Positions 1 through 64,000 of a DNA stretch of 64,000 nt are shown here, one piece after another (the stretch's first letter is position 1; the number at the start of each line of letters is the position of its first letter). The stretch comes from Gammaproteobacteria bacterium. GTDB lineage: Bacteria; Pseudomonadota; Gammaproteobacteria; Steroidobacterales; JABDLF01. A model generated the notes under the pieces. It ran no database searches and was not told the origin of the DNA. It worked only from the letters and a program-made list of their open reading frames with translations. The translations under genes were made by a program, and so were the position numbers. The stretch spans positions 30,340 to 94,339 of the forward strand of contig JBFGOQ010000001.1 in assembly GCA_041565075.1 (NCBI GenBank). The letters run 5' to 3'.

Positions 1-531
1 CGTGCGGTTCCTGACCCTGGGGTTACCGGTGACTGCGCCAACCCGTGGACCGTCCATGAAATGGCGCAGCAGCCACAAGGTTGCATTGGGATGCAGCAGG
101 GCGTCGCCGTCGAGGCACACCAGGAATTCATGGCGAGCGGCGAGAGCGCCCATACGCAGTCCCATGGCTTTGCCCTGGTTGCTCTCAAAGTGGATGACGC
201 GGACGCGTGAGTCGGCCGCATGCAGCTCGTCCAGCACCCGGCCCGTCTCGTCGGTGCTGCAGTCGTTGACCGCGATTACTTCAAAAACGGGATAGTTCTG
301 GCGCAACAGTGATTCGATGGTATCGCGACAGTTTTCGCCCTCGTTATGACACGGAACGATGTATGACACACCGGGGTATTCGGTCAGTCTCGGTGCCTGT
401 TCGTAAATGCCGGTATCTTTGCGCTCCCAGTGAAAATAATAGTACAGCGCGGCAATGATCCACAGATAGCCCATGAACAACGGGTAGTAATAGGCGAAAT
501 CGAAAATTGCTGCTGTATGACCGAAATCCAT
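1..531 (-). CDS. pgaC: Poly-beta-1,6-N-acetyl-D-glucosamine synthase PgaC, N-terminal 177 codons (3' end lies beyond the window start)
   Basis: This gene is absent from the ORF track because it runs off the window. My reverse-strand translation from the ATG at 531..529 reads MDFGHTAAIFDFAYYYPLFMGYLWIIAALYYYFHWERKDTGIYEQAPRLTEYPGVSYIVPCHNEGENCRDTIESLLRQNYPVFEVIAVNDCSTDETGRVLDEL...NQGKAMGLRMGALAARHEFLVCLDGDALL...PRVGAVTGNPRVRNRT. That is a family-2 glycosyltransferase with the PgaC/IcaA layout. It starts 3 nt after the pgaB stop. Confidence 0.9.
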   Translation of the reverse strand, partial: MDFGHTAAIFDFAYYYPLFMGYLWIIAALYYYFHWERKDTGIYEQAPRLTEYPGVSYIVPCHNEGENCRDTIESLLRQNYPVFEVIAVNDCSTDETGRVLDELHAADSRVRVIHFESNQGKAMGLRMGALAARHEFLVCLDGDALLHPNATLWLLRHFMDGPRVGAVTGNPRVRNRT

Positions 532-533
532 CG

Positions 534-2471
534 TCAGCGTCTCCGATGCGTGTATTCGGCCAGGGATGCGCCCTGGCGCAAGGTCTCCAGCTCGGGCCTG
601 CCTGCTATGAAATCGTCCGGATACCAGGCGAGGTGCCGAATCCCGAGACTTTGCAGCCGCCGCATTTGTGCCCTCAACATTGCCGCGTCCAGCGGCGTGT
701 CGTCACGCCAGTCGACGCTCTGTAGTTCGAAGATCACCTTGGCCGCGCCCTGCGGTGTGGCGATGACTTGCCTGGCGAGTTGCTCCAGGAATTGGTCTGC
801 ATCATTGCGATTCTCGAGAAAAGGCATCGCCATCAGGGCCACGTAGTCGTAGTTTTCCAGCGCATCCGCAAAAGACTGCGCCAGCCACAGCTCACTCTCG
901 GGCCTTAGTACGGTATCCGCAAAAAGATTTCTCGCCGTCTTCAATTCGGGCTTAAACCGTCGTACATGAGCCGCCAGCGTGACGGTGAAATCGGTAAGCG
1001 TTTGCTGCTTGTGCCGGGCCCAGGCTTGTGACGCAATCGGGTCATTGGGGAGCTCAGCGAATTGCGCCGCGGGCCCCAACACCGTAACCAGCGCCTGCCT
1101 GCCTGCAGCACTCGCGTCTTCGTACTCGTTCATTCGCGCATCGTCGTGAAACAGCAGGCCGTCAAAAGCCGTGAAGACCGCGAGGTCTTCATAGATTTCT
1201 GTGATCAGGCGTCGGTTGTCAGGGTCGAACGGCGAAAGCCGGCTTTCACCCTTGGGATCGGGGCGGGTACCGGAGAGCAAGGCTTCCTGTACCAGACGGT
1301 TGGCCTCGACACCCGGCTTTTCGAACGCCAAAACCGGCATCCAGGCAAACACGCCGACTTCGGCCCGGGTTTTCAGTTGCCAGGCCACGCGGCTGAATAA
1401 GTCGGCTCGTACCGGCATGTGGCGATTTGGAAAGTAAAGCGCCTCGGCAGCGCCGTCCGCGTCAGGGTCGGCAAACGCCTGTAAAAACACATGGCTGATT
1501 TGTAGCGCCCGAATCCGGTCGAGCAGGACGCTGAGGTTTTCTTCCTGCTGCACAGGATCGTCATCAAACACGTAGTCGAGATCCACGTGAGCGGCGCGCA
1601 CGATCTCGGGCCGGGCAGGCTGCGAGAGCACAACGGCGAGTTCGCTCGCGACGGGATTCGCTTGCACCAGGTAACGTGGAATCGTGCGAATTCTCGCCGC
1701 ACTTGCGAGACCCGTATCCAGAGTAAGGTTCACATCCAGGCCAAGACGCTCAGCGATTTCCAGCGATGCTGAGTTGTACTTGCCATACGGCCAGGTCATT
1801 GCAGCCGGCCGCGCAGACAGTTCACGCTCCATGACCGCCACGCTCCGCGCCAGGTCACGATGCAAGCGCTGCCGGTATTCCGACGCATTCTCGTAACGAC
1901 CGTCCAGGTGCAGGCGGGAAATGGCAGCCGGTAATTCATTGCCCTGGGGATTGGCGGCCACGCCCTTGTGCATATCGTGGCTGTGGGAGGCGAACTCGGC
2001 CAGCCCGGAGGCGGCCATTTCGCGAACTTCGTGCCATTGCAGGAAGTCTTCGCGGGTTTTGCGTTCGCGACCATAAGGAATGTCGGCACCGGCCGGCGCT
2101 TCCATCCAGCTGGTGACCAGGCTGAACACTGCCGGGAATCGAAAGGCACGCAACAGGGGGTAGACTCGAGTGTAGTGGCTGCGATAGCCGTCATCGAAAG
2201 TCAGCAGAATGGCTTTTGCAGGCAGTGCCGGACCGCCGGCGCTAGCGGCGCGGATCTGAGCGATGCTCACGGGTGTGTAGCCATGATCCCGCAACCAGCG
2301 GAAATGGGCAGCGAGATTTGCTGTCGAAATGGCGTATTGGTCGGGATCGTAGTCTGCGACAACCGCGTCGCGCACGTCATGGTAGGAGACGGCGGCAAAC
2401 TGTTGCGCGGCATAAGCGGGTGACAGGCCCGTCACGCACAATGCTGCGGCGAGGATGAGATGACGGCGCAT
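534..2471 (-). CDS. pgaB: PNAG N-deacetylase / export lipoprotein PgaB
   Basis: The 645-aa ORF has the signal peptide MRRHLILAAALCVTGLSPAYAA. A polysaccharide-deacetylase region (LTFDDGYRSHYT) is followed by a large C-terminal glycoside-hydrolase-like domain. Size and gene order (A-B-C) match the E. coli pga operon. The start shares one nucleotide with the pgaA stop (TGATG). Confidence 0.9.
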   Translation of the reverse strand: MRRHLILAAALCVTGLSPAYAAQQFAAVSYHDVRDAVVADYDPDQYAISTANLAAHFRWLRDHGYTPVSIAQIRAASAGGPALPAKAILLTFDDGYRSHYTRVYPLLRAFRFPAVFSLVTSWMEAPAGADIPYGRERKTREDFLQWHEVREMAASGLAEFASHSHDMHKGVAANPQGNELPAAISRLHLDGRYENASEYRQRLHRDLARSVAVMERELSARPAAMTWPYGKYNSASLEIAERLGLDVNLTLDTGLASAARIRTIPRYLVQANPVASELAVVLSQPARPEIVRAAHVDLDYVFDDDPVQQEENLSVLLDRIRALQISHVFLQAFADPDADGAAEALYFPNRHMPVRADLFSRVAWQLKTRAEVGVFAWMPVLAFEKPGVEANRLVQEALLSGTRPDPKGESRLSPFDPDNRRLITEIYEDLAVFTAFDGLLFHDDARMNEYEDASAAGRQALVTVLGPAAQFAELPNDPIASQAWARHKQQTLTDFTVTLAAHVRRFKPELKTARNLFADTVLRPESELWLAQSFADALENYDYVALMAMPFLENRNDADQFLEQLARQVIATPQGAAKVIFELQSVDWRDDTPLDAAMLRAQMRRLQSLGIRHLAWYPDDFIAGRPELETLRQGASLAEYTHRRR

Positions 2472-5008
2472 CAGAAACGCCCCCTCAGGCCGCCAGTGAA
2501 AAACGTGCCATATTCGAAGGTGCCGTCATACAAAGCGCGGACACGCCTCAAGCCATAATGAAATTGCAGCGCTTCCGATAATTGCAGAATATGCTGATAT
2601 TCGATGCTGCCCACGTTGCCGCCGGCGAAACCACTTTGCGTGTAGCGTCCCGCGTTAAACAGCAGTCGGTGCTCGAAGCTGCGCTCATAGCGCCGATAAA
2701 GTCGCCAGCGGCTGTCGATGCCGAGACTTATTGACCGATCCGAGGACGGGCTGAAGTAGCCGACATCGCTCCGGTCATTTGCAGATGCGAACAGGTTGCC
2801 GGTCAGATCAATTTTCCACGCCGGCCGGTTGAGAATCCGCCTGCTTGCGTCGAGCAACCACGCGGTGCGGAAGTTGCCATCGGAAAAATCCATGGCTTCG
2901 CCAGAGAGTCCGACTCTCAGCGTTTCGTTGCGTCGATAGCGGGCACTCATTCGCAGCCGATCGGCATCTGTGCCCTGGCGATAGGCGCGCAGGGGCAGGG
3001 CATGCGATGCCGATTCGATGAGTCCGTCGAAACGCCACCGGTCATTAACTTCCCAGCCATAACCCGCAGACAGCCCGGTCCTGGCGTCGCCCTCGAGGCT
3101 GCTTACAATTGTCGCGTAGGCGCTGTGGCCGGGTTGCCGATATGCAATGCCCAAACCAGCACGGCGCCGCCTGGCAACACCTTCGCTGAATTCGGCTCGG
3201 GCATCGTGCAGTTGGGCGAAAGGTCGCCACCGGTAACCCGTGCCGCCGAGATAAACACGAGCATCGGATTGGTGTTGCCGGCTGCCGAATTGCTCGCCCG
3301 AACTTTCACCGCCATCGGCGTCGATGACAATCTCGTTGCGATGATAGAGTTCATGACGCCTTGCCAGGCGTCTGACGCCCGGATGGTCGGCGTAGTCCGC
3401 CTGCAAGCCGGCAAATCGGCGCTCAAATTCCTGCCCGCGGTGCAGGTCGAGGAGCGCATTGGCGAGGCCAACCTGTGCACTGAGTAACTCGGGCTCGACC
3501 GCGTCGACCTGGCGATATTCGAAAAGGGACTGACGTGGCCAGCCGCGCCATCGGTACACGTTAGCGAGTTCCTGGCGTATGTCGGTGTTATGTGGCGCTT
3601 CCAACAGCATGTCACTGAGCGTGGCTTCGGCGGCCTCCAGCTGATCGGCGTAGGCGTAACTCAGTGCGAGGGCGATTTCGGCTTTCAATCGACGCGGGTT
3701 ATGCTTGATGACCCGCGATCCTGGCACGCTCCGCCAAATTGCCTGCGATGCTACGAGTGCCTCGGAAACCGAGCGCGCGGCAGCATGGTTTTCGAGTTCC
3801 ACCAGCGCATAAAACCGCTCAAGGTTTAAATCGAAATCTTCCCCGGCAGTGGCCAGTGCGAGGTCATAGAGTCGCCGTGCTTCTTCTGGTTCGCGCAAGG
3901 CGAGCCGCGAGCCCGCGACCGAGCGCAGTACATATACCGGGAGCGATTCATCCGGCAGACCGAGTTCATGATAGACAGCGACGACATCTTCGTGACGGGC
4001 ACGAGCGCGCAGGGCGACAATCCGGTCGAATTGGGTTACCTGCCAAAGCGGTGAGTCTGCGGGGAAGCGCGCCAGGTTAGCGTCGAGCAGTCGCAGCGCC
4101 TCGTCAAGGTCCCGGAAGCGTTCATTGCCCTGTGCTCGTGAACGCTCGCCCCAGCGAACCCAAAGTGCGGCGCGATCTGCATACAGCGTGTCAAGCTCGG
4201 CTTCGTCGGCGAGCCCGGGATACCTGGCGGCAAGTGCCAATGCCTGTTGCGGCAACAGCATTGCCTGCAAGGTATGCAATTTCCCGCGCAAGGCTTCCCG
4301 GTTGTGCGCCTCACGATCCAATATCCGGTCATAAGCTGTCAGCGCCTCAGGGTGATTGCCCGAGCTGCGCAACAAGTAAGCATTGATCAGCCCGCCACGC
4401 ACGGAATTCCTGAATGTGTCGTTCAAAGATTCAAATGCAGCGCGCGCCTCAACCGGCCGACCCGCGTCGGCATAGGTCAGCGCGAGACCGGCCAGGGCAT
4501 CCATCGCATGCGGATCCTGTGTCAACGTCAATTGATACCAGTTGACGGCGGCGTCGAAGTCGCCGACACCACGAGCAGAGCGTGCGACTGCTTGCAGCAC
4601 GTAGGCGGGTGCGGTTTGGGTTTGCAGCTGCGGGGCGAGTGCCAGTACTCGCCGGTATGATCCTTGCCAGGAAAGGACACTGAGAAGATCGTGCAACGCC
4701 GCTTGCCCGCCGCTTGCCGATGCGTTGATGGCTTCCAGAATGCGTACTGCAGAATCGACGCGTTCGGCGCGAGCGAGGCTGACGGCGTGCGTGCGACGCT
4801 GATCACCGGTCAGGCCAAGCAAGTTGCGGCCGACCTCAATGCGTGTGCTCAGAGTGAGCTTGGGCTCTGGCGATAGTATTTCGGCGCCGGCCGAACAGGC
4901 GAGCGCCCCCATCATGAGCAGGGTCAGCGCCCGTCCGATTCCTTGTCCTGCCAGGTGACGCATATCTCGCCAATTTCCGGGATTGCCGCGCGGCAATGCT
5001 AGTGACAT
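2471..5008 (-). CDS. pgaA: PNAG outer-membrane export porin PgaA (TPR domain plus beta-barrel). The probable true start is Met16 at 4963.
   Basis: The ORF is 845 aa. Its N-terminal half is helical and TPR-like. Its C-terminal half has beta-barrel-like alternation and ends ...FFTGGLRGRF. From MRHLAGQGIGRALTLLMMGALACSAGA the sequence reads as a signal peptide. It is the first gene of the pgaABC order. Confidence 0.85.
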   Translation of the reverse strand: MSLALPRGNPGNWRDMRHLAGQGIGRALTLLMMGALACSAGAEILSPEPKLTLSTRIEVGRNLLGLTGDQRRTHAVSLARAERVDSAVRILEAINASASGGQAALHDLLSVLSWQGSYRRVLALAPQLQTQTAPAYVLQAVARSARGVGDFDAAVNWYQLTLTQDPHAMDALAGLALTYADAGRPVEARAAFESLNDTFRNSVRGGLINAYLLRSSGNHPEALTAYDRILDREAHNREALRGKLHTLQAMLLPQQALALAARYPGLADEAELDTLYADRAALWVRWGERSRAQGNERFRDLDEALRLLDANLARFPADSPLWQVTQFDRIVALRARARHEDVVAVYHELGLPDESLPVYVLRSVAGSRLALREPEEARRLYDLALATAGEDFDLNLERFYALVELENHAAARSVSEALVASQAIWRSVPGSRVIKHNPRRLKAEIALALSYAYADQLEAAEATLSDMLLEAPHNTDIRQELANVYRWRGWPRQSLFEYRQVDAVEPELLSAQVGLANALLDLHRGQEFERRFAGLQADYADHPGVRRLARRHELYHRNEIVIDADGGESSGEQFGSRQHQSDARVYLGGTGYRWRPFAQLHDARAEFSEGVARRRRAGLGIAYRQPGHSAYATIVSSLEGDARTGLSAGYGWEVNDRWRFDGLIESASHALPLRAYRQGTDADRLRMSARYRRNETLRVGLSGEAMDFSDGNFRTAWLLDASRRILNRPAWKIDLTGNLFASANDRSDVGYFSPSSDRSISLGIDSRWRLYRRYERSFEHRLLFNAGRYTQSGFAGGNVGSIEYQHILQLSEALQFHYGLRRVRALYDGTFEYGTFFTGGLRGRF

Positions 5009-5073
5009 ACAGACAAAATTTTAGCACCGGCAGGGTGGCAGGCCGAGGAAAAACTCTAATAAATTCCGCAGTT

Positions 5074-5089
5074 TGTGACGGGCGTCACG
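5074..5089. promoter_or_regulatory. CRP-family operator-like palindrome TGTGA-CGGGCG-TCACG upstream of pgaA
   Basis: The sequence gtTTGTGACGGGCGTCACGtt was read directly at 5072..5091. The arms GTGACG/CGTCAC are a perfect inverted repeat. The site lies 66-118 bp upstream of the two candidate pgaA starts. A TAAAAT -10-like hexamer (minus strand) lies at 5023..5018. Confidence 0.5.
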
Positions 5090-5152
5090 TTAATGGGGTG
5101 TTTTGTATCCGGGGAACGCCCAGGGGCAGGGCCCCCTGGACCGGCCGCCGGC

Positions 5153-6208
5153 TCAGGCGTCGTCCGCCTGGTCCTCGCTGTCGGGCTCGGCCACGTCCAT
5201 ATCCTTGAAGTGCAGGCAACGATTGGCGCCTGACTTCTTGGCTTCGTAAAGGGCATTGCGACCACGGGAAATGAGGGTGCGGCTGCCGGTTATGTTTTGA
5301 ATTACCGGTGACTCATCGGTCATTGTGACAATGCCCAGACTGACGGTAACCGGCCGCAGCGGCCACTCCATCGCAGCAACCGATTTGCGCAGCCGATCAG
5401 CCTTGATCATGGCCCCTTCGGCATCTGTATGTGGCAGCACAAAGGCGAATTCATCGCCGGCAAATCGTGCCACATAGTCGGTGCTGCGCGTATCCTTGAG
5501 AATTATCTCCGAAACCAGCTTGATGAGTTCATCACCGGCATGGTGACCATGCTCGGCGTTGTAACCTTTGATGTCATCGATGTTTACAAACACCAGTGAC
5601 AACATGCTGTGATGGCGCAGTGAGCGCTGAAATTCTCTTTCCAGGTGTTCGTTAAAGGCCCGGCGGTTTTTCATGCCGGTAAGCTCGTCCGTGACGGTGG
5701 TGGCCACCAGGCGCGCGTGGGCAACCCGGAGCTGGGTTTCTTTGTCGGCGAGATCTTTGCGCGTCTTGATGAGATCGCTCACATTACGCGCCAGAGCCAC
5801 ATAGCCGCTGATCTCACCTGCCGCATCACGCGTTGCATGCAGTGACATGCGCACGGGGAAATGGCTGCCATCGCGGCGCACGCAATTCCATTCCTGTTCG
5901 TCGGGAATGCCTTCGCGGGCCCGGAATACGAAAACTTCGAAGCCGGGCTCGATGCGTTCACCGACTTCTTCGGATAGGCGCCGGGCGCGACGGGTTATTT
6001 CGCGGGGTTCATGCAGTATCGCCGGCGCGATTTTGCCGCGCAGTTCTTCGAGGGAATAACCGAGTTGATGCAGGCCTCCGGCACTGACATCACGAATTAC
6101 TCCATGCGGGTCGAGCGACATCAGGAGATAATCTCGGCTGTCGAGAATGGCGCTCTGCCAGGTTCCGTCCGTTAGGAAATCGGATGACGTCTCGGTTTGC
6201 CTGTTCAT
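5153..6208 (-). CDS. PAS-domain diguanylate cyclase (GGDEF domain with an AGDEF active-site variant and an intact RxxD I-site)
   Basis: The ORF is 5153..6241, with a likely start at MNRQTETS (6208). The N-terminal PAS-like region includes LMSLDPHGVIRDVSAGG...EELRGK. The GGDEF domain includes DELTGMKNRRAF...VFVNIDDIKGYNAEHGHHAGDELI...RSTDYVARFAGDEFAFVL, with RSTD exactly 5 residues before AGDEF. Confidence 0.85.
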   Translation of the reverse strand: MNRQTETSSDFLTDGTWQSAILDSRDYLLMSLDPHGVIRDVSAGGLHQLGYSLEELRGKIAPAILHEPREITRRARRLSEEVGERIEPGFEVFVFRAREGIPDEQEWNCVRRDGSHFPVRMSLHATRDAAGEISGYVALARNVSDLIKTRKDLADKETQLRVAHARLVATTVTDELTGMKNRRAFNEHLEREFQRSLRHHSMLSLVFVNIDDIKGYNAEHGHHAGDELIKLVSEIILKDTRSTDYVARFAGDEFAFVLPHTDAEGAMIKADRLRKSVAAMEWPLRPVTVSLGIVTMTDESPVIQNITGSRTLISRGRNALYEAKKSGANRCLHFKDMDVAEPDSEDQADDA

Positions 6209-6596
6209 ATACGTTCCCTGAGCAAATCGCAAAACACCCACTCTTGCTCCCGCAAGAGATGGGAAATGGCATGCCTGGGTTGTTGGAATCCCGGCATGCC
6301 CACATGCCTGACAAGATTCTGCAATTCAGCGTTCCCTGCCAGACGCCCCCGAAGCCTGCTTTTGGCGGTGCTCCGAAACTGGCTGTAATCATGCCTGCTT
6401 GGACCCGCTGCTGGAATCGGGGTTTCCCTGAAATCTCCCATTTTGTGATGCAGTACTCACAATTTTTTCGCTGCCGTCGTGGCAGCCTGCTGCGGGAGCT
6501 ACCCGGAAGTAGCCCGGAGTGCTTTGGCTGGTGGCATGAACATGCGAAAATACCCATGCGCCGGGCCCGGGCTGACGATAGACAAAGCGAGAATTA

Positions 6597-7595
6597 ATGA
6601 GCGACTTCAAAGGTATACCCGTGATCCGTAGCGGCAGCAAGTTTCGCACCGAGGCTGGATATACCGCCATCAAGGACGGCATCAAGGCTGCTGCGGCTTC
6701 TCAGGCCGAGCCCATCGGGCGCAAGCCGCCCTGGCTGCGGGCGAAGATCCCCGGCGGCCCGGTATACGATGCGGTCCGGCAAAACGTTCGCGCGCACAAA
6801 CTGGCGACCGTATGCGAGGAAGCGAAATGCCCCAATATCGGCGAATGCTGGAGTCATGGGACTGCCACCATCATGCTGATGGGTTCGGTGTGCACGCGCG
6901 CCTGCCGTTTCTGCTCCGTAGACACTGGGAATCCAGGGGGCACACTCGATGCGGATGAGCCTGCTCATACCGCTGAATCCGTGCGCCTGATGGGGCTGCG
7001 CTACATTGTGCTGACATCGGTCAACCGCGATGACTTGCAAGACGGGGGCGCCGCGCACTACGCGGCTTGTGTTGCGGCCGTAAAAAACGCAAATCCGCAA
7101 ACCCGGGTCGAAGCACTGACTCCGGATTTTCAGGGCCAGACCGGGGACGTGGAGACGGTGCTGGATTCGGGCGTCGATGTCTTTGCGCAAAACATCGAGA
7201 CGGTGAAGCGCCTGACGCATCCGGTACGCGACCCGCGTGCGGGGTACGAACAAACCTTGCGGGTACTGGCGCATGCCAAGGCATATCGGCCCGATGTGCT
7301 GACCAAGACCAGCCTGATGCTGGGCCTGGGCGAACGCGATGAGGAAATAACCCAGGCGCTGGACGACATCAAAGCGGCCAGCGTCGATATCGTTACTTTC
7401 GGGCAATATCTGCGTCCGACGATCAATCATTTGCCGGTCCGTCGCTACGTTACGCCGGCTGAGTTTCAGACCTACCGGCAATGGGGCCTGCAGCGCGGAT
7501 TCCTGGAAGTGGTCTCAGGGCCAATGGTGCGTTCCAGTTATCGGGCAGACCGGGTGTTCGCGGGCAACAACGTTGGCCTGGCAACCGGCACATGA
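6597..7595 (+). CDS. lipA: Lipoyl synthase LipA (radical SAM)
   Basis: The ORF is 332 aa. It carries [13 protein letters not shown] (auxiliary cluster) and [10 protein letters not shown] (the CX3CX2C radical-SAM cluster). Full-length collinearity with LipA was recognised by eye. Confidence 0.95.
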
Positions 7596-8416
7596 CAACA
7601 ATAATGAAAAGATCTGGCCGGATTGAAGTTTGCCGTGGTCTGCTGACGGGCCTGCTCGTGGTTGTGCTTGTGGCCTGTGCTACATCACCGACCGGTCGGC
7701 GCCAGTTGATCTTGTTTCCCGAGGATCAGGTAAATGGCATGGGCCTGACCGCTTTTGAGGAAATCAAGCAACAAACTCCGAGACTCAATGATCCCGCCAC
7801 GGTTGACTATGCACAATGCGTGGCCACGCAGATCATTCGTCAGATTGAAGGGGAGAATCCTGCTAATTGGGAAGTGGTGGTATTTGCCGGCGACGAGGTC
7901 AATGCCTTTGCATTGCCCGGCGGCAAGGTTGGCATCTACAAAGGTCTGCTTAAAACTGCGGAAAATCAGCACCAACTGGCAACCGTTATCGGGCATGAGA
8001 TTGCCCATGTGCGGGCAAGACATGCCAACGAAAGAGTTTCCACGGCTTTCGCGGCTGAAGGCGGGTTGCAGCTGGTGCAGATCCTGGCGGGGGATCCGAG
8101 CCCGCGCAAGACTCAGTTGTTTGGCCTGCTGGGAGTCGGCACGCAGGTCGGTGTACTGCTGCCGTTTTCGCGGGCCCAGGAAAGCGAGGCCGATGCACTG
8201 GGTTTGCGCCTTATGGCGGAGGCCGGATTCGACCCACGCGAAAGCGTACCGTTATGGGAGAACATGCAGCAGGCAGGCGGGGCAAAACCGCCGGAATTTC
8301 TCTCCACCCACCCGTCGGGAGATACCCGGATTCGGCTGCTTCAAGAGCAAATCCCGAGCGCCATGGAATTGCATACACGAGCGCGACAAGCTGGCAGGCG
8401 TCCCGCCTGTCGCTGA
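7592..8416 (+). CDS. M48-family zinc metallopeptidase, probable lipoprotein
   Basis: It has the [10 protein letters not shown] (HExxH) motif and further C-terminal M48 features ([12 protein letters not shown]). The likely start is MTTIMKRSG at 7592, which overlaps the lipA stop (ATGA). A lipobox-like LVLVACA is present. Confidence 0.8.
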
Positions 8417-8425
8417 CCAGGGCGC

Positions 8426-9883
8426 TCAGGTTTCCTCGTCGATAATCATCACCAGCTCTATGCGCCGGTTGCGTGCGCGCCCTTCCTTGGTTTCGTTATT
8501 TGCGATCGGCTGTTCTTCACCGTGTCCGACTGCAGCGATCTGACCCGGGTTGAGACGCAAGTTGACTATCAGGTACTGGCGCACGGCTTCGGCACGCTCG
8601 TGCGACAGATTCAGGTTTTTCTGATCGCTGCCGAAGGAATCTGTGTGACCCTCGACCACCAGGCGGGCACGAGGAAATACCCGAATGGCGCTCGAAACTT
8701 TCGCCAGTAACGGGAAGTTTTCTGCACTGATATCGGCTTTGCCTACGTCGAATCTGAGGCCCACCAGGCGCAGAATTATCTTGCCCGATTCCCTCAGAAC
8801 CGCCGCTTCATCGCTATCAAACATTGCCTCAATCTGCCGAAATCGTTGCCGCAAATGTTCCTGGCGGGCAAGTTCTTCTTGCAGAACCGAACGTTCCCTG
8901 GCCACTCCGCCGAGCCGCTGTTCGAGATCGCGGATTTCCAGTTCCATCTGGGCCAGCTGCTGCTCGCGGTCGGTCAAGGCAGTTACCAACCCGGCGATTT
9001 CTGACTGGCGGGCACGAATGTACTCGGTTATGGCAAGCGCTACCGGACCCGGTCCCTCATGGAAATTAGCCGCGAGATCCGCTGCGTCGGCAATGCCCGC
9101 CATAGTCTTCTCCCATTGCAAAACCAGGGATTCCTGGGTCAGGCGGCCTTCGCGAATGTCATCGAATATGCGCGCCAGAAAAATCGCATGACGCGCTTCG
9201 ATGTTTGCAGCCCGGGCCAAGGCACGTGGCCGATCGGCATCGTAGCGGTCTTCTGTTAGCGCCGCATCCGCTTCCCGGAGCAAGGCGTCGGCCTGGGCCA
9301 GCGTTTGCGGCGCATAGCGCTCAGCACGCAAAGCCCGTGCCTCGGCCAGCAGCTTGCGAGTATCAGCTAACAAGACTTGCTTGATGGCAGCCAATTCGGC
9401 ATTGCGATAGCCGCTTGCAAGGCGTTGGTCAAAAGTGGCCAGATCGCGATTGCGGCCCCTTTCAAGATCATTGGCGAGCTTTAGTAAGTCCTGATCGGTT
9501 TCCGCAAAAAGAACCGGGGCACGTTGGTCGGCCTCCGATGACAACGCGTCTTTTCTGGCTTGCAGGGCGCCAGACAAGCCCGGCGAAATTCTGGCGGACT
9601 GGCTGATTGCCGCTTCAAGGGACTCACTTGCCACTGTGATGTCAGCGCGAATCTTTTCCAGCGACTGGCCGCGCGCCAGGCGTTCTTCCGCATCCCGGTA
9701 AGCCTCCTGCGCACGACTAAAATTGCGTGGTGCGAGCAATTCTGCCTGTGCCTCACGAGCCTCAATAAGCAGCTTGTCCACCTGGCCGAACAAGCTCGCC
9801 CGCAAGTCGGCATCGGCGGCCAGCGCCACGACGCTCAGCAAGCCCAGCAGACTCAAGACAAGCCAAAATTTGATTGCATTCAT
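8426..9883 (-). CDS. OmpA/MotB-family peptidoglycan-binding protein with a long coiled-coil N-terminal region
   Basis: The C-terminal OmpA-like domain reads LVVEGHTDSFGSDQKNLNLSHERAEAVRQYL...GRARNRRIELV. The signal peptide MNAIKFWLVLSLLGLLSVVALA begins at the internal Met (9883). The track ORF's 59-aa leader would run into the upstream gene. Confidence 0.8.
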   Translation of the reverse strand: MNAIKFWLVLSLLGLLSVVALAADADLRASLFGQVDKLLIEAREAQAELLAPRNFSRAQEAYRDAEERLARGQSLEKIRADITVASESLEAAISQSARISPGLSGALQARKDALSSEADQRAPVLFAETDQDLLKLANDLERGRNRDLATFDQRLASGYRNAELAAIKQVLLADTRKLLAEARALRAERYAPQTLAQADALLREADAALTEDRYDADRPRALARAANIEARHAIFLARIFDDIREGRLTQESLVLQWEKTMAGIADAADLAANFHEGPGPVALAITEYIRARQSEIAGLVTALTDREQQLAQMELEIRDLEQRLGGVARERSVLQEELARQEHLRQRFRQIEAMFDSDEAAVLRESGKIILRLVGLRFDVGKADISAENFPLLAKVSSAIRVFPRARLVVEGHTDSFGSDQKNLNLSHERAEAVRQYLIVNLRLNPGQIAAVGHGEEQPIANNETKEGRARNRRIELVMIIDEET

Positions 9884-9926
9884 AGAAGGCTCCGGTAACG
9901 CACAGCCTGTAGCGAGCAGGCGGGCA

Positions 9927-11090
9927 TCATGGCGCAAATTGCTCGATAACTGCAAAAAACCTGGCCAGATCTTGTGCGTCGTTATGCAGGTGCGGGGCCA
10001 CCCGGATCTTGCAGCCGCGAACGCTGACGTGAACGTTAGCGTTTTGCAGCGCTGGCACAAGACCTTCCGGGATAGGCCCGGGGAAACCCAGGCCCAGTAA
10101 ATGAGGACTGCGCGCGCTGGCGGGCGCTACCTCGTAGTCAAGCGCCAGTGCCCGGTCCGCGATTTCGGTAGTAAAGGACTGCAGGGTCGCGGCGATCCGC
10201 GACGGCTGCCAGGCCAGGATCTGCGCCAGAGCCGCCCGGGCCATGGGCAGGAGAATGAAATTGCTGTGCTCACCGGCATCATAGCGTCGGGCGCCGGGCC
10301 GATATTGGTCGTGGTAATCGATCAGGCCGGCAAAGTTTTCGCTACCGGCCCGGCTGATCCAGGCTTGCTCCAGCGGCATGCCTTGCTGATGCCAGGGTGC
10401 CGCATACAGGAAACTGACGCCGTATGGACTCAGCAACCACTTGTATGCAGCGGCCACCATGAAATCTGGTTGGATTGCGGATACAGAAAAGGGTACCGCG
10501 CCCAGCGACTGCGTCAGGTCGAGAACCAGCGCGGTGCCCGATTCGCGGCAGCGATCGCTGATGATTTGCAGATCCAGCGCCGTGCCATCCGTCCAATGCA
10601 CCTGCGGCAGTGCCGCGATCGCGGTGCGTTCGCTTATGTTCTCGAGGACCGCCCGGGTCCAGTTACTGTCAGCAGGTCGGGCAACTGTCCGGATGTTGGC
10701 CTGGCAACGTTGCGCCAGGATTTGCCATGGATAGACATTCGAGGGGAATTGTTCGGCAAGCAACAGGATATCCTCGCCGGGTTGGGGCGCCAGGTTCGCG
10801 GCTGCGATGCCAATGCCGTAACTGACCGATGGGATCAGGGCGATATCATCTGGCCGGGCATCGGCGATTTCAGAAAAATATTGTCGTAACTGGTCCGGGA
10901 CTTCGAAGAAGTCGCGGGATGTCGTTGTCCAGGGAGCGCTGCCGGCGGTAAGTGCCATGCGCCCGGCATCGCTTACGCTGGTAAGACGCGGGCCCATGTA
11001 GGCAGCGTTCAGGTAACAAACGCTACGCGGTACCTCAAAAAGATGTCGCTGACTGACCAGCATCGCTTCTGTTTTGTGCAAAATCACCAT
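9927..11090 (-). CDS. Class V (cysteine desulfurase / kynureninase-like) PLP-dependent aminotransferase-fold enzyme
   Basis: The ORF is 387 aa. It has a PLP-lysine context FMVAAAYKWLLSPYGVSFLY and the overall class-V layout. The start may be Met10 (11063). Confidence 0.65.
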   Translation of the reverse strand: MVILHKTEAMLVSQRHLFEVPRSVCYLNAAYMGPRLTSVSDAGRMALTAGSAPWTTTSRDFFEVPDQLRQYFSEIADARPDDIALIPSVSYGIGIAAANLAPQPGEDILLLAEQFPSNVYPWQILAQRCQANIRTVARPADSNWTRAVLENISERTAIAALPQVHWTDGTALDLQIISDRCRESGTALVLDLTQSLGAVPFSVSAIQPDFMVAAAYKWLLSPYGVSFLYAAPWHQQGMPLEQAWISRAGSENFAGLIDYHDQYRPGARRYDAGEHSNFILLPMARAALAQILAWQPSRIAATLQSFTTEIADRALALDYEVAPASARSPHLLGLGFPGPIPEGLVPALQNANVHVSVRGCKIRVAPHLHNDAQDLARFFAVIEQFAP

Positions 11091-11140
11091 GTGAGTTCAG
11101 TCTTATCTGCCAGCCAAATGCGGGTGTATAGTCACTTGAG

Positions 11141-12112
11141 ATGGAAGATTTCACTATACCTTCGGCCGCCGCCACCGCGAAGTTACTCGATGATCGACTC
11201 GGTGCCGACGCGGTTCGAAGCAGGCTCGAGGCCGAAAAAGGGCATGGCAAACCGGTGGCCGGGCATGCGACGGTTTTCGCCTACCTGGAGGAGTGGTTCC
11301 TCGGTCCCAAGTTTCTGCGCGCCGTGCTCGGTGGGCTGGGACTTTACCGCAGAGGCAGGAAAAACGCGCTGGATATCACGCTGCGTCGCAACGAGTTTAT
11401 CGCCGCGGATTTGCCTGCAGCGTTTGATGGCTTCCGTATTTTGCATCTCAGCGACCTGCATATCGATGTGTCACGGCAATTACAATCCGTTCTGCACGAG
11501 CGCATGGAGGGGCTTGAATTTGACCTGGGCGTGATAACCGGGGATCTGAGATTTGCGACTTATGGAGATGCGCGGCCCGCCCTCGCTGCGATGCAGCGCC
11601 TGCGGCCGTTGCTGGGTTCACGTGCCCTGCTGGTGCTCGGCAATCATGACTCCTTGCGCTGGGTGCCGGTGCTCGAAGACTTCGGATACGAGGTTTTGGT
11701 CAACGAATTTACACAGGTATCTGTGAACGGCGATATTCTGTACATCGGCGGCGTGGACGACGCCGGCTATTTTGGGGCAAGTGACCTGGCGGCAGCCGGG
11801 GCCGCAATTCCCGACCAGGCCTGTGCGTTGTTGCTCAGTCATTCGCCGGAGATTGTCGCCGACTCGCGCCTGGAGAAATTCGACTTTGTACTTTGCGGCC
11901 ATAGCCATGGTGGCCAAATCAACCTGCCGGGCGGCTGGCCGCTCGTTACCAATACACGCTGCCACAGGCGTTATTGCAAAGGTCGTTGGCGGCACGGCCC
12001 TGTCCAGGGCTACACGAGTTCAGGGGTGGGAACTTCTTTACTTGACGTCAGGTTCAACTGTCCCCCCGAAATTACCTTGCACCGGTTGCTTGTGGGTCAC
12101 GAGCCTGCGTGA
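11141..12112 (+). CDS. Metallophosphoesterase (YaeI-like calcineurin-fold phosphodiesterase)
   Basis: It carries the motifs ILHLSDLHID, GDLRF, GNHD and GHSHGGQ in the canonical order. Confidence 0.8.
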   Translation: MEDFTIPSAAATAKLLDDRLGADAVRSRLEAEKGHGKPVAGHATVFAYLEEWFLGPKFLRAVLGGLGLYRRGRKNALDITLRRNEFIAADLPAAFDGFRILHLSDLHIDVSRQLQSVLHERMEGLEFDLGVITGDLRFATYGDARPALAAMQRLRPLLGSRALLVLGNHDSLRWVPVLEDFGYEVLVNEFTQVSVNGDILYIGGVDDAGYFGASDLAAAGAAIPDQACALLLSHSPEIVADSRLEKFDFVLCGHSHGGQINLPGGWPLVTNTRCHRRYCKGRWRHGPVQGYTSSGVGTSLLDVRFNCPPEITLHRLLVGHEPA

Positions 12113-12307
12113 TTAGCCTGGATCGGGTTTTGCGGGAGGGCGTTGCCTGGCGAAATGTGACAGCAAGAACTCCTGGTCGACGGGGGATAAATCGAACTTT
12201 CGACAGGCTGCATCGATTGCTTTACCCGAGTGATCGCCCTGGTCTGACAACCACCTCACGGCATCGCGTAAAGCCGTGCCTGATCCCGGTTTGTTACTTT
12301 GGGCCAT
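12113..12307 (-). CDS. Hypothetical 64-aa protein, last ORF in the same orientation as the binding-protein/GGDEF-EAL operon
   Basis: This is an ATG-started ORF, MAQSNKPGSGTALRDAVRWLSDQGDHSGKAIDAACRKFDLSPVDQEFLLSHF.... It fills the otherwise empty 227-bp gap. The composition looks globular and helical. I see no clear Shine-Dalgarno sequence and recognise no family. Confidence 0.35.
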   Translation of the reverse strand: MAQSNKPGSGTALRDAVRWLSDQGDHSGKAIDAACRKFDLSPVDQEFLLSHFARQRPPAKPDPG

Positions 12308-12339
12308 GACAATAGCTGCTGATAAGGATTACCGGCCTG

Positions 12340-14532
12340 CTAAATTGCCTCGAGGTTCGCCCTGGTATCCGGCCCTTTCTTGCCTGGCTTGAAATCCAGG
12401 TGCAGCGGCAACTCCCGCGCATTCATTTCAGGTCCGAGGAACTGACCCTGAAGATAGCGGCAACCATTGTCCTTGAGCCACTGGGCCTGGACATCGCTGG
12501 TAACCCCGACAGCACAAACTTCGAGGTTGAGTGAATTGGCCATGTCAATTACTGCCTTGACGAATTGCCGCAGTCTCTCGTCGGTGCTGACATTTCTGAT
12601 AAACCGTGGATTCAACTTGATGCCACGGGCGGGTACACGCTGCAGATTGAGCAAAGATGCAGATCCGGAGCCGAACTGGTCGATCCAGATTTCGAATCCG
12701 GCCTCGTTCCATTTGCGCAATATGCTGACGCTTTCACCCGAAGCCGAAATGATCCGGTCTTCACTGGCTTCGATGCGGATATCACGCGGGCCGAGCTCCC
12801 ATTGCGCTAACAATCCGGTGACCAGATCGGGCAGATCTTCACGCAACAATTGTCGCGACGAAATATTGATGGACACGAACAGGCCGTCGAGACCCTGATC
12901 TCTCCATTTGGCCAGATCTGCGCATACCCGTGCCAGGGCCCAGCGGCCCAGCCGCTCGATCTCACCCGATTTCTCGGCGACTTCAATAAATTCTGCGGCT
13001 TTTATAAGCCCGCGCTTGGGATGATGCCATCGGACCAGGGCTTCTGCCCCAATCGTTCTGCCGCTGCCGGCAGCAACTATTGGCTGGTAATGGACCGTAA
13101 GGCCTTCGCTGTCCAGCGCACGACGAAGGTCGTTGATCATAAACAATTTGTCTCGAGTTTCTTCGAACATGAAATCTTCGTAGAAGTGAAACGCGTGCTT
13201 GCCGCGACGTTTAGCGTGATACATCGCGACATCTGAATGTGCCAGCAGAGTCTCAGCGTCCCGCCCGTCTTCAGGAAAGGTGGCAATGCCAATGCTGGCG
13301 CCGATATAAACTTCGTGCCCGTTAACATTAAACGGCTCACGCAGTGTCTTCAGCACCGCAGCCGCCACGATGCCAGCCTGTTGCCGGTCCTGCAGGTTTT
13401 CCAGGATCACGGTGAATTCATCGCCGCCCAGTCGCGCCACGGAGTATTTCCCCTGGTGGCCAACACGCCACGTCGATGCAGGCTCACTGTCCAGGCAGTC
13501 GATGAGGCGTTGTGCCGTGCTGATCAGCAGTGCGTCGCCGGCATCGTGCCCCAGGGTGTCGTTAACGGGCTTGAAATCGTCGAGATCGATGAACAGGACC
13601 GCGCCCCCGACCTTGCCCGTCCGACAGTTAATGCAAAGTTGTGCCAGCGAATCCAGCAAGCTCGCGCGGTTGGGCAAGCCGGTCAGAGGATCATGATAGG
13701 CGAGAAACTCAATTTCTTTCTGACTGGACTCGAGGTCCTGGCTCATGCCCCGGAAGGCCAATGCAAGATCACCGATTTCGTCGTTCCTGCCGACCACGAC
13801 ATGGTGATCAAAGTCGCCCTTGCCCAGTTGTCTTGCCTGCCTGGCCAGGTCGCGAATCGGACTCGCCAGCTTGCGGCCTGTGACCAGGGCGAGCAGGGCG
13901 CCGGCCAGCACGAAGACCAGGGTGAAAATGCCGGCATAAGTCAGTTCCTTGCGCAGCCGTTGGCCGGTCAGCGCACTGAGGTTGTTTCGCAGGCCTGCCG
14001 ATTCGGCGGCAACTACATCCAACGAGAGCCCGACCGCAACCCCTCCCAGATGTTCGTCGCCAAGCTTGACGGGTCTGACAATGTGGAGGATTTCCCCGTC
14101 GCGAACCAGGTGCAATTCGCGGGTGGCGCCTGCATCCCAGCCCAGCAGTTCGTCAAGCTGCTGACCGTAAGACGCGATCGCGGGACTGCCGTCATGGACG
14201 ATTGCACCTTGCGCGTCGTAGACGTAGGCGAACACCACGTCGCGCTGCGCCACTGTCGTCGAGAGATACTCCAGCATTCTTTGCAGATTCAGGGCGAATA
14301 AGGGGTTAGTGAGATTTTGCACCAGGTATTGCGTCATGATCCGGCCCCGCTCTCTGACCTGTTCCTCGAGATGCGCCTCGATGGCCTCGCTGGTGACGTT
14401 TTGGACTTCCCCTGCAGCAGACTTGAACTGCCAGACTGACAGCAGAGAAAGACCGATCATGCTGACGAGTATGACGAGCAGAATTTGCACGAAATAGCGT
14501 GTTTGCAAGTTGATGCGAATGCGCTTGTTCAC
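12340..14532 (-). CDS. Membrane sensor HAMP-GGDEF-EAL protein (canonical GGDEF, degenerate EAL)
   Basis: The ORF is 730 aa. An N-terminal TM helix, a periplasmic region and a second TM helix are followed by HAMP (PIRDLARQARQLGKGDFDHHV...IGDLALAFRGM). The GGDEF domain reads ...ARLGGDEFTVIL. The EAL domain has EALVRW, but DQFGSGS replaces DDFGTG, KLN replaces KID, and AVGVTS replaces AEGVET. Confidence 0.9.
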   Translation of the reverse strand: MNKRIRINLQTRYFVQILLVILVSMIGLSLLSVWQFKSAAGEVQNVTSEAIEAHLEEQVRERGRIMTQYLVQNLTNPLFALNLQRMLEYLSTTVAQRDVVFAYVYDAQGAIVHDGSPAIASYGQQLDELLGWDAGATRELHLVRDGEILHIVRPVKLGDEHLGGVAVGLSLDVVAAESAGLRNNLSALTGQRLRKELTYAGIFTLVFVLAGALLALVTGRKLASPIRDLARQARQLGKGDFDHHVVVGRNDEIGDLALAFRGMSQDLESSQKEIEFLAYHDPLTGLPNRASLLDSLAQLCINCRTGKVGGAVLFIDLDDFKPVNDTLGHDAGDALLISTAQRLIDCLDSEPASTWRVGHQGKYSVARLGGDEFTVILENLQDRQQAGIVAAAVLKTLREPFNVNGHEVYIGASIGIATFPEDGRDAETLLAHSDVAMYHAKRRGKHAFHFYEDFMFEETRDKLFMINDLRRALDSEGLTVHYQPIVAAGSGRTIGAEALVRWHHPKRGLIKAAEFIEVAEKSGEIERLGRWALARVCADLAKWRDQGLDGLFVSINISSRQLLREDLPDLVTGLLAQWELGPRDIRIEASEDRIISASGESVSILRKWNEAGFEIWIDQFGSGSASLLNLQRVPARGIKLNPRFIRNVSTDERLRQFVKAVIDMANSLNLEVCAVGVTSDVQAQWLKDNGCRYLQGQFLGPEMNARELPLHLDFKPGKKGPDTRANLEAI

Positions 14533-15482
14533 GGTGCCCCCGGCATTTCGGCCGGCGCTGCGCTAACGGCATCCCGTATGTTGCGCAGAGCGATTCGGGA
14601 TTCGCGGTCCAACTCGTCGAACCTGGTAGTCATCTGGTAGGCCAGAAGCGCGTCACGTGCTTTCGGATCATCGTGCGCCGCGAGCAAAATCTCTTTGATT
14701 GCGGTTTTGACACGGTGATTTAAGCTGGCCCGCACGAGCTCGACTGCCCTTGGGATTGGTGGGCTCGTATACACAATCTTCATGTCATTACGCGCGTTTT
14801 CCGGGATCAGGTCTTTCTGTTCCCAGTCGAGATCGCTGAGGACACCCGCATTTATCAGGCCCTTGTGCACCCACATGGCGGTGTTGTATTCGGCATTTGA
14901 AAATATATAGCTGACGGAGTCGGATGTGGGTCTTTCCCGTACCGATCTCATGGGTCTGAGCGCCAGGCCTTCTGCCAGCATCGCCGCACGGGGCACAAAG
15001 AAGCCGGTTGTCGAGCCCGGGTGCTGAAAGGCAATGCTGCCGCCTTGCAGGTCGCGCAGGCTGTCGATACCGCTGTCCTTGCGAACAAAAATCACACTTT
15101 TATAGACAGGTACGCCATGCTTCCATTTGCGCAGCAGAATTTCGGCGTCGGCATGCTTTTCCAGCATGGCTGCCGAGTAGGCGGTTTCGGTAACCCAGTC
15201 AACCCGGCCGTCACGCAGGAATCGAATCATCTGTTCGTGACTTTCGGCAATCTGAATATCCACGTTTTGCACACCTAGAGGTGCCAGCATGGTGGTCATG
15301 TATTCGGCCAGCGGCTTCATGGCACTGATGTGTCGTTGCGGGTCGTCGCTGATGGCTGCCATGACCACGAGCCGTGGAATCTGTTCAGCATCGCGCGCCC
15401 AGGTCGCCTGGCACGCACACAGCGCGGCCAGGAAAATCAGTAAGGCTTTACTGCAGGCTATATTGCGCCGGCGGTTGAACAT
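14529..15482 (-). CDS. Periplasmic PhnD-like (phosphonate-bd family) substrate-binding protein
   Basis: The likely start is MFNRRRNIACSKALLIFLAALCACQA (15482). The core reads VYKSVIFVRKDSGIDSLRDLQGGSIAFQHPGSTTGFFVPRAAML, which is typical of the PhnD-type binding fold. The stop overlaps the downstream GGDEF-EAL start (ATGA at 14532..14529). Confidence 0.65.
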   Translation of the reverse strand: MFNRRRNIACSKALLIFLAALCACQATWARDAEQIPRLVVMAAISDDPQRHISAMKPLAEYMTTMLAPLGVQNVDIQIAESHEQMIRFLRDGRVDWVTETAYSAAMLEKHADAEILLRKWKHGVPVYKSVIFVRKDSGIDSLRDLQGGSIAFQHPGSTTGFFVPRAAMLAEGLALRPMRSVRERPTSDSVSYIFSNAEYNTAMWVHKGLINAGVLSDLDWEQKDLIPENARNDMKIVYTSPPIPRAVELVRASLNHRVKTAIKEILLAAHDDPKARDALLAYQMTTRFDELDRESRIALRNIRDAVSAAPAEMPGAP

Positions 15483-15576
15483 CGGGTCTTCCCAAGCAGG
15501 CAAAGTCAGCACGCAGGCAACATCAGCGCCGCGCGTGACAGGTGAATGAATTATGACAAATAGGAACTTGCGTTCG

Positions 15577-15594
15577 ATGTGATGCCTATCACAT
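15577..15594. promoter_or_regulatory. Perfect CRP-type box ATGTGAT-GCCT-ATCACAT
   Basis: Read directly: cgATGTGATGCCTATCACATtaaaa. It equals TGTGA-N6-TCACA with 7-bp perfect arms. It lies in the divergent region between the binding-protein operon (start 15482) and small gene A. On the minus strand a CATAAT hexamer (15555..15550) lies 22 nt after the core, which is a class-II-like geometry. Confidence 0.65.
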
Positions 15595-15673
15595 TAAAAA
15601 GGACTGCAACAATCGTTGACGCAGGAAATGAACGGGCGAGGCGGCGAAAACGGCGGGTTTTGCGGGGCGGAAC

Positions 15674-15687
15674 CCAGTTCACAGATT
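15674..15687 (+). promoter_or_regulatory. CCAGTTCACAGATT motif, copy 1 (contains a TCACA half-site 21 nt upstream of the TAGATT -10-like hexamer at 15705..15710)
   Basis: An identical 14-mer recurs at 18536..18549, upstream of the paralogous small gene. Confidence 0.4.
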
Positions 15688-15718
15688 GTTGGATGCAATT
15701 TCGCTAGATTGTCGCGCC

Positions 15719-15916
15719 ATGGCAATTTCCTACTACACGAGTTTTCTCGTTGAAGACCCTGATTGCGATGATTTTCGGCACATTAGCGGTGTCCTTGATC
15801 TGCAGCAGCCGCCAGCGCGATCTTTATGCGATGCTGATCTGCGTGCGATCCTTGCGCAAGGCCTTAACGTCGGCAGCGAGAATATACAACTGGTGTGCTG
15901 GTCGGCGCTGCATTAA
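15719..15916 (+). CDS. Small protein of unknown family, paralogue A (65 aa)
   Basis: MAISYYTSFLVEDPDCDDFRHISGVLDLQQPPARSLCDADLRAILAQGLNVGSENIQLVCWSALH. It aligns without gaps over all 65 residues with the product of 18673..18870 (20 identities plus many conservative pairs). Synonymous differences in the shared TSFLV block argue for protein-level selection. The track ORF begins at TTG 15686, so the start is uncertain. Confidence 0.6.
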   Translation: MAISYYTSFLVEDPDCDDFRHISGVLDLQQPPARSLCDADLRAILAQGLNVGSENIQLVCWSALH

Positions 15917-18361
15917 TCAGTTTTTCTTGATATCGACGATCTTGTTGCCAGCCAGACGTCGACCCGATTTTCGCAGCAGCTCGGTGAATTCCTCGGCCGG
16001 AACAGGCTTGCTGAACAGGTATCCCTGCATAACGTGACAGCTGCGCTTGGCCAGAAATTCTGCCTGCTCCTTTGTTTCGACACCTTCGGCGATCACTGAT
16101 TTCTTAAGACTGTGTGCCATACCAATAATGGCCTCGGTAATCGCCCGATCATCCGGGTCGGTGGTAATGTCATTGACAAAAGAGCGGTCGATTTTTATCA
16201 CGTCAATGGGCAGCCGCTTCAGGTAGCTGAGAGATGAATATCCGGTGCCGAAATCATCGACGGAAATTCCAATGCCCATGGATTTCAATTCGCCCAGCGT
16301 GCGCGTCGTCTCGACGGCATTTCTCATAATGATGCCCTCGGTCAGTTCCAGCTCCAGCAAGCGGGCATTCAGACCGGACTTTATCAGCGCTTGCGCGATC
16401 ATGAGCACCAGATTGGACTGTCGAAATTGTCGCCCTGATAGGTTTACGGCGACCTTGAGATCCTTGAAACCCTTGGTGTGCCAAAGTTGCGCTTGTTTGC
16501 AGGCTGTATTGAGCACCCAATCGCCGATCTTGTGGATAAGCCCCGTTTCCTCTGCCAGCGGGATAAATTCCATCGGCGACACCATCCCACGGTCCGGGTG
16601 CCGCCAGCGCAGTAATGCTTCGCAACCGACAATGGTGTTGCTGCGGCCATCGAATTGCGGTTGATAGTATAGTTCGAGCTGCTCGTGGTCCACGGCGCGC
16701 CTGAGATCGTTTTCCAGGGACAGGCGGTCGACAGTCAGCGCATTCATGTTTTCGTTATAAAACTGGTAAGTGTTTCTGCCGGCGTCTTTTGCGTGATACA
16801 TGGCTGTATCGGCGTTTTTCAGCAAGCTCTGGGTGTCGGTCCCGTGTTGTGGGAATTGCGCAACGCCGACGCTGGCACTGATCGTGACTTCGTGATCGCC
16901 GAGCGTAATTGGCTGCGCCAATTCTTCCAGCACCTGGCTGGCAAAATTCCGGATATCGTTGAGGTCCACCAGGCCAGTCATGGCGAGCGCGAACTCATCG
17001 GCTCCGACGCGCGCCACGAAGCCGCGCGGTACCACGCTGGCGAACGGGTCGTTTGTCGCTGGCTTGTCGAGACGTCGCGACAAGCGTTCCGCCACGATAC
17101 ACAGAAGATCATCACCGGCGATATGCCCGAGTGTGTCATTGATTCGCTTGAAGCGATCCAGATCGAGATAAAGTATCGTTAATTTTCGACTGTCCTGGCG
17201 TGCGGCCTCGAGTTCGTGCTCGAGCCGGTCGTAGAAGTTCAGCCGGTTTGGCAGACGCGTCAGGTCGTCGTTAAAAGCCAGAAACTTCACACGCTCTTCC
17301 GCCATACGGCGCTCGGTTACGTCGCACATAACCAAGATCGATGCCAGGTTGGTATCGTGGCGGTCGTGCATGCGCGAGGCCGAGAGGCTTAGTATTTTTT
17401 GCGCTCCTTCCTGGTCGTCGTAGGGAATCTCGAGGTTACGAACCAGTCTGCCGCTGTCGAGCTCATCGAGAACATCCTGCAGGTGCATGCTGGCCAGGTG
17501 CTTGTCGGCAGGCGTGCCTACCAGGTCTGACTCACTGAGTCCGAGAAGTTCGCTGGCAGCGGGATTGACCAGGCAGATGCGAGCGTTCTCATCGAGCACC
17601 AATAGTGCATCGCTCATGGTTTCGATGATTTTGCGGCTGGCTACTGCCGGCGTAATATCAATGAGATGGTAATGCCAGGTTATCAACGCCATGATGCAGA
17701 AAAACACGAACAGCATGGTAAAGCCGAAGGGGTAGACTGGCATGCCAAAAGTTGCGAGTACGTCAACGACGCTCAAGCTGGCAATTGCCACACCGATCAG
17801 CAACAGTCGGATACGTCGTCGGGTAATACTGCCTCTTTCCGCTACCTTATAGGCTTGCCACAAAAGGTAGAGACTGCTGCCAAGCATGACCGATACAAAT
17901 GTCACGAACAACAGGCCTGCCGGCCCGTAGCGGGGATAAAAACCCCAGTAGTGGCGGTATATCCCGCTGGTGTGCAGGTCGGAAAACAAAACCAGCAGGA
18001 AGAAAGCTGACGAGACGGCTGCTGCCGCATAGACCGCCAACTGAAGTTGTTCCAGCCTGTTTACCAGGCGCACCGCAAAAAAGAACGCGCAAGCCGGGAG
18101 AAACGCAATTGCAAGTTGCCCGAAGCGCGCCCAGAACTCTGCCACCTCAACGATCTGTGACAGGTACATCATGGTGGCGCCACACATCCACAGAAACAGA
18201 CACAGGGTAACCAGTCCAAAGGGCAAGGCGACCCGGGAACCGCGTTCGCGGCTCAAGGTAATGATGCCAATCAGTGCGCCGGTAATGGCTGTCGCCAGCG
18301 TGGCGAGCGCATGCGGATTGAAGGCATAGGCTTCGGGCTTGAATATCAGTGATGCGAGCAT
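15917..18361 (-). CDS. Polytopic-membrane PAS-GGDEF-EAL protein (degenerate GADEF, canonical EAL; predicted c-di-GMP phosphodiesterase)
   Basis: The ORF is 814 aa. About 230 aa of hydrophobic multi-pass N-terminal domain are followed by a PAS-like segment. The GGDEF domain has ARVGADEFALAM and no RxxD. The EAL domain has the full motif set: EALLRW, NLS, ELELTE, DDFGTGYSSL, KIDRSF, AEGVET and QGY. Confidence 0.9.
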   Translation of the reverse strand: MLASLIFKPEAYAFNPHALATLATAITGALIGIITLSRERGSRVALPFGLVTLCLFLWMCGATMMYLSQIVEVAEFWARFGQLAIAFLPACAFFFAVRLVNRLEQLQLAVYAAAAVSSAFFLLVLFSDLHTSGIYRHYWGFYPRYGPAGLLFVTFVSVMLGSSLYLLWQAYKVAERGSITRRRIRLLLIGVAIASLSVVDVLATFGMPVYPFGFTMLFVFFCIMALITWHYHLIDITPAVASRKIIETMSDALLVLDENARICLVNPAASELLGLSESDLVGTPADKHLASMHLQDVLDELDSGRLVRNLEIPYDDQEGAQKILSLSASRMHDRHDTNLASILVMCDVTERRMAEERVKFLAFNDDLTRLPNRLNFYDRLEHELEAARQDSRKLTILYLDLDRFKRINDTLGHIAGDDLLCIVAERLSRRLDKPATNDPFASVVPRGFVARVGADEFALAMTGLVDLNDIRNFASQVLEELAQPITLGDHEVTISASVGVAQFPQHGTDTQSLLKNADTAMYHAKDAGRNTYQFYNENMNALTVDRLSLENDLRRAVDHEQLELYYQPQFDGRSNTIVGCEALLRWRHPDRGMVSPMEFIPLAEETGLIHKIGDWVLNTACKQAQLWHTKGFKDLKVAVNLSGRQFRQSNLVLMIAQALIKSGLNARLLELELTEGIIMRNAVETTRTLGELKSMGIGISVDDFGTGYSSLSYLKRLPIDVIKIDRSFVNDITTDPDDRAITEAIIGMAHSLKKSVIAEGVETKEQAEFLAKRSCHVMQGYLFSKPVPAEEFTELLRKSGRRLAGNKIVDIKKN

Positions 18362-18535
18362 GGTTTCATTTCAAGACAAACAGATGTTGCAGAATACTTA
18401 TCGGGATATCGCCTGGCTGTTAGCCTTGATTAATAGAAGTCAGCAAATTAAATGTCTGTACATCATGCCTTACAAAGTGCGTATGACCCATCGGGAGAAC
18501 CCTGAATTAAACGCCATTAGCGGCATCTGTTGGTA

Positions 18536-18549
18536 CCAGTTCACAGATT
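18536..18549 (+). promoter_or_regulatory. CCAGTTCACAGATT motif, copy 2
   Basis: This is an exact repeat of the 14-mer at 15674..15687. It lies 124 nt upstream of the ATG of small gene B. Confidence 0.35.
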
Positions 18550-18622
18550 TTTCGCATTTAGTGTGACCTGCGTCTGAGTTTTGTTGACCGGCCAGTACCG
18601 CCGGTTGCGACACGAACATGTT

Positions 18623-18638
18623 TGTGACTCCAGTCACG
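18623..18638. promoter_or_regulatory. CRP-type box TGTGA-CTCCAG-TCACG upstream of small gene B
   Basis: Read directly: atgTTTGTGACTCCAGTCACGGc. It shares TTTGTGAC....GTCACG with the pgaA site. A TATGGT -10-like hexamer at 18659..18664 lies 20 nt downstream, and the ATG is at 18673. Confidence 0.5.
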
Positions 18639-18672
18639 GCAATTCATGAGCGTCACGGTATGGTGGTGTGCC

Positions 18673-18870
18673 ATGGGCGCAAAATTTCACACCAGTTTTC
18701 TAGTTCAGGACATCGGCTCCAGCCTGTGTCGCGAGGTAAACGCGGTCGTCGAAGTCAGCCGTCTGCCCGGCGCCATGCTCGAGCAGGAGGACATCGAGCA
18801 GATTCTGACGGACAGCCTTGAAATCGAGGCCGCGGAGTTGCGACTCATTCACTGGTCACGCCTGCACTGA
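18673..18870 (+). CDS. Small protein of unknown family, paralogue B (65 aa)
   Basis: MGAKFHTSFLVQDIGSSLCREVNAVVEVSRLPGAMLEQEDIEQILTDSLEIEAAELRLIHWSRLH. It is a gapless paralogue of the product of 15719..15916. The track ORF starts at ATG 18646, so the start is uncertain. Confidence 0.6.
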   Translation: MGAKFHTSFLVQDIGSSLCREVNAVVEVSRLPGAMLEQEDIEQILTDSLEIEAAELRLIHWSRLH

Positions 18871-18890
18871 GAGAATCCAGGTTTTTTCCA

Positions 18891-18918
18891 AAGCCGCCGC
18901 AAGGCGGCTTTTCTGTTT
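18891..18918. terminator. Stem-loop between convergent small gene B and ppnN
   Basis: The 8-bp perfect stem AAGCCGCC-gcaa-GGCGGCTT is followed by TTCTGTTT on the plus strand. Confidence 0.55.
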
Positions 18919-18935
18919 GTGCAAGTGATGCAGGG

Positions 18936-20306
18936 TCAGCTTACCAGGCGGTAGCAAGGTTTATAGTCCTGGCCCCTTAGCTTCATACGGTACTGTGCCA
19001 CGAATGAACTCAAGAGTTCATCGAGGTTAGCCATCAGGCGAGCGTCACCCTTGATCTCGAATGGCCCTTTTTCCTCGATGGCGCGGATGCCTGGTTCCTT
19101 TACATTACCCGCGACAATTCCCGAGAAAGCGCGCCTGAGATTGGCGGCCAGCACATGGACGGGCTGATCCTTGTGCAGGGCCAGCGCGCGCATGTTTTCA
19201 TGGCTGGGTTCGAAGGGCATCTGAAACTCCTCTTCTATGCGCAGCAGCCAGTTAAAATAGAATGCATCTTTGCCGGCGATCCGGTACTTGCGCACTTTTT
19301 GCATGCCACGCCGCATGATTTTGGCAACCGCGGCCGGATCGGCGATCACAATGCGATACATTTCGCAGGCTTCAGGCCCCAGGGTCTCGCGAATAAAACG
19401 ATCGATTTGCTTGAAATAATCGGCCGACTCTCGCGGGCCGGTAAAGACCAGCGGCAAGGGCATATCGCGGTTTGCCGGATTGAGCAAGATGCCCAGCAGA
19501 TAGAGAATTTCCTCGGCGGTGCCTGCGCCGCCCGGAAATACGACGACGCCGTGACCCATGCGAACGAAAGCCTCGAGGCGTTTTTCGATGTCCGGCAGGA
19601 TCACCAGGCCATTGACGATAGGGTTGGGAGACTCGGCCGCGATAATGCCTGGTTCCGACACGCCAAGGTAGCGGCCGTCTTTGATACGCTGTTTCGAGTG
19701 GCCGATCGTGGCACCTTTCATCGGGCCCTTCATGGCACCCGGTCCGCAGCCAGTGCATACATCGAGGCCGCGCAGCCCGAGTTCATACCCGACTTCCTTG
19801 GTGTATTCGTACTCCTCGCGCCCGATCGAATGGCCACCCCAGCACACGACCAGGCGTGGGTCACGGTTCGGGATCAACATGCGGGCATTTCTCAAGATAT
19901 GGAATACTGCCGACGTTATGTGCTCGGAATCCGCGAGGTCGAAGGTACCGCTGTCGTAAATCTCGTTGCGCGTATAGATAATGTCACGCAGCACGGCGAA
20001 CAGATGTTCCTGGATGCCACGAATCATACGTCCGTCGACAAAGGCTGTTTGGGGTGCATTGCGGACTTCCAGCTTTATGCCGCGGTCCTGCTGCACCAGC
20101 TCGATGTCGAAGTTCTTGTATTGCTCGAATACCTGCTTGGCGTCGTCAGTAGTGCTACCGCTATTGAGGACCGCCAGCGCGCAGCGCCGGAACAGATCCT
20201 GCAGGCCATCCTTGCTGCTGTCGCGCAACGCCAGCACCTCGAGTTGCGACAAGACCTCGAGGCTACCCTCAGGCGTGACACGAATTTCCTTGCTCTTTCT
20301 TGTCAT
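18936..20306 (-). CDS. ppnN: Nucleotide 5'-monophosphate nucleosidase PpnN (YgdH; LOG-family)
   Basis: The ORF is 456 aa, the same size class as E. coli PpnN. It has the LOG-family PGGxGTxxE motif (VVFPGGAGTAEEI). Full-length resemblance was recognised by eye. Confidence 0.85.
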   Translation of the reverse strand: MTRKSKEIRVTPEGSLEVLSQLEVLALRDSSKDGLQDLFRRCALAVLNSGSTTDDAKQVFEQYKNFDIELVQQDRGIKLEVRNAPQTAFVDGRMIRGIQEHLFAVLRDIIYTRNEIYDSGTFDLADSEHITSAVFHILRNARMLIPNRDPRLVVCWGGHSIGREEYEYTKEVGYELGLRGLDVCTGCGPGAMKGPMKGATIGHSKQRIKDGRYLGVSEPGIIAAESPNPIVNGLVILPDIEKRLEAFVRMGHGVVVFPGGAGTAEEILYLLGILLNPANRDMPLPLVFTGPRESADYFKQIDRFIRETLGPEACEMYRIVIADPAAVAKIMRRGMQKVRKYRIAGKDAFYFNWLLRIEEEFQMPFEPSHENMRALALHKDQPVHVLAANLRRAFSGIVAGNVKEPGIRAIEEKGPFEIKGDARLMANLDELLSSFVAQYRMKLRGQDYKPCYRLVS

Positions 20307-20330
20307 TATCTGCGAACTCTTGTTTTCTTT

Positions 20331-20855
20331 TCAGTCGTCGTAGCAGTAAGCCGTACCAAAATGCGCATGGCGGATCTGATCTCCCGCATGTATCCCCCGC
20401 CGGCTGGCCGCACCACCCGGCAGTTCCAGCACGGCATAGACAGCTTGTTCGGATGAAATGTAATCCAGGGAGTGCGGAATCGCATTTTCATGAATCTTCA
20501 CAATGGTGCCCTGTGCGTCGGCGAACAGGATATCCAAAGGAATAAAAGTGTTGCGCATCCACATGGAAATTTCACGCTCGGCCTGCATTGCAAACAGCAT
20601 ACCCAGGTCGTCGTCGAGTTCCTGCACGAACATCAGCCCGCGTGAAAATTCCTGCGGTGTCCTGGCGACCCAGATTCTGAATCGCCAGCAGCGGGCCATG
20701 CGCGTGGCGACCCACAATGGTGTTACAGGCTGAAACCTGAGCCAGGTGGCTTCCACTGGCAAAGCCTCACCTTCGTCGGCCGATGCCACAGTCATCAGCA
20801 GGCAGGCGAAGAGCAATGCTAGGGCACGACGCCGGTATGAATAAAGGTGGCTCAT
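20331..20855 (-). CDS. DUF192-domain secreted protein
   Basis: A signal peptide is followed by the DUF192 core MWMRNTFIPLDILFADAQGTIVKIHENAIPHS...YVLELPGG. Confidence 0.75.
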   Translation of the reverse strand: MSHLYSYRRRALALLFACLLMTVASADEGEALPVEATWLRFQPVTPLWVATRMARCWRFRIWVARTPQEFSRGLMFVQELDDDLGMLFAMQAEREISMWMRNTFIPLDILFADAQGTIVKIHENAIPHSLDYISSEQAVYAVLELPGGAASRRGIHAGDQIRHAHFGTAYCYDD

Positions 20856-21018
20856 TTTCTCTCGATGCTTTCAGCGGCCGGGCATTATAGCCGCATGTCG
20901 TTGTTGCATGCCTGTTTGCGCCCCGCATCAGGCACCGCGGCTTATGACATAAGCACTCTTTGTGCCCCCAATAGTATGCTGATACTGTGTAAGGCGGTCC
21001 GGAATCAGCGCCATGTTC

Positions 21019-21061
21019 CTTGACGCACGTCACTGACGCCGATTGGAGGCACCGCTATAAT
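21019..21061 (+). promoter_or_regulatory. Putative crp promoter (-35 CTGACG 21033..21038, 17-nt spacer, -10 TATAAT 21056..21061) with an overlapping CRP-like box CTTGA-CGCACG-TCACT (21019..21034)
   Basis: Read directly: ccTTGACGCACGTCACTGACGcc...gcTATAATcc. The inverted repeat TGACG-CA-CGTCA is present. The box-to-(-10) gap is exactly 21 nt, which is class II spacing. Confidence 0.5.
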
Positions 21062-21093
21062 CCGGGCCGTCGTAGACAGCTCAGGAGACATTC

Positions 21094-21765
21094 ATGCGCA
21101 GTCCGCCCGTCGAACGCACGGACATTCCGGCGCTCAAGAGCTTCGTGGAATACTGCCGCGTGAGGCATGCGCCGTCGCGCAGCATGATTATCCATGCTGG
21201 CGACGTCTCCGACAGCCTGTTCTACGTCCTTGAAGGATCCGTCGAGGTCATGATCGAGGATGAGGACGGCAAGGAAATCGTGCTCGCCTATCTGAACCCC
21301 GGGCACTTTTTCGGTGAGATGGGGTTTTTTGCCGGACAAACCGAACGCACGGCCTGGGTTCGCGCCCGCACAGACTGCCGGGTTGCGGAAATGACCTACG
21401 TGCGTTTTCGCCAGTTCGCGGATGAAAATCCCGAACTGGTTATGGAGCTGGCTGTGCAGCTCGCCACCCGTCTTAGCCGCACCAATCGCAAAATCGGGGA
21501 TCTGGCATTTCTCGATGTTACCGGTCGCGTGGCCCATGCTCTGATGAACCTCGCCGATGAACCTGATGCTGTGTCGGTGCCGGGCGGTATGGCGGTGTCC
21601 GTTACGCGTTCGCAGCTTGCCCGACTGGTAGGATGCACCAGAGAAATGGTGGGTCGGGTGCTCAAGATCCTGGTCGATCAGAATCTCATTGAAGACCAGG
21701 GCCGCGTCCTGGTGGTCTTGCGCCGGCCCGAGCCGGCGTCTGAGGAAGTCGAACAGGCCGGTTAA
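21094..21765 (+). CDS. crp: CRP/Vfr/Clp-family global transcription regulator
   Basis: The 223-aa ORF is collinear with E. coli CRP. The cNMP pocket reads GEMGFF...ERTAWVRARTDCRVAEMTY. The HTH region reads DLAFLDVTGRVAHAL...VTRSQLARLVGCTREMVGRVLKIL and keeps the R-E...R recognition residues that read TGTGA. Confidence 0.9.
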   Translation: MRSPPVERTDIPALKSFVEYCRVRHAPSRSMIIHAGDVSDSLFYVLEGSVEVMIEDEDGKEIVLAYLNPGHFFGEMGFFAGQTERTAWVRARTDCRVAEMTYVRFRQFADENPELVMELAVQLATRLSRTNRKIGDLAFLDVTGRVAHALMNLADEPDAVSVPGGMAVSVTRSQLARLVGCTREMVGRVLKILVDQNLIEDQGRVLVVLRRPEPASEEVEQAG

Positions 21766-21835
21766 AATTCTCTGGCGCGCTAAGGCGCGTGTATCACTGA
21801 CCTATCTGCGCTGCCACCCGGCCGGTTCCGGCAAG

Positions 21836-22966
21836 TCACACCGGGTCATCCAATGCCTGTACAGATTGCGTGAAATATCTTTGCAAGTCACGCGGCAGTC
21901 GCGTGACATCTTCCTGGTCGAGGTTGTCGGGAAACGCTCGCGAATTGTAAGTATTCCAGAACAGCACTCGCTTGCCACGCAAGCGCCCCGAATCCAGGTC
22001 ATGGAGCAGCGCGGCGAAGGCCTTGCCAGTGTAGGTGCCTTCGAGTCCGGGTGCACCGAGTTGTCTGGCATGGGCGATCGCCTGCATACCGGCCCGCGTA
22101 AAACGCGCGTATTCGCCGCCGTAAAACTCATCTCTGAATTCCAGGCCGGAAAAATCGTCCCCGGTCCCGGGCATGGCCGGGACAATGCGGTGCAGCCGGG
22201 TCGAGGTCGCCTCGGCGAGTCGCATAAAGCGCTGCGGATTGGCAACGCGCTCATGCACTACCCGCACACAGACCAGGTGACTGGAGAGGCCGGCTGCGCG
22301 CATGCCGATCAGGAGCCCGGCGGCGGTGCCCATAGTTCCCAGAGCGACGTAAACATAGTCCGGCTCCGGCAGCTCACCGGCGTCGATCTGGGCGCGCAGT
22401 TCGAAGCCGGCGTTGACGAAGCCGACCGTGCCAAGCGCGGAAGAGCCGCCGCCGGCCGCGACATAGGGGGCGACACCGTCAGCGATGCGATGCCGCAGGC
22501 GAACCCAGGGCACGGCGCGCCGGGCTGACCGATCGTCGGGGTAGGCATGAAATTCGATTCCGGCCCTGAGGCCCATGCGTAGGTTACGTGCTACGTAGCG
22601 CGCATTTACTTGTGGTATGAGCATGGATATGCCGGTCAGGCCACTTGCCCTGGCGTAGATGCCGGTGGCGAGTGCGTGGTTGGACCCGGCGGTGCCGAAA
22701 GTCATGATTTTTCGCGCCCCGCACGCCAGCGCGGCGCCCACCAGGTATTCGAGCTTGCGCACTTTGTTTCCGCCATAGCTCGCACCGCTGAGGTCGTCGC
22801 GCTTGATCCACAATTGGGTGTCGGTCTGTTCGAGCAGCAAAGTCTCGACCGGCGTGGGTAATGTCGCCAGGCGCTTGCGCGGCAGCGCGTCGGCAAGGAC
22901 GGGGAAGGCTTGTTCGAGGTAATGCATGGCTGCATGCTTGTAGCCGCGTTGTGCGCCTGCCGTCAA
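21836..22966 (-). CDS. PLP-dependent ACC deaminase / D-cysteine desulfhydrase family enzyme
   Basis: It has the motif SYGGNKVRKLEYLVG (PLP lysine), a tryptophan-synthase-beta-like fold and a length of 376 aa. Confidence 0.75.
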   Translation of the reverse strand: MTAGAQRGYKHAAMHYLEQAFPVLADALPRKRLATLPTPVETLLLEQTDTQLWIKRDDLSGASYGGNKVRKLEYLVGAALACGARKIMTFGTAGSNHALATGIYARASGLTGISMLIPQVNARYVARNLRMGLRAGIEFHAYPDDRSARRAVPWVRLRHRIADGVAPYVAAGGGSSALGTVGFVNAGFELRAQIDAGELPEPDYVYVALGTMGTAAGLLIGMRAAGLSSHLVCVRVVHERVANPQRFMRLAEATSTRLHRIVPAMPGTGDDFSGLEFRDEFYGGEYARFTRAGMQAIAHARQLGAPGLEGTYTGKAFAALLHDLDSGRLRGKRVLFWNTYNSRAFPDNLDQEDVTRLPRDLQRYFTQSVQALDDPV

Positions 22967-23032
22967 GTGGGTTCTCGATACCGCGGACCTTGACCCGCGA
23001 TTAATCCTGCGTTTAGCGCTAAAATTTCAGCC

Positions 23033-23551
23033 ATGGCCGCCAAACGCTGCATCTATTTTGCTTACGGATCCAACCTGCATCCCTTGCGATTGCAGGAGCG
23101 TGTGCCTTCTGCCCGCGTGATTGGTGTGTCCTCGCTTGAACGTCATCTGGTGGTCTATGGCAAGCGTGGTCTGGACGGCTCGGGGAAGTGCACCGTTACG
23201 CCTGAGTGCGGCATCCGCGGGCGCGTGCATGGCGTGTTATTTGAGATGGCGGTAACCGAGCGGCGTGCGCTGGATGCAGCGGAGGGGCCGGCGTACGAGC
23301 GCAAAGTGGCCACCTTCCATTTGGGCGGCGGCCGCTTGCAGGGGTTTTACTACGAGGCCCGTTCGCTCGTCGAGGATGAATTCCTGGCACCCTTCGACTG
23401 GTATCGCGACCTCGTGGTAGCGGGTGCCAGATTTCATACCTTGCCCGAGCGGCATGTCGCCAATCTTGCTGCCGTTACGTGTCAGCCTGATCCTGACACT
23501 ATTCGGTCGGCCCGCATGCGCGCGCTCCTCGCCCGCATGTCACTTTTCTGA
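23033..23551 (+). CDS. Gamma-glutamylcyclotransferase (GGCT/AIG2-like) family protein
   Basis: It has the N-terminal signature IYFAYGSNLHPLRLQERV and a conserved acidic residue in GVLFEM. The ORF is 172 aa. Confidence 0.75.
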   Translation: MAAKRCIYFAYGSNLHPLRLQERVPSARVIGVSSLERHLVVYGKRGLDGSGKCTVTPECGIRGRVHGVLFEMAVTERRALDAAEGPAYERKVATFHLGGGRLQGFYYEARSLVEDEFLAPFDWYRDLVVAGARFHTLPERHVANLAAVTCQPDPDTIRSARMRALLARMSLF

Positions 23552-26500
23552 TTCGGGCTCGCCATAACCGCCGCCGCCCGGGGTCTCAATAATTATCCTG
23601 TCACCGGCGGCGACATTAGTGCTGGCCGTCGCGCCCAGCGACACGGCTGGTTCGCCTCCGCGTACCAGCGTATTGCGGCCACATTGGCCGGGCCGCCCGC
23701 CGGCCAGTCCGAATGGCGGAATTGTGCGATGCCCGGAGAGGATGGCAGCTTGCATGGGCGCCAGGAATTCGATTTCCCGGTAGGCACCGTTTCCTCCACG
23801 GTGCCGACCGGCACCGCCTGAGCCATGACGCAGTGAGAATTCGTGCACCCTCACAGGGTAGCGCAACTCCAGAATTTCGGGGTCGGTGAGCCGGGAGTTG
23901 GTCATATGGGTTTGCACGGCATCGGCACCATCGTGATCCGGACCGGCGCCGGCGCCGCCGGCTATCGTTTCGTAGTACTGGCGCCGCGCATCACCAAAGG
24001 TGAGATTGTTCATCGTGCCTTGTGCGGCCGCCATTATGCCCAGGGCACCAAACAATGCATTGGTAATTGCCTGGGATGTTTCGACATTGCCGGCGGCTAC
24101 CGCGGCCGGCGGGCGTGGGTTCAGTATGCTGCCTTCGGGTACTTTGATGCGGATGGGTTTGAGGCACCCGGCATTCAGTGGAATCGGCGCGTCGACGAGG
24201 CAGCGAAACACATACAACACGGCTGCTCGGCAGACGGCATACGGCGCATTGAAGTTACCCTTGTGCTGGCGGGAAGTGCCGGCGAAATCAACGCTGGCAG
24301 TCCGTGCTTTTCGGTCGACCCGCACGGCCACGCGAATTACCAGGCCGTTGTCCATCGGATATTCGAATTCGCCATCAGCAAGATTTGACAGCGCGTCACG
24401 CACCGCTTGCTCGGCGTTATCCTGCACATGTTGCAGGTAGGCGCGCAGCACCTCGTCGCCATACTTCCCGACGCTGGCCATGAGCAGGCGTATGCCTTGC
24501 CGGCAGGCGGCCACCTGCGCCTTCAGATCAGCGATGTTCTGCCCCGGATCGCGGGCCGGGTAAGGCGGGCTTGTCAGTGCGGCCTGCAATGCTGCTTCGT
24601 CGAAGTGACCGCGGTGCACAAGTCTGAAATTGCTGAACAGGATGCCTTCCTGCGCGATGTTTTCGCTGTCAGGCGGCATCGAGCCGGGGGTCACGCCGCC
24701 GATATCGGCATGATGGCCGCGGGCTGCGACATAGAAATCGGGTGCCTCCCGGCCGGGTACGAATACCGGGGCGACAACAGTGATATCCGGCAGGTGAGTG
24801 CCGCCGCGATATGGGTCGTTGAGCATGTAAACGTCGCCGTCTTCGAGATCCGGGTTGTCCCGGATGACTGAGCTCACGCTTTCGCCCATGGAGCCCAAAT
24901 GCACCGGCATGTGTGGTGCGTTCGCTACCAGTGCGCCGGCACCGTCAAAGACTGCGCAGGAAAAGTCCAGCCGTTCCTTTATGTTTACCGAACGGGCGGT
25001 GTTTTGCAGCACCAAACCCATTTGCTCTGCGATGTGCATGAACAAGTTGTTGAACACTTCGAGACGGGCGGGATCTGCCTGCGTGTCGCCGGGCCTGAAC
25101 GATGCCTTGTGACCTGTGCGGCTCAACAACAGCTGGTTGCGCGGCGTCACGCGCGCTTGCCAGCCAGGTTCGATAATGGTGGTGGCGCCCTCTTGCAGCA
25201 CCACACCCGGCCCGGACACCGTCATGCCAGGCGCCAGGCTGTTGCGTTCATAGAATGGCGTGGCGCAATGTTGCCCAGCGAAAAATACCGAGCGCGTGGC
25301 AATTGCGACGGGGTCACGGGGCGATGGGTCGTGCAGCCCGGTGTCCTGAAATTCTGCAATTGGCGTTTCAATTTGCGCCAAGACCAGCACACTTTCAATT
25401 ACCAGCTTCTTGTCCGGTGCGGCAAAGCCGAAGCGCGCGAGATGTGCGCTGGTGAACCGGTCGCGCATGCGCTGCGCGTCGGCACGCTCAATGGCCAGGC
25501 TGGTATCGGTGCCGGCGTAGCGCAGCAAAACGGTGACGCTGACCTTGGTGTTCGCATGCTCATCTATACCCTGCGCCGCAAGATCGTCAATTACCTCTTG
25601 GCGGAGCAGCTCTTCGGTTCGCGACAGCAACGCCATTCCCGGCTTATCCAGGTCTCGGCGCAAGGTTCGCTGGCGCAAGCTCGTAACCGGCGCGAGGCCG
25701 ATGCCCCAGGCAGATAACAGGCCCGCGAGGGGATGGATGAGTACCTTGCTGATGCCCAGTTCTTCGGCTACCTGGCAGGCATGCTGCGGGCCCGCGCCGC
25801 CAAAGCAGGCCAGCACGAAATCGCCCAGGTCGTGCCCGCCACTCAGGCTTATATGCTTGATGGCGCCGGCCATGCGTTGCACGGCGATATCCTGGAAGAG
25901 TCTTGCGAGTTGGATGGGCGTGGTAGCGAAACCCGCATCTTGCAGCTCATTCGCTAATGCCGCGAACTTTTGCTTTACCAGTTCGACCTGTAATTGCGAG
26001 TGGCCGTCGGTGCCGAGTACGGCCGGGAAGAAGTCGGGCTGCAGTCGTCCCAGCAGGACGTTGCAATCGGTAACCGTCAGCGGACCACCCAGCCCATAGG
26101 CTGCCGGACCCGGTCTGGCGCCGGCCGAACGCGGTCCCACCTGCAGCCGGCCTTCGCTGAAATGCAAAATGGATCCGCCACCTGCCGCAACCGTATGGAT
26201 CTTCAGCATCGCGGCACGAATGCGTGCACCTGCTACTTCGGTTTCCTCGCTGCGTTCGTAACTGCCACTGAATATGGATACGTCGGTCGAGGTGCCACCC
26301 ATGTCGAAACCGATAACCTGGGAAATGCCCTCTGCAGCGGCGCTCCTGGCCATGCCCACTATGCCGCCGGCGGGCCCGGACAAAATGCTGTCTTTGCCCC
26401 GGAAAGCCCCGGCATCGGTGAGACCGCCACTGCTTTGCATGAACAGGAGGCGGTCGACCGGCGTGATCTGCCGTAGCCTGCTCGTGGTTTCATCGACGTA

Positions 26501-27310
26501 TTCGCGCAGGATGGGATTGAGATAGGCGTCGACCATGGTCGTGTCGCCACGAGCCACCAGTTTGATAAGCGGGTTGAGATCGTGGGAAACCGAGACATTA
26601 CTGAACCCGAGCCTGCGGGCGATGCGGGCGGCGCTTTGCTCGTGTTCAGGAAAGCGGTAAGCATGCATGAACACAATGCCGATTGATTCGATTCCATCAG
26701 CCAGCAATGTGCTCAGGTCATGTTCGAGTGCCGACTCGTCAAGGGGCACAATCACTTCCCCGCCGGCCCCGACGCGCTCACTGGCTTCGATGACTCTGGC
26801 ATACAAAGGCTCACGCAGGCAGATCTGGCGGGCGAACAACAGCGGTCGATTCTGATAGGCAATTCGCAGCGCATCCTTAAAGCCGCGGGTGATCAGCAAA
26901 GCGGCGGGCGCGCCCTGTCTTTCCAGTAAGGCGTTTGTCGCCACCGTTGTGCCCATGCGCAATTCGCTGATTTGCCCCGCACCAACCGGCGTGTTTCCGC
27001 AGATTCCCATAATGTTGCGGATAGCCGTGAGCGTGCTGTCGCGGCGGCTTCCTGCCCGTTCGGATAACAGTTTGCGAGTCACCAGCTCACCACCGGGAGA
27101 CATGCCGATCACGTCCGTAAAAGTGCCGCCACGATCGATCCAGAAGCGCCAGCCACGGGCCGCGTTTGCAGGTACTTTTTGTATCAAGCCGTCGCCCCTG
27201 TGATCACACTCGCCGGTCCCGGCGTCAGTGTAACGCAGGCAAGCCTTGATCGAGGAAGACGCACCCTGTGTTAGCGTAGTCAACGAGCTGCGAGGAATAC
27301 CGATGGACAA
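23540..27310 (-). CDS. Fused hydantoinase A/B-type ATP-dependent 5-oxoprolinase (start codon uncertain; TTG at 27187 is plausible)
   Basis: The ORF is 1256 aa. A HyuA-like N-terminal half (WRFWIDRGGTFTDVIG) and a HyuB-like C-terminal half sit in one polypeptide, as in OPLAH-type oxoprolinases. The ATG at 27310 would overlap the divergent symporter start at 27303. Confidence 0.8.
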   Translation of the reverse strand: MSIGIPRSSLTTLTQGASSSIKACLRYTDAGTGECDHRGDGLIQKVPANAARGWRFWIDRGGTFTDVIGMSPGGELVTRKLLSERAGSRRDSTLTAIRNIMGICGNTPVGAGQISELRMGTTVATNALLERQGAPAALLITRGFKDALRIAYQNRPLLFARQICLREPLYARVIEASERVGAGGEVIVPLDESALEHDLSTLLADGIESIGIVFMHAYRFPEHEQSAARIARRLGFSNVSVSHDLNPLIKLVARGDTTMVDAYLNPILREYVDETTSRLRQITPVDRLLFMQSSGGLTDAGAFRGKDSILSGPAGGIVGMARSAAAEGISQVIGFDMGGTSTDVSIFSGSYERSEETEVAGARIRAAMLKIHTVAAGGGSILHFSEGRLQVGPRSAGARPGPAAYGLGGPLTVTDCNVLLGRLQPDFFPAVLGTDGHSQLQVELVKQKFAALANELQDAGFATTPIQLARLFQDIAVQRMAGAIKHISLSGGHDLGDFVLACFGGAGPQHACQVAEELGISKVLIHPLAGLLSAWGIGLAPVTSLRQRTLRRDLDKPGMALLSRTEELLRQEVIDDLAAQGIDEHANTKVSVTVLLRYAGTDTSLAIERADAQRMRDRFTSAHLARFGFAAPDKKLVIESVLVLAQIETPIAEFQDTGLHDPSPRDPVAIATRSVFFAGQHCATPFYERNSLAPGMTVSGPGVVLQEGATTIIEPGWQARVTPRNQLLLSRTGHKASFRPGDTQADPARLEVFNNLFMHIAEQMGLVLQNTARSVNIKERLDFSCAVFDGAGALVANAPHMPVHLGSMGESVSSVIRDNPDLEDGDVYMLNDPYRGGTHLPDITVVAPVFVPGREAPDFYVAARGHHADIGGVTPGSMPPDSENIAQEGILFSNFRLVHRGHFDEAALQAALTSPPYPARDPGQNIADLKAQVAACRQGIRLLMASVGKYGDEVLRAYLQHVQDNAEQAVRDALSNLADGEFEYPMDNGLVIRVAVRVDRKARTASVDFAGTSRQHKGNFNAPYAVCRAAVLYVFRCLVDAPIPLNAGCLKPIRIKVPEGSILNPRPPAAVAAGNVETSQAITNALFGALGIMAAAQGTMNNLTFGDARRQYYETIAGGAGAGPDHDGADAVQTHMTNSRLTDPEILELRYPVRVHEFSLRHGSGGAGRHRGGNGAYREIEFLAPMQAAILSGHRTIPPFGLAGGRPGQCGRNTLVRGGEPAVSLGATASTNVAAGDRIIIETPGGGGYGEPESEK

Positions 27311-28718
27311 GACCCTGGCAATTTTACTGACGCTTATCGCTTATAAGGTCGTGCTGGTTATGATCGGTTTCTGGGCAAGTCGGCGCACGCATGACAACGC
27401 AGATTTTTTTCTGGGAGGCCGGCGCCTGGGACCGCTGGTCGCGGCCATCAGCGCATCCGCCAGCTCATCATCTGCCTGGACCTTGCTCGGTGTCAGCGGC
27501 GCTGCTTTTGCCATGGGATTGCCCGCACTTTGGCTGTTTCCTGCCACCGTATCCGGCTTTCTCATCAACTGGTTTTTTATCGCACCGCGCCTGATGCGTC
27601 AGAGTCGCGCAGACCAATCGGTGACCGTAACCGATGTGATCAGTGGCTCCAGGGCGAGCCCGCTTTACCCGCTGATCGTGCGCACCGCCAGCCTCATTAT
27701 TCTTTTTTCTTTCATATTCTATATCGCCGCCCAGTTTCAGGCGGCCGGCGATGCGTTTGCCAGCACTTTCGGTATGCCAATCGAAGCGGCTGTCCTGACG
27801 GGCGCCCTGATTATTCTGGTGTACACGCTGCTTGGTGGTTTCTGGGCGGTAAGTGTTACCGATACTCTGCAGGGTCTGCTGATGGCGCTGACCGCCGTGG
27901 TATTGCCGGTGATTGCACTGATAGCCGCCGGAGGCTTCACCGCGCTGGGCAGTGGGCTGCTGCTCGTGAGCATGCCGCACGAACTGAATGCCACTGGTAT
28001 ACATGTCGGCATCGCCGGGTTTGGTTTTGTACTTGGCACCCTCGGCATCGGGCTGGGTTACCCGGGCCAACCCCATGTGATCAATCGCTTCATGGCGCTG
28101 CGTGACGAGCAAGCCTTGCGCCGGGCGCGGCTGATTGCCGTGGCATGGGCCAGCATTGTGTACGCGGGGATGTTGTTGCTGGGTCTTTGCGCGCGCGTGC
28201 TGACCCTGGAAGCCGGCAGTTCGGGTGAACAGGTCCTGTATGCAGCGGCCAACACGCTCTTGCCGCCGGTGCTGGCGGGCATCATGATCGCGGCGGTGCT
28301 GTCGGCGATCATGTCCACGGCTGACAGCCAGTTATTGGTGGCTGCTTCGGCGGTTTCCCATGACCTGGGCAGACTCAGGCATGCAAACACCCCGAGGGTT
28401 GCCATGTCGCGCTGGGTTGTGGCGGGCGTCTGCACTTTGGCGGTGCTGCTCGCAATTTACGCGCCTGACAGGATCTTTACCCGGGTCTTGTTTGCGTGGC
28501 ACGCAGTGGGCTCGGCATTCGGACCCCTGGTTTTGATGAAGGTGCTCGGTCGTGAGGTCGACAGCAGGGCCATACTCGCCTGCCTGGTAACAGGCTTCGG
28601 TCTGACCGTCGTATTGCATGCCCAGCCCAACGCGCCCGGCGATGTGACTGAGCGTTTGCTGCCGCTGGTGCTTGGATTGCTTATCGCCTGGGCCGGTTCA
28701 CGCCGGTCACGCTCGTGA
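27303..28718 (+). CDS. Sodium:solute symporter family transporter (PutP-like)
   Basis: MDKTLAILLTLIAYKVVLVMIGFWASRRTHDNADFFLGGRRLGPLVAAISASASSSSAWTLLG matches the SSS N-terminal signature. The protein is polytopic throughout. Confidence 0.8.
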   Translation: MDKTLAILLTLIAYKVVLVMIGFWASRRTHDNADFFLGGRRLGPLVAAISASASSSSAWTLLGVSGAAFAMGLPALWLFPATVSGFLINWFFIAPRLMRQSRADQSVTVTDVISGSRASPLYPLIVRTASLIILFSFIFYIAAQFQAAGDAFASTFGMPIEAAVLTGALIILVYTLLGGFWAVSVTDTLQGLLMALTAVVLPVIALIAAGGFTALGSGLLLVSMPHELNATGIHVGIAGFGFVLGTLGIGLGYPGQPHVINRFMALRDEQALRRARLIAVAWASIVYAGMLLLGLCARVLTLEAGSSGEQVLYAAANTLLPPVLAGIMIAAVLSAIMSTADSQLLVAASAVSHDLGRLRHANTPRVAMSRWVVAGVCTLAVLLAIYAPDRIFTRVLFAWHAVGSAFGPLVLMKVLGREVDSRAILACLVTGFGLTVVLHAQPNAPGDVTERLLPLVLGLLIAWAGSRRSRS

Positions 28719-29615
28719 AGAATAGCGGTTGAAGGCAGTAATCGTGTCCATGGGCAGCTTGGGCAGGCGCCCACCAAAAACTTCCTGGCGCAGGTACGCG
28801 AGTTCAAGTTCCAGGTCAGACTCATCGACGTCGCAATACCAGGCCTTGGGGCGCCCGTCGTCGCCGGCGTTCCAGCGATAGTGGCGTACTTTCAGCTTGT
28901 CTTTGGCATCGAATGGACTGCCCTCGGCCCAGATCCGGATGGTTTTCCTGCGCGCATTGGCCAGCAATGAGGCCAGCGCCAGTCCGCCGCTTTCAGGTAA
29001 TTCCTGAGCGAGCAGATGTATGCCGGCCAGGCAGTCACCCGTGGCGCGGTGTGCGTCGTAGAAAAAACCATACCTGTAGGCAAGATATTCGAGCTTGGCG
29101 CCTTCCAGGCCCTCGTCCCGCCAGGGCACTTCCGCCATGGAGCAGCCCCAGGCCTTACTGGCGAACAGCGGGTGAATCTGTTCCGCGAAAGGACGGTCGA
29201 ATCCAGCGTTGTGCGCGACCACCAGGTGTGCCGGCGTGACGATATCTTCGATCCGCGCCGTATCAAGAGCCTTGCCCGAGACCATCTGGTCCGTAATGCC
29301 GGTGAGGCGCGTAATTTCAGGTGTGATTGGCACGCCCGGGTCACGCAGTGCGTCGTAGCCTTTATACAATCGAAAAATCCGCCCGTCCGGCGCGAAATCG
29401 AACGGCACGAGCGCCAGTTCGATAACCTGGTCGGTGGCAGAATCCAGGCCAGTGGTTTCGACATCAAGGAAAATACCACGCCGCATTTCGCCGCTTTCTT
29501 CAAGGGCAGTATCGGGTTCGTTGTAGTAAGAAATTTCCGGCAGGCGTCTGATGACACGATAGTTCTGGTCGCGTTCGAGCGTCAGCGCCAGCGTTTCGAG
29601 GTCCTGGTCGGTCAT
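28707..29615 (-). CDS. DEDDh-type 3'-5' exonuclease domain protein with a C-terminal extension
   Basis: The three exonuclease motifs are ExoI FLDVETTGLD, ExoII VVAHNAGFDRPF and ExoIII HRATGDCLA. The likely start is MTDQDLETL (29615). Confidence 0.75.
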   Translation of the reverse strand: MTDQDLETLALTLERDQNYRVIRRLPEISYYNEPDTALEESGEMRRGIFLDVETTGLDSATDQVIELALVPFDFAPDGRIFRLYKGYDALRDPGVPITPEITRLTGITDQMVSGKALDTARIEDIVTPAHLVVAHNAGFDRPFAEQIHPLFASKAWGCSMAEVPWRDEGLEGAKLEYLAYRYGFFYDAHRATGDCLAGIHLLAQELPESGGLALASLLANARRKTIRIWAEGSPFDAKDKLKVRHYRWNAGDDGRPKAWYCDVDESDLELELAYLRQEVFGGRLPKLPMDTITAFNRYSSRA

Positions 29616-29629
29616 TTTGTATGCAGATT

Positions 29630-30250
29630 TCAGATCACAAACGGGATAAACAACCAACTGCGCGCGCGATAATCGCTAAACTCCGGGTAGCGTGAAAGGG
29701 AGCGATCTTTACGCAGCATGTTGGGTACCCAGTAAGCGATTATGAAAAGGCCCAGCACGACAAAGGGCAGCCAATGCATCGCAAGTAGCGCGAACGCGAC
29801 GTATATCAGCAGCTCGCCGAGATAGTTCGGGTTGCGCGACCGGGCCCATAATCCGTCGCTGAGCAGGTGGCCCGGTCGTAATGCCAGCGACATGTGCTTT
29901 TGCATGTCGGCGCAGAAATGCAGGAATACGCCAAAGGCGAAACTGGCAACCGCCAGAGCCAGCAGCCAGCCGGGGGCCTGCACACCGTGTATAACAATGA
30001 TCCAGGGTGCGATCCAGTACAGGCTCAGGCCCAGCCAGATGATCAGCCCGCGCATGATCGAACAGTCTTTTTCCCATGACTTATCCGCAAACAGGCGACT
30101 TTTCAACACCCACATGAGGCCGTAACTGCCGTGCAAGGCCAGGTAGATCAGGGCGGTGGCGTTTTGCCAGGCGTCCTGCCAATAGATCAGAGCAACGATA
30201 AACAGACCGGTTACGCCCTTGTGGCTATCGATGAAATTTTTTTCGCGCAT
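29630..30250 (-). CDS. DUF1295 / isoprenylcysteine-carboxyl-methyltransferase-like membrane protein
   Basis: The protein is polytopic and carries the signature SRNPNYLGELLIYVAF. The likely start is MREKNFIDSHKG (30250). The track ORF's 68-aa Arg/Pro-rich leader would overlap the divergent sheath gene. Confidence 0.65.
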   Translation of the reverse strand: MREKNFIDSHKGVTGLFIVALIYWQDAWQNATALIYLALHGSYGLMWVLKSRLFADKSWEKDCSIMRGLIIWLGLSLYWIAPWIIVIHGVQAPGWLLALAVASFAFGVFLHFCADMQKHMSLALRPGHLLSDGLWARSRNPNYLGELLIYVAFALLAMHWLPFVVLGLFIIAYWVPNMLRKDRSLSRYPEFSDYRARSWLFIPFVI

Positions 30251-30372
30251 GCCAAAGCCTCCGGCCGGCTGGTTTTGGATTGTAACCGTATTTATGCCGC
30301 CCAAGGCTCGTACCGGTGGGGCTTTGGGTTTACACTGTCGGCATACGCCCCGGGGGCAAGAGCGGAGTAGCT

Positions 30373-31953
30373 GTGTCCGAGCTGGAGGATACCGGCATTT
30401 ATGTGGCGGTAGGGGCTGGTGAAGCCGAATCGATCCCGATGGCTCCCACCTCAATTACCGCATTCGTCGGTCGCGCCCGTCGCGGCCCGGTCAACTTTCC
30501 CCTGACCATCGACAGTTTCGACGAATTCGAGCGCCTTTTCGGCAGTCTGTGGATGCCGAGTACGATGAGCTATGCAGTGCGCCATTTCTTTCTGAACGGT
30601 GGCCGCCAGGCAATCATCGTGCGGGTCATCAATGGCGGCCGGCATAACACCATCCAACTGCCGGCCGGCCACGACGTACTTGTGCTCGCTGCCCGGCACC
30701 CGGGCACCGGGGAGGTGCTGCGCGCCGCAGTCGACTACGACAACATCCCGGAAAAATCCAACAGCTTTAATCTTACGATTCAACGGGTGCGCGGCGTCGG
30801 TTCCACGATTGTGGAAGACCAGGAGATTGTCAATCGTGTTTCCATGCGTGCTGAGTCGCAACGCTTCGTCACTGATGTGCTGCATGACTCCAACCTGGTC
30901 CGCGTGCGTGATGGGGTGCCGACAGCGCGGCCGGAGCCCACCGCCAATTCCGGCCATGGCGAGCAGCGTGGCTACGTGACGTCGGCCAGCGATGGTGATG
31001 ATGGCCGTCCTCTTTCCGACAATGACATTATTGGTTCGGAGCGCGAGCAAACCGGGCTGCATGCTCTGAAGACGGGGCCACGCTTCAATCTCCTGTGCAT
31101 TCCGCCGCTGTCACGAAACCATGACCTGGGATTCGCGGCCATGCGCTTCGCGGCCGAATTCTGCCGCCGCAACAAGGCCCTGTATGTGGCTGATCCGCCG
31201 TCGATCTGGCGCTCGCCGGATGACGCCATAGCCGGTTTGAGCGATCTGGGTCTCAGCAATGAGAACGCGGCACTGTTCTACCCACGGCTTATCATGGACG
31301 ACGAGGCCCAGGGTGGCCGCTCGGAGTTTGCCCCCTGTGGCACGGTTGCGGGCCTGCTGGCGCGCTGCGACGAAAATGCCGGGCCCTGGGAAAGCCCTGG
31401 CTTGAGCCATGCACCGCTGCGTGGCGTGCGTAGATTTGCGGATGAAGTCGATGACTACGAATGCGAGAGCCTGATAGCGAGCGGGATCAATTGCCTGCGC
31501 GCCCATGGGCGCAGCATCCGGGTGCTGGAGGGCGATCGCACCCTGGGCGGTGCCGATTGCCCGGCGCCGGAATGGCGCAGTCTTTCTAAGCGGCGTTTTG
31601 CAATGATGGTCATCGACAGCGTGCGGGAAGGCACCGGATGGGCAGCATTTGAAAAGAACGATTCCGAATTGTGGTACCGGCTGCAGGGCAAGGTCGAAGA
31701 ATTTCTCATGCGCTGCCATGCACTGGGTGCCTTTGGCAACCTCAAACAAAGCCAGGCATGGTTTGTGAAGTGTGACCGCGAGACCACCACCGAGGAGGAC
31801 CGCCGCAAAGGTCGTGTCAACGTGGTGGTGGGTCTGGCGCAAGATCGGCCGTCGGATTTTCTGGTGATTAATATCAGTCAGCCGGTGCAGCCATTGACAG
31901 ACGAGGATGCGTTCGCCGAAGCCAGCCTGGCCAGTTATGATGCGCTCGCCTGA
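30373..31953 (+). CDS. Contractile-tail sheath family protein (phage / eCIS sheath homologue), orphan
   Basis: The N-terminus reads TGIYVAVGAGEAESIPMAPTSITAFVGRARRGPVNFPLTIDSFDEFERLFG. The mid-region reads FNLLCIP...ALYVADPP...AALFYPRL. The C-terminus reads GINCLRAHGRSIRVLEGDRTLGG...WRSLSKRRFAMMVIDSVREGTGWAAFEKNDSELWYRLQGKVEEFL...AWFVKCDRETTTEED..GRVNVVVGLAQDRPSDFLVINISQ. Together these are the canonical sheath signature blocks. A GTG start at 30373 follows GGAG (30364..30367). Confidence 0.8.
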   Translation: MSELEDTGIYVAVGAGEAESIPMAPTSITAFVGRARRGPVNFPLTIDSFDEFERLFGSLWMPSTMSYAVRHFFLNGGRQAIIVRVINGGRHNTIQLPAGHDVLVLAARHPGTGEVLRAAVDYDNIPEKSNSFNLTIQRVRGVGSTIVEDQEIVNRVSMRAESQRFVTDVLHDSNLVRVRDGVPTARPEPTANSGHGEQRGYVTSASDGDDGRPLSDNDIIGSEREQTGLHALKTGPRFNLLCIPPLSRNHDLGFAAMRFAAEFCRRNKALYVADPPSIWRSPDDAIAGLSDLGLSNENAALFYPRLIMDDEAQGGRSEFAPCGTVAGLLARCDENAGPWESPGLSHAPLRGVRRFADEVDDYECESLIASGINCLRAHGRSIRVLEGDRTLGGADCPAPEWRSLSKRRFAMMVIDSVREGTGWAAFEKNDSELWYRLQGKVEEFLMRCHALGAFGNLKQSQAWFVKCDRETTTEEDRRKGRVNVVVGLAQDRPSDFLVINISQPVQPLTDEDAFAEASLASYDALA

Positions 31954-31971
31954 GTAAATTACCAGTACCCC

Positions 31972-32727
31972 ATGTCCGACGAACCTCTGATCGCAGTATT
32001 TATAGACTTCGAAAATCTCGCGCTTGGCGCGCGCGATATGAAGGAAGACAAGTTTCGCATTGATTTAGTGCTGAAGAGGCTGCTCGAGAAAGGGCGGCTG
32101 GTTTACAAGCGGGCGTATTGTGATTGGAGCAACTATCGTACTGCCGTGCGTGAGTTTCACCGTAACGGCATAGAGATGATTGATATCCCACAAACCAAAT
32201 TGAGTGGCAAGAACAGCGCGGACATCCGCATGGTGGTGGATGCGCTGGACCTGTGTTACGCAAAGGATCACATCGATATTTTTGCGCTGGTCTCGGGCGA
32301 CAGTGATTTTTCCCCGCTGGTATCCAAGCTCAAGGAAAATGACAAGCGCGTCATTGGCTGTGGCGTCAAGAGTTCCACTTCGGATCTGCTGATCGCCAAC
32401 TGCGATGAATTCATCTATTACGATGACCTGATCAGGAAAGCACGCAAGAAATCGCCCTCGCGCAGAAAGCAAGGCCGTAAGAAAACCAAGAAAGACGAAG
32501 CGCTGGAAATGCTGCTGGGCATCGTTAACTCGCTTGATTCCGACTACGATCCGGTGTGGGGTTCGCTGGTCAAGCAGACTTTGCGCCGGGTTTATCCGGG
32601 GTTTGACGAGACCTATTATGGCTACCGGAATTTTTCGGACATGCTTGAAGATGCCTCTGGCAAGAAACTGCTTGAACTGGAATATGACGAGCAGCGCGGC
32701 AATTACAAGGTTCGTACGGGTCTCTGA
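31972..32727 (+). CDS. NYN (LabA/PIN-like) ribonuclease domain protein with a C-terminal OST-HTH/LOTUS domain
   Basis: The NYN blocks are IAVFIDFENL, YCDWSN, GKNSADIRMVVDAL and FALVSGDSDFSPLVSKLKE. A Lys/Arg-rich linker follows. The C-terminal LOTUS-like segment reads VWGSLVKQTLRRVYPGFDETYYGYRNFSDMLED. Confidence 0.8.
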   Translation: MSDEPLIAVFIDFENLALGARDMKEDKFRIDLVLKRLLEKGRLVYKRAYCDWSNYRTAVREFHRNGIEMIDIPQTKLSGKNSADIRMVVDALDLCYAKDHIDIFALVSGDSDFSPLVSKLKENDKRVIGCGVKSSTSDLLIANCDEFIYYDDLIRKARKKSPSRRKQGRKKTKKDEALEMLLGIVNSLDSDYDPVWGSLVKQTLRRVYPGFDETYYGYRNFSDMLEDASGKKLLELEYDEQRGNYKVRTGL

Positions 32728-32738
32728 GGGCGGCAGCA

Positions 32739-33044
32739 TTGACCGGCGACTTCTCGAGTTTCAAGGATTTTTATCCCTTTTACCTGGCTGAGCACAGCAA
32801 CGTGAATTGCCGGCGCATGCATTTCGTCGGCACCCTGCTGGTGATTGTCACGACAATCATTGCCGTGTTCACCGGACGCTGGCGGCTGTTGTGGCTGTTG
32901 CCGGTGCTCGGTTACGGATTTGCCTGGCTGGGCCACGGCGTTTTCGAAAAAAACCGGCCGGCTACCTTTACCCATCCCCTGTACAGCTTGCTCGGAGATT
33001 TCGTCATGTTCGGCCAGATGCTGACCGGCCGCCTGCGATTCTAG
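32739..33044 (+). CDS. DUF962 (Mpo1-like) small membrane protein
   Basis: FKDFYPFYLAEHSNVNCRRMHFVGT...GYGFAWLGHGVFEKNRPATF matches the DUF962 signature. Confidence 0.75.
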   Translation: MTGDFSSFKDFYPFYLAEHSNVNCRRMHFVGTLLVIVTTIIAVFTGRWRLLWLLPVLGYGFAWLGHGVFEKNRPATFTHPLYSLLGDFVMFGQMLTGRLRF

Positions 33045-33066
33045 GCCTGTCCAGCAGCGCCGGCCG

Positions 33067-33095
33067 TGAAATCGGCTGATTTCATGGCGTATACT
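33067..33095 (+). promoter_or_regulatory. Palindrome TGAAATC-GGCT-GATTTCA followed by the TATACT -10-like hexamer (33090..33095), upstream of the acyl-CoA reductase gene
   Basis: Seven-bp perfect inverted arms were read directly. The position overlaps the expected -35/spacer of the only -10-like hexamer in this 119-bp gap. Confidence 0.35.
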
Positions 33096-33163
33096 GACAC
33101 GATCCCGTGATCAACTGCCGGCGCGCCAGCGATCGGCCAAAACAAGTAACTGGGAATCTGAGC

Positions 33164-35149
33164 ATGAACTATTTCGTAACCGGCGGCACCGGGTTTATCG
33201 GCAAGCGACTCGTTGCCAAGCTGCTTGAGCGCGGCGGCACTGTGTACCTGCTTGCCAGGAAGGGCAGCGCTGGTCGCGTCGCAGCACTGCGCGACCAATT
33301 GGCAGTCGATGCCAAGCGATTAATTTTGGTAAACGGCGATCTGACGGCCGAAAACCTCGGCATCGGTGCCAAGACCAGAAATGAACTGCAGGGAAAAATT
33401 GATCACTTTTTTCATCTGGCTGCCATCTATGACCTGACCGCGAGTGCTGCGATCCAGGAGCAGGTCAACGTCGCCGGGACTCGCGCGGTTATGCAGTTTG
33501 CAGAACAGATCGAGGCCGGCACATTTCACATGGTCAGTTCGATCGCAGCAGCGGGAACATACAACGGCGTCTTTCGCGAGGATATGTTCGAAGAAGCGGA
33601 GGGCCTGCAGCACCCGTATTTCCGCACCAAACACGAGTCCGAGGCACTGATCAGGAAGGAATACCCGAGGCCCTGGCGGATTTATCGGCCTGGCGTTGTG
33701 GTCGGGGATTCCGAGACCGGCGAAATGGACAAGATCGACGGTCCCTATCACTTCTTCAAAGCAATCCAGAAAATTCGCCGCACTTTGCCGCGCTGGATGC
33801 CCACCATTGGTGTGGAAGGCGGGCGGATAAACATCGTCCCGGTAAATTATGTCGTTGCGGCGATGGATCATATAGCCCACAAGAAAGGTCTTGACGGCAA
33901 ATGTTTTCATCTCACGGACCCGCAAGCGCGCCGCATCGGTGACGTGCTGAATATTTTTGCGCGCGCGGCGCATGCCCCGGAAATGGCCATGCGGGTCAAT
34001 GCGCGCATGTTCGGGTTCATCCCAAGTTATGTCTGGAAAGGGGTCGCCTCCATCGCTCCGGTGCGGCGCATGATCAGTTCCGTGCTGGAGGACCTGCGCC
34101 TGCCCCCCGACATGCTGGGGTTTATAAATTATCCCACGCGTTTCGATAGCCGCGAGGCAGAAAAAGCGCTGGCGGACAGTGACATTCGGGTGCCTGATCT
34201 CAGGGAATATGCGTGGAAGCTCTGGGATTACTGGGAGCGGCATATGGACCCGGATCTGTTTGTCGATCGCTCGTTAGGTGGCCGGGTAGGCGGCAAAGTT
34301 GCCTTGGTTACCGGCGCCTCTTCGGGCATCGGGCAGGCGACCGCGATTCGGCTGGGCGAAGCCGGTGCCAGGGTAGTCATCGTGGCACGCGGCGAAGAAA
34401 AGCTGGCAGAGACCGCCGAGATTATCCGTCAAGGCGGGGGTGAAGTCAGCACCTATACGGCGGATCTTTCAGATGCCGATTCCTGTGACCGGCTGGTCAA
34501 AGCTGTACTGAAGGATCATGAGTGCGTGGACATCCTGGTCAATAATGCAGGGCGCTCGATCCGCCGTGGCATTGAACAGTCTTTCGACCGGTTCCATGAC
34601 TTCGAGCGCACCATGCAGCTCAATTATTATGGTGCACTTCGTCTGATTCTCGGGTTTTTGCCGGCGATGGCCAAGCGGCGCAATGGGCACATAATCAACA
34701 TTTCTTCAATCGGGGTGCTCAGCAATGCGCCGCGTTTCTCCGCTTACGTTGCGTCCAAGGCGGCGCTGGATGCGTTTACACGCTGTGCAGGATCCGAGTT
34801 TTCGGATCGCAACGTGCGTTTTACAACCATCAATATGCCCCTGGTGCGAACGCCAATGATCGCTCCGACCAAGCTGTATGAGAACGTGCCAACCATCAGC
34901 CCTGAAGAAGCCGCGGATATGGTCGCGGATGCGATAATCCGTCGCCCGATACGCATCGCAACGCGTTTGGGCGTGACCGCGCAGATCCTGCACTTGCTTG
35001 CCCCAAAAATGACGGAGGTGGGTATGAACACTGCGTTTCAAATGTTCCCGGACTCGGCGGCCGCCAAGGGCAAGAAGGGTGAGGGTGAGCATCAGCCGTC
35101 GCCGGAACAAATCGCGCTGGCCCAGTTCACCAAGGGCATCCACTGGTAG
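33164..35149 (+). CDS. Two-domain fatty acyl-CoA / fatty aldehyde reductase (NAD_binding_4 reductase domain plus SDR domain)
   Basis: From MNYFVTGGTGFIGKRL the protein is 661 aa. It has the N-terminal Rossmann motif GGTGFIG. The C-terminal SDR domain has VTGASSGIGQATA and YVASKAAL (YxxxK). The architecture matches the 661-aa Marinobacter-type fatty alcohol-forming reductases. Confidence 0.75.
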   Translation: MNYFVTGGTGFIGKRLVAKLLERGGTVYLLARKGSAGRVAALRDQLAVDAKRLILVNGDLTAENLGIGAKTRNELQGKIDHFFHLAAIYDLTASAAIQEQVNVAGTRAVMQFAEQIEAGTFHMVSSIAAAGTYNGVFREDMFEEAEGLQHPYFRTKHESEALIRKEYPRPWRIYRPGVVVGDSETGEMDKIDGPYHFFKAIQKIRRTLPRWMPTIGVEGGRINIVPVNYVVAAMDHIAHKKGLDGKCFHLTDPQARRIGDVLNIFARAAHAPEMAMRVNARMFGFIPSYVWKGVASIAPVRRMISSVLEDLRLPPDMLGFINYPTRFDSREAEKALADSDIRVPDLREYAWKLWDYWERHMDPDLFVDRSLGGRVGGKVALVTGASSGIGQATAIRLGEAGARVVIVARGEEKLAETAEIIRQGGGEVSTYTADLSDADSCDRLVKAVLKDHECVDILVNNAGRSIRRGIEQSFDRFHDFERTMQLNYYGALRLILGFLPAMAKRRNGHIINISSIGVLSNAPRFSAYVASKAALDAFTRCAGSEFSDRNVRFTTINMPLVRTPMIAPTKLYENVPTISPEEAADMVADAIIRRPIRIATRLGVTAQILHLLAPKMTEVGMNTAFQMFPDSAAAKGKKGEGEHQPSPEQIALAQFTKGIHW

Positions 35150-35164
35150 ACGACAGTTAAGCAG

Positions 35165-35509
35165 GTGACTGTTCGCGCGGAACATACGGCCGCCATCAGG
35201 GAGGCCGTAGCCTCCATACCTCGCGGCAAAGTATGCTCCTATGGGAGAGTGGCCGAAGTTGCGGGGCTGCCGCGCCGGGCCCGGCTGGTCGGGCGCGTTC
35301 TGGGGGAGATGTCAGCGGCAGAGGAATTGCCCTGGCACAGGGTTATCAGGGCGAATGGCACGCTGGCCTTCGAACCGGGCAGCAGAGGCTATGAAAAGCA
35401 GTCGTCGAGGTTGATAGCCGAAGGTGTCGCTGTCGAGGAAGGGCGCGTAGACCTGGCTCGCTTCGGCTGGCAGCTGAGCCTGGACGAACAGCTTTGGGGG
35501 CCCTCCTGA
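35165..35509 (+). CDS. Alkyltransferase-like (ATL / YbaZ-type) DNA-binding protein, MGMT fold without the acceptor cysteine
   Basis: IPRGKVCSYGRVAEVAGLP...LPWHRVIRANG. Here PWHRV stands in place of the PCHRV active site of O6-alkylguanine transferases. Confidence 0.75.
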   Translation: MTVRAEHTAAIREAVASIPRGKVCSYGRVAEVAGLPRRARLVGRVLGEMSAAEELPWHRVIRANGTLAFEPGSRGYEKQSSRLIAEGVAVEEGRVDLARFGWQLSLDEQLWGPS

Positions 35510-35510
35510 A

Positions 35511-37964
35511 ATGAACCGTTATCTCGGTTTCGATCGCCTTGGCCTGGGCCTTGCACGCCGCCTTCTCAACCTCTGGGTCCGCACCCGCGTGCTGCCTGAA
35601 GATCTCGGGACGCTGAAGGTGAACGCAGATATTCCGGTCTGCTATGTGCTGGAGATGCGCGCCTTGTCTGACTTGCTGGTGCTGGACCGGGAGACGCGCA
35701 AGGCCGGGATGCCGCGGCCAAATGATGCGCTGGTCATGGGTCCCATGCGTTCCAGACGGTCCGTGTTTGCCACTGCCCGCATGCGCGGCTGGATGCCAAA
35801 GCGGGTCGAGCAGCAGGTACCAGAGCTGTTACATGATATCGCCGGGGCCGTTCTTGATGACGCAACGCTGGATGTGCAACTTGTGCCCGTGGCGATTTTC
35901 TGGGGCCGTGCTCCGGAAAAAGAAACTTCTATTTTCAAGGCCTTATTTGCCGAACGCTGGCAGCCCAAGGGCCGACTCAGAAAGTTACTGACAATCCTGT
36001 TGCATGGGCGCGCTGTGCTGGTGCAGGTGGGCACGCCGTTGTCAGTGAAGGCCAACCTTGAAGACGGCATGAAAAAGAAGACTGCCGCACGCAAACTTGC
36101 ACGTTTGCTAAGGGTTCATTTCAAGGGCATCAGGACGTCGACGATCGGGCCCGATTTATCCCACCGCAATACCCTGGTCGAGCAAATTCTGGTGGCGCCG
36201 ACGGTGCAGCAGCAGATCGAGCGGGAAGCGCGTGCTGCCCAGGTGGACGAGCACGAGGTGGTGCAGCGCGCCCGGCGTTATGCGCTGGAAATTGCCGCTG
36301 ATTATTCCCCCGGTTTCGTGAGCTTTGCCGAACGCGTGCTCGCGTGGCTGTGGAACAGGCTGTATGACGGCATTGCCGTACACCAGATTGAGGAAGTGCT
36401 CAGTCTTTCACGTACGCATACGATTGTTTATGCGCCTTGTCATCGCAGCCACATCGATTACCTTTTGCTGTCTTATGTGGTGTACCAGCATGGATTGGTG
36501 CCACCACATATCGCGGCCGGGCTTAATCTGAACCTGCCGGTTCTAGGCGGCGTGCTCAGACGCGGCGGCGCCTTCTTTTTGCGCCGGAGCTTTCGCGGCA
36601 ACAAGCTATATGCGGCAGTTTTCAACGAATACCTGCGGGCTAATCTGGCAAAGGGCGTCTCTATAGAATACTTCGTCGAAGGTGGCCGCTCGCGAACCGG
36701 CAAATTATTACGGCCCAAGCCGGGCATGTTGTCGATGACAATGCGCAGTTTTGTCGACAATCCGGACCGACCGCTCGCTTTCGTGCCGGTGTACATCGGC
36801 TATGACAAGCTGGTCGAGGGCCGCAGCTATATCGGCGAGTTGAGCGGTCGCCCGAAGCGCAAGGAAAACTGGCTGGACTTCCTGCGCTCACTGAAGATCC
36901 TGAAGAGCGAGTTTGGCACGGTGCAACTGGCGTTCGGTGAGCCTGTCGAGGCGGCGCCGTTGCTGGATGCGCGAGCGCCGGGCTGGCGGGAATCCGACAA
37001 GGCCGAAGAGAAGCCTGAATGGTTTGCCGATGTGGTGGCAGAGCTCGGCGAGGAAATTATGGTGCGTATCAACCAGGCTGCGGTCATCAATTCGGTAAAT
37101 CTGCTGGCGCTTGCCTTGCTTGCAGTACCCCGTCAGGCGATGGCGGAGAATGATCTTATCAGGCAGGTAGAAATGACCCAGGCCCTGGTGGCAGCTATTC
37201 GGGCTTCGAAGCTGGATGCGCATCAACCCATTGCCGGGAGTGAGGTCATCGCCGAGGGCGAAGATCTCGCCATGCTGGTGCGGCGACAACACGAGCTCGG
37301 TGATGTCCTCGTGTTGAGTGAAGAGCAGGCCGTGCTGTCCACCTATTTCCGCAACAATATTCTGCATCTCGTGGCGTTGCCCTCGCTCATCGCATGCGGC
37401 TTTCTTTACAACGAGTATCTTGCAAAAGACAGGCTGATTGAACTGTGCAAAATGGCCTATCCGTTCATACGCTCGGAGCTTTTTCTGCCGTCAGATGACA
37501 GAAGGATGGAGGTGCAGCTGGAACTCAGCCTGGAGGCGATGCAGGATCTCGGGTTGCTGGCCAAGTATAAAGACCGCGTCGTACGACCGCCCGCGACCTC
37601 AAGGGAGGCAGGGCAGTTATCGGTTCTGGCCCAACCCATGCTGCAGATCCTGGAGCGTTATTACCTGGTCATCGCCTTGCTGCGCAACCGCGGTTCCGGC
37701 ACCTTGACGCAAAAAGACCTCGAGTCGCTCTGCCAGCTCATGGCACAGCGCATCTCCATGATCTATGAACTTGATGCGCCGGACTTTTTTGCCCGCGATC
37801 TTTTCCGGAATTTCATTAACGAACTCAAGCGCTTCGAGGTAATCAAACTCGATGCGGACGGCAAGCTGGAATTCGGCGATATCCTGGTAGCCGTCAGTGA
37901 CAAAGCGCAGCATGTGCTCAGCGAAGAAATCCGCCACAGCATCCTGCGTGTGACTCAGGCCTGA
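35511..37964 (+). CDS. plsB: Glycerol-3-phosphate acyltransferase PlsB
   Basis: The ORF is 817 aa. It has the HX4D block PCHRSHIDYLLLSYV and the downstream blocks FFLRRSF and YFVEGGRSRTGK. Confidence 0.92.
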   Translation: MNRYLGFDRLGLGLARRLLNLWVRTRVLPEDLGTLKVNADIPVCYVLEMRALSDLLVLDRETRKAGMPRPNDALVMGPMRSRRSVFATARMRGWMPKRVEQQVPELLHDIAGAVLDDATLDVQLVPVAIFWGRAPEKETSIFKALFAERWQPKGRLRKLLTILLHGRAVLVQVGTPLSVKANLEDGMKKKTAARKLARLLRVHFKGIRTSTIGPDLSHRNTLVEQILVAPTVQQQIEREARAAQVDEHEVVQRARRYALEIAADYSPGFVSFAERVLAWLWNRLYDGIAVHQIEEVLSLSRTHTIVYAPCHRSHIDYLLLSYVVYQHGLVPPHIAAGLNLNLPVLGGVLRRGGAFFLRRSFRGNKLYAAVFNEYLRANLAKGVSIEYFVEGGRSRTGKLLRPKPGMLSMTMRSFVDNPDRPLAFVPVYIGYDKLVEGRSYIGELSGRPKRKENWLDFLRSLKILKSEFGTVQLAFGEPVEAAPLLDARAPGWRESDKAEEKPEWFADVVAELGEEIMVRINQAAVINSVNLLALALLAVPRQAMAENDLIRQVEMTQALVAAIRASKLDAHQPIAGSEVIAEGEDLAMLVRRQHELGDVLVLSEEQAVLSTYFRNNILHLVALPSLIACGFLYNEYLAKDRLIELCKMAYPFIRSELFLPSDDRRMEVQLELSLEAMQDLGLLAKYKDRVVRPPATSREAGQLSVLAQPMLQILERYYLVIALLRNRGSGTLTQKDLESLCQLMAQRISMIYELDAPDFFARDLFRNFINELKRFEVIKLDADGKLEFGDILVAVSDKAQHVLSEEIRHSILRVTQA

Positions 37965-37981
37965 TTGCAAGGAAAGACCCG

Positions 37982-38179
37982 ATGAAAGACAGGTTGGTGG
38001 AATGCGAGACGCGCTTGGCCTTTCTTGACGACACGGTCCGTACCCTGAACGATGCGGTTTCCGGTCACCAGCGGAAAATCGAACGCCTGGAAAGGGCGTT
38101 GATGGAGCTGCAAGGCCAGTTGAGAATCATCGCTTCCGGGGACGTTGCCAGTGATGACGAAGCGCCACCCCATTACTGA
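37982..38179 (+). CDS. slyX: SlyX-family coiled-coil protein
   Basis: The 65-aa ORF reads LVECETRLAFLDDTVRTLNDAVSGHQRKIERLERAL, typical of SlyX. Confidence 0.8.
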   Translation: MKDRLVECETRLAFLDDTVRTLNDAVSGHQRKIERLERALMELQGQLRIIASGDVASDDEAPPHY

Positions 38180-38200
38180 GGACGATCGACAAGTCGCAGG

Positions 38201-39136
38201 ATGATGCAGCACACAGATAGCCAGGACATAGAAGTTGCGACGTTTTATCGATTCGTTGCGCTGGCGGATTACGCGGCGCTGGCAGCAAAGCTGCACAACA
38301 GCGCGTCGGCGAACCGGCTACTGGGCACTATAGTCATCGCCGCCGAGGGCATTAACGCTACGCTGGCAGGTGATTCATCTGCGTTGAGGCGCTGGCTGGC
38401 AGAACTGACCCGGGACGAGCGTTTTGCCGATCTGGCGCCGCGCCTGATGAAGGCGCCACGCATGCCCTTTTATCGGCTCAAGGTAAAGTTGCGGGACGAA
38501 ATCGTCACTTTGGGCCAGCCTGACGTCGCGCCTCATGAGCGCACCGGAACGCACGTGGGGCCGGAGCAATGGGATGAGCTTCTGGAGGATCCGGAAGTGC
38601 TTGTAATCGACGCGCGCAATCGTTACGAGGTAGCCGTTGGCACTTTCGCAGGTGCGACAGATCCACAAACTGAATCATTCCGCCAATTCCCGGACTACGT
38701 AAACGAAAATCTCGATCCCGCCGTGCATCGCAAGGTGGCGATGTTTTGTACCGGCGGCATCCGCTGCGAGAAGGCTTCTGCCTGGATGCTGGCCCGGGGT
38801 TTTACCGATGTTTATCAGTTATCCGGAGGTGTTCTTGCCTATCTTCAACAGAAGACTGCAGAAGAAGGGCGCTGGCGGGGCGGTTGCTTCCTGTTCGACC
38901 AGCGCGTTGCCGTTGGCTACGGCCTCGAACGCAGCGACATCGAGATTTGCCACGGCTGTCGGTATCCGCTGACACCGAGCGAGCGAGCGGCTCCCGAGTA
39001 TGAAGCAGGCGTGAGCTGTCCACATTGTGCGGCTGAGCTGAGCGACAAACGACGCGATGCACTGCGTGAACGACATCGCCAGGAACACCTGGCCCGCAGT
39101 CGCGGCACAAAACATCTCGGCAACCGCCAGGGCTGA
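38201..39136 (+). CDS. trhO: tRNA uridine(34) hydroxylase TrhO (YceA; rhodanese-domain protein)
   Basis: It has the UPF0176 N-terminus (VATFYRFVALADY), the rhodanese active loop FCTGGIRCEKA and a C-terminal Cys cluster (CHGC...CPHC). Confidence 0.85.
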   Translation: MMQHTDSQDIEVATFYRFVALADYAALAAKLHNSASANRLLGTIVIAAEGINATLAGDSSALRRWLAELTRDERFADLAPRLMKAPRMPFYRLKVKLRDEIVTLGQPDVAPHERTGTHVGPEQWDELLEDPEVLVIDARNRYEVAVGTFAGATDPQTESFRQFPDYVNENLDPAVHRKVAMFCTGGIRCEKASAWMLARGFTDVYQLSGGVLAYLQQKTAEEGRWRGGCFLFDQRVAVGYGLERSDIEICHGCRYPLTPSERAAPEYEAGVSCPHCAAELSDKRRDALRERHRQEHLARSRGTKHLGNRQG

Positions 39137-39157
39137 CGAGCCACCTGCCGCTCGCAA

Positions 39158-39373
39158 TTACGCGTTCAAGTCAGGAATCAGCTCGCTTTCCATTTTTTCG
39201 ATGAGGTCCTTGAGTTGCAGCTTGCGCTTTTTCAGGCGCCGCAGGCGCAATTGATCGACATGCAAATCGGAATTGAGGCGCTCGATGACGTCATCGAGGT
39301 CGCGATGTTCGATCCGCAGCTCCTTGAGCCGTCGCATTTTTTCAAAAGCCTCGGTATCGACGTTGTCGGTCAT
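39158..39373 (-). CDS. YdcH/DUF465-family small protein
   Basis: The 71-aa ORF reads RIEHRDLDDVIERL...LRRLKKRKLQLKDLIEKM, which matches the DUF465 pattern. Confidence 0.7.
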   Translation of the reverse strand: MTDNVDTEAFEKMRRLKELRIEHRDLDDVIERLNSDLHVDQLRLRRLKKRKLQLKDLIEKMESELIPDLNA

Positions 39374-39432
39374 GGCTATCCTATCTTAGACCCCACAGGC
39401 GATCACGGCCACGCCGGACTGGCGAGGCCGGG

Positions 39433-40233
39433 TCACTGCAACGGCGGCCAAGCCCGCGAACTGTCGCCAATCACAATGAAATAAGGATTCAGGATGTCCT
39501 CCTTGGCATTGTAAGCGAGGGCCTTACCGTCGGCGGTCAATACCTTGCCGCCGGCACATTCCACCACCGCTTGCGCAGCCGCGGTGTCCCATTCTGAAGT
39601 CAGTCCGAGACGCGGGTACACGTCGGCTCGGCCTTCGGCCACGAGGCAGAATTTCAGCGAGCTGCCAACCGGAACGACCTCATGGGCGCCCAGCTTGTCG
39701 AGATACACCTGTAAATTGTCACCGGCATGGGAGCGCGAGCCGACCACGCGCAATGGCGCAGCCGCGGGGATTCGTACCTTGATGGGCTGATTGACTGCAG
39801 CGCTGTCCGATTTGAATGCCCCGATATTTCGCGCCGCGCTGTAAGTGACCCCTGTGACCGGGACATGTACGACACCGAGGACCGGCTCATGGCCATCGAT
39901 CAGGGCGATGTTGACCGTAAACTCGCCGTTGCGCTTGACGAATTCCTTGGTGCCATCCAGAGGGTCGACAAGCCAGTACCTGCGCCAGCCGGAGCGTGTG
40001 GTCCAGGGCAGGCTGCGGGATTCCTCGGACAGCAGCGGTAATGCGGGCGTGAGCGCGGCCAGGCCCTGTTTGATGCAGCGATGCGAGGCCAGATCCGCAG
40101 CAGTCAGCGGCGAGTCATCATCCTTGCTTTGCACGCTGAAGTCGGTCTCGTAGACTTCCAGGATACGGGCGCCTGCGCGGCGGGCGATTTCGCAGCTTTC
40201 GTCCAGTAAGTATTGCAGATCGAGGTCGGCCAT
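39433..40233 (-). CDS. cysQ: 3'(2'),5'-bisphosphate nucleotidase CysQ
   Basis: It has the inositol-monophosphatase-fold motifs (LSEES, YWLVDPLDGTKEF, WDTAAAQAV). The likely start is MADLDLQYLL (40233). Confidence 0.85.
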   Translation of the reverse strand: MADLDLQYLLDESCEIARRAGARILEVYETDFSVQSKDDDSPLTAADLASHRCIKQGLAALTPALPLLSEESRSLPWTTRSGWRRYWLVDPLDGTKEFVKRNGEFTVNIALIDGHEPVLGVVHVPVTGVTYSAARNIGAFKSDSAAVNQPIKVRIPAAAPLRVVGSRSHAGDNLQVYLDKLGAHEVVPVGSSLKFCLVAEGRADVYPRLGLTSEWDTAAAQAVVECAGGKVLTADGKALAYNAKEDILNPYFIVIGDSSRAWPPLQ

Positions 40234-40234
40234 A

Positions 40235-40942
40235 GTGAGCGAACATCCTGGCAAGCGAGATAACGTGGGGGGCGCAAGTGTAAAGCAATCAAGGCTCGAC
40301 TGGCAGAGCATCGCCACGGTCATGCTGGATATGGACGGCACCCTGCTGGACCTGCGCTTCGATACCTGGTTCTGGACGGAGCTTGTGCCGCGGCGCTATG
40401 GCGAACGCCATGGACTGGATCCCGAACAGGTCGTGCGCAAGCTAATGCCCGAGTTCGAATCAAGGCGCGGCACCCTGGAGTGGTATTGCCTGGATTTCTG
40501 GGCAGACCATCTGGATATGGACCTGCAAGGGCTCAAGCACAATGCTTCCAAAGACATTCGTTTTCTTCCCGGCGTGCCGAGATTCCTGACTCGCCTGCGC
40601 GCGATGGGCAAGCGGCGGGTCCTCGTGACCAACGCCCATTCGGGCATTTTAAATCTCAAACTCGCCTGTACAGGCCTGGCCAGCTACTTCGACGAGATTT
40701 ACTCGAGTCATGATTTTGGTGCCCCCAAGGAAGCCGCTGAATTCTGGGGGCGACTCAACCAGGTTGAGCCTTTCGAGACCAGCAGCAGCCTGTTCGTCGA
40801 CGACAGTCTGCCTGTCCTGCAGGCGGCGCGGGCTTATGGCATCCGCAATGTGGTGGGCATTGGTAAACCCGACAGCTCGATGCCGGCGCGTGAGTTGATC
40901 GGCTTCGACACGGTGGAGGCGCTGGACGAGCTTCTCGGCTGA
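40235..40942 (+). CDS. yrfG: HAD-superfamily GMP/IMP nucleotidase (YrfG-like); start uncertain
   Basis: LDWQSIATVMLDMDGTLLDLRFDTWFWTELVP..., WYCLDFWADHL, VLVTNAH and LFVDDS are collinear with E. coli YrfG as I recall it. The GTG at 40235 lies only 1 nt from the divergent cysQ start, so a downstream start (for example GTG 40265 or ATG 40322) is likely. Confidence 0.7.
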   Translation: MSEHPGKRDNVGGASVKQSRLDWQSIATVMLDMDGTLLDLRFDTWFWTELVPRRYGERHGLDPEQVVRKLMPEFESRRGTLEWYCLDFWADHLDMDLQGLKHNASKDIRFLPGVPRFLTRLRAMGKRRVLVTNAHSGILNLKLACTGLASYFDEIYSSHDFGAPKEAAEFWGRLNQVEPFETSSSLFVDDSLPVLQAARAYGIRNVVGIGKPDSSMPARELIGFDTVEALDELLG

Positions 40943-42235
40943 TCAGTTGGCCTTGCCGGAATGGCGGCTTGGCCGTCTGCGCTTGCTGGAGCGGCCACCC
41001 CGGCCCTTGCCGCCGGCGCTGTGTGGCGGTTTGCGGCGCGGTGCGGGGCGCGGGCGCGTGAGCTGCGGCAACATGCCGGGCTCGATGCTGGCGGTGGGAA
41101 TCTTGTAGCCCACGAATGCTTCAATTTCCGGCAGCGCAAACACGTAGTCCTCGCAACCAAAGCTGATAGCGTCACCGGCCGCGCCGGCACGTGCAGTTCG
41201 CCCGACGCGGTGTACGTAATCTTCGATATTTTGCGGCAGATCGAAATTGAATACGTGGCTGACGTTGTCAATATGCAAACCGCGCGACGCGACGTCAGTG
41301 CCGATCAGGACCGGCAGAGCGCCGGTCTGAAAGTCGGCCAGCATACGCTCACGCTTGCGTTGTGGCACATCGCCGGAAATGGCGGCGGCCTCGATGCCGT
41401 TGGCGACAAGATAGCGCTGCAAAACTTCCGCCACGCGCTTGGTATTGACAAAAACCATCGTGCGGGTCGGGTCCGTCTTTCGCAGCAGCCCTATCAGCAG
41501 CGGGATTTTCTCGTGGTTGGAAGGAAAGTAAATAACCTGCCTTATACGGTCGGCGGTTACCTTGTCAGGTTCAATACGCACCAATTCGGGTTCGTTCATA
41601 TGTTCGTAGGCAAGTTCAAGAACGCGCTGTGACAATGTCGCCGAGAACAGCATGCTCAGGCGCTCATTGGCCGGTGGGAGGCGGCGCATGACATAGCGGA
41701 TGTCCTTGATGAATCCGAGATCAAACATGCGATCGGCTTCGTCAATAACGATCACCTCGACCGCGCCCAGCCCGAACACGCGTTGCTTGAAATAATCGAT
41801 CATGCGCCCGGGGGTGCCAATCAATACATCGACGCCCTGTTCAAGAATGTGGCGCTGCTTTTCGTAATCTTTACCGCCATAGGCGAGGCCCAGGCGCACA
41901 TCGGTGAATTGCCCGATAGCTTCCGCATCCTTATGAATCTGCACGGCAAGTTCGCGCGTTGGCGCCAGTATGACCGCGCGCGGGTCAGTGACCCGGCGCT
42001 GCGCCCGGGCAGGCTCTTTGAGCAGGCGATTGAATACTGCGATCAGGAAGGCGGCCGTTTTGCCGGTGCCGGTCTGTGCCTGGCCCGCAACATCATCGCC
42101 AGCCAGCGCCACCGGCAGGGTTGATGCCTGGATAGGCGTGCACTTCTCAAAACCCATTTCCGCGACCCCACGCGCGACGGGTTCGGCAAGCGGCAAGCTG
42201 CCAAAACTGGTATTGCTTAAGTGCTTGCTGGTCAT
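40943..42235 (-). CDS. rhlB: ATP-dependent RNA helicase RhlB (DEAD-box)
   Basis: It has AQTGTGKT, DEAD (VIVIDEADRM), SAT and HRVGRTARAG, plus a basic C-terminal tail. It sits next to trxA-rho, as in enterobacteria. Confidence 0.9.
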   Translation of the reverse strand: MTSKHLSNTSFGSLPLAEPVARGVAEMGFEKCTPIQASTLPVALAGDDVAGQAQTGTGKTAAFLIAVFNRLLKEPARAQRRVTDPRAVILAPTRELAVQIHKDAEAIGQFTDVRLGLAYGGKDYEKQRHILEQGVDVLIGTPGRMIDYFKQRVFGLGAVEVIVIDEADRMFDLGFIKDIRYVMRRLPPANERLSMLFSATLSQRVLELAYEHMNEPELVRIEPDKVTADRIRQVIYFPSNHEKIPLLIGLLRKTDPTRTMVFVNTKRVAEVLQRYLVANGIEAAAISGDVPQRKRERMLADFQTGALPVLIGTDVASRGLHIDNVSHVFNFDLPQNIEDYVHRVGRTARAGAAGDAISFGCEDYVFALPEIEAFVGYKIPTASIEPGMLPQLTRPRPAPRRKPPHSAGGKGRGGRSSKRRRPSRHSGKAN

Positions 42236-42502
42236 GGTCAGTTCCGGACCTGTGCCGTCCCGCCAGGGGCCGGACTTGCAAAATGGTTGCTAAAAGGGTG
42301 AAATACGAAAAACGCGCGTTGCGGGTCCGCCACGCGAACCGAAAGACGCTACCAGCCCAATTTTCCACGGAAGTCTCGAGCGAGCCCGCTCATTGTGCCT
42401 CAACCGGACTCCCGCGTCACATATTCAGAAAACGCTGGTCCACCGAATTTACGATTCATTAAACATACTCAGCCAAGCTGCAATGATCCGGAGGGATACG
42501 AC

Positions 42503-42825
42503 GTGAGCGATCACATCCTTGAAACTTCTGACGCCACCTTTGAAGACGATGTATTGAAAGCACAGGAGCCGGTACTGCTGGATTTCTGGGCTGAGTGGTG
42601 CGGCCCGTGCAAGATGATTGCACCCATCCTCGAAGAGGTCGCCGAGGAATATTCCGGGCGCCTCAAGGTTGCCAAGATCGATATTGATAACAACCCGCAA
42701 ACGCCGCCAAAGTTTGGCATTCGCGGAATTCCTACACTGATGCTGTTCAAGAACGGCAACGTCGAAGCGCAGAAGGTGGGCGCGCTCTCCAAGTCCCAGC
42801 TTTCTGCTTTCCTGGATACCAACTT

Positions 42826-42829
<4 letters not shown>
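42503..42829 (+). CDS. trxA: Thioredoxin 1
   Basis: The 108-aa protein starts at a GTG preceded by GGAGGG. It reads [40 protein letters not shown].... Confidence 0.93.
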
Positions 42830-44277
<1,448 letters not shown>

Positions 44278-44303
44278 CCGCTACGAGATTGGCTGTGGTG
44301 AGA

Positions 44304-44846
44304 ATGCGATTGTTGCTTGGCCTGGGTGTGGTCACCTTATGCGCGGGCTGCGCAAGCAGTGCGCCGGTCATTGCCCAGGCACCGGTGCCGTCGGCGCCCG
44401 CCACAGCCTGTCAGGCCGATGAATTCCGCCATTTTGATTTCTGGATTGGCGACTGGGACGTTATGGTCGCCGACGGCAAGAAGGCCGGCGATAATTCTAT
44501 CAAGCCGATTCATGGTGGTTGCGCTCTGCAAGAAAGCTATCAGTCAGCGGGCGGTTACCGCGGACAGAGTTTCAATATTTATGACGCGACGCGCCAGGTA
44601 TGGCATCAAACCTGGGTTGATAATACCGGGCTGTTGTTGACGATCGAGGGTGGTTTGCGAGACGGCAGCATGGTGATGACTGGCACGCGTGCCCGGCAGA
44701 CGCCCCAGGGCGAGGTGCTTGACCGCATCAGTTGGACGCCTAATGAAGATGGAACAGTGCGGCAAGTCTGGGAAGTCTCCGCGGATGAGGGCGGCAGCTG
44801 GCGGGTAATATTCGACGGCACCTACCGTCGCAAGACCGCCTCCTAG
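44304..44846 (+). CDS. Hypothetical lipoprotein
   Basis: MRLLLGLGVVTLCAGC has a lipobox. The mature part (FDFWIGDWDV...) is globular. No family was assigned. Confidence 0.6.
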   Translation: MRLLLGLGVVTLCAGCASSAPVIAQAPVPSAPATACQADEFRHFDFWIGDWDVMVADGKKAGDNSIKPIHGGCALQESYQSAGGYRGQSFNIYDATRQVWHQTWVDNTGLLLTIEGGLRDGSMVMTGTRARQTPQGEVLDRISWTPNEDGTVRQVWEVSADEGGSWRVIFDGTYRRKTAS

Positions 44847-44851
44847 AAAAA

Positions 44852-46144
44852 TCAGGCTTCGAGTGCTTGCTCCCGGGCGATCGCCCGGTGACCGATATCC
44901 CGGCGCAGGAAACAACCCTCCCAGCTGATTTGCGCTGCGGCATCGTAGGCAATGTCTGCTGCCCGGGCGACACTTTCGGCCAGCGCGGTCACGCATAAAA
45001 CACGACCGCCACTGGTCACTACCTTGCCATCTCTGCTGGTAGTTCCGGCATGGAACACCTTCAGATTTTCACGCTCCGCGGGCAAGCCGCGGATCGCGTG
45101 GCCTTTTGAGTAACTCCCGGGATATCCGCCGGCCGCCATCACGACGCCCAGCGCTGCCCGGGAATCCCATGCCACTTGCTGTCGATCCAGCTTGCCTGCC
45201 AGCGCGGCCAGGCACAGTTCGCTCAGCGGGCTCTTAAGGCGCATTATCACCGGTTGGGTCTCGGGGTCACCGAAGCGGCAATTAAATTCCAGTACCTTGA
45301 TACTGCCGTCTCCCGCCACCATCAGCCCGGCATACAGAAAGCCGACGTAGGGTGTACCCTCCCGGGCCAGACCACGCACCGTCGGGATCATGATCTCAGT
45401 CATGATGCGCGTATGGACCTCCGGGGTAACCACCGGCGCCGGCGAATAAGCACCCATGCCCCCGGTATTCGGGCCCCTGTCGCTTTCGTCGCGCGCCTTG
45501 TGGTCCTGAGAGCTCGCCAGCGGCAAGATATGCTTGCCGTCGACCATGGCGATAAAACTCGCTTCCTCGCCGACCAGAAAATCTTCGACCACGATTTGCT
45601 TGCCCGCATCACCAAACCGGTTCTCGCCAAGCATGCTTCGGGCAGCGGCGCAGGCTTGCGCCGTGCTGTCGGCGATAATCACACCTTTGCCTGCCGCCAG
45701 GCCGTCCGCTTTGACCACCAGCGGGGCGCCGCGCTCGTTGATCCAGCGCTCTGCAGCATCGATGTCGGTAAATTTCCGATAGTCGGCAGTAGCAATATCG
45801 TGGCGCGCAAGAAAGTCCTTGGTAAAGGCCTTGGAACCTTCGAGTTGTGCCGCGGCCGCTGACGGACCGAAACAGGGCAGCCCGGCTTCGCCAAACCGGT
45901 CACAGATGCCTGTTACAAGCGGTGCCTCGGGCCCGACGATAGTCAGGTCGAGATTTTCTGTGCGCGCAAATTTGACCAGCGCCGCTATATCCTCTGCCGC
46001 TATGTCGAGGTTGCTGACACCAGGTTCGGCCGCGGTGCCCGCGTTTCCAGGCGCAACAAATACAGCGTCAACGCGGTCTTCCCGGCTGAGGTGCCAGGCC
46101 AGAGCATGTTCACGACCCCCGCTGCCAACAACAAGTACCCGCAT
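44852..46144 (-). CDS. purD: Phosphoribosylamine--glycine ligase PurD
   Basis: From [19 protein letters not shown] the protein is 430 aa with an ATP-grasp layout. Confidence 0.93.
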
Positions 46145-46175
46145 TCCTGTACCTCTCAGGCCTGGGCCAGACTGG

Positions 46176-47741
46176 TCAATGCCGGAAATGGCGCATGCCG
46201 GTAAACACCATGGCCATACCGTGTTCGTCGGCGGCGGCGATGACTTCAGGATCCTTACGCGAGCCACCGGGCTGAATGACGGCAATTACGCCGTGTTCGG
46301 CCGCAGCGTCAAGCCCGTCGCGAAACGGGAAGAACGCGTCCGATGCCATCACCGATCCCTTGACCGCGAAGCCATGGTCCGCTGCCTGCATGGCTGCGAC
46401 CCGCGCGCTATAGACCCGGCTCATCTGACCTGCCCCGATACCTATCGTGACCTGGTCCTTGGCATAGACAATTGCATTGGACTTGACGTACTTGACGACC
46501 TTCCAGGCGAACAGGAGATCGCGCATTTCATGCTCATCCGGCCTGCGTTGCGATACTACTTCCAGGTCTTGCTGGCGCACGAGTCCATCATCACGATCCT
46601 GCACCAGTAATCCACCGCTCACGCGCTGATAGTCCAGGGCCGGCATGCGGTCCATGTCCCACCAGCCGGTACTCAATATCCGCAGATTCTTTTTTTCTGC
46701 AAGCAAAGCCAGGGCATCCTCGGCAACTTCCGGCGCGATGATTAGCTCGGCAAATTGATTTTGCAGAATAGCCTTGGCAGTCAGGGGATCCAGCGCGCGA
46801 TTCAGAGCAATGATGCCGCCAAATGCGGACACAGGATCTGCAGCATGGGCCCGGGTGTAGGCTGCCAGGATATCCTGATCGGTGGCAACCCCGCAGGGAT
46901 TTGCGTGCTTGACGATGACACAAGCAGGCTCGTAAAACTGCCGCACGCACTCCAGCGCCGCATCGGCGTCGGCGATGTTGTTATAAGAGAGCGTTTTGCC
47001 CTGCAACTGGCGCGCCACCGCTATAGCCGCCTCGCCGGAGGTGCGTTCGACATAAAACGCCGCTTCCTGGTGCGGATTCTCGCCGTAGCGCAAGTCCATG
47101 CGCTTGTAAAGTTGCTGATTGAATATGCCTGGCAACTTTTCGCTGTCCTGCGCATTAAGATGCGAGCTGAGATAAGACGAAATTAAACCGTCGTAGCGCG
47201 CGGTATGAGCGAAAGCGCGCGTGGCAAGGCGCCGGCGCAGCTCGTCGGGCACGACATTGTCGTTGTCGCGCATGCTCGCCAGCACTTCCGCGTATTCCTG
47301 CGGATCCGTTACCACCGTTACCCAGCGATGGTTCTTGGCCGCCGAGCGAATCATCGCCGGGCCGCCGATATCTATTTGCTCGATAGCGCGTTCCAGACTG
47401 CAATCAGGCTGCGCAATAGTCTTTGCAAACGGATACAGGTTTACCACCAGCAGATCGATGTTGCCGATATTGTGCTCTGCCATTACTGCTGAGTCCTGAT
47501 CACGCCGCCCGAGAAGCCCGCCGTGTACCGCGGGATGCAGCGTCTTTACGCGACCATCCATGATTTCCGGAAAGCCGGTGTAAGAGGAAATGTCTGTAAC
47601 CTCGATTGCCTGCTCGCGCAGCAGCTTTGCAGTGCCGCCAGTGGAAATAATTTCAACGCCGGACTGGGCAAGCCCGCGGGCGAAATCGGTAATACCCTGC
47701 TTGTCGGAAACGCTTATGAGCGCCCGCTTGATTGCTTGCAT
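46176..47741 (-). CDS. purH: Bifunctional AICAR transformylase / IMP cyclohydrolase PurH
   Basis: The 521-aa ORF begins [24 protein letters not shown] and ends ...FTGMRHFRH. Confidence 0.95.
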
Positions 47742-47775
47742 AGGCTTAATTCCCGCGCCCCTGTGGCGTGGCCGA

Positions 47776-48084
47776 TCAACCGAAAGATTTATCTAACAAT
47801 CTGTATTGCTTGAGTTTTTTTCTGAGCGTGCCGCGGTTTATACCGAGAATGCCGGCGGCTTTGCTCTGATTGCCGTGCGAAAACTTCATGACCGTTTTCA
47901 ACAGCGGCTCTTCGACTTCGCCAAGCACCAGGTCATAAAGATCACCGGGCGAATGCCCGTTGAGACGATCAAAGTAGGACTTGAGCGCGTCTTCAGTATG
48001 GTCTCTGAGAGGCTTGCGTTCGGACTTGAAACGAATTGTTGATTGCTTTTTCTTGGCGCGACTTTTTTTCTTAGTAACGACCAC
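47776..48084 (-). CDS. fis: DNA-binding protein Fis (Lys-rich N-terminus)
   Basis: The C-terminal HTH reads [24 protein letters not shown]. It lies 18 nt after dusB, as in the classical dusB-fis operon. Confidence 0.9.
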
Positions 48085-48102
48085 AACACTGACTCCGAGA
48101 TT

Positions 48103-49107
48103 TTATGCGGCCTGCTCACCCCGTTGAGCGAGACCGGCAAAGTAACGACTTGTAAGTTCTATCTGTTCCTGCGCGGTTTCCAGTCGCACGACCTGGTGCC
48201 GATAATTTCCGGCTTCGGCATGACCGCGGCAATACCATCCCAGGTGCTTTCTTGCAATTCGCACACCCGCTTTTTCACCGTAGAAGCGATGCAGGTTTTG
48301 CACGTGGCCGAGCATGATATCACGGACTTCGAGAGGCGCCAGAGCGGGCAGTTCAAGGCCGGTCTTCAGGTAATGATCTATGTGCCTGAAAAGCCATGGG
48401 CGTCCCTGGGCGGCCCGCCCTATCATCACCCCGGCCGCGCCGGTGTAGTCGAGAATCTTGCGCGCTTTTTGCGGTGTGTCAATGTCACCATTGACAAAAA
48501 CCGGGATACCCACTTCCCGGCAAATGTCACGAACGGTCTCATACTCTGCGCTGCCGCTGAAACGGCACTGACGTGTGCGACCGTGCACTGCCAGAGCCTG
48601 CACGCCACTTTCCTCGGCGAGCACCGCGACTTCGACACCGTTGCGTTGCTCAGGCGACCAGCCGGTTCTTGTTTTCAAGGTCACCGGAACGTCGACTGCA
48701 TCGACTACGCTCATTAAAATGCGCCGCACATTATCCGTGTCGCGTAGCAGGGCCGATCCAGCTGCCCGCTTGCATACTTTCTTGGCGGGGCAGCCCATAT
48801 TGATGTCGATGACCTGTGCGCCGCGCCGTACGTTTTCCCTGGCGGCCTGCACCATCATGGCGGCGTCCGCGCCGGCAATCTGCACGACCCGCGGTTCCGG
48901 TTCTCCTTCGTGATCCAGACGCAGTCTGCTTTTACGCGAATTCCACAGACGCATATCCGCAGTAACCATCTCGGAGGCGGCGAGGCCGGCACCGAGCCGT
49001 CTGCATAGCAGCCTGAATGGCCGGTCGGTGATCCCCGCCATCGGTGCCAGGGCCAGCCTGTTGGCGAGAGCAAAGGGTCCGATGACGGGCGCCTTATGCT
49101 GCGTCAT
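48103..49107 (-). CDS. dusB: tRNA-dihydrouridine synthase B
   Basis: It carries LAPMAGITDRPFR and an FMN-binding TIM-barrel layout. Start Met14 was chosen to avoid overlap with the upstream gene. Confidence 0.9.
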   Translation of the reverse strand: MTQHKAPVIGPFALANRLALAPMAGITDRPFRLLCRRLGAGLAASEMVTADMRLWNSRKSRLRLDHEGEPEPRVVQIAGADAAMMVQAARENVRRGAQVIDINMGCPAKKVCKRAAGSALLRDTDNVRRILMSVVDAVDVPVTLKTRTGWSPEQRNGVEVAVLAEESGVQALAVHGRTRQCRFSGSAEYETVRDICREVGIPVFVNGDIDTPQKARKILDYTGAAGVMIGRAAQGRPWLFRHIDHYLKTGLELPALAPLEVRDIMLGHVQNLHRFYGEKAGVRIARKHLGWYCRGHAEAGNYRHQVVRLETAQEQIELTSRYFAGLAQRGEQAA

Positions 49108-49121
49108 GACCGCTTTGTCCA

Positions 49122-50117
49122 TCAGTAAGCGCTGTCGTGAGCGCAAGTAAGTTTATTGCCCGCGTCGCGCAGACAAGCGTCAATGCCGTAACTGACTGCC
49201 CCGGCTCCCGGGTCCACGATTAACACACTCGCCTCGACGGTCTCTCCGGCTGCAATCAAGCTGCCGGCGCCGGCAGGTTCGGCAAGATATTCGGCGGGTG
49301 CAAAAAAACGTTCGCCTAGCGGTTCGCCCCAGCGGTCGAGCAAGGTGATCTTGAGTAGCGGATAGGGCTGTGCGAGGGCTGCCGTATTAGCCACCATGGC
49401 ATTGACCAGCAATGCGCCGGGCACTTCGGGGTGATCGCTGACCGTGTCCTTCTCTACACTGTATTTCTGGATGTCCCAGTGCTCCGGTAACGGTGCACCA
49501 AGCGAAGAATAAAAAGATTCTAGCCAGGGCGTGAGCGCCGGTGACTTGGCCAGGTCTTCTCGCCAGTAATGTATGGACTGCGCAACCAGGGCGATCCCCG
49601 CAAGTGCAGCGGCGACTGCCCATGGCCAGGTGCGACGGCGGCGCTCGGTGCTAAGTAACCATTCAGCGTGGTCAGCGGGTTCGGCCAGGCTGATCTCGTC
49701 CTCGTGGCCCTCGTCGTCCTCTTCGACCGCCTCGTCGGCGTCGTCGCCCCGCGATTCATTGAGACCGAGCTCTGCGAGTTTCTGCTCCCAGCGGCTTTGC
49801 TCGAGCGATTTGACCTCGTCTTCCCCTACCGGTTCGTCGTCGGGCGCCCAGTCCTGTTCTTGATCGTCATCAGCACTCTGTTCCGGGAAGAGGTCTCCGG
49901 AACGGCGTAACGATTCCGGTTCCTGGTCGTCGTCGGATTGCGTGATGCCCTCCAGCGAATGCAATTGCAGCTGCTCGCCCGGCGGAATATCCGTGAGACT
50001 GACCAGCGCATTAAAAATCTTGTCGCATTCGCCGCAACAGACACGGCCATCGGCCGCCTTGAGATCGTCAATGTCGAGTTCAAAGATGGTCTTGCATTCG
50101 GGACACTGGGTAAACAC
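49122..50117 (-). CDS. MJ0042-type zinc-ribbon / DUF3426 protein with an acidic linker
   Basis: MFTQCPECKTIFELDIDDLKAADGRVCCGECDKIFNAL is followed by an Asp/Glu-rich linker, one TM segment and a DUF3426-like C-terminal domain. Confidence 0.75.
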   Translation of the reverse strand: MFTQCPECKTIFELDIDDLKAADGRVCCGECDKIFNALVSLTDIPPGEQLQLHSLEGITQSDDDQEPESLRRSGDLFPEQSADDDQEQDWAPDDEPVGEDEVKSLEQSRWEQKLAELGLNESRGDDADEAVEEDDEGHEDEISLAEPADHAEWLLSTERRRRTWPWAVAAALAGIALVAQSIHYWREDLAKSPALTPWLESFYSSLGAPLPEHWDIQKYSVEKDTVSDHPEVPGALLVNAMVANTAALAQPYPLLKITLLDRWGEPLGERFFAPAEYLAEPAGAGSLIAAGETVEASVLIVDPGAGAVSYGIDACLRDAGNKLTCAHDSAY

Positions 50118-50145
50118 GATGAATCTCTATAACTTGCGGCCGGTT

Positions 50146-51036
50146 TCAGTGACGCCGACGCCCTGACAGCAAAGCCCAGCCATCTCGTCTGTCGACCGGG
50201 CTTAATGCAAACGCCGATTCAAAAACTCCGTGCATGCTCGCTATCTGTTCCTCAAGTATCCCCGCCAGGGCGATTTGCCCGCCCGGCGCCACCAGATCGG
50301 CAAATCGCGGTGCCAGTTGACGCAACGGGCCGGAGAGTATATTCGCGACCAGTATATCGGTTTCGCAATCACCCAAGTCATCCGGCCGCAGCACTGCGAT
50401 CTTGTTCTCCAGGGAATTGTGTGCCGCGTTGTCGCGTGTCGCCAACAGCGCCTGGGGGTCAATGTCGGTGGCCAGGACACGGGCTGCTCCGAGGCGGGCA
50501 GCAGCCAGTGCGAGTATTCCCGAGCCGCATCCGTAGTCGATAAGCGAGCGTCCCTCAATATCCGCACGACACAACCAGTCGAGGCACAAGGCGGTACTCG
50601 GGTGAGACCCGGTACCAAAGGCAAGCCCCGGGTCCAGATCTACGACCAGGGCGCGGGGATCTTCAGGGCGCTGTCCGTCCTGGCAAATCCAGAGCTTGGA
50701 GCCAAAGCACAAGGGCCGGAAATTCTTGCGCCACTCATTACACCAATCGCGCTCAGGCAGGGGCTCGACAGTGATGCAGGAAACCTCGATGCCGAGGCGG
50801 TCGGCCAGCGCGCCGCGCAGTTGCTCGCCCGCGTGAGCATCGTGATCGTCTCCTTCAAACAGTGCGGACAGGCGGGTTTGTGGCCAGACCGGAGTCGTGC
50901 CCGGTGGTGGCTCGAGGACCGGGTCATCAGCTGCGTCGGCAAGGGTCACAGACAGGGCGCCAAGGCACTCACAATCAGCCTGCACCGCCTCCGGATTCAT
51001 ATCTTTGAGATCCATGCTGAGCTGCAGCCAGGCCAT
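50146..51036 (-). CDS. prmA: Ribosomal protein L11 methyltransferase PrmA
   Basis: It starts MAWLQLSMDL and has the SAM motif LIDYGCGSGILA. It follows accC, as in many gammaproteobacteria. Confidence 0.9.
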   Translation of the reverse strand: MAWLQLSMDLKDMNPEAVQADCECLGALSVTLADAADDPVLEPPPGTTPVWPQTRLSALFEGDDHDAHAGEQLRGALADRLGIEVSCITVEPLPERDWCNEWRKNFRPLCFGSKLWICQDGQRPEDPRALVVDLDPGLAFGTGSHPSTALCLDWLCRADIEGRSLIDYGCGSGILALAAARLGAARVLATDIDPQALLATRDNAAHNSLENKIAVLRPDDLGDCETDILVANILSGPLRQLAPRFADLVAPGGQIALAGILEEQIASMHGVFESAFALSPVDRRDGWALLSGRRRH

Positions 51037-51049
51037 GCCGCCTCCGGGT

Positions 51050-52420
51050 TCAGTGACCGAGCTTTTTCTCAAGATAATGAATATTGGTACCGCCTTTCAT
51101 GAAGCCAGCGTCGGCGAGTATGTCCTGATGCAACTGAATATTTGTGACAATGCCTTCGACCACGAGCTCGCCGAGCGCGCCTCTCATGCGCGCGAGAGCA
51201 GCATTACGGTCTTCGCCATAGCAAATCAGCTTGCCGATCAGGCTGTCGTAAAAAGGTGGAACGGTATAGCCGCTATAGACATGTGAGTCCACGCGCACGC
51301 CGGGTCCGCCCGGCGCATGCCATTGACGCACCGGTCCGGGGGAAGGCGTGAATTTGCGCGGATCCTCAGCATTTATGCGACATTCAATAGCGTGTCCCCG
51401 CAGGGTTATGTCTTTTTGCCGATAGCCAAGCGGATTGCCGGCAGCGACCCTGAGCTGTTCCTTAACCAGGTCGATGCCGGTAATGAGTTCGGTGACCGGG
51501 TGTTCAACCTGAATCCGTGTGTTCATTTCGATGAAATAAAATTCGTCATCCTGGTAAAGGAATTCGAAAGTTCCGGCTCCGCGGTAAGAGATTTCTTTGC
51601 ACGCCTGAACGCAGCGTTCGCCAATTGCACGGCGTTGTTTTTCAGTAATTCCGGGGGCAGGCGCTTCTTCGATTACTTTCTGATGTCGACGCTGCATTGA
51701 GCAGTCGCGTTCGCCGAGGTGGATCGCGTTGCCGTGATTGTCGGCGAGTATCTGGAATTCCACGTGCCGCGGCTTTTCCAGGAACTTTTCCATATAGACA
51801 GTGCCGTTACCGAAAGCTGCCTCGGCTTCCGCACGGGTTGTAGTGACGGCATTGTGCAAGGCTGCTTCAGTGCGCACCACCCGCATGCCGCGGCCGCCAC
51901 CGCCACCGGCGGCCTTGATAATGACCGGATACCCGATATCACGGGCCAGGCGCACTATTTCTTCCGCATCTTTACCAAGTGCGCCCTCTGATCCTGGCAC
52001 ACAGGGAACGCCGGCATTTTTCATGCGTTGAATTGCGGAAACCTTGTCGCCCATGAGTCGAATGGTTTCTGCTTTGGGGCCAACGAATATAAAGCCGCTG
52101 TTTTCGACCCGCTCTGCAAAGTCGGCATTTTCAGCCAGAAAGCCGTAGCCGGGATGGATAGCCACCGCGTCCGTAACCTCTGCGGCGCTGATGATGGCGG
52201 GCATATTCAGGTAACTTTCACTGGATTTGGGCGGGCCGATGCACACGGTTTCGTCAGCCAGCAAGACATGCTTTTGGTAACGATCGGCCGTGGAGTACAC
52301 GGCCACGGTGCGGATACCCAGCTCCCGGCAGGCACGCAGGATACGCAGGGCGATCTCGCCGCGATTGGCAATAACGACTTTGTCGAGTTTCTTTTTGCTC
52401 ACAGCACGCTTGACGGCCAT
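51050..52420 (-). CDS. accC: Acetyl-CoA carboxylase biotin carboxylase subunit AccC
   Basis: [23 protein letters not shown] is followed by an ATP-grasp domain. The ORF is 456 aa. Confidence 0.95.
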
Positions 52421-52884
52421 TACTCTATGAGGAACAGCGGCTGGCCGAACTCAATAGGCTCTCCGTCGGCAGCCAGAATGTCCTTGATCCGGCCAGACCG
52501 ATCGGCCTCTATCTGGTTCATCATTTTCATAGCCTCGATGATGCAAACGGTGTCACCGGCATTCACTTCCTTGCCGATATCCACGAAGGGCGGCGAGCCG
52601 GGCGCCGGCGCACGATAAAAGGTACCCACCATGGGTGCGGTCAGGATTTGCCCGGAGGACGATTTGTCAGTCTCGACGCTGGCCGCAGGTGCACGCTCCT
52701 CGTTACCGGCGACCGCGGCCTGGGGCTGAACAGGTGGTGCAGGTGTGCTGACCTGAGTACTGACCGGTGAGGCGGATGGGTGCCTCACTATACGCACCGA
52801 ATCGTCACCCTCGGTGATCTCAATCTCTGCCATGCCGGACTCGTCCAGCAGCTCGATCAGTTTCTTTACCTTTCTGATGTCCAT
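52420..52884 (-). CDS. accB: Acetyl-CoA carboxylase biotin carboxyl carrier protein AccB
   Basis: It has the biotinylation motif [14 protein letters not shown] and a Pro/Ala linker. Confidence 0.95.
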
Positions 52885-52912
52885 GCCTGTTTACCTGTGC
52901 AATGTTCGCCAA

Positions 52913-53377
52913 TCAGTGGCCGGCGGGCTGAGACGTACTCCGAACGAGCATCTTGTCGGCCGCTCGTAACGCCAGCACATAGCCCTGGGGACCCAGGCCC
53001 GCCACCACGCCAACAGCGAGGTCAGAGAAATATGAAGTCCTGCGAAACGGTTCGCGCGCATACACGTTGCTCAGGTGTATTTCGATAAATGGAATCCCGC
53101 AGGCGGCGACAGCGTCGCGCAAGGCCACGCTGGTGTGGGTGAAAGCGGCAGGGTTGAGCAACATAAAGTCGAAGCCCTGAGTGCGGGCCTCATGCATCCA
53201 TTCCACCATCTGGTGTTCGGCGTTGCTTTGCCGGGCCTCGATGCTATGCCCGAGGGTGCGGGCCTCGCTCGATAACTCCTGTTCGATTTCCGCCAGACTC
53301 GTATCGCCATAGGTGCCCGGCTCACGCTCTCCGAGCAAGTTGAGATTGGGGCCATTCAGAACCAGGAATTTCGCCAT
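52913..53377 (-). CDS. aroQ: Type II 3-dehydroquinate dehydratase
   Basis: [21 protein letters not shown]... in a 154-aa ORF. Confidence 0.93.
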
Positions 53378-53509
53378 GCCGTGGGGCCGGCACCGGGGCC
53401 GGACTTCTTGTTATTTGGAAGATGCCGGCAAGTTTATTACTTTTAGTCGCAGTTTGCCCGCCTTTTCGAAGATTTTGATGCGGCGGCGCAGCAGGGGTGG
53501 TAGCGCGGA

Positions 53510-54010
53510 CTAGGGCAGCAAAACCTCGATCGCATGCCGCGCGTCCTCCTCGCGCAGCTCTCCCGTATGCACCTCTATGACCCGGCCGCGGGCATCGATC
53601 AGGACCGTGTATGGCAGTCCGATGAACTCGATCCCCAGGGCGACGGCAAGATCGATGGCTGTCTGCTCGCCGATGAGAATTGGATAATTAAAAGCCATTT
53701 CCGCTGCAAGCTGGCGCACGGGTTCCGCTTCTTCCACCGCAATGCCTACCACCGTCAAGCCCTGATTTTCGGACTGCAAGGTCTTGAGTAAGGGAATCTC
53801 CCGGCGACAGGGCGGACACCATGTCGCCCAGAAATTTACCAGCAGGGGTCGGCCCCGAAATTCGGCCAGACTTCTTGCCTGGCCATCGAGGTCTTCGAGC
53901 ACAAATCCGTCGGGAACAGTCGGCGGGCGGGTCGCGAGGTATATGCCGAGGCCGGCAAGGAGCGCGCCGGCCAGCAGCACTGCACTGAATACTTTTTGCC
54001 AGCGATTCAT
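53510..54010 (-). CDS. TlpA-family periplasmic thiol:disulfide oxidoreductase
   Basis: It has one N-terminal TM segment and the motif WATWCPPCRREIP. The start overlaps the dsbD stop by 4 nt. Confidence 0.85.
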   Translation of the reverse strand: MNRWQKVFSAVLLAGALLAGLGIYLATRPPTVPDGFVLEDLDGQARSLAEFRGRPLLVNFWATWCPPCRREIPLLKTLQSENQGLTVVGIAVEEAEPVRQLAAEMAFNYPILIGEQTAIDLAVALGIEFIGLPYTVLIDARGRVIEVHTGELREEDARHAIEVLLP

Positions 54011-56244
54011 CGTTGGGCGTCGCGCAATGCCTCGCCGACGTGCACGGTAAACTCGTCGGCCGGCATGAAACCCGCGACGCGGTAACCATCGAGCTCGCGG
54101 CCGCGCCGATCATAAAAGACGATAGTTGGCGGGCCATAAACGCCGAAGCGTTTGAGCAGCGCCTTGTCGGCAGCATCATTTGCTGTCACGTCTGCCTGCA
54201 GCAACAACGTGTCGCCCAGCGCCGCCTGCACGGACGGATCGGTAAACGTGTACTTTTCCATTTCCAGGCAAGAAACACACCAGTCGGCATAGAAATCGAG
54301 CATTACCGTCTTGCCGTTGGCACTTGCTTCGGCGAGCGCAGCGTCGAGGTCGGCGATGGTCTTGATCCGATTAAATTGCAAGCCATGCCCGGTTTCGACG
54401 CTCGCGCCGACTAACGAGGTGCCTCGCAGTGGCCGCCAGGTATCCTTGCCGCCGGCCGCGACTCCCACGAGCATCAACAAGCCATAGGCGGTCATGATGA
54501 AGCCGAGCGCGCGACCGAAGCGGCGCCATCCGCTTTGTGCCGCACCCATCGCACGGGCAGCGCCCATGAAAATACCCGTCACCACCAGCAGGGCGCCCCA
54601 CATGAACATGGTGATTGCATGAGGCAACACGCGTTCCAGCATCCAGATCGCCACGCCCAGCAGCATGACACCGAATGCCGCTTTCACGACATTCATCCAT
54701 GCCCCCGCCTTCGGCAGCAGTTTGCCGGCCGAAGCGCCAACGATCAGCAATGGCGCACCCATTCCAAGACTCATGGCAAACAAGGCTGCTGCGCCCCGCG
54801 CGGGTTCCCCGGCCTGGCCTATTACGGCGAGTGCTGCGACCAGTGGCGGCGCAACGCACGCGGTGACAATGAGGGCCGACAAGACGCCCATGATTGCAGT
54901 ACCGATATAGGTGCCCGCTTTCTGGCGGTTGCTGAGATCAGACATGCGCGTCTGGATCGCGCCGGGCATCTGCAATTCGTACAGTCCGAACATGGATAAG
55001 GCCAGCACCACGAACAGGCCGGCGAAGCTTATGATTATCCAGGGTTGCTGAAATATCGCCTGCATCTGCTGGCCAAACAATGCTGCCGTGGCGCCTGCTG
55101 CCGTATAGGTAATGGCCATTCCCAGTACGTAGGTCAGCGACAGCATGAAGGCGCGTCGGGTGCTTACATTTTCGCCCTGCCCGGCGATGATCCCGGACAA
55201 TATTGGAATCATGGGCAGTACGCACGGCGTGAACGCCAGCAACAAGCCAAGGCCGAAAAACGTCAGCAGGACCCAGGCAAGGCGGCTGTCCTTGATCAGT
55301 GTTGCGAGCCGCGCCTGCTCGGAAATTTTGCTGCCGCGGGCCGTCGCGGGCAGGAGCGCGCTCACGCCATTGGCCGCGTTCAACAGGACCGGTGCTTGCT
55401 GCGCGAAAGGCGGGTAACAGATGCCGTCTTCCTTGCACCCCTGCGATTCGGTGAGCAGCATGAATTCTTGCAGGCCGTCATCGCTGTTGGCCAGCGGCAG
55501 CAAAATCTCCACGCCGCGGTAATACACTTCGCTACGCCCGAAATACTCGTCCTCCTTGAACTTGCCATCTGGAAACTGGGCATCGCCAAGGCTCACGGCG
55601 GGTGGCGTCGCACTGAAGCGAAACTTGTCGCGATACATGTAATAGCCGGGCGCAATGCTCCAGCGCACCCGAAGAAGCCCGCCGCCGACCATTTCCGCGC
55701 TGAGAATAAACGCCTGTTCGGGCGGCAAGATTTCGTCGTCGCGTTGTTTTTCTGCTGCAGTCCCGAACAACTCGACGAGGCTTGCGGGCGCCGCGCCCGT
55801 CGACTGCGTGGCGGCTTGCGGCGCAGGCGGCAGCGCGATATCCGTGACCCAGGTCTGCGGTGGAAAGCAAATACCAATGTCGGCACACCCCTGGCTCTTT
55901 ATTTCCAGCGTCAGGGTGTCGGCGGCAGCTGCCAGACGCGTATAGGGGATCACAATTTCGAAGCGGCCGCGATAAATTTCCATCTCGCCGAAAAATTCGT
56001 CGACCTTGCGTTTGCCTGGCGGCATCTCGGCTGCACCGAGCTCGATGTTTTCGCTGCGGCTGGCGAAGCCGAACTTGGCGCGATACATATAGTAGCCCGG
56101 TAAAGCGTTCCAGCTGACGGTGAGCTTGTTTGCGTCAGCGACCGCGGTATAGAGGTACGCTTCGGTCGGCGGCAGCAATTCTTCCTGGGCGGCAGCGGCG
56201 AGCGGGCTCAGCACAAGCAAGAAAATGACGGGGATAAATCTCAT
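54007..56244 (-). CDS. dsbD: Thiol:disulfide interchange protein DsbD with a duplicated N-terminal alpha domain
   Basis: Two tandem alpha domains each carry QGC..GIC(F/Y)PP. They are followed by the polytopic beta domain and a C-terminal thioredoxin-like domain (YADWCVSC). The likely start MRFIPVIF (56244) overlaps the cutA stop (ATGA). Confidence 0.9.
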   Translation of the reverse strand: MRFIPVIFLLVLSPLAAAAQEELLPPTEAYLYTAVADANKLTVSWNALPGYYMYRAKFGFASRSENIELGAAEMPPGKRKVDEFFGEMEIYRGRFEIVIPYTRLAAAADTLTLEIKSQGCADIGICFPPQTWVTDIALPPAPQAATQSTGAAPASLVELFGTAAEKQRDDEILPPEQAFILSAEMVGGGLLRVRWSIAPGYYMYRDKFRFSATPPAVSLGDAQFPDGKFKEDEYFGRSEVYYRGVEILLPLANSDDGLQEFMLLTESQGCKEDGICYPPFAQQAPVLLNAANGVSALLPATARGSKISEQARLATLIKDSRLAWVLLTFFGLGLLLAFTPCVLPMIPILSGIIAGQGENVSTRRAFMLSLTYVLGMAITYTAAGATAALFGQQMQAIFQQPWIIISFAGLFVVLALSMFGLYELQMPGAIQTRMSDLSNRQKAGTYIGTAIMGVLSALIVTACVAPPLVAALAVIGQAGEPARGAAALFAMSLGMGAPLLIVGASAGKLLPKAGAWMNVVKAAFGVMLLGVAIWMLERVLPHAITMFMWGALLVVTGIFMGAARAMGAAQSGWRRFGRALGFIMTAYGLLMLVGVAAGGKDTWRPLRGTSLVGASVETGHGLQFNRIKTIADLDAALAEASANGKTVMLDFYADWCVSCLEMEKYTFTDPSVQAALGDTLLLQADVTANDAADKALLKRFGVYGPPTIVFYDRRGRELDGYRVAGFMPADEFTVHVGEALRDAQR

Positions 56245-56597
56245 GGTTCTAGCACGGCGACATTGGCGCTCACCCATTCCAGGTAGGCTCGCGAGCCTCC
56301 GGAGCTAGGGACCGCGAGGACCTCAGGAAGTTCATAGGGGTGCCGGTCATGAATGCAGCGCTCCACCGCAGGCACACAGGCCGCACTTGTCTTGATAAGC
56401 AGCAGGCATTCTTCATCATGACAGACCTTGCCCGACCATTGATACGTGGAGATCACTCCGGGCAGCAAATTGACGCAGGCTGCCAGCCGCGCCTCGACCA
56501 ACGCCCTGGCGATCTCTTGTGCAACTTCCTGAGTTGGGCAGGTACAAAACACGACCTGGATGTCGCGGCTGGAAGTGTCTTGCTGGCCCAGGGTCAC
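56241..56597 (-). CDS. cutA: Divalent-cation tolerance protein CutA
   Basis: The 118-aa ORF reads VVFCTCPTQEVAQEIARALVEARLAACVNLLPGVISTYQW. The cutA-dsbD order matches E. coli. Confidence 0.9.
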   Translation of the reverse strand: MTLGQQDTSSRDIQVVFCTCPTQEVAQEIARALVEARLAACVNLLPGVISTYQWSGKVCHDEECLLLIKTSAACVPAVERCIHDRHPYELPEVLAVPSSGGSRAYLEWVSANVAVLEP

Positions 56598-56663
56598 TCA
56601 GTTTCTCCCCAAAATGGTCGCCAAGGATACGTGGCAAGGGGGCCGCTGTCATGGCCGCTGAGG

Positions 56664-56691
56664 TTGACTCCGGGTCGCTGGTGACTAGAAT
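56664..56691 (+). promoter_or_regulatory. Sigma70-like groESL promoter (-35 TTGACT, 16-nt spacer, -10 TAGAAT)
   Basis: Read directly: aggTTGACTccgggtcgctggtgacTAGAATtgg. Confidence 0.55.
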
Positions 56692-56717
56692 TGGCACTCG
56701 TTTCGCACGAGTGCCAG
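56691..56717 (+). promoter_or_regulatory. CIRCE-like HrcA operator TTGGCACTC-N9-GAGTGCCAG
   Basis: This is a 9-bp perfect inverted repeat with a 9-nt spacer. It matches the CIRCE consensus TTAGCACTC-N9-GAGTGCTAA at 15 of 18 arm positions. It abuts the -10 hexamer. Confidence 0.75.
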
Positions 56718-56792
56718 AGTCAGGCGCCGCGGGCTGCGACTTTAAAACGGCAGCTGCGTAAAAAAAGTTAATTAAATCAAGGAGAAGTATCC

Positions 56793-57086
56793 ATGAAGAT
56801 GCGACCGCTTCATGACCGGGTGATCATCCGGCGGATGGAAGAAGAGACCCTTTCTGCGGGAGGGATCGTGATTCCTGACAGCGCTGCCGAAAAACCCATA
56901 CGTGGCGAGGTCATCGCCGTGGGCAAGGGCAAGGTGATGGAAAACGGCGATTTGCGTCCTGTCGATCTGCAGATCGGCGACCGCGTCCTGTATGGCAAGT
57001 ATTCGGGTACCGAGGTGAAAATCGACGGGGAAGAGCTTCTTGTCATGCGCGAAGAAGACATCATGGCGGTGCTGGAGAGCGCCTGA
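56793..57086 (+). CDS. groES: Co-chaperonin GroES
   Basis: [35 protein letters not shown].... An AAGGAGAA ribosome-binding site lies upstream. Confidence 0.97.
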
Positions 57087-57117
57087 GCAAACCCATCACA
57101 GGGCAACAATTTTTTGA

Positions 57118-58788
<1,671 letters not shown>

Positions 58789-58813
58789 GCCTCGTCTTTC
58801 CCGCGATCACAAA

Positions 58814-58846
58814 CCCCGCGTGCTGATGTACGCGGGGTTTTTTTTT
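58814..58846 (+). terminator. Rho-independent terminator of groESL
   Basis: The stem CCCCGCG (58814..58820) pairs with CGCGGGG (58831..58837) and is followed by nine T residues. Confidence 0.85.
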
Positions 58847-58890
58847 AGGGGTTAGACTTGCCGCACATAAGTGGTCCCGGACCGTGATAT

Positions 58891-61755
58891 ATGAGTTTGC
58901 CTGCTGCCATAGAAAAATTGCCGCCGCCGCTCGCGGAAAGTGCTGGGGCGAGCTGGGGGGAACTGGCCACACGCGAGCCCGATCTCGCCGCGCGCCTGCT
59001 TGCAGATACGAAGCTGGCCACCAGCCTCGGGCGGGTGTGGGGGGCAAGCGAGTTCGTCAGCGGGCTGTGCGCGCGCCGCCCGCACCTGCTAGCTGAGCTG
59101 CTCGAGTCAGGCGAATTGCTGGCAGCAGACCCGGCCGGGAATTGGCCCCGAGTCAGGTTTGCCCTGGAGCAGGACGAGGATGTTTTTATGACAGCGCTGC
59201 GCGGCCACCGACAGCGCGCGCTGTTGCGTATTGCCTGGCGCGATCTGGCGGGCTGGGCGTCACTGGAGGAAACGCTTCGTGATCTGTCGGCGCTGGCCGA
59301 CGCCTGCATCGAAGCGGCGTTGGCATACAGCGCGCATCAACTGGCCCAACGTCATGGCTGGCCGGGTCCCGATGAGCAGGGGTCGCCTTGTGAGCTGATT
59401 GTCGTGGCCATGGGAAAACTCGGCGCCAGCGAGCTCAATTTTTCTTCGGACATCGATCTCATATTTCTTTATCCGCTTGCCGGAGAGTCTGACGGCGAGC
59501 GGCCGCTGACACATGAAGCCTGGTTTACACGCCAGGCTCGCCAGGTAATTCGCCTGCTGGATACGAGGACCGAGGATGGCTTCGTGTTTCGTGTGGACAT
59601 GCGACTGCGACCCTTTGGCGCGAGTGGGCCGCTGGTTATGAGCCTGCCGGCGTTCGAGGTTTACCTGCAGCAGCACGGCCGCGATTGGGAGCGCTATGCA
59701 TGGGTCAAAGCGCGCGCGCTCAGCGGCACACAGGCGCAGCGTACGGCGATGGCCGAAGTTCTGCGGCCGTTTGTCTACCGGCGCTACCTCGACTACGGGG
59801 TATTCGAGTCGTTGCGCGCAATGAAAACCAAGGTGGCCCGATTGAGCCGGCAAAAGGCACGCCAGCACGATATCAAGCTGGGACCGGGCGGTATTCGCGA
59901 AATCGAGTTCATGGTGCAGTGTTTTCAGCTGATTCGTGGTGGCAATGACCCGGCGCTGCGCACGCGCGGGCTGCTGGCAGCGCTTGCCCGGCTGGCTGAG
60001 CGATCCCAGCTGGAACCGGCCACGGCGGAAGCGCTGGCCCGGCATTACCGTTTCCTGCGTGTACTGGAGAATCGCATTCAAGCGATGCAGGATCGCCAGG
60101 TTCATGAGTTGCCCGCGGATGAGACCAGCAGATGCCGGCTGGTCCTGGCAATGGCTGTGGATGACTGGCAGGCGCTGAGTGATGAAGTGGCCTCGCGCAC
60201 CGCGCACGTGCACAGCGTTTTCAAGGAACTCGTGCTCGGGCCGGTGGAACCCGAAGACAACGATGCTTCCGAACTCGTCGGTGCCTGGGAACAGAGCCTC
60301 TCTGAAGAAGCTTGCCTGGCCTTACTTGCGCGCGCCGGATTCGAGTCGCCAAAGGAAGTGCTCGGACTGCTACGCGCCCTGCGTAGCGGTAATCTGTATC
60401 GTCGCATGGACGCTGCCGGGCGCCAGCGACTCAATCGGTTGATGCCGCTGATGCTGCAGGCGGCCGCCAACACCAGCCCTGCAACTGATGTTCTGCGGAA
60501 TGTGGTCGCAATCATCGAGACGGTCGGGCGACGCAGTGCCTATTTTGCCTTGCTTAACGAAAACCGCGACGTGCGCAACAGGTTGGTGAGCCTGTGTGCC
60601 GGCAGCCGTTTGCTGGCGGAGGAGATTTCCGAGCACCCGGTTCTGCTGGACGAACTCATTGATCCCCGGGTTTTCGAAACGCCACCCAGCAGTACGGAAA
60701 TGCACCATGAACTCGAGCGTCGGTTCGCGGGTATCGCGGACACAGACCTGGAGGCGCAGATGGAGGTCCTGCGAACCTTCCAGCGCGCATGGGTGTTTCG
60801 TATAGCACTGGCTGATCTCTATGGCGTACTGCCGCTGATGAAAGTCAGCGACCGCCTGACCGAGTTGGCCGAGATCATGCTGCAGAAGGTTCTCGATCTG
60901 GCGCAGGCGCAGCTGGCAGCAAAACACGGCCGCCCCCGCAAGCAAAACAGCGGCGAAGGCGCAGGCTTTGCCATAGTCGGTTACGGCAAGCTCGGTGGCC
61001 TGGAACTTGGGTACGGGTCGGACCTGGATCTGGTGTTTGTGTATGACGGTGCGACTCAGGGTCACACCGACGGCCAGCATGTCATTGACGACGGGGTCTT
61101 CTTCACGCGTCTCGCGCAACGTATCGTGCATATGCTGTCTACCCAGACACGCTCCGGACGGCTGTACGAGGTCGACACGCGACTGCGTCCCAGCGGCCAG
61201 TCCGGGTTGCTGGTGATCGAGATCGGGGCCTTCGAAGATTATCAGCGAGACAAGGCCTGGACCTGGGAGCACCAGGCTTTGCTGCGGGCGCGCACCGTGG
61301 CCGGCGACCGTGGGCTGGCGCAAGAGTTCGAAGCGCTGCGCCGGCGAGTACTTTGCCAGCCACGCAGGCAGCCAGCCCTGCGCGCCGAAATCGTCAAGAT
61401 GCGTGAACGGATGCGCGCGGAACTCGATACCAGCGAGAGCGGGCGGTTTGATCTCAAGCAGGGACGTGGCGGTATTACCGATATTGAGTTTCTGGTGCAG
61501 TACTTCGTGTTACTGCACGCAGATGCGTATCCGGAACTGGTGCATTGGTCGGACAATATTCGCCAGCTCGAAAGCCTTGCCAACGCGCGGGTAATTTCGG
61601 CCGCAACCGCGGAATCGCTGGCAGAAATCTATCGGACCTATCGGCAGCGCCTGCATCGCCTTGCACTGGACCGGGCGGGAAAAAGTGTGCCCGAGACCGA
61701 ATTAAGCAATGAGCGCGCTGCTGTCGGCCGACTCTGGCAGCAGGAATTCGGCTAG
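58891..61755 (+). CDS. glnE: Bifunctional glutamine synthetase adenylyltransferase / adenylyl-removing enzyme GlnE
   Basis: The 954-aa ORF has two nucleotidyltransferase modules (GKLGASELNFSSDIDLIFLY and GKLGGLELGYGSDLDLVFVY). Confidence 0.93.
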   Translation: MSLPAAIEKLPPPLAESAGASWGELATREPDLAARLLADTKLATSLGRVWGASEFVSGLCARRPHLLAELLESGELLAADPAGNWPRVRFALEQDEDVFMTALRGHRQRALLRIAWRDLAGWASLEETLRDLSALADACIEAALAYSAHQLAQRHGWPGPDEQGSPCELIVVAMGKLGASELNFSSDIDLIFLYPLAGESDGERPLTHEAWFTRQARQVIRLLDTRTEDGFVFRVDMRLRPFGASGPLVMSLPAFEVYLQQHGRDWERYAWVKARALSGTQAQRTAMAEVLRPFVYRRYLDYGVFESLRAMKTKVARLSRQKARQHDIKLGPGGIREIEFMVQCFQLIRGGNDPALRTRGLLAALARLAERSQLEPATAEALARHYRFLRVLENRIQAMQDRQVHELPADETSRCRLVLAMAVDDWQALSDEVASRTAHVHSVFKELVLGPVEPEDNDASELVGAWEQSLSEEACLALLARAGFESPKEVLGLLRALRSGNLYRRMDAAGRQRLNRLMPLMLQAAANTSPATDVLRNVVAIIETVGRRSAYFALLNENRDVRNRLVSLCAGSRLLAEEISEHPVLLDELIDPRVFETPPSSTEMHHELERRFAGIADTDLEAQMEVLRTFQRAWVFRIALADLYGVLPLMKVSDRLTELAEIMLQKVLDLAQAQLAAKHGRPRKQNSGEGAGFAIVGYGKLGGLELGYGSDLDLVFVYDGATQGHTDGQHVIDDGVFFTRLAQRIVHMLSTQTRSGRLYEVDTRLRPSGQSGLLVIEIGAFEDYQRDKAWTWEHQALLRARTVAGDRGLAQEFEALRRRVLCQPRRQPALRAEIVKMRERMRAELDTSESGRFDLKQGRGGITDIEFLVQYFVLLHADAYPELVHWSDNIRQLESLANARVISAATAESLAEIYRTYRQRLHRLALDRAGKSVPETELSNERAAVGRLWQQEFG

Positions 61756-61821
61756 CAGAGAGCCACTCCCGCACTGCTATAATCCCGGCCCGGCAGATAA
61801 ACAGAGAATTGAGCAAAGCCT

Positions 61822-62031
61822 ATGCGGCAATCTTCAGAAAGTATGACAGGTGGCGAGCAGCCCAATGCACAGACGAAGTACGAAGTTTCGCAGGATGATT
61901 TACCCTTGCATTGCCCGCTGCCAAATATGAGCCTGTGGAATTCTCACCCGCGGGTTTTCATTCCGATCGAGGATACCGGGGAGGCGCATTGCCCGGACTG
62001 CGGTGCTTTATTCGTGCTCAGCCAGGGCTAG
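61822..62031 (+). CDS. zf-CHCC-type zinc-finger small protein
   Basis: LHCPLPNMSLWNSHPRVFIPIEDTGEAHCPDCGALFVL matches the CHCC zinc-finger pattern related to NDUFS6. Confidence 0.65.
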   Translation: MRQSSESMTGGEQPNAQTKYEVSQDDLPLHCPLPNMSLWNSHPRVFIPIEDTGEAHCPDCGALFVLSQG

Positions 62032-63029
62032 TCGGCGGCAGGTGTCGCTGCAGCCCGACCCGAGTTGACGGACCTGGGGCTGAGCCAGCTGCGGTGCTTC
62101 AGCGCAGAAATATAATACCGGCACAGGCGCACCCACAGCGCGCCGCGTAAACGCAGACCGCTCACCTGTCCGAGCGTCAATAAGTTCGCAATGCCGGCCA
62201 GGCTCAGCGGCACCAGGTTTCGCATCATTACAATGGCCTGGTTGGCGAGACCATGCATGCCCCGGAAATGCCGGTTCACATAGACATGTGCGGATATCAT
62301 GACTTCGGTCTTGGTCAGTAGCCGGGTCGCTGCGTCGCGCCGGCTGGCCCCACCATGCACATGCACAAAACCCGCGATTGGCGCGCATCCCCGACGCATG
62401 TCAAGAGCAGCTGCGCGCCGACACAAATCCATGTCTTCCGCATACATCCAGAAATCCTCGCTCCAACCAGCCAGCCTGTCGAATTCGGGCCGGCCGATCA
62501 AGAGCAGCGAACCTGAAATCCAGTCGCATTCCACAATCTCTGCATGCGGTCTTCGCGGGTCGGGATTGCTTGCCGGCGCAATGATACGCAACAGGCCACG
62601 CACGGCGCGTGAGTAGGTGAGCAGGTCCGGGAAGCGATCAAAAGCTTTTTGCAGGCGCCCGTTCTCGTTCTCCTGGAGCGCGGTCAGCAGCTTGAATTCG
62701 GGGTACGCCTGTCGAGTCGCAAGCAAGCGCCGGATGGCCTCGGGCGCGACGCGCATGTCGGGATTCAGAAACAGCAGCGATCGGCCCATGGCGTGGCGCG
62801 CACCAAGGTTGTTGCCGTGGGCGAAGCCAAAGTTGCCGGTATTCAGGTAGCACTGCACCTGCGGATAGGCCTGGCGAAAGCCGGCCAGGCGATCATCGGC
62901 TGAATCGTTGTCGATGACGATGAATTCCCAAACCCCGTCGGCAAATTCCGCTGCGCCGAGCAGGCCGGTAAGCAGGCGGTCCAGATGCGCCCAGCTGCGA
63001 TAGTTGACGGTAATGATACTTAAGTCCAT
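62028..63029 (-). CDS. Family-2 glycosyltransferase
   Basis: LSIITVNYRSW...FIVIDNDSADD...FLNPD are the GT-A DxD-type motifs. Confidence 0.8.
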   Translation of the reverse strand: MDLSIITVNYRSWAHLDRLLTGLLGAAEFADGVWEFIVIDNDSADDRLAGFRQAYPQVQCYLNTGNFGFAHGNNLGARHAMGRSLLFLNPDMRVAPEAIRRLLATRQAYPEFKLLTALQENENGRLQKAFDRFPDLLTYSRAVRGLLRIIAPASNPDPRRPHAEIVECDWISGSLLLIGRPEFDRLAGWSEDFWMYAEDMDLCRRAAALDMRRGCAPIAGFVHVHGGASRRDAATRLLTKTEVMISAHVYVNRHFRGMHGLANQAIVMMRNLVPLSLAGIANLLTLGQVSGLRLRGALWVRLCRYYISALKHRSWLSPRSVNSGRAAATPAAD

Positions 63030-63061
63030 TGCAGCGTTTCAGAGTATGCGGTGACCGTGCA

Positions 63062-64000
63062 TCAATACGCCGCATGGTGCGCTGGCAGCTTGGTGGCCAG
63101 CCTGTCCAGTCGTGCGCACACCTCGGTAACCGTGATCAGTTCCATGGCGCGCGGATTGCGAACGCGCTTGCCCCAGCGCAGCGCGGACACCTCGCTGCCA
63201 AGAAATTGCCGGCAGGCATCAGGATAGCGGTCAACGACCCACTGTTTACTGAGGTAAGGTCCGGTGCGGTCAGGATTTGAAGTTGCATACAGGCCGATGA
63301 CGGGCAGCCCGACGGTGGTCGCCATATGCGCGGGTCCCGAGTCCGGGCAAATCAGCACCTTGGCACGTGCCAGCAAGGCCAGCAATTCCTTGAGACTGGT
63401 TTTGCCGATGAGGTTGCTTATCTGTGCGTCGACCCGGCATTCGATTTCCCGGCCGTAGCGACTTTCGAGCGCGGTGGGTCCCCCGGTGAGAATTACCTGC
63501 ATGTCATGCCTGGCGACCGCGTGCGCAGCGACCTGTGCATAATTAGCGGCGTCCCAATTGCGCCAGTTGCGGGCGCGTTGACTCGAGCAGGGGCTGATGA
63601 TCAGGGTCTGGCGAGTAGCGTCAATGTGCTGCTCGGCAAAGCCCTGCGCCGCATCGGGGATCGGAATGTCCCAGGAAAGTGTACGGTCGGGAATTCCCAG
63701 GTGCTCGGCAAAGGCCATGAAGCCTTCCAGCACATGTGGCCTGTCCTGCGCTGCGATTCGTGCATTGGTGAACAAGCGCTGGAAATCACGAGCCTGATCG
63801 CGATCAAAACCCAGCCGCAACGGTGCTTTGATCATGAGCGTTGCGATACTTGCCCGCAATGCCGCCTGCATATGCACCAGTAAGTCGAAGTTGCGTCCGG
63901 CCAGAGTCCTGCGCAACTGCCGAAATGCCCGCCAGCCGTCCCGCTTGTTGAAAATGATAAACTCGATGCCGGGAATGTCATCTACCAGGCTGGCTTCCAG
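63062..64000 (-). CDS. Family-9 glycosyltransferase (LPS heptosyltransferase-like), 5' end beyond the window
   Basis: LICPDSGPAHMATTVGLPVIGLYATSNPDRTGPY is the GT9 signature. The reading frame stays open upstream of Met at 63916 to the window edge (...LEASLVDDIPGIEFIIFNKRDGWRAFRQLRRTLAGR). Confidence 0.8.
   Translation of the reverse strand: MEASLVDDIPGIEFIIFNKRDGWRAFRQLRRTLAGRNFDLLVHMQAALRASIATLMIKAPLRLGFDRDQARDFQRLFTNARIAAQDRPHVLEGFMAFAEHLGIPDRTLSWDIPIPDAAQGFAEQHIDATRQTLIISPCSSQRARNWRNWDAANYAQVAAHAVARHDMQVILTGGPTALESRYGREIECRVDAQISNLIGKTSLKELLALLARAKVLICPDSGPAHMATTVGLPVIGLYATSNPDRTGPYLSKQWVVDRYPDACRQFLGSEVSALRWGKRVRNPRAMELITVTEVCARLDRLATKLPAHHAAY

Follow-up and report, generated by a model that had tools for sequence, protein, structure and literature searches.

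A palindrome upstream of pgaA looks like a conserved CRP site in an uncultured gammaproteobacterium

The palindrome at positions 5074..5089, in the intergenic DNA before the exopolysaccharide export gene pgaA, is probably a CRP operator belonging to a CRP-dependent class I promoter that drives the pgaABC(D) operon. It was found in a 64-kb stretch of DNA from an uncultured sediment gammaproteobacterium (the window, meaning the whole stretch analysed), and since what looks like a conserved CRP site fronts the pga genes there, this bacterium probably couples production of its biofilm matrix to its nutritional state. CRP operators have two-fold symmetry (TGTGA-N6-TCACA), and positions 5 and 7 in both halves are G:C pairs. 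Positions 5072..5091 of the window read tttgtgacgggcgtcacgtt, and the 16-mer TGTGACGGGCGTCACG (plus strand) occupies 5074..5089; its arms, GTGACG (5075..5080) and CGTCAC (5083..5088), are exact reverse complements, so that the sequence, the coordinates and the perfect arms described in an earlier note on this DNA were all verified. On the minus strand, which is the pga strand, the predicted CRP-type operator reads CGTGACGCCCGTCACA, has a predicted centre at -70.5 and leaves a footprint in eight relatives. It agrees with the CRP consensus at 9 of 10 core positions: G5, G7 and A8 are kept in both halves, and the sole mismatch is a C for T at position 4 of the distal half. An AAC flank at 5071..5073 (minus strand), invariant in its alignment columns, extends the promoter-proximal half-site to GTCACAAAC; this 9-mer has one further occurrence in the window, at the box at 18623, which fits a lineage-specific preference of the regulator. 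Perfect arms of 6 bp are found in this window only, the form conserved in the alignment of relatives being the asymmetric CGTGA-N4-CGTCACAAAC.

The box lies 64 nt 3' of the stop codon of a PAS-GGDEF gene and within the upstream region of pgaA, which confirms its earlier placement between the cyclase stop and pgaA; both genes were identified by Pfam and both are on the minus strand. pgaA (2471..4963, minus strand) encodes an 830-aa PNAG export porin (Pfam PgaA_barrel, 7.6e-52, plus TPR repeats). Its start is most probably the ATG at 4963 and not at 5008, an identical 830-aa protein being present in the database, and with this start the non-coding gap is 4964..5152. On the same strand are pgaB (534..2471), for a PNAG deacetylase/hydrolase (Pfam GHL13, 8e-125, and Polysacc_deac_1), and the 5' part of pgaC (1..531), for a glycosyltransferase, truncated by the window end and identified by Pfam Glycos_transf_2 (1e-29) and by synteny with relatives. 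The PAS-GGDEF gene (5153..6208, minus strand; Pfam) falls in an open reading frame spanning 5153..6241; translation probably begins at 6208, for a protein of 351 aa with AGDEF as its active-site motif and with an I-site of the RxxD type. A PAS-GGDEF gene is directly upstream of pgaA in all three related loci with an annotated upstream gene (L015, L016, and L017), and a GGDEF-type coding sequence is found at the same place in L001. After the stop of the GGDEF gene, RNA folding places a GC-rich stem-loop at 5118..5141 (minus strand); it has no U-tract and is not called as an intrinsic terminator, and it may be a transcript-end structure.

Matches to the CRP consensus with at most one mismatch number three in the whole window (5074, 15578, and 18623) versus 1.14 expected, and 10 of 100 shuffles reach three; window-wide, this count is therefore not significant on its own, which is the one point in favour of regarding the consensus match as a functionless chance occurrence. 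Against this, all three sites are intergenic, where 0.115 would be expected (P ~3e-4, 3000 first-order Markov simulations), and the 58 kb of coding DNA contain none with one mismatch or fewer. The intergenic set comprises 5.8 kb, or 9% of the window, as defined by a simple longest-ORF gene model. The earlier note had said that its call would fall if such boxes were as frequent in coding DNA; checked within the 64-kb window, the counts were three intergenic and zero coding, which meets that objection as far as a single window can. When up to two mismatches were allowed, no enrichment was seen in the whole window (15 sites versus 20 expected). The pga box is also the sole match with at most one mismatch in each relative's 3- to 8-kb locus, and its position and register are kept in 9-10 diverged lineages; the phylogenetic footprint already contradicts chance, and we regard a chance origin as extremely improbable. 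A second sequence, CGAGATATGCGTCACC at 4954..4969, over the pgaA start codon, scored well against the matrix built from the orthologues; its left half is poor, and it was treated as coincidence.

The footprint was obtained from a nine-way alignment of the window with the pgaA upstream regions of eight relatives whose PgaA proteins are 55-59% identical; all eight, whether MAGs or contigs, carry the label Gammaproteobacteria, and two of them come from sand (a beach-sand metagenome and a "Mix_sand" isolate). The flanking intergenic DNA is essentially randomised in this alignment, with a mean pairwise identity of 0.36-0.41, and three islands remain: the box (0.85), the A/T-rich 30 bp that follow it (0.72), and a -10 element of the form TGnTAnnnT (0.80). 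On the pga strand, the half-sites CGTGA and CGTCACAAAC are invariant in the nine lineages and the 4 bases between them vary, and in every one of the nine the TG of the extended -10 follows the box after 46 or 47 nt. Half-site sequence that is kept around a free spacer, without compensatory change, is what a site bound by protein is expected to show, and the palindrome looks like a real, evolutionarily conserved CRP site. At greater distance, L024 (PgaA 40% identical) has a perfect box, TGTGACCTGGTTCACA, 113 bp upstream of pgaA, and this is the sole match with two mismatches or fewer in 7.4 kb. No box with at most one mismatch was found at the pga loci of L002-L009, where PgaA is 33-35% identical; the labels of these loci are mostly delta proteobacteria, Desulfuromonadales or Geobacteraceae. 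A further locus, L023 (PgaA 42% identical), has 12 bp upstream of pgaA and was left out as uninformative.

The search of genome contigs contributed one close relative only, L001. A protein-based search of JGI metagenome contigs for pgaA relatives found nothing, and a DNA-pattern scan of the same contigs with the 20 invariant bases returned two loci, L025 and L026, neither of them beside pga, and so told nothing about the box. The L025 match is inside a coding region, and the L026 match is upstream of an ORF whose N-terminus looks coaD-like by eye. Logan assemblies, from a small number of runs, were the only place where proteins of the window organism itself were found.

A palindrome with a perfect 6-bp inverted repeat in the window, 64 nt past a stop codon, could also be structural: it might end the GGDEF transcript as a 3' hairpin or terminator, or be a copy of a repeated extragenic palindrome. 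The terminator or hairpin reading was discarded: the loop would be 2-4 nt, there is no U-tract, a terminator scan finds nothing, the RNA fold is no better than that of shuffled sequence (z = -0.95), and the arms are not conserved, as their fifth and sixth pairs are lost in relatives with no compensatory change, so that half-site sequence is kept and pairing is not. Nor does the palindrome belong to a repeat family, direct or inverted, in the four intergenic regions compared, and the whole window gave no Rfam match at gathering thresholds. With no conserved hairpin and with perfect arms that are specific to the window, the element is a protein site and not an RNA structure or terminator; we give a structural origin hardly any credence.

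The remaining islands define the promoter onto which the predicted CRP operator would act. The extended -10 element, TGCTAAAAT, lies at 5018..5026 on the minus strand, and its T, G, T, A, and final T (TGnTAnnnT) are invariant in all nine lineages (9/9). Within it, on the pga strand, is the hexamer TAAAAT (plus coordinates 5023..5018, the whole element running from 5026 to 5018). No -35 element is recognisable, and a generic -35/-10 scan finds no canonical promoter here. Measured from the box centre (5081.5), the hexamer's 5' edge is 58.5 bp away and the predicted transcription start, near 5011, is ~70.5 bp away, the start being assumed to lie 7 nt after the hexamer. An earlier description of a TAAAAT hexamer ~70 bp from the box was thus right about the hexamer and its strand, and the distance applies to the predicted start and not to the hexamer. 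Class I CRP sites are centred near -61.5, -71.5, -82.5, or -92.5, on the same helical face and upstream of the polymerase footprint, and CRP bound there activates transcription by touching the C-terminal domain of the RNA polymerase alpha subunit (alpha-CTD). Counted from the assumed start, the box of the window has its predicted centre at -70.5, and those of the relatives have theirs at -69.5 to -70.5 (-69.5 where the gap is 46 nt). It is within 1-2 bp of the classical -71.5 face, with the exact face hinging on the predicted start. The class-I-like distance proposed earlier is retained in this form, as a position counted from a predicted start and joined to a fixed spacing of 46-47 nt to the extended -10.

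Between the box and the core promoter lies an A/T-rich block, CGGAATTTATTAGAGTTTTTCC (5047..5068, minus strand; ~-57 to -36), which is conserved (0.72) and unique in the window. UP elements are A/T-rich stretches of DNA at ~-57 to -38 that stimulate transcription via alpha, and the block presumably resembles the UP element of rrnB P1. From its position and composition, we propose that it is UP-like and offers a docking place for the alpha-CTD. The predicted pgaA leader (4964..5011, minus strand) is ~48 nt long, counted to the ATG at 4963 from the start at ~5011 that the -10 predicts. It holds a GC-rich stem-loop, ATTGCC-GCGC-GGCAAT. In single-sequence folds, the leaders of most relatives form an inner GC hairpin and often an outer helix, with weak z-scores; RNAalifold found no consensus structure among the pgaA leaders, and there is no consistent array of GGA motifs in them.

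A regulator that could read such a site is encoded in the window itself. The crp gene (21094..21765, plus strand) specifies a candidate regulator of 223 aa that scores 275.1 bits against the NCBIfam CRP equivalog model (cut-off, 266), and in the PDB it matches E. coli CRP (3e-70), Pseudomonas Vfr (1e-64), and, with only 1e-45, Xanthomonas Clp (3iwz). Its recognition helix reads CTREMVGR, in which the R-E...R residues align to R180, E181, and R185 of E. coli CRP, bearing out what had been said of this homologue; the full alignment keeps the DNA-contact residues R169, R180, E181, R185, and K188. The cAMP contacts G71, E72, R82, and T127 are likewise kept, with S83 replaced by T and S128 by N relative to E. 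coli CRP. The activating region 1 (AR1) loop (156-164), the surface with which CRP would touch the alpha-CTD, aligns without gaps, AVSVPGGMA versus AMTHPDGMQ in E. coli, with T158 changed to S, H159 to V, and G162 kept, and the AR2 positions hold basic residues. No adenylate cyclase was found among the scanned proteins of the 64-kb window. The earlier note had left the choice between cNMP and Clp-type control; the regulator resembles CRP and Vfr more than Clp, so that cAMP control is favoured over Clp-type control. A Clp-type regulator is disfavoured by the search scores (1e-45 for Clp, with the CRP equivalog cut-off passed). That the palindrome is a CRP-type operator served by the window's own CRP homologue is supported on four sides, as the motif match (9/10), the intergenic enrichment, the footprint and the equivalog score agree.

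The conserved pattern is nevertheless more than a CRP core. It is asymmetric, with a distal half of CGTGA and not TGTGA, and both the CG before TCACA and the AAC after it are invariant; canonical CRP recognition needs none of these extras, and a second constraint or a different protein may therefore be involved. The box could then be the operator of another regulator (a Crp/Fnr paralogue, a c-di-GMP-sensitive Clp-like factor whose gene lies beyond the window, or a dimeric protein of an unrelated family), or CRP might act on it only with a second factor seated on the A/T-rich block. This would suit a conservation that reaches beyond what CRP needs, with CGTCACAAAC invariant and 72% identity over another 30 bp, a view limited to 64 kb of a genome in which further regulators are possible elsewhere, and a neighbourhood rich in c-di-GMP enzymes. 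However, the half-sites are exactly those read by a helix with R180, E181, and R185, which the window's CRP keeps; the other good matches in the window stand at class II distances from plausible -10 elements; and the regulator encoded here scores above the CRP equivalog cut-off and has CRP and Vfr, ahead of Clp, as its nearer matches. We therefore consider another regulator unlikely, and the window's CRP the better candidate.

The other CRP-type boxes in the window were also considered, since three of them had been reported to lie at c-di-GMP-related promoters. A perfect box, TGTGATGCCTATCACA (15578..15593), is ~42.5 bp upstream of the predicted start of a minus-strand operon, 12340..15512, that encodes a periplasmic binding protein and a HAMP-GGDEF-EAL protein and has an extended -10, TGTCATAAT; read from the sequence, its position is class II-like. 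A box with one mismatch, TGTGACTCCAGTCACG (18623..18638), is flanked on one side by a minus-strand gene for a 7TM-PAS-GGDEF-EAL protein and on the other by a plus-strand ORF of 65 aa (18673..18870), whose ATG lies 42.5 nt downstream of the box centre. In L021, where CRP is 71% identical, an orthologous ORF is preceded by TGTGAACTGGCTCACG at exactly the same distance and no c-di-GMP gene is adjacent; because L021 keeps the arrangement of box and ORF without such a gene, the 18623 box more probably drives a leaderless transcript of the small ORF than the c-di-GMP gene. A weak site with three mismatches, CTTGACGCACGTCACT (21019..21034, plus strand), is 21 nt upstream of a perfect TATAAT before crp and may mediate crp autoregulation; in L022 (CRP 65% identical), crp is preceded by a perfect box at a distance of 160 bp. 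Another weak site, TGAGTACTGCATCACA (6444..6459, minus strand), with two mismatches, precedes the PAS-GGDEF gene; L016 and L017 have TGAGn-N6-TCACA at the aligned place, and L015 lacks the site (2/3). There is also a weaker match at 18562, with two mismatches. The reported picture of a small CRP regulon that reaches c-di-GMP genes is thus right in part: the perfect box at 15578 fits it; the 18623 box probably does not, its partner conserved in a relative being the 65-aa ORF and not the GGDEF-EAL gene; and the sites at 6444 and 21019 are weak.

Taken together, these elements suggest how the class I promoter would work. A dimer of the 21094..21765 product, presumably loaded with cAMP, would bind CGTGA-N6-TCACA ~70.5 bp upstream of the pgaA start and contact the alpha-CTD seated on the A/T-rich block (~-57 to -36), recruiting polymerase to a promoter that has the extended -10 TGCTAAAAT and no -35. 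High cAMP, for example under carbon limitation, would thereby turn on the genes for PNAG export and synthesis, and post-translational control of the enzyme would come from the PAS-GGDEF protein encoded next door and from further c-di-GMP enzymes, of which some are likewise behind CRP boxes. CRP binding, cAMP as its ligand, the transcription start, activation, and the step joining the alpha-CTD to the UP element are what we infer from the arrangement of the DNA. A broader proposal, possible but somewhat short of probable, is that cAMP-CRP serves these uncultured Gammaproteobacteria of sand and sediment, as a clade, as a direct, ancestral transcriptional switch for PNAG synthesis, working through a dedicated class I promoter built of a CRP box, a UP-like block and an extended -10, and that it also drives c-di-GMP turnover genes and a family of uncharacterised 65-aa proteins translated from leaderless mRNAs; it would amount to a wired cAMP to c-di-GMP to matrix module, undescribed for pga.

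CRP could also bind the box and repress or dampen pga, so that high cAMP would favour planktonic life, either by trapping the alpha-CTD unproductively or by blocking read-through from the GGDEF gene. A site near -70, a weak core without a -35, and a UP-like block are, however, generally known as a classical activating architecture; repressing CRP sites normally overlap the core promoter; and the spacing to the -10 is strictly conserved, as expected for activation that depends on the face of the helix. For these reasons we hold repression to be improbable, although RNA-seq in Acinetobacter baumannii showed pgaABC to be down at high cAMP (PMC11410210). In that species, cAMP and Vfr alter the activity of a Ppga reporter, the RNA-seq data and a 1-kb promoter fusion disagree on the direction of the effect, and no binding site was mapped (PMC11410210); because these data are contradictory, the sign of regulation is not transferable to the window.

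Our limited survey of the literature on cAMP-CRP or Vfr and PNAG found no direct CRP operator mapped at a pga promoter. PNAG is a widespread biofilm matrix polymer, and its transcriptional control has been worked out mainly in E. coli (NhaR and CsrA) and a few pathogens. Links of cAMP and CRP or Vfr to PNAG are already published; the addition made here is a well-supported prediction, for an uncultured clade, that CRP has a direct operator at pga. If CRP does bind, the locus would be a clean example, from environmental bacteria, of nutritional (cAMP) control upstream of c-di-GMP-gated PNAG synthesis, in a compact promoter of ~80 bp in which every element is defined by phylogenetic footprinting; the type of regulation is an expected one and the regulator is very well known, so that the gain is incremental.

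A 2020 review of cAMP-CRP in biofilms leaves pga unmentioned (PMC7247823). In Yersinia pestis, CRP promotes PNAG (Hms) biofilm, which two papers describe as running through CsrA and other indirect routes and in which they report no CRP site at hmsHFRS (PMC4549057, PMC6867900); the link between CRP and PNAG biofilm would be shared with the window, with the route described as indirect there and a direct operator predicted here. The cAMP-Vfr control of pgaABCD in A. baumannii is similar in that a CRP-family, cAMP-dependent regulator affects transcription at a gammaproteobacterial pga promoter, as is predicted for the window; unlike that system, the window offers a discrete conserved operator and a promoter geometry, both predicted from sequence. 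In E. coli, transcription of pgaABCD is controlled by NhaR, a LysR-type activator, and c-di-GMP acts on PgaCD. CsrA acts on the 234-nt leader of this operon, as cited in two papers (PMC4549057, PMC8151843). The window has the same operon, for which allosteric input from a diguanylate cyclase, neighbouring or dedicated, is plausible; it differs in its predicted leader of ~48 nt, in lacking a consistent GGA array, and in having a CRP-type operator in the place of the LysR-type activator.

Clp of Xanthomonas is a CRP-like protein that reads TGTGA-N6-TCACA, whose DNA binding is inhibited by c-di-GMP and which is tied to exopolysaccharide and biofilm traits. The window system shares a site of the TGTGA-N6-TCACA type and the link to c-di-GMP and exopolysaccharide, but its regulator is, by search score, much nearer to CRP (3e-70) and Vfr (1e-64) than to Clp (1e-45). 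The closest architectural parallels are class I promoters of E. coli, among which lac P1 has its site at -61.5 and malT has one near -70.5. As in these, there is a single upstream CRP-type site, here at ~-70.5, a weak core promoter, A/T-rich DNA between the two, and a regulator with equal recognition-helix residues. The window promoter departs from lac P1 and malT in its core, an extended -10 without a -35, in its invariant distal CGTGA and its invariant CG and AAC flanks, with the geometry in this case a predicted one, and in its target, which is a biofilm exopolysaccharide operon and not a catabolic gene.

Two paralogous 65-aa open reading frames (ORFs) lie on the forward strand of the window at 15719..15916 and 18673..18870; they are 31% identical to each other (E 6e-13) and both carry a C-terminal ...HW(S)xLH. 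Searches of Pfam and NCBIfam placed them in no family, and a profile search identified 98 cluster representatives that resemble them at E <=0.001, the majority of which are 63 to 66 aa long. An orthologous pair is present at 5433..5630 and 5743..5940 of L021, the corresponding locus of a relative. In the window and L021 alike, a CRP box is centred 42.5 nt 5' of the ATG of the MGAK-type ORF (18673..18870 in the window), and a -10-like hexamer lies 8 nt 5' of this ATG; this arrangement suggests that the MGAK-type ORF would be expressed from a CRP-dependent leaderless mRNA. Where the MGAK-type ORF has its CRP box, the MAIS-type ORF has only a TTCACA half-site. The 13-mer CAGTTCACAGATT is found on the forward strand upstream of each 65-aa ORF (15676..15688 and 18537..18549), with the two copies on opposite sides of their respective CRP boxes; it may be left over from the duplication that produced the paralogues.

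The region upstream of crp itself contains a perfect TATAAT (21056..21061, forward strand), and a weak CRP-like site, starting at 21019, sits 21 nt upstream of this hexamer. In L022, the locus of another relative, a perfect CRP box (8833..8848) lies 160 bp upstream of crp; since a weak site precedes crp in the window and a perfect box precedes it in L022, these upstream regions hint at autoregulation. A further weak CRP-like site (6444..6459) is found in the divergent lipA/PAS-GGDEF intergenic region, and directly downstream of it is the block AGGGAAACCCCGAT (about 6410..6440, reverse strand), a partly palindromic sequence of the form GGGAnAnCCC. This block is kept in all four lineages compared (alignment A5, window 6242..6596) and may be an operator for another regulator.

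On the JGI metagenome contig L026, CGTGATCTACGTCACAAACCGCCGAATTT, consisting of the box and the beginning of the A/T block that separates the pga box from its -10, occurs at 5167..5194 (forward strand). An ORF follows ~100 bp downstream of this sequence, and its N-terminus, read by eye, is coaD-like (phosphopantetheine adenylyltransferase); CGTGATCTACGTCACAAACCGCCGAATTT may be present there by chance or may be a related operator. Elsewhere in the window, a 545-aa ORF (30316..31953, forward strand) gives a weak Pfam match (E 8.7e-8) to a phage tail sheath subtilisin-like domain, and L021 has an unannotated 493-aa gene at the orthologous position, followed by an NYN-domain gene. The surroundings of the 545-aa ORF are otherwise housekeeping chromosomal.

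The predicted pgaA leaders, ~50 nt long, of the window (4964..5011, reverse strand) and of L014 to L020, the pga loci of relatives, fold mostly into an inner GC-rich hairpin, with single-sequence z-scores of +0.3 to -3.0. In several relatives, the first transcribed bases also pair with the segment just 5' of the start codon, forming an outer helix; its arms are CAGCT/AGCTG in L016, L018, and L019, CAGCC/GGCTG in L014, and CGGCC/GGCCG in L015, exchanges that look like covariation. RNAalifold found nothing on a MAFFT alignment of the leaders.

A PAS-GGDEF gene is immediately 5' of pgaA in all three relatives with an annotated upstream gene. The protein adjoining pgaA in the window (5153..6208, reverse strand) has the active site AGDEF, not GGDEF, and an RxxD I-site located five residues upstream of it; this protein may be an active cyclase or else a c-di-GMP sensor. 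AGDEF is also found at the related pga locus L001.

Follow-up and report, generated by a model that had tools for sequence, protein, structure and literature searches.

In the 64-kb stretch of DNA analysed here (hereafter the window), a short palindrome lies between a predicted signalling operon, which encodes a PhnD-like periplasmic binding protein and a membrane GGDEF-EAL protein, and a divergently oriented gene for a protein of 65 residues. The position of this candidate CRP site raises the question of which regulator would bind it, which of the flanking transcription units it would serve and whether it would activate or repress.

The palindromic box and its conservation

The box, ATGTGATGCCTATCACAT, occupies positions 15577-15594 and is built of two 7-bp arms around a 4-bp centre; its core, TGTGA-N6-TCACA, spans 15578-15593 and is centred at 15585.5, and no strand is assigned to it. 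An earlier note on this DNA had described it as a perfect TGTGA-N6-TCACA with 7-bp arms and as the best site in the window. The sequence bears out the first description, and the second holds in that the core is the sole exact match in the 64 kb, the next-best sites, at 5074-5089 and 18623-18638, each having one mismatch. In dinucleotide-preserving shuffles of the window (n = 100), the exact core occurred 0.02 times per window on average, with one or more matches in 2 of the 100 shuffles. Two-mismatch cores are not in excess in the window (15, against 20 by chance), and the 18-mer with its 7-bp arms has no second match there, even when two mismatches are allowed. The chance level of approximately 0.02, obtained from one window, becomes decisive because the box is kept in nine diverged orthologous loci.

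These nine independent loci comprise the window itself together with L003, L004, L006, L007, L085, L086, L088 and L089, and the lineages that they represent share 53–60% identity between their binding proteins and 57–68% between their GGDEF-EAL proteins. The relatives of the binding protein derive from metagenomes or MAGs of unclassified Gammaproteobacteria, one of them at 99% identity and all others at no more than 60%. A further 80 loci from GTDB genomes were included in the comparison; these were found by an alignment-based contig scan, a query with the single binding protein having given no matches.

Each of the nine orthologous loci contains the box with at most one mismatch, located 101–158 nt upstream of the annotated start and conforming to the consensus TGTGAt-N4-(a/g)TCaCa. 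When the nine loci are aligned on this anchor, conservation is confined to TGTGAt...caTCaCa and (at)TTGTCATAAT, of which TTGTCATAAT is invariant throughout. The spacing between TCACA and the CATAAT hexamer is 22 nt in eight lineages and 21 nt in L006, with the sequence of the spacer free to vary. An unbiased MAFFT alignment of approximately 200 nt upstream of the nine operons yields 18 invariant columns, all of which fall into two blocks, namely the TGTGA and the T, C and C of the second half-site in one and TTGTCATAAT in the other. The conservation of box and -10 element at a fixed spacing therefore argues that the two form a functional unit under selection. We consider the palindrome to be an evolutionarily conserved, predicted CRP binding site for the two-gene operon.

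The same conservation bears on whether the palindrome arose by chance or acts as an RNA or DNA hairpin, for example as the remains of a terminator belonging to the GGDEF-EAL gene upstream. A 7-bp stem can form, yet it is the sequence that is conserved and not mere pairing, since the half-sites TGTGAC and GTCGCA of L007 break the pairing but keep the CRP-critical bases. Its hairpin energy is also no better than that of shuffled sequences, 41 of 200 of which fold equally well (z = -0.79); the palindrome has no T-run, no terminator was called, and Rfam returned no match for the box and leader region at E ≤ 1. A chance or hairpin origin thus has next to no probability, and the conservation in nine lineages together with the folding controls effectively refutes it.

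Among the 77 more distant loci (L008–L084, for example L008 from Woeseiaceae, L009 from Chromatiales, L036 from Rehaibacterium and L041 from Pseudoxanthomonas), none carries a box in the 600 bp upstream when up to one mismatch is allowed, and more than 50 of these box-less loci, from Woeseiaceae, Chromatiales and Lysobacterales, retain the two-gene operon. Since the operon is widespread and the box is found in one clade only, CRP control would represent a clade-specific rewiring. Upstream of the operon, L008 and L009 share a different block, GCAA.TGCGTGATTTGCGTCTCA ... AATTTGGCATA.TTTCAAGT.CTTAT, which suggests that another regulator acts at these loci.

Architecture of the operon promoter and the nearby CRP

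On the minus strand, the box is followed by a candidate promoter in the order TGTGATAGGCATCACA, 22 nt and CATAAT. The 22 nt given by the earlier note are correct when counted from the TCACA core, and become 21 nt when counted from the end of the 18-mer. The hexamer, which runs from 15555 to 15550 and agrees with the -10 hexamer at five of six positions, is preceded by TTTGT, such that the TG at 15558-15557 generates an extended -10 of the form TGnCATAAT within the element TTTGTCATAAT (15550-15560, minus strand). From the position of the hexamer, transcription of the operon is predicted to start at 15543-15544 on the minus strand, 6–7 nt downstream of the -10 element, which would place the centre of the box at -41.5 or -42.5 and leave a 5' UTR of about 60 nt before the ATG of the binding-protein gene at 15482, just upstream of which lies GGAAGA. 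If the start is taken 7 nt past the -10, the centre is offset by one bp, at -42.5 compared with the canonical -41.5.

No TTGACA-like hexamer is found at the -35 position, 17 nt upstream of the -10, where the window has ATCGAA (two of six matches to TTGACA) and the orthologous loci show no conservation. A generic scan of 15300-16000 for -35/-10 promoters and terminators reported no site, a result that says nothing about class II promoters, since the scan requires a match at -35. In class II promoters, of which galP1 is the standard example, CRP binds a site that lies at about -41.5 and overlaps the -35 region (PMC4693257). The class-II-like activation geometry that had been proposed for the binding-protein/GGDEF-EAL operon is supported by the retention of box, -10 element and spacing in nine lineages, and as judged from these elements the operon promoter is of the class II CRP-dependent, textbook type, here in an uncultured bacterial group.

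The predicted promoter shares with galP1 a site of the TGTGA-N6-TCACA type overlapping the -35 region at about -41.5 (PMC4693257), the want of a usable -35 element, an extended -10 located 21–22 nt after TCACA, and a cognate CRP with surfaces of the AR1 and AR2 type. The two are nevertheless distinct. The box in the window is a perfect palindrome, whereas the gal box is asymmetric, and the spacing is 22 nt and not 21 nt in eight of the nine lineages. In addition, the promoter in the window has neither an overlapping P2 nor a GalR-type operator, and it belongs to an uncultured gammaproteobacterial clade, the organism being known only from metagenomes.

The presumed binder of the box is encoded within the window, as the earlier note had anticipated. 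The gene at 21094-21765 on the plus strand, 5.5 kb from the box, encodes a CRP orthologue of 223 residues that exceeds the cut-off of the NCBIfam CRP equivalog NF008732 (275.1 bits compared with 266) and contains the Pfam domains cNMP_binding, HTH_Crp_2 and Crp. The protein aligns end to end with the structures of E. coli CRP (1i5z/1g6n) at an E-value of 1e-70, and matches Vfr at 1e-64 and Xanthomonas Clp at 1e-45. Within the recognition helix, Arg180, Glu181 and Arg185 (E. coli numbering) are retained in the sequence TREMVGR, and of the residues that contact cAMP, Gly71, Glu72, Arg82, Arg123 and Thr127 are unchanged, with Ser83 replaced by Thr and Ser128 by Asn. Positions 19, 21, 96 and 101 of AR2 are occupied by Arg, Arg, Glu and Arg, respectively, which preserves the charges of this surface, and AR1 carries the substitutions T158S and H159V. 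Position 52, next to AR3, has Glu instead of Lys, which, on established knowledge, should unmask AR3; the residue roles and the definitions of the activating regions follow PMC4693257. The AR2 charges, the recognition helix and Glu52 therefore indicate that this CRP is equipped for class II activation. No adenylate cyclase gene was found within the 64-kb window.

The G of TGTGA separates CRP-type sites from FNR-type TTGAT boxes. This distinction matters for the possibility that the box is bound by another member of the CRP/FNR family encoded elsewhere, such as a c-di-GMP-responsive, Clp-like protein or an FNR-like paralogue. Paralogues of this family are common and only 64 kb of the genome is in view; moreover, proteins of the Clp type recognise similar sites and the locus is rich in c-di-GMP genes. 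Set against this, TGTGA is invariant at each of its five positions throughout the nine lineages, which marks the site as CRP-type and not FNR-type, the CRP in the window lies nearer to E. coli CRP (1e-70) than to Clp (1e-45) and has an intact R-E-x-x-x-R helix, and the loci from Lysobacterales, a lineage that uses Clp, are without the box. We regard binding by such a regulator as highly improbable.

We consider it very probable that the 18-bp palindrome serves as the operator for a sigma-70 promoter of class II that depends on cAMP-CRP and directs leftward transcription on the minus strand; binding, the dependence on cAMP, the position at which transcription starts and the direction of the regulatory effect are what we infer from this architecture. 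In the proposed mechanism, the CRP encoded at 21094-21765, as a dimer loaded with cAMP, would bind TGTGAT-N4-ATCACA some 41.5–42.5 bp upstream of the start, where it would take the place of the missing -35 element and both recruit and activate RNA polymerase held by the extended -10 TGTCATAAT, as occurs at E. coli galP1. The resulting transcript would span both coupled genes, those of the PhnD-like binding protein and the HAMP-GGDEF-EAL protein, such that high cAMP, signalling carbon limitation, would lead to more of a ligand-gated c-di-GMP signalling module.

The same elements could also be arranged for repression, with CRP blocking or trapping RNA polymerase at the -35 region of a promoter that is otherwise constitutive. 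A -35 element can be dispensable where the -10 is extended, and here the hexamer agrees at five of six positions and the TG is invariant, so that the promoter might have a basal activity independent of CRP; at gal, furthermore, one CRP site represses P2 while it activates P1 (PMC4693257). Against repression, nine lineages maintain exactly the distance between box and -10 that class II activation uses, the CRP in the window preserves the charges of the AR2 type and carries Glu at position 52, and the nine-locus alignment contains no second, overlapping conserved block that resembles a -10. Repression thus appears distinctly unlikely.

Small gene A, gene B and the 65-residue protein family

On the other side of the box lies small gene A (15719-15916, plus strand), which is divergent from the operon and encodes 65 residues. 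The earlier note had placed it about 130 bp from the box, in agreement with an ATG at 15719 that is 124 nt past the end of the box and 133.5 nt from its centre. Gene A was at first suspected to be a spurious ORF, since it has no Shine-Dalgarno sequence, abuts a convergent gene and is uncalled in L001 and L089. This reading was rejected: orthologues of exactly 65 residues, with 52–71% identity and changes of the synonymous type, occur in six lineages, in each of which they point away from the operon, and the window itself contains a paralogue, gene B (18673-18870), which aligns with gene A free of gaps at 31% identity (E 6e-13). The copies that the gene finder left uncalled are at 3570-3764 in L001 and at 2282-2476 in L089, and gene A is also present at 2567-2761 in L006 and at 2501-2695 in L007, two loci without gene calls. 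The lack of a Shine-Dalgarno sequence probably causes a systematic under-annotation of the gene.

Gene A is preceded by a promoter-like block of its own (15668-15710, plus strand) that has the form (G)TTCACA-21 nt-TAnATT-GTCGCGCC-ATG in six lineages. In the window, the block begins with a weak CRP-like 16-mer, CGGAACCCAGTTCACA at 15668-15683, of which 15679-15683 form a TCACA half-site, followed after 21 nt by TAGATT at 15705-15710 and after a further 8 nt by the ATG. Over the six lineages the -10-like hexamer reads TA(G/C/A)ATT. With the hexamer only 8 nt from the ATG, there is no room for a Shine-Dalgarno sequence, and the gene A mRNA would therefore be leaderless or nearly so.

These features bear on whether the box is an operator shared by two divergent promoters, which also, or even mainly, controls gene A. 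The box does sit between divergent genes, gene A is real and kept beside the operon in six lineages, and CRP-like sites typically precede members of the gene A family. However, 133.5 nt separate the box centre from the gene A ATG, and a proximal TCACA half-site at class II distance belongs to gene A itself. The spacing tells the same story, in that the distance from the perfect box to the gene A block varies (90, 95 and twice 99 bp, with values above 107 bp in L085 and L007) and shows no conservation of helical phase, in contrast to the fixed spacing between the box and CATAAT. Furthermore, gene A is missing from L003, L004 and L086, all of which retain the box and the -10 element. The variable distance and the loss of gene A in three lineages that have the box make a divergent role unlikely or secondary, and we rate the shared-operator reading as improbable; the perfect box is predicted to serve mainly the operon promoter.

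Gene B (plus strand) is itself preceded by one of the two one-mismatch sites of the window, TGTGACTCCAGTCACG at 18623-18638, which is centred 42.5 nt from the ATG and followed by 20 nt, the hexamer TATGGT and 8 nt to the ATG (18659-18675). The block TTGCCGTGACTG.GTCACA upstream of gene B is invariant in L004 and L086, and the region resembles another class II CRP promoter, one that would give rise to a leaderless mRNA.

The family to which the two proteins belong comprises 141 representative clusters at E ≤ 1e-3, and no model in Pfam or NCBIfam matches it. An AlphaFold model of the 65-residue protein has a beta-beta-alpha-beta arrangement (pLDDT 84), for which a fold search of the PDB returned nothing significant, the best hit being a generic ribosomal-protein-like fold at an E-value of 0.07. 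Outside the gene A group, nine of ten members have a CRP-like 16-mer with one or two mismatches (scored as the best 16-mer within 150 nt of the ATG) that is centred 42.5 or 43.5 nt before the ATG, and that is followed by 20–22 nt, a hexamer, TAnnnT-like in most, and about 8 nt. The positive members include Steroidobacter denitrificans and three MAG lineages, and the exception, L097, has a GGAGG Shine-Dalgarno sequence in place of the CRP-like site. Members of the family are located at L090:3501, L091:3564, L093:3501, L093:3811 and L094:3001, and a linkage to ppnN-DUF192-crp recurs in some of them; the two of L093 lie beside these genes, as does gene B in the window. The occurrence of CRP-like sites at class II distance before 65-residue genes, in distant genomes as well, argues that the motif is in use in the clade. 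On a speculative and rather doubtful reading, the 65-residue proteins, almost always predicted to be expressed as leaderless mRNAs from class II CRP promoters, could represent unrecognised effectors of the CRP regulon, and their genes may have been duplicated in the lineage and recruited beside GGDEF-EAL genes as partners or modulators.

Several other features of the window deserve mention. An 814-residue 7TM-PAS-GGDEF-EAL protein is encoded at 15917-18361 (minus strand), upstream of the operon and on the same strand. Comparison of three sequences (the window, L004 and L086) shows, in the region upstream of this gene at 18500-18570 (minus strand), ATCACA, 16 nt and TGTGA(A/T)CTGGT(A/T)CC(A/G)A, a CRP-like half-site, and then TTTCAGGGTT.TCCC.AT and CATGATG; these blocks may represent a promoter or a leader for the 814-residue gene. 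The second one-mismatch site of the window, CGTGACGCCCGTCACA at 5074-5089 (minus strand), precedes pgaA (2471-5008, minus strand) by 66 nt, and pgaB is located beside that gene at 534-2471 on the same strand. Class II geometry was rejected for this site, where TCACA and a TAGAGT hexamer are only 15 nt apart. The rest of the window has the appearance of ordinary chromosome, with pgaAB, ppnN, rho, purDH, accC, dsbD, groEL and glnE. An ORF of 545 residues at 30316-31953 (plus strand) has a weak match to Phage_sheath_1 (E 8.7e-08) and is located beside ORFs without Pfam matches, a region that may be a contractile-sheath element of the tailocin or T6SS-like kind.

The signalling operon and its place among known systems

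The first gene of the operon (14529-15482, minus strand) encodes the PhnD-like periplasmic substrate-binding protein, 317 residues in length, with a PF12974 domain (Pfam, 3.8e-43). The protein scores 113.6 with TIGR01098, against a cut-off of 112.05, and does not reach the level of a PhnD equivalog in NCBIfam. The second gene (12340-14532, minus strand) encodes a membrane HAMP-GGDEF-EAL protein of 730 residues, as judged from its translation and Pfam matches, and overlaps the first by the 4 nt GTGA at 14529-14532. The pair is adjacent and co-oriented in more than 50 loci, and we take the two genes to be a translationally coupled operon on the strength of this organisation.

Within the 730-residue protein, the GGDEF motif is intact (ARLGGDEF) and the RxxD I-site is absent. 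Alignment to the solved EAL domains of MucR and MorA indicates that the EAL motif is retained, but that DDFGTG has become DQFGSG, KID has become KLN and AEGVE has become AVGVT, such that the glutamate of AEGVE and the second Asp of DDFGTG are missing. AVGVT is found in all six orthologues that were checked and D[NH]FGSG in five of them, the motif not having been retrieved in L089. The protein accordingly does not have the full residue set for catalysis by an active EAL phosphodiesterase, which comprises EAL, N, ExxE, DDFGTG, K and the glutamate of AEGVE. Given the degenerate EAL, synthesis or sensing of c-di-GMP is a more likely function of the operon than breakdown of this messenger, and the 730-residue protein is likely a cyclase with a non-catalytic EAL domain. 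We infer a diguanylate cyclase that would be gated by the binding protein, in which the EAL domain would have a regulatory or c-di-GMP-binding role.

Binding-protein genes that adjoin, and are co-transcribed with, the gene of a GGDEF-EAL receptor have been described for NspS-MbaA of Vibrio cholerae and for ScrB-ScrC (PMC8050422; PMC8967002). The module in the window resembles these systems in combining a binding protein with a two-transmembrane HAMP GGDEF-EAL receptor, presumably gated by periplasmic contact. Unlike theirs, its binding protein is of the PF12974 (PhnD/AioX-like) family and not SBP_bac_8 or SBP_bac_3, and its EAL domain lacks both the glutamate of AEGVE and the second Asp in DDFGTG. 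The binding protein, with its Phosphonate-bd domain, thus falls outside the PotD/SBP_bac_8 polyamine-binding family, and the difference in family makes the module an analogue, but not a member, of the NspS-MbaA/ScrB-ScrC group. AioX is the only characterised signalling protein of the PF12974 family in a review of the field, and its partner is a histidine kinase (PMC8050422).

Control of c-di-GMP enzymes by cAMP-CRP is already known from several bacteria. At lrbR of Shewanella putrefaciens, cAMP-CRP acts on a gene of c-di-GMP turnover and thereby couples biofilm signalling to the nutritional state of the cell; a CRP site could not be identified at lrbR, and CRP works there by helping the activator LrbA (PMC12415220). 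The operon in the window, in contrast, has a consensus site in a stand-alone class II position, and the predicted target is a GGDEF-EAL protein coupled to a binding protein, with a degenerate EAL, and not a phosphodiesterase.

For the organism, these observations predict, with high confidence, a link open to experimental test between cAMP-CRP, and hence nutrient status, and c-di-GMP in an uncultured clade related to Steroidobacter- and Woeseia-like organisms. We also entertain, as a speculative and rather doubtful extension, a clade-specific relay from cAMP to c-di-GMP in which CRP would act directly on three promoters within 4 kb, those of the binding-protein/diguanylate-cyclase operon, small gene A and gene B, with the 65-residue proteins as effectors. 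The E. coli CRP motif and the class II architecture appear to carry over unchanged to this clade, so that its CRP regulon should be predictable from metagenome-assembled genomes. The locus would also offer a clean example of regulatory rewiring, in which a widespread signalling operon has come under CRP control in one clade, and the small-protein family with its predicted CRP-dependent, leaderless-type promoters is possibly the more original lead.

What the first reader, a model, noticed from the sequence alone, without database searches (positions are those of the whole stretch)
30373..32727. Orphan contractile-tail sheath homologue paired with an NYN-LOTUS nuclease-like gene, with no other tail genes
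The 526-aa product has all the sheath signature blocks I know: the N-terminal TSITAFVG..RGP...F..FG, the central ALYVADPP and AALFYPRL blocks, and the C-terminal GINCLR...GDRTLGG...ELWYRL...FVKCDRETTT...FLVINISQ. No tube, baseplate, spike, tape-measure, terminase, integrase or T6SS/eCIS genes lie within at least 25 kb on either side. Its neighbours are housekeeping-like membrane and lipid enzymes. The next gene, 18 nt downstream on the same strand, encodes a NYN (PIN-like RNase) plus OST-HTH/LOTUS protein. A sheath protein maintained without its machine has two possible explanations. It could be a decaying remnant, though the ORF is intact and full length. Alternatively it has been exapted, for example as a scaffold, sensor or decoy coupled to an RNase effector, which would resemble an anti-phage module.
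Basis: partly seen in the sequence, partly recalled or inferred. Interest (0 to 1): 0.65.

Follow-up and report, generated by a model that had tools for sequence, protein, structure and literature searches.

The report
Solitary domesticated tail-sheath gene
A full-length relative of the contractile-tail sheath protein sits alone among housekeeping genes and has been inherited vertically, without the rest of the injection machine, across a large group of soil Gammaproteobacteria; the RNase-like gene next to it is an unrelated, widespread neighbour.

Summary
Window 30373-31953 (+) encodes an intact 526-aa sheath homologue. Its closest solved relatives are the cytoplasmic contractile injection system (CIS) sheaths of Halogeometricum and Streptomyces. 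An NYN+LOTUS gene follows 18 nt downstream, and the 64-kb window holds no other tail gene.

The sheath gene is neither a remnant nor half of a module. It belongs to a monophyletic, tube-less clade ('O') of sheath paralogues. This clade sits at one conserved chromosomal site, near oxoprolinase, an MGMT-like gene and plsB, in Steroidobacteraceae-like Gammaproteobacteria. I examined 138 such loci, and none has a tube or any other CIS gene within 10 kb. Canonical relatives recovered in the same scans always have a tube gene 30-100 nt downstream.

dN/dS is 0.05-0.08. The conservation pattern is inverted compared with canonical sheaths: the N- and C-terminal arms and the inner domain are relaxed, and the outer domain is tightened.

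NYN-LOTUS is adjacent only in the window's closest relatives. In a 48%-identity relative an opposite-strand gene separates the two, and in the rest of the clade NYN is absent from the locus. NYN-LOTUS also occurs, 72-78% identical, in unrelated contexts and phyla.

Best reading: a domesticated, stand-alone sheath derivative. What it does is unknown and was not tested here.

The parts
30373..31953 (+). Solitary sheath-family gene, 526 aa, with a GTG start. It is a member of the tube-less 'O' clade of CIS-sheath paralogues.
   Evidence: Searches give homology and fold. One search confirms the start codon. One search shows purifying selection. Searches give clade membership and the shifted conservation pattern.
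30251..30372 (.). Divergent intergenic region between the DUF1295 gene (-) and the sheath gene (+). Blocks conserved in five orthologous loci are GATTGTAAC, CTCGTACC, GCTTTGGGTTTAAACTG, a short GCCCC..GGGGC hairpin and the CGGAG ribosome-binding site. It is a probable promoter and leader region, but I could not assign the blocks to either gene.
   Evidence: alignment A4. The simple sigma-70 scan found nothing in this region.
31972..32727 (+). NYN (PIN-like nuclease fold) plus OST-HTH/LOTUS gene, 251 aa, 18 nt downstream on the same strand. It is probably co-transcribed with the sheath gene in this lineage, but it is a widespread stand-alone gene and not a conserved partner of the sheath.
   Evidence: One search gives the domains. 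One search shows more than 8000 homologues at 72-78% identity across phyla. Searches show other contexts. Searches show the adjacency is not conserved. One search found no terminator-like site in the 18-nt gap.
32739..33044 (+). Mpo1-like (DUF962) gene, 11 nt after NYN. It travels with NYN in all relatives of this lineage and is listed only as context.
29630..30250 (-). DUF1295 / steroid-reductase-like membrane protein, transcribed divergently from the sheath gene. Context only.

Best explanation
The gene encodes a domesticated, stand-alone derivative of a CIS sheath protein. One ancestral sheath gene of the Streptomyces/haloarchaeal-type CIS lineage was captured into the chromosome of an ancestor of the Steroidobacteraceae-like Gammaproteobacteria. 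It lost its tube, baseplate and other partners, and has since been inherited vertically at the same site, near oxoprolinase, an MGMT-like gene and plsB.

Shown here:
- The full sheath fold is retained.
- The tube-less clade is monophyletic.
- Synteny is conserved.
- Purifying selection is strong.
- No CIS gene lies within 10 kb in any of 138 loci.
- Selective constraint has moved away from the elements that build and drive a contractile lattice (N-arm, C-terminal strands, inner C-terminal domain) and onto the outer insertion domain.

Inferred mechanism: the protein no longer works as a contractile spring on a tube. It most likely still self-associates through its retained N- and C-terminal exchange arms. 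The N-arm's length is conserved even where its motif has decayed. The product would be a static, tube-less oligomer or polysheath-like assembly in the cytoplasm, and its conserved outer domain would present a new binding surface for an unknown cellular partner.

The NYN-LOTUS gene downstream is an independent, widely distributed RNA-binding and nuclease-like gene. It happens to be the next gene in this lineage. At most it shares a transcript with the sheath gene; it is not part of the same system.

The confidence given (0.55) is for the whole statement including the inferred self-assembly. For the shown part alone (solitary, vertically inherited, selected sheath derivative unrelated to NYN) I would put it at about 0.85.
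For: Homology and fold.

Clade:
- A library-wide phmmer search found 1864 clusters at E<=1e-30.
- An NJ tree of the 150 listed hits plus earlier family members splits into 55 O-type and 107 canonical sequences.
- O, including the window protein, is monophyletic in 60/60 outgroup-rooted bootstraps.

Solitary state:
- 80 species-level genomes carry the gene with PlsB, MGMT-like and oxoprolinase genes nearby and no tube.
- A second sublineage on a 3.59-Mb contig, a third sublineage in metagenomes and the 48%-identity relative show the same.
- Canonical relatives in the same scans all carry a tube 30-100 nt downstream.
- ORFs from five complete canonical loci, used as queries against 2.0 Mb of O loci plus the window, matched only through the sheath.
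- The downstream gene is convergent in 60 of 76 loci, so there is no conserved operon partner.

Selection: dN/dS 0.05-0.08.

Shift in constraint:
- O/C conservation ratios are 0.45 for the N-arm, 0.40 for the C-terminal strands and 0.5-0.6 for residues 301-480. They are 1.47 for residues 91-160 and 1.15 for 201-300.
- The canonical motifs PGVY[IV]EE, GVWKAPAG, KYxPVRR and GFAPLKPAEF are eroded.
- Arm length is kept: the AFxGR anchor lies at residues 27-35 in 48 of 54 O sequences.
- O proteins have a fixed size of 489-579 aa, against 485-914 aa for canonical ones, and carry a C-terminal extension of about 16 aa.

Independence of NYN.
Against: - No whole genome could be searched, so a sheath-less CIS cluster elsewhere in these genomes is not excluded.
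- Self-assembly is inferred from sequence only. The relaxed arms and the loss of the N-arm motif in some sublineages could equally mean that oligomerisation has been lost and the protein acts as a monomer.
- The AlphaFold2 monomer model gives no information on the arms (pLDDT below 50 for residues 1-18 and 519-526).
- dS is saturated (1.4-3.4), so the dN/dS values are approximate.
- The O and C groups differ in overall divergence (mean identity 0.39 against 0.50), so only the relative pattern of conservation is meaningful.
- Trees are neighbour-joining on identity distances, not maximum likelihood.
- All carriers are metagenome-assembled genomes, and there are no expression or phenotype data.
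Confidence: 0.55

Rival explanations
1. Trans-acting component: the protein is the working sheath of a CIS whose tube, baseplate, spike and cap genes lie elsewhere in the genome.
For: The fold is complete, both arms are present, and the closest solved relatives are working CIS sheaths. The window protein keeps more canonical C-terminal motifs (NCLR, GDRTL, FVKCDRETTT) than other O members. Whole genomes could not be searched.
Against: - In every canonical relative seen here the tube gene follows the sheath within 30-100 nt. In 138 O loci nothing CIS-like lies within 10 kb.
- The gene sits at a fixed housekeeping site across deep lineages.
- The parts of a sheath that contact neighbouring subunits and the tube are the least conserved parts in clade O. 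In canonical sheaths they are the most conserved. A working sheath should show the canonical pattern.
Confidence: 0.1
2. Anti-phage module: the sheath homologue senses or mimics phage tail proteins and activates the adjacent NYN RNase.
For: The two genes are 18 nt apart on one strand with no terminator-like site between them. NYN has a weak hit to a PADLOC NYN model (25.9 bits). The adjacency is kept in the five closest genomes.
Against: - The adjacency is kept only where the whole region is collinear. It is broken by an opposite-strand gene at 48% sheath identity and absent in all other O loci.
- NYN-LOTUS is widespread on its own.
- The sheath has no PADLOC hit.
- Vertical inheritance, core-gene surroundings and low dN/dS are unlike defence islands.
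- The closest phage sheath is only 27.7% identical.
Confidence: 0.04
3. Non-assembling neofunctionalised protein: the sheath fold is kept as a monomeric or small-oligomer scaffold. The conserved outer domain (VDYD, FNLxxQRxR, EDQE, DGxxLTDYDxIGS motifs) performs a new binding or enzymatic function, and the arms are vestigial.
For: The arms and inner domain are relaxed and the outer domain is tightened. The N-arm motif is lost in several sublineages. Size and domain composition are fixed.
Against: N-arm length is maintained in 48 of 54 O sequences even where the motif has decayed. About two-thirds of lineages still show a G-[IVL]-x-[VL]-x-[ED]-like motif when read by eye; the strict pattern matched 21 of 55, at the canonical spacing of 23 residues to the AFxGR anchor in the 17 where both elements were found. 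No catalytic family matches the protein in Pfam or NCBIfam.
Confidence: 0.3
4. Decaying prophage or eCIS remnant with no function.
For: It is the only tail-like gene in 64 kb.
Against: The ORFs are intact and full length in all relatives. dN/dS is 0.05-0.08. Fifty-eight columns are invariant across 43 family members. The clade is monophyletic with conserved synteny. There are no flanking repeats, tRNA genes or integrase remnants.
Confidence: 0.01

Closest known systems
Sheath proteins of cytoplasmic CIS: Halogeometricum borinquense (PDB 9EZM) and Streptomyces coelicolor (PDB 8BKY, 8BL4, 9GTP)
   Same: These are the best sequence and structure matches: E=1e-43 and 6e-40, full-length alignment, Foldseek E=4e-36 with TM 0.65/0.69. 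Size is similar (about 530-570 aa), and the proteins share the N-terminal arm, the AFxGR strand and the C-terminal strands.
   Different: Those proteins are encoded next to tube and baseplate genes and form contractile sheaths. The window protein is encoded alone, its PGVYVEE arm motif has degenerated to TGIYVAV, and it carries a C-terminal extension of about 20 aa. Its clade shows relaxed constraint on the lattice-forming parts.
Canonical sheath-plus-tube loci of uncultured bacteria (L096, L198, L204, L213, L214 and others)
   Same: These are the nearest canonical relatives, 38-41% identical over the full length and the sister group of the O clade.
   Different: They always have a tube gene 30-100 nt downstream followed by further conserved CIS genes. 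Their N- and C-terminal arms are near-invariant (YPGVYIEE......GFAPLKPAEFVVIKLQQIAGQ) and they carry insertion domains of variable size.
eCIS sheaths Afp2-4 and Pvc2-4, AlgoCIS and tCIS sheaths, R-pyocin sheath, T4 gp18
   Same: Same superfamily and core fold.
   Different: More distant: E=1e-23 to 1e-3, matching the C-terminal half only. All of them are part of complete machines.
Tube-less polysheaths (T4 gp18 polysheath; TssB/C tubules formed without Hcp). From my own knowledge, not tested here.
   Same: They are a precedent that sheath proteins can polymerise without a tube into a contracted-like lattice. This is the assembly mode proposed here.
   Different: Those are aberrant or in-vitro products of proteins whose biological role needs the tube. 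Here the tube-less state would be the selected, native state.
Bacterial NYN + OST-HTH/LOTUS proteins (LabA-like / TIGR00288-related; same domain pair as eukaryotic MARF1)
   Same: The downstream gene has this exact architecture. It keeps the acidic NYN motifs FIDFEN, D84/D90 and SGDSDF, read by eye from the translation.
   Different: No link to sheath genes exists in the wider family. It scores far below the cut-off of TIGR00288 (36.9 against 178 bits).

Membership tests
Contractile-tail / CIS sheath superfamily (Pfam Phage_sheath_1 + Phage_sheath_1C) | Sequence match to sheath profiles | tested here: met
   PF04984 scores 32.6 bits against a 31.4-bit cut-off. PF17482 scores 17.9 bits, below its 26.9-bit cut-off. 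phrog_23 scores 119.5 bits over residues 6-499. PDB sheaths match at E=1e-43 and E=6e-40.
Contractile-tail / CIS sheath superfamily | Sheath fold: conserved inner domains plus an inserted outer domain | tested here: met
   The AlphaFold2 model has pLDDT 83.7. All 50 listed Foldseek PDB hits are sheath chains, with 9ezm_A best at TM 0.65/0.69.
Contractile-tail / CIS sheath superfamily | N- and C-terminal exchange arms ('handshake' strands) with conserved motifs | tested here: inconclusive
   Arms of canonical length are present. The PGVY[IV]EE motif has become TGIYVAV here and is degenerate or lost across clade O. The C-terminal strands are conserved at 0.40 of the canonical level.
Functional contractile injection system (phage tail, tailocin, eCIS, cytoplasmic CIS, T6SS) | Sheath gene encoded with tube, baseplate, spike and cap genes | tested here: not met
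   None is present in the 64-kb window or within 10 kb of 138 O-clade loci. Canonical relatives in the same scans all have the tube gene. The rest of the genome could not be searched.
Functional contractile injection system | Polymerisation on a tube, followed by contraction | not testable with these tools
   This needs electron microscopy or biochemistry, or at least multimer structure prediction.
Anti-phage defence system (sheath + NYN effector) | Gene pair conserved as a unit across lineages | tested here: not met
   The pair is adjacent only in collinear near relatives, split by another gene at 48% sheath identity, and NYN is absent from the locus elsewhere in the clade.
Anti-phage defence system (sheath + NYN effector) | Match to known defence families, or location in a defence island | tested here: not met
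   PADLOC gives nothing for the sheath and 25.9 bits to a generic NYN model. The neighbours are core metabolic and envelope genes.
NYN-LOTUS proteins (downstream gene) | NYN domain followed by an OST-HTH/LOTUS domain | tested here: met
   PF01936 scores 127.3 bits over residues 7-150. PF12872 scores 25.8 bits over residues 184-238.

The most novel reading that the evidence does not exclude
Clade O is a previously unrecognised class of bacterial cytoplasmic polymer. A sheath protein freed from its tube and baseplate assembles on its own into a static, or perhaps still switchable, tubule or ring. This assembly would serve a housekeeping role, such as a scaffold, compartment or mechanical element, in Steroidobacteraceae-like soil Gammaproteobacteria, with the conserved outer domain recruiting cellular partners.
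Probability: 0.25. Interest if true: 0.85.

Novelty: new variant of a known kind. Interest (0 to 1): 0.62.

Why it matters
Every sheath protein studied so far works inside a complete contractile machine: a phage tail, a tailocin, an eCIS or cytoplasmic CIS, or a T6SS. This one belongs to a sheath lineage that has been kept for a long evolutionary time as a single gene, at a fixed housekeeping locus and under strong purifying selection. Its lattice-forming parts have relaxed and its outer domain has tightened. That makes it a clear case of a single phage structural protein being domesticated, comparable in kind to encapsulins derived from capsid proteins.

It raises a testable question: what can a sheath do without a tube?

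It also matters for annotation. 'Phage tail sheath family protein' calls in these genomes do not indicate a prophage, tailocin or CIS, and metagenomic counts of 'CIS genes' in soils rich in Steroidobacteraceae could be inflated by this family.

I found no description of such solitary sheaths in the searchable literature.

Tried and rejected
- Defence-system scan: PADLOC gave nothing for the sheath.
- NCBIfam gave no family for the sheath.
- The promoter and terminator consensus scan of 29500-35600 gave counts at the level of shuffled sequence and nothing in the sheath upstream region.
- Repeat search around the gene found only chance-level short repeats and no att-like pairs.
- tRNA and Rfam scans found nothing.
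- Seven literature searches and three paper look-ups for orphan, solitary or exapted sheaths, Steroidobacter plus CIS, and sheath plus NYN/LOTUS found nothing relevant. The one Steroidobacter/CIS paper only lists both terms separately.
- The Foldseek afdb50 library was unavailable.
It was repeated with five closer sequences.
- Midpoint rooting suggested that O might be paraphyletic. Outgroup rooting with distant eCIS sheaths resolved it as monophyletic in 60/60 replicates.
- I tried reading the conserved upstream blocks as sigma-54, sigma-32 or sigma-E promoters by eye. None fits convincingly, so no claim is made.
- I considered horizontal acquisition of NYN because total GC dips at 32-34 kb. 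GC3 of NYN (0.63) is in the genome's range, and the dip lies in codon positions 1 and 2, so it reflects amino-acid composition.
Full report
**1. What is at the coordinates**

The + strand ORF 30373-31953 starts at GTG, preceded by GGAG, and encodes 526 aa. Two results support the start. The orthologue in locus L093 has ATG at the same codon. The N-terminus MSELEDTGIYV aligns from residue 1 with MSEYQSPGVYV of a solved sheath.

The protein is a sheath homologue by every test:
- Pfam Phage_sheath_1 at 32.6 bits, barely above the cut-off. The C-terminal model scores below its cut-off.
- PHROG 'tail sheath' phrog_23 at 119.5 bits over residues 6-499.
- phmmer against PDB sequences gives E=1e-43 to the Halogeometricum borinquense CIS sheath (9EZM). 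It gives E=6e-40 over residues 7-503 to the Streptomyces coelicolor CIS sheath (8BKY). AlgoCIS, tCIS, PVC and AFP sheaths follow, and T4 gp18 matches only weakly.
- An AlphaFold2 model built on 43 family members has pLDDT 83.7 and pTM 0.78. Only the two termini are of low confidence. All 50 listed Foldseek PDB hits are sheath chains.
- The nearest sheath in 50,697 phage records is only 27.7% identical.

The next gene, 31972-32727, lies 18 nt downstream and has NYN (127 bits) and OST-HTH/LOTUS (25.8 bits) domains.

**2. The surroundings**

The rest of the window is housekeeping. It contains a pgaABC-like locus, GGDEF/EAL proteins, LipA, OmpA, PpnN, Crp, a PALP enzyme, oxoprolinase, an SSF transporter, a 3'-5' exonuclease and a DUF1295 protein. 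It also contains an Mpo1-like gene, a FAR-like two-domain reductase, an MGMT-like gene, PlsB, a rhodanese, a HAD hydrolase, a DEAD-box helicase, thioredoxin and Rho. Further on come PurH, Fis, Dus, AccBC, AroQ, DsbD, CutA, GroES/EL, GlnE and LPS glycosyltransferases.

There is no tRNA, no Rfam hit and no att-like repeat.

**3. It is one member of a large, tube-less clade**

A search of 5.8 billion proteins gave more than 3000 hits. Orthologues at 76-86% identity lie in collinear loci. A large set of proteins of about 540 aa, at 41-47% identity, is labelled Steroidobacteraceae or uncultured Gammaproteobacteria.

The best 80 loci were fetched with 10-kb flanks. In these loci PlsB, the MGMT-like gene and oxoprolinase recur downstream of the sheath gene. 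The gene immediately downstream is on the opposite strand in 60 of 76 loci. The upstream gene is divergent in 40 of 75. There is therefore no conserved operon partner.

A library-wide phmmer search of 1.84 billion cluster representatives found 1864 clusters at E<=1e-30. A tree of the 150 listed hits, together with earlier family members, splits into two groups:
- 107 canonical sheaths ('C') have near-invariant termini: YPGVYIEE...TSITAF at the start and ...GFAPLKPAEFVVIKLQQIAGQ at the end. Their lengths vary from 485 to 914 aa.
- 55 'O' sequences have a degenerate N-arm, a C-terminal extension of about 16 aa and a narrow length range of 489-579 aa.

Rooted with distant eCIS sheaths, clade O including the window protein is monophyletic in 60 of 60 bootstrap replicates. 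The window's sublineage branches at its base.

**4. O means solitary and C means sheath plus tube**

The nearest canonical relative in viral contigs (L096, 38% identity) has a typical tube gene 22 nt after the sheath. That tube was used as a tblastn query. It finds tubes directly downstream of the sheath in canonical loci, but none in the window or in the O loci.

A metagenome scan seeded with a third O sublineage returned both kinds of locus. O-type loci have the convergent oxoprolinase gene right behind the sheath and no tube. Canonical loci in the same output all have a tube 30-100 nt downstream.

All ORFs of five canonical CIS loci were then used as queries against 138 O loci plus the window, 2.0 Mb in total. 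Matches came through the sheath gene (and its antisense-frame shadows), apart from a few unrelated flank ORFs of the canonical loci that hit one to four O loci. The tube and four further conserved CIS genes hit nothing.

Two more O lineages checked individually show the same picture. On a 3.59-Mb contig the order is YkuD-rhomboid-sheath, with LipA, OmpA and GGDEF genes upstream as in the window. The 48%-identity relative P0241 has the same general arrangement.

The simplest history is a single ancient capture followed by vertical inheritance at one chromosomal site.

**5. It is under selection, and the selection has moved**

Against three orthologues, dN/dS of the sheath gene is 0.05-0.08. This is equal to or lower than the values for PlsB (0.07-0.11) and oxoprolinase (0.13-0.16). 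dS is saturated, so the ratios are approximate. Fifty-eight columns are invariant across 43 family members.

I compared per-column conservation in O and C on one alignment:

| Region (window residues) | O/C conservation ratio |
|---|---|
| N-arm, 1-20 | 0.45 |
| 91-160 (outer/insertion domain) | 1.47 |
| 201-300 | 1.15 |
| 301-480 | 0.5-0.6 |
| Last two strands, 481-505 | 0.40 |
| Overall, 1-505 | 0.79 |

Canonical motifs such as GVWKAPAG, KYxPVRR, VFEPNDExLW and GFAPLKPAEF are eroded in O. O-specific invariant motifs appear instead: LRAxVDYD, FNLxxQR, DQE and DYDxIGS.

The N-arm keeps its length. The AFxGR anchor lies at residues 27-35 in 48 of 54 O sequences. A strict pattern for the arm motif matched 21 of 55 O sequences against 90 of 107 canonical ones. 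Read by eye, about two-thirds of O sequences keep a G-[IVL]-x-[VL]-x-[ED]-like motif, and several sublineages have lost it.

My reading, which is inference: the protein no longer has to satisfy an extended state, a contracted state, a tube, a baseplate and a cap. It still uses its arms, most simply for self-association, and it has acquired a new constrained surface on the outer domain. The alternative, that it no longer assembles at all, cannot be excluded with these tools.

**6. The NYN-LOTUS neighbour**

This gene has more than 8000 homologues at E<=1e-10. Proteins 72-78% identical occur in other phyla, for example Pirellulaceae. In the unrelated genomes checked it sits next to NAD-glutamate dehydrogenase or a sigma-70 gene, with no sheath nearby.

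Next to the sheath it is found only in the window's close relatives, where the entire region is collinear. In the 48%-identity relative an opposite-strand SBP_bac_3 gene lies between them, so they cannot be one operon there. In all other O loci examined NYN is absent within 10 kb.

NYN is itself strongly conserved, with dN/dS of 0.03-0.04. It travels with the Mpo1-like gene rather than with the sheath. PADLOC gives only a weak generic NYN hit.

The proposed sheath+RNase defence module is therefore not supported. In the window lineage the two genes may share a transcript, since the gap is 18 nt and contains no terminator-like site. That co-transcription is the only link I found.

**7. Comparison with what is known**

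By fold and sequence the protein is a member of the sheath superfamily. It is closest to the sheaths of cytoplasmic CIS of Streptomyces and haloarchaea.

It fails one defining criterion of a contractile injection system that could be tested here: it has no linked tube or baseplate genes. It should not be annotated as evidence of a prophage, tailocin or CIS.

The nearest functional analogy is the tube-less polysheath that T4 gp18 or TssB/C can form. That comparison rests on my own knowledge and is a lead, not a result.

I found no description of solitary, vertically inherited sheath paralogues in the searchable literature.

**8. Limits**

- No complete genome could be searched for a distant CIS cluster.
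- All carriers are metagenome-assembled genomes.
- Trees are neighbour-joining.
- Assembly state, partners, expression and phenotype are all untested.

**9. Verdict**

It is a new variant of a known kind. Interest is moderate to high, because it makes the question of what a sheath does without its machine experimentally approachable in a defined, widespread clade.

Noticed in passing
window 31972-32727; loci L094, L095: The 251-aa NYN-LOTUS protein is very strongly conserved. More than 8000 homologues reach E<=1e-10, and proteins 72-78% identical occur in distant phyla, for example Pirellulaceae. Each sampled copy lies in a different housekeeping context. This means either extreme constraint or frequent horizontal transfer of an uncharacterised RNA-processing gene.
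   Followed up: partly
L009, L010, L023, L025, L031 and many other O loci (sheath stop codon region): In many Steroidobacteraceae-type loci the sheath-like gene and the convergent oxoprolinase (hydantoinase A/B) gene overlap by exactly 4 nt at their 3' ends. This tight arrangement is kept across sublineages. In the window lineage it has been broken by a rearrangement that placed oxoprolinase and SSF upstream.
   Followed up: partly
window 30251-30372: Sequence blocks conserved in five orthologous intergenic regions: GATTGTAAC, CTCGTACC, GCTTTGGGTTTAAACTG, and a GCCCC..GGGGC hairpin just before the ribosome-binding site. No sigma-70-like site was detected, and I could not assign the blocks to a known promoter type or to either of the divergent genes.
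   Followed up: partly
alignment A1 columns about 530-560; P0010, P0019, P0076 and others: Main-group O proteins carry a conserved C-terminal tail motif (xAxGSRVxPVSxNR...) after the last sheath strand. The window's sublineage lacks it and instead has an acidic tail predicted as a helix (PVQPLTDEDAFAEASLASYDALA, low pLDDT).
   Followed up: no
L198, L204, L205, L213, L214 (metagenome contigs): These are canonical CIS loci whose sheath is 38-41% identical to the window protein and whose tube is 73-87% identical to the L096 tube. They appear to be the closest surviving complete systems to the ancestor of the solitary clade. L214 lies on a 739-kb contig.
   Followed up: partly
window 1-5008: A pgaC (partial), pgaB (deacetylase + GHL13) and pgaA (TPR + beta-barrel) locus for poly-beta-1,6-N-acetylglucosamine export. 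It is followed by several GGDEF/EAL signalling genes at 5.1-18.4 kb.
   Followed up: no
window 28707-29615 (-): A PRK09182-type DEDDh 3'-5' exonuclease (383 bits) two genes upstream of the sheath gene also hits PADLOC 'DEDDh, Cas-associated' and PDC-S48 models. It is conserved in the collinear relatives and in L140. I read this as generic domain similarity rather than defence.
   Followed up: no
window 33164-35149: A fused NAD_binding_4 (fatty acyl-CoA reductase-like) plus SDR protein, NCBIfam PRK07201 at 973 bits. It is present between the Mpo1-like and MGMT-like genes in most of the window's close relatives (fragmentary in L008) and absent from L140 and from the other O loci.
   Followed up: no
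window 44289-44846 (+) and 45176-46175: A 185-aa ORF with a signal-peptide-like N-terminus has no Pfam or PHROG family. It is followed by about 1 kb with no convincing gene, where the only ORF (45176-45862) has no family hit.
   Followed up: no
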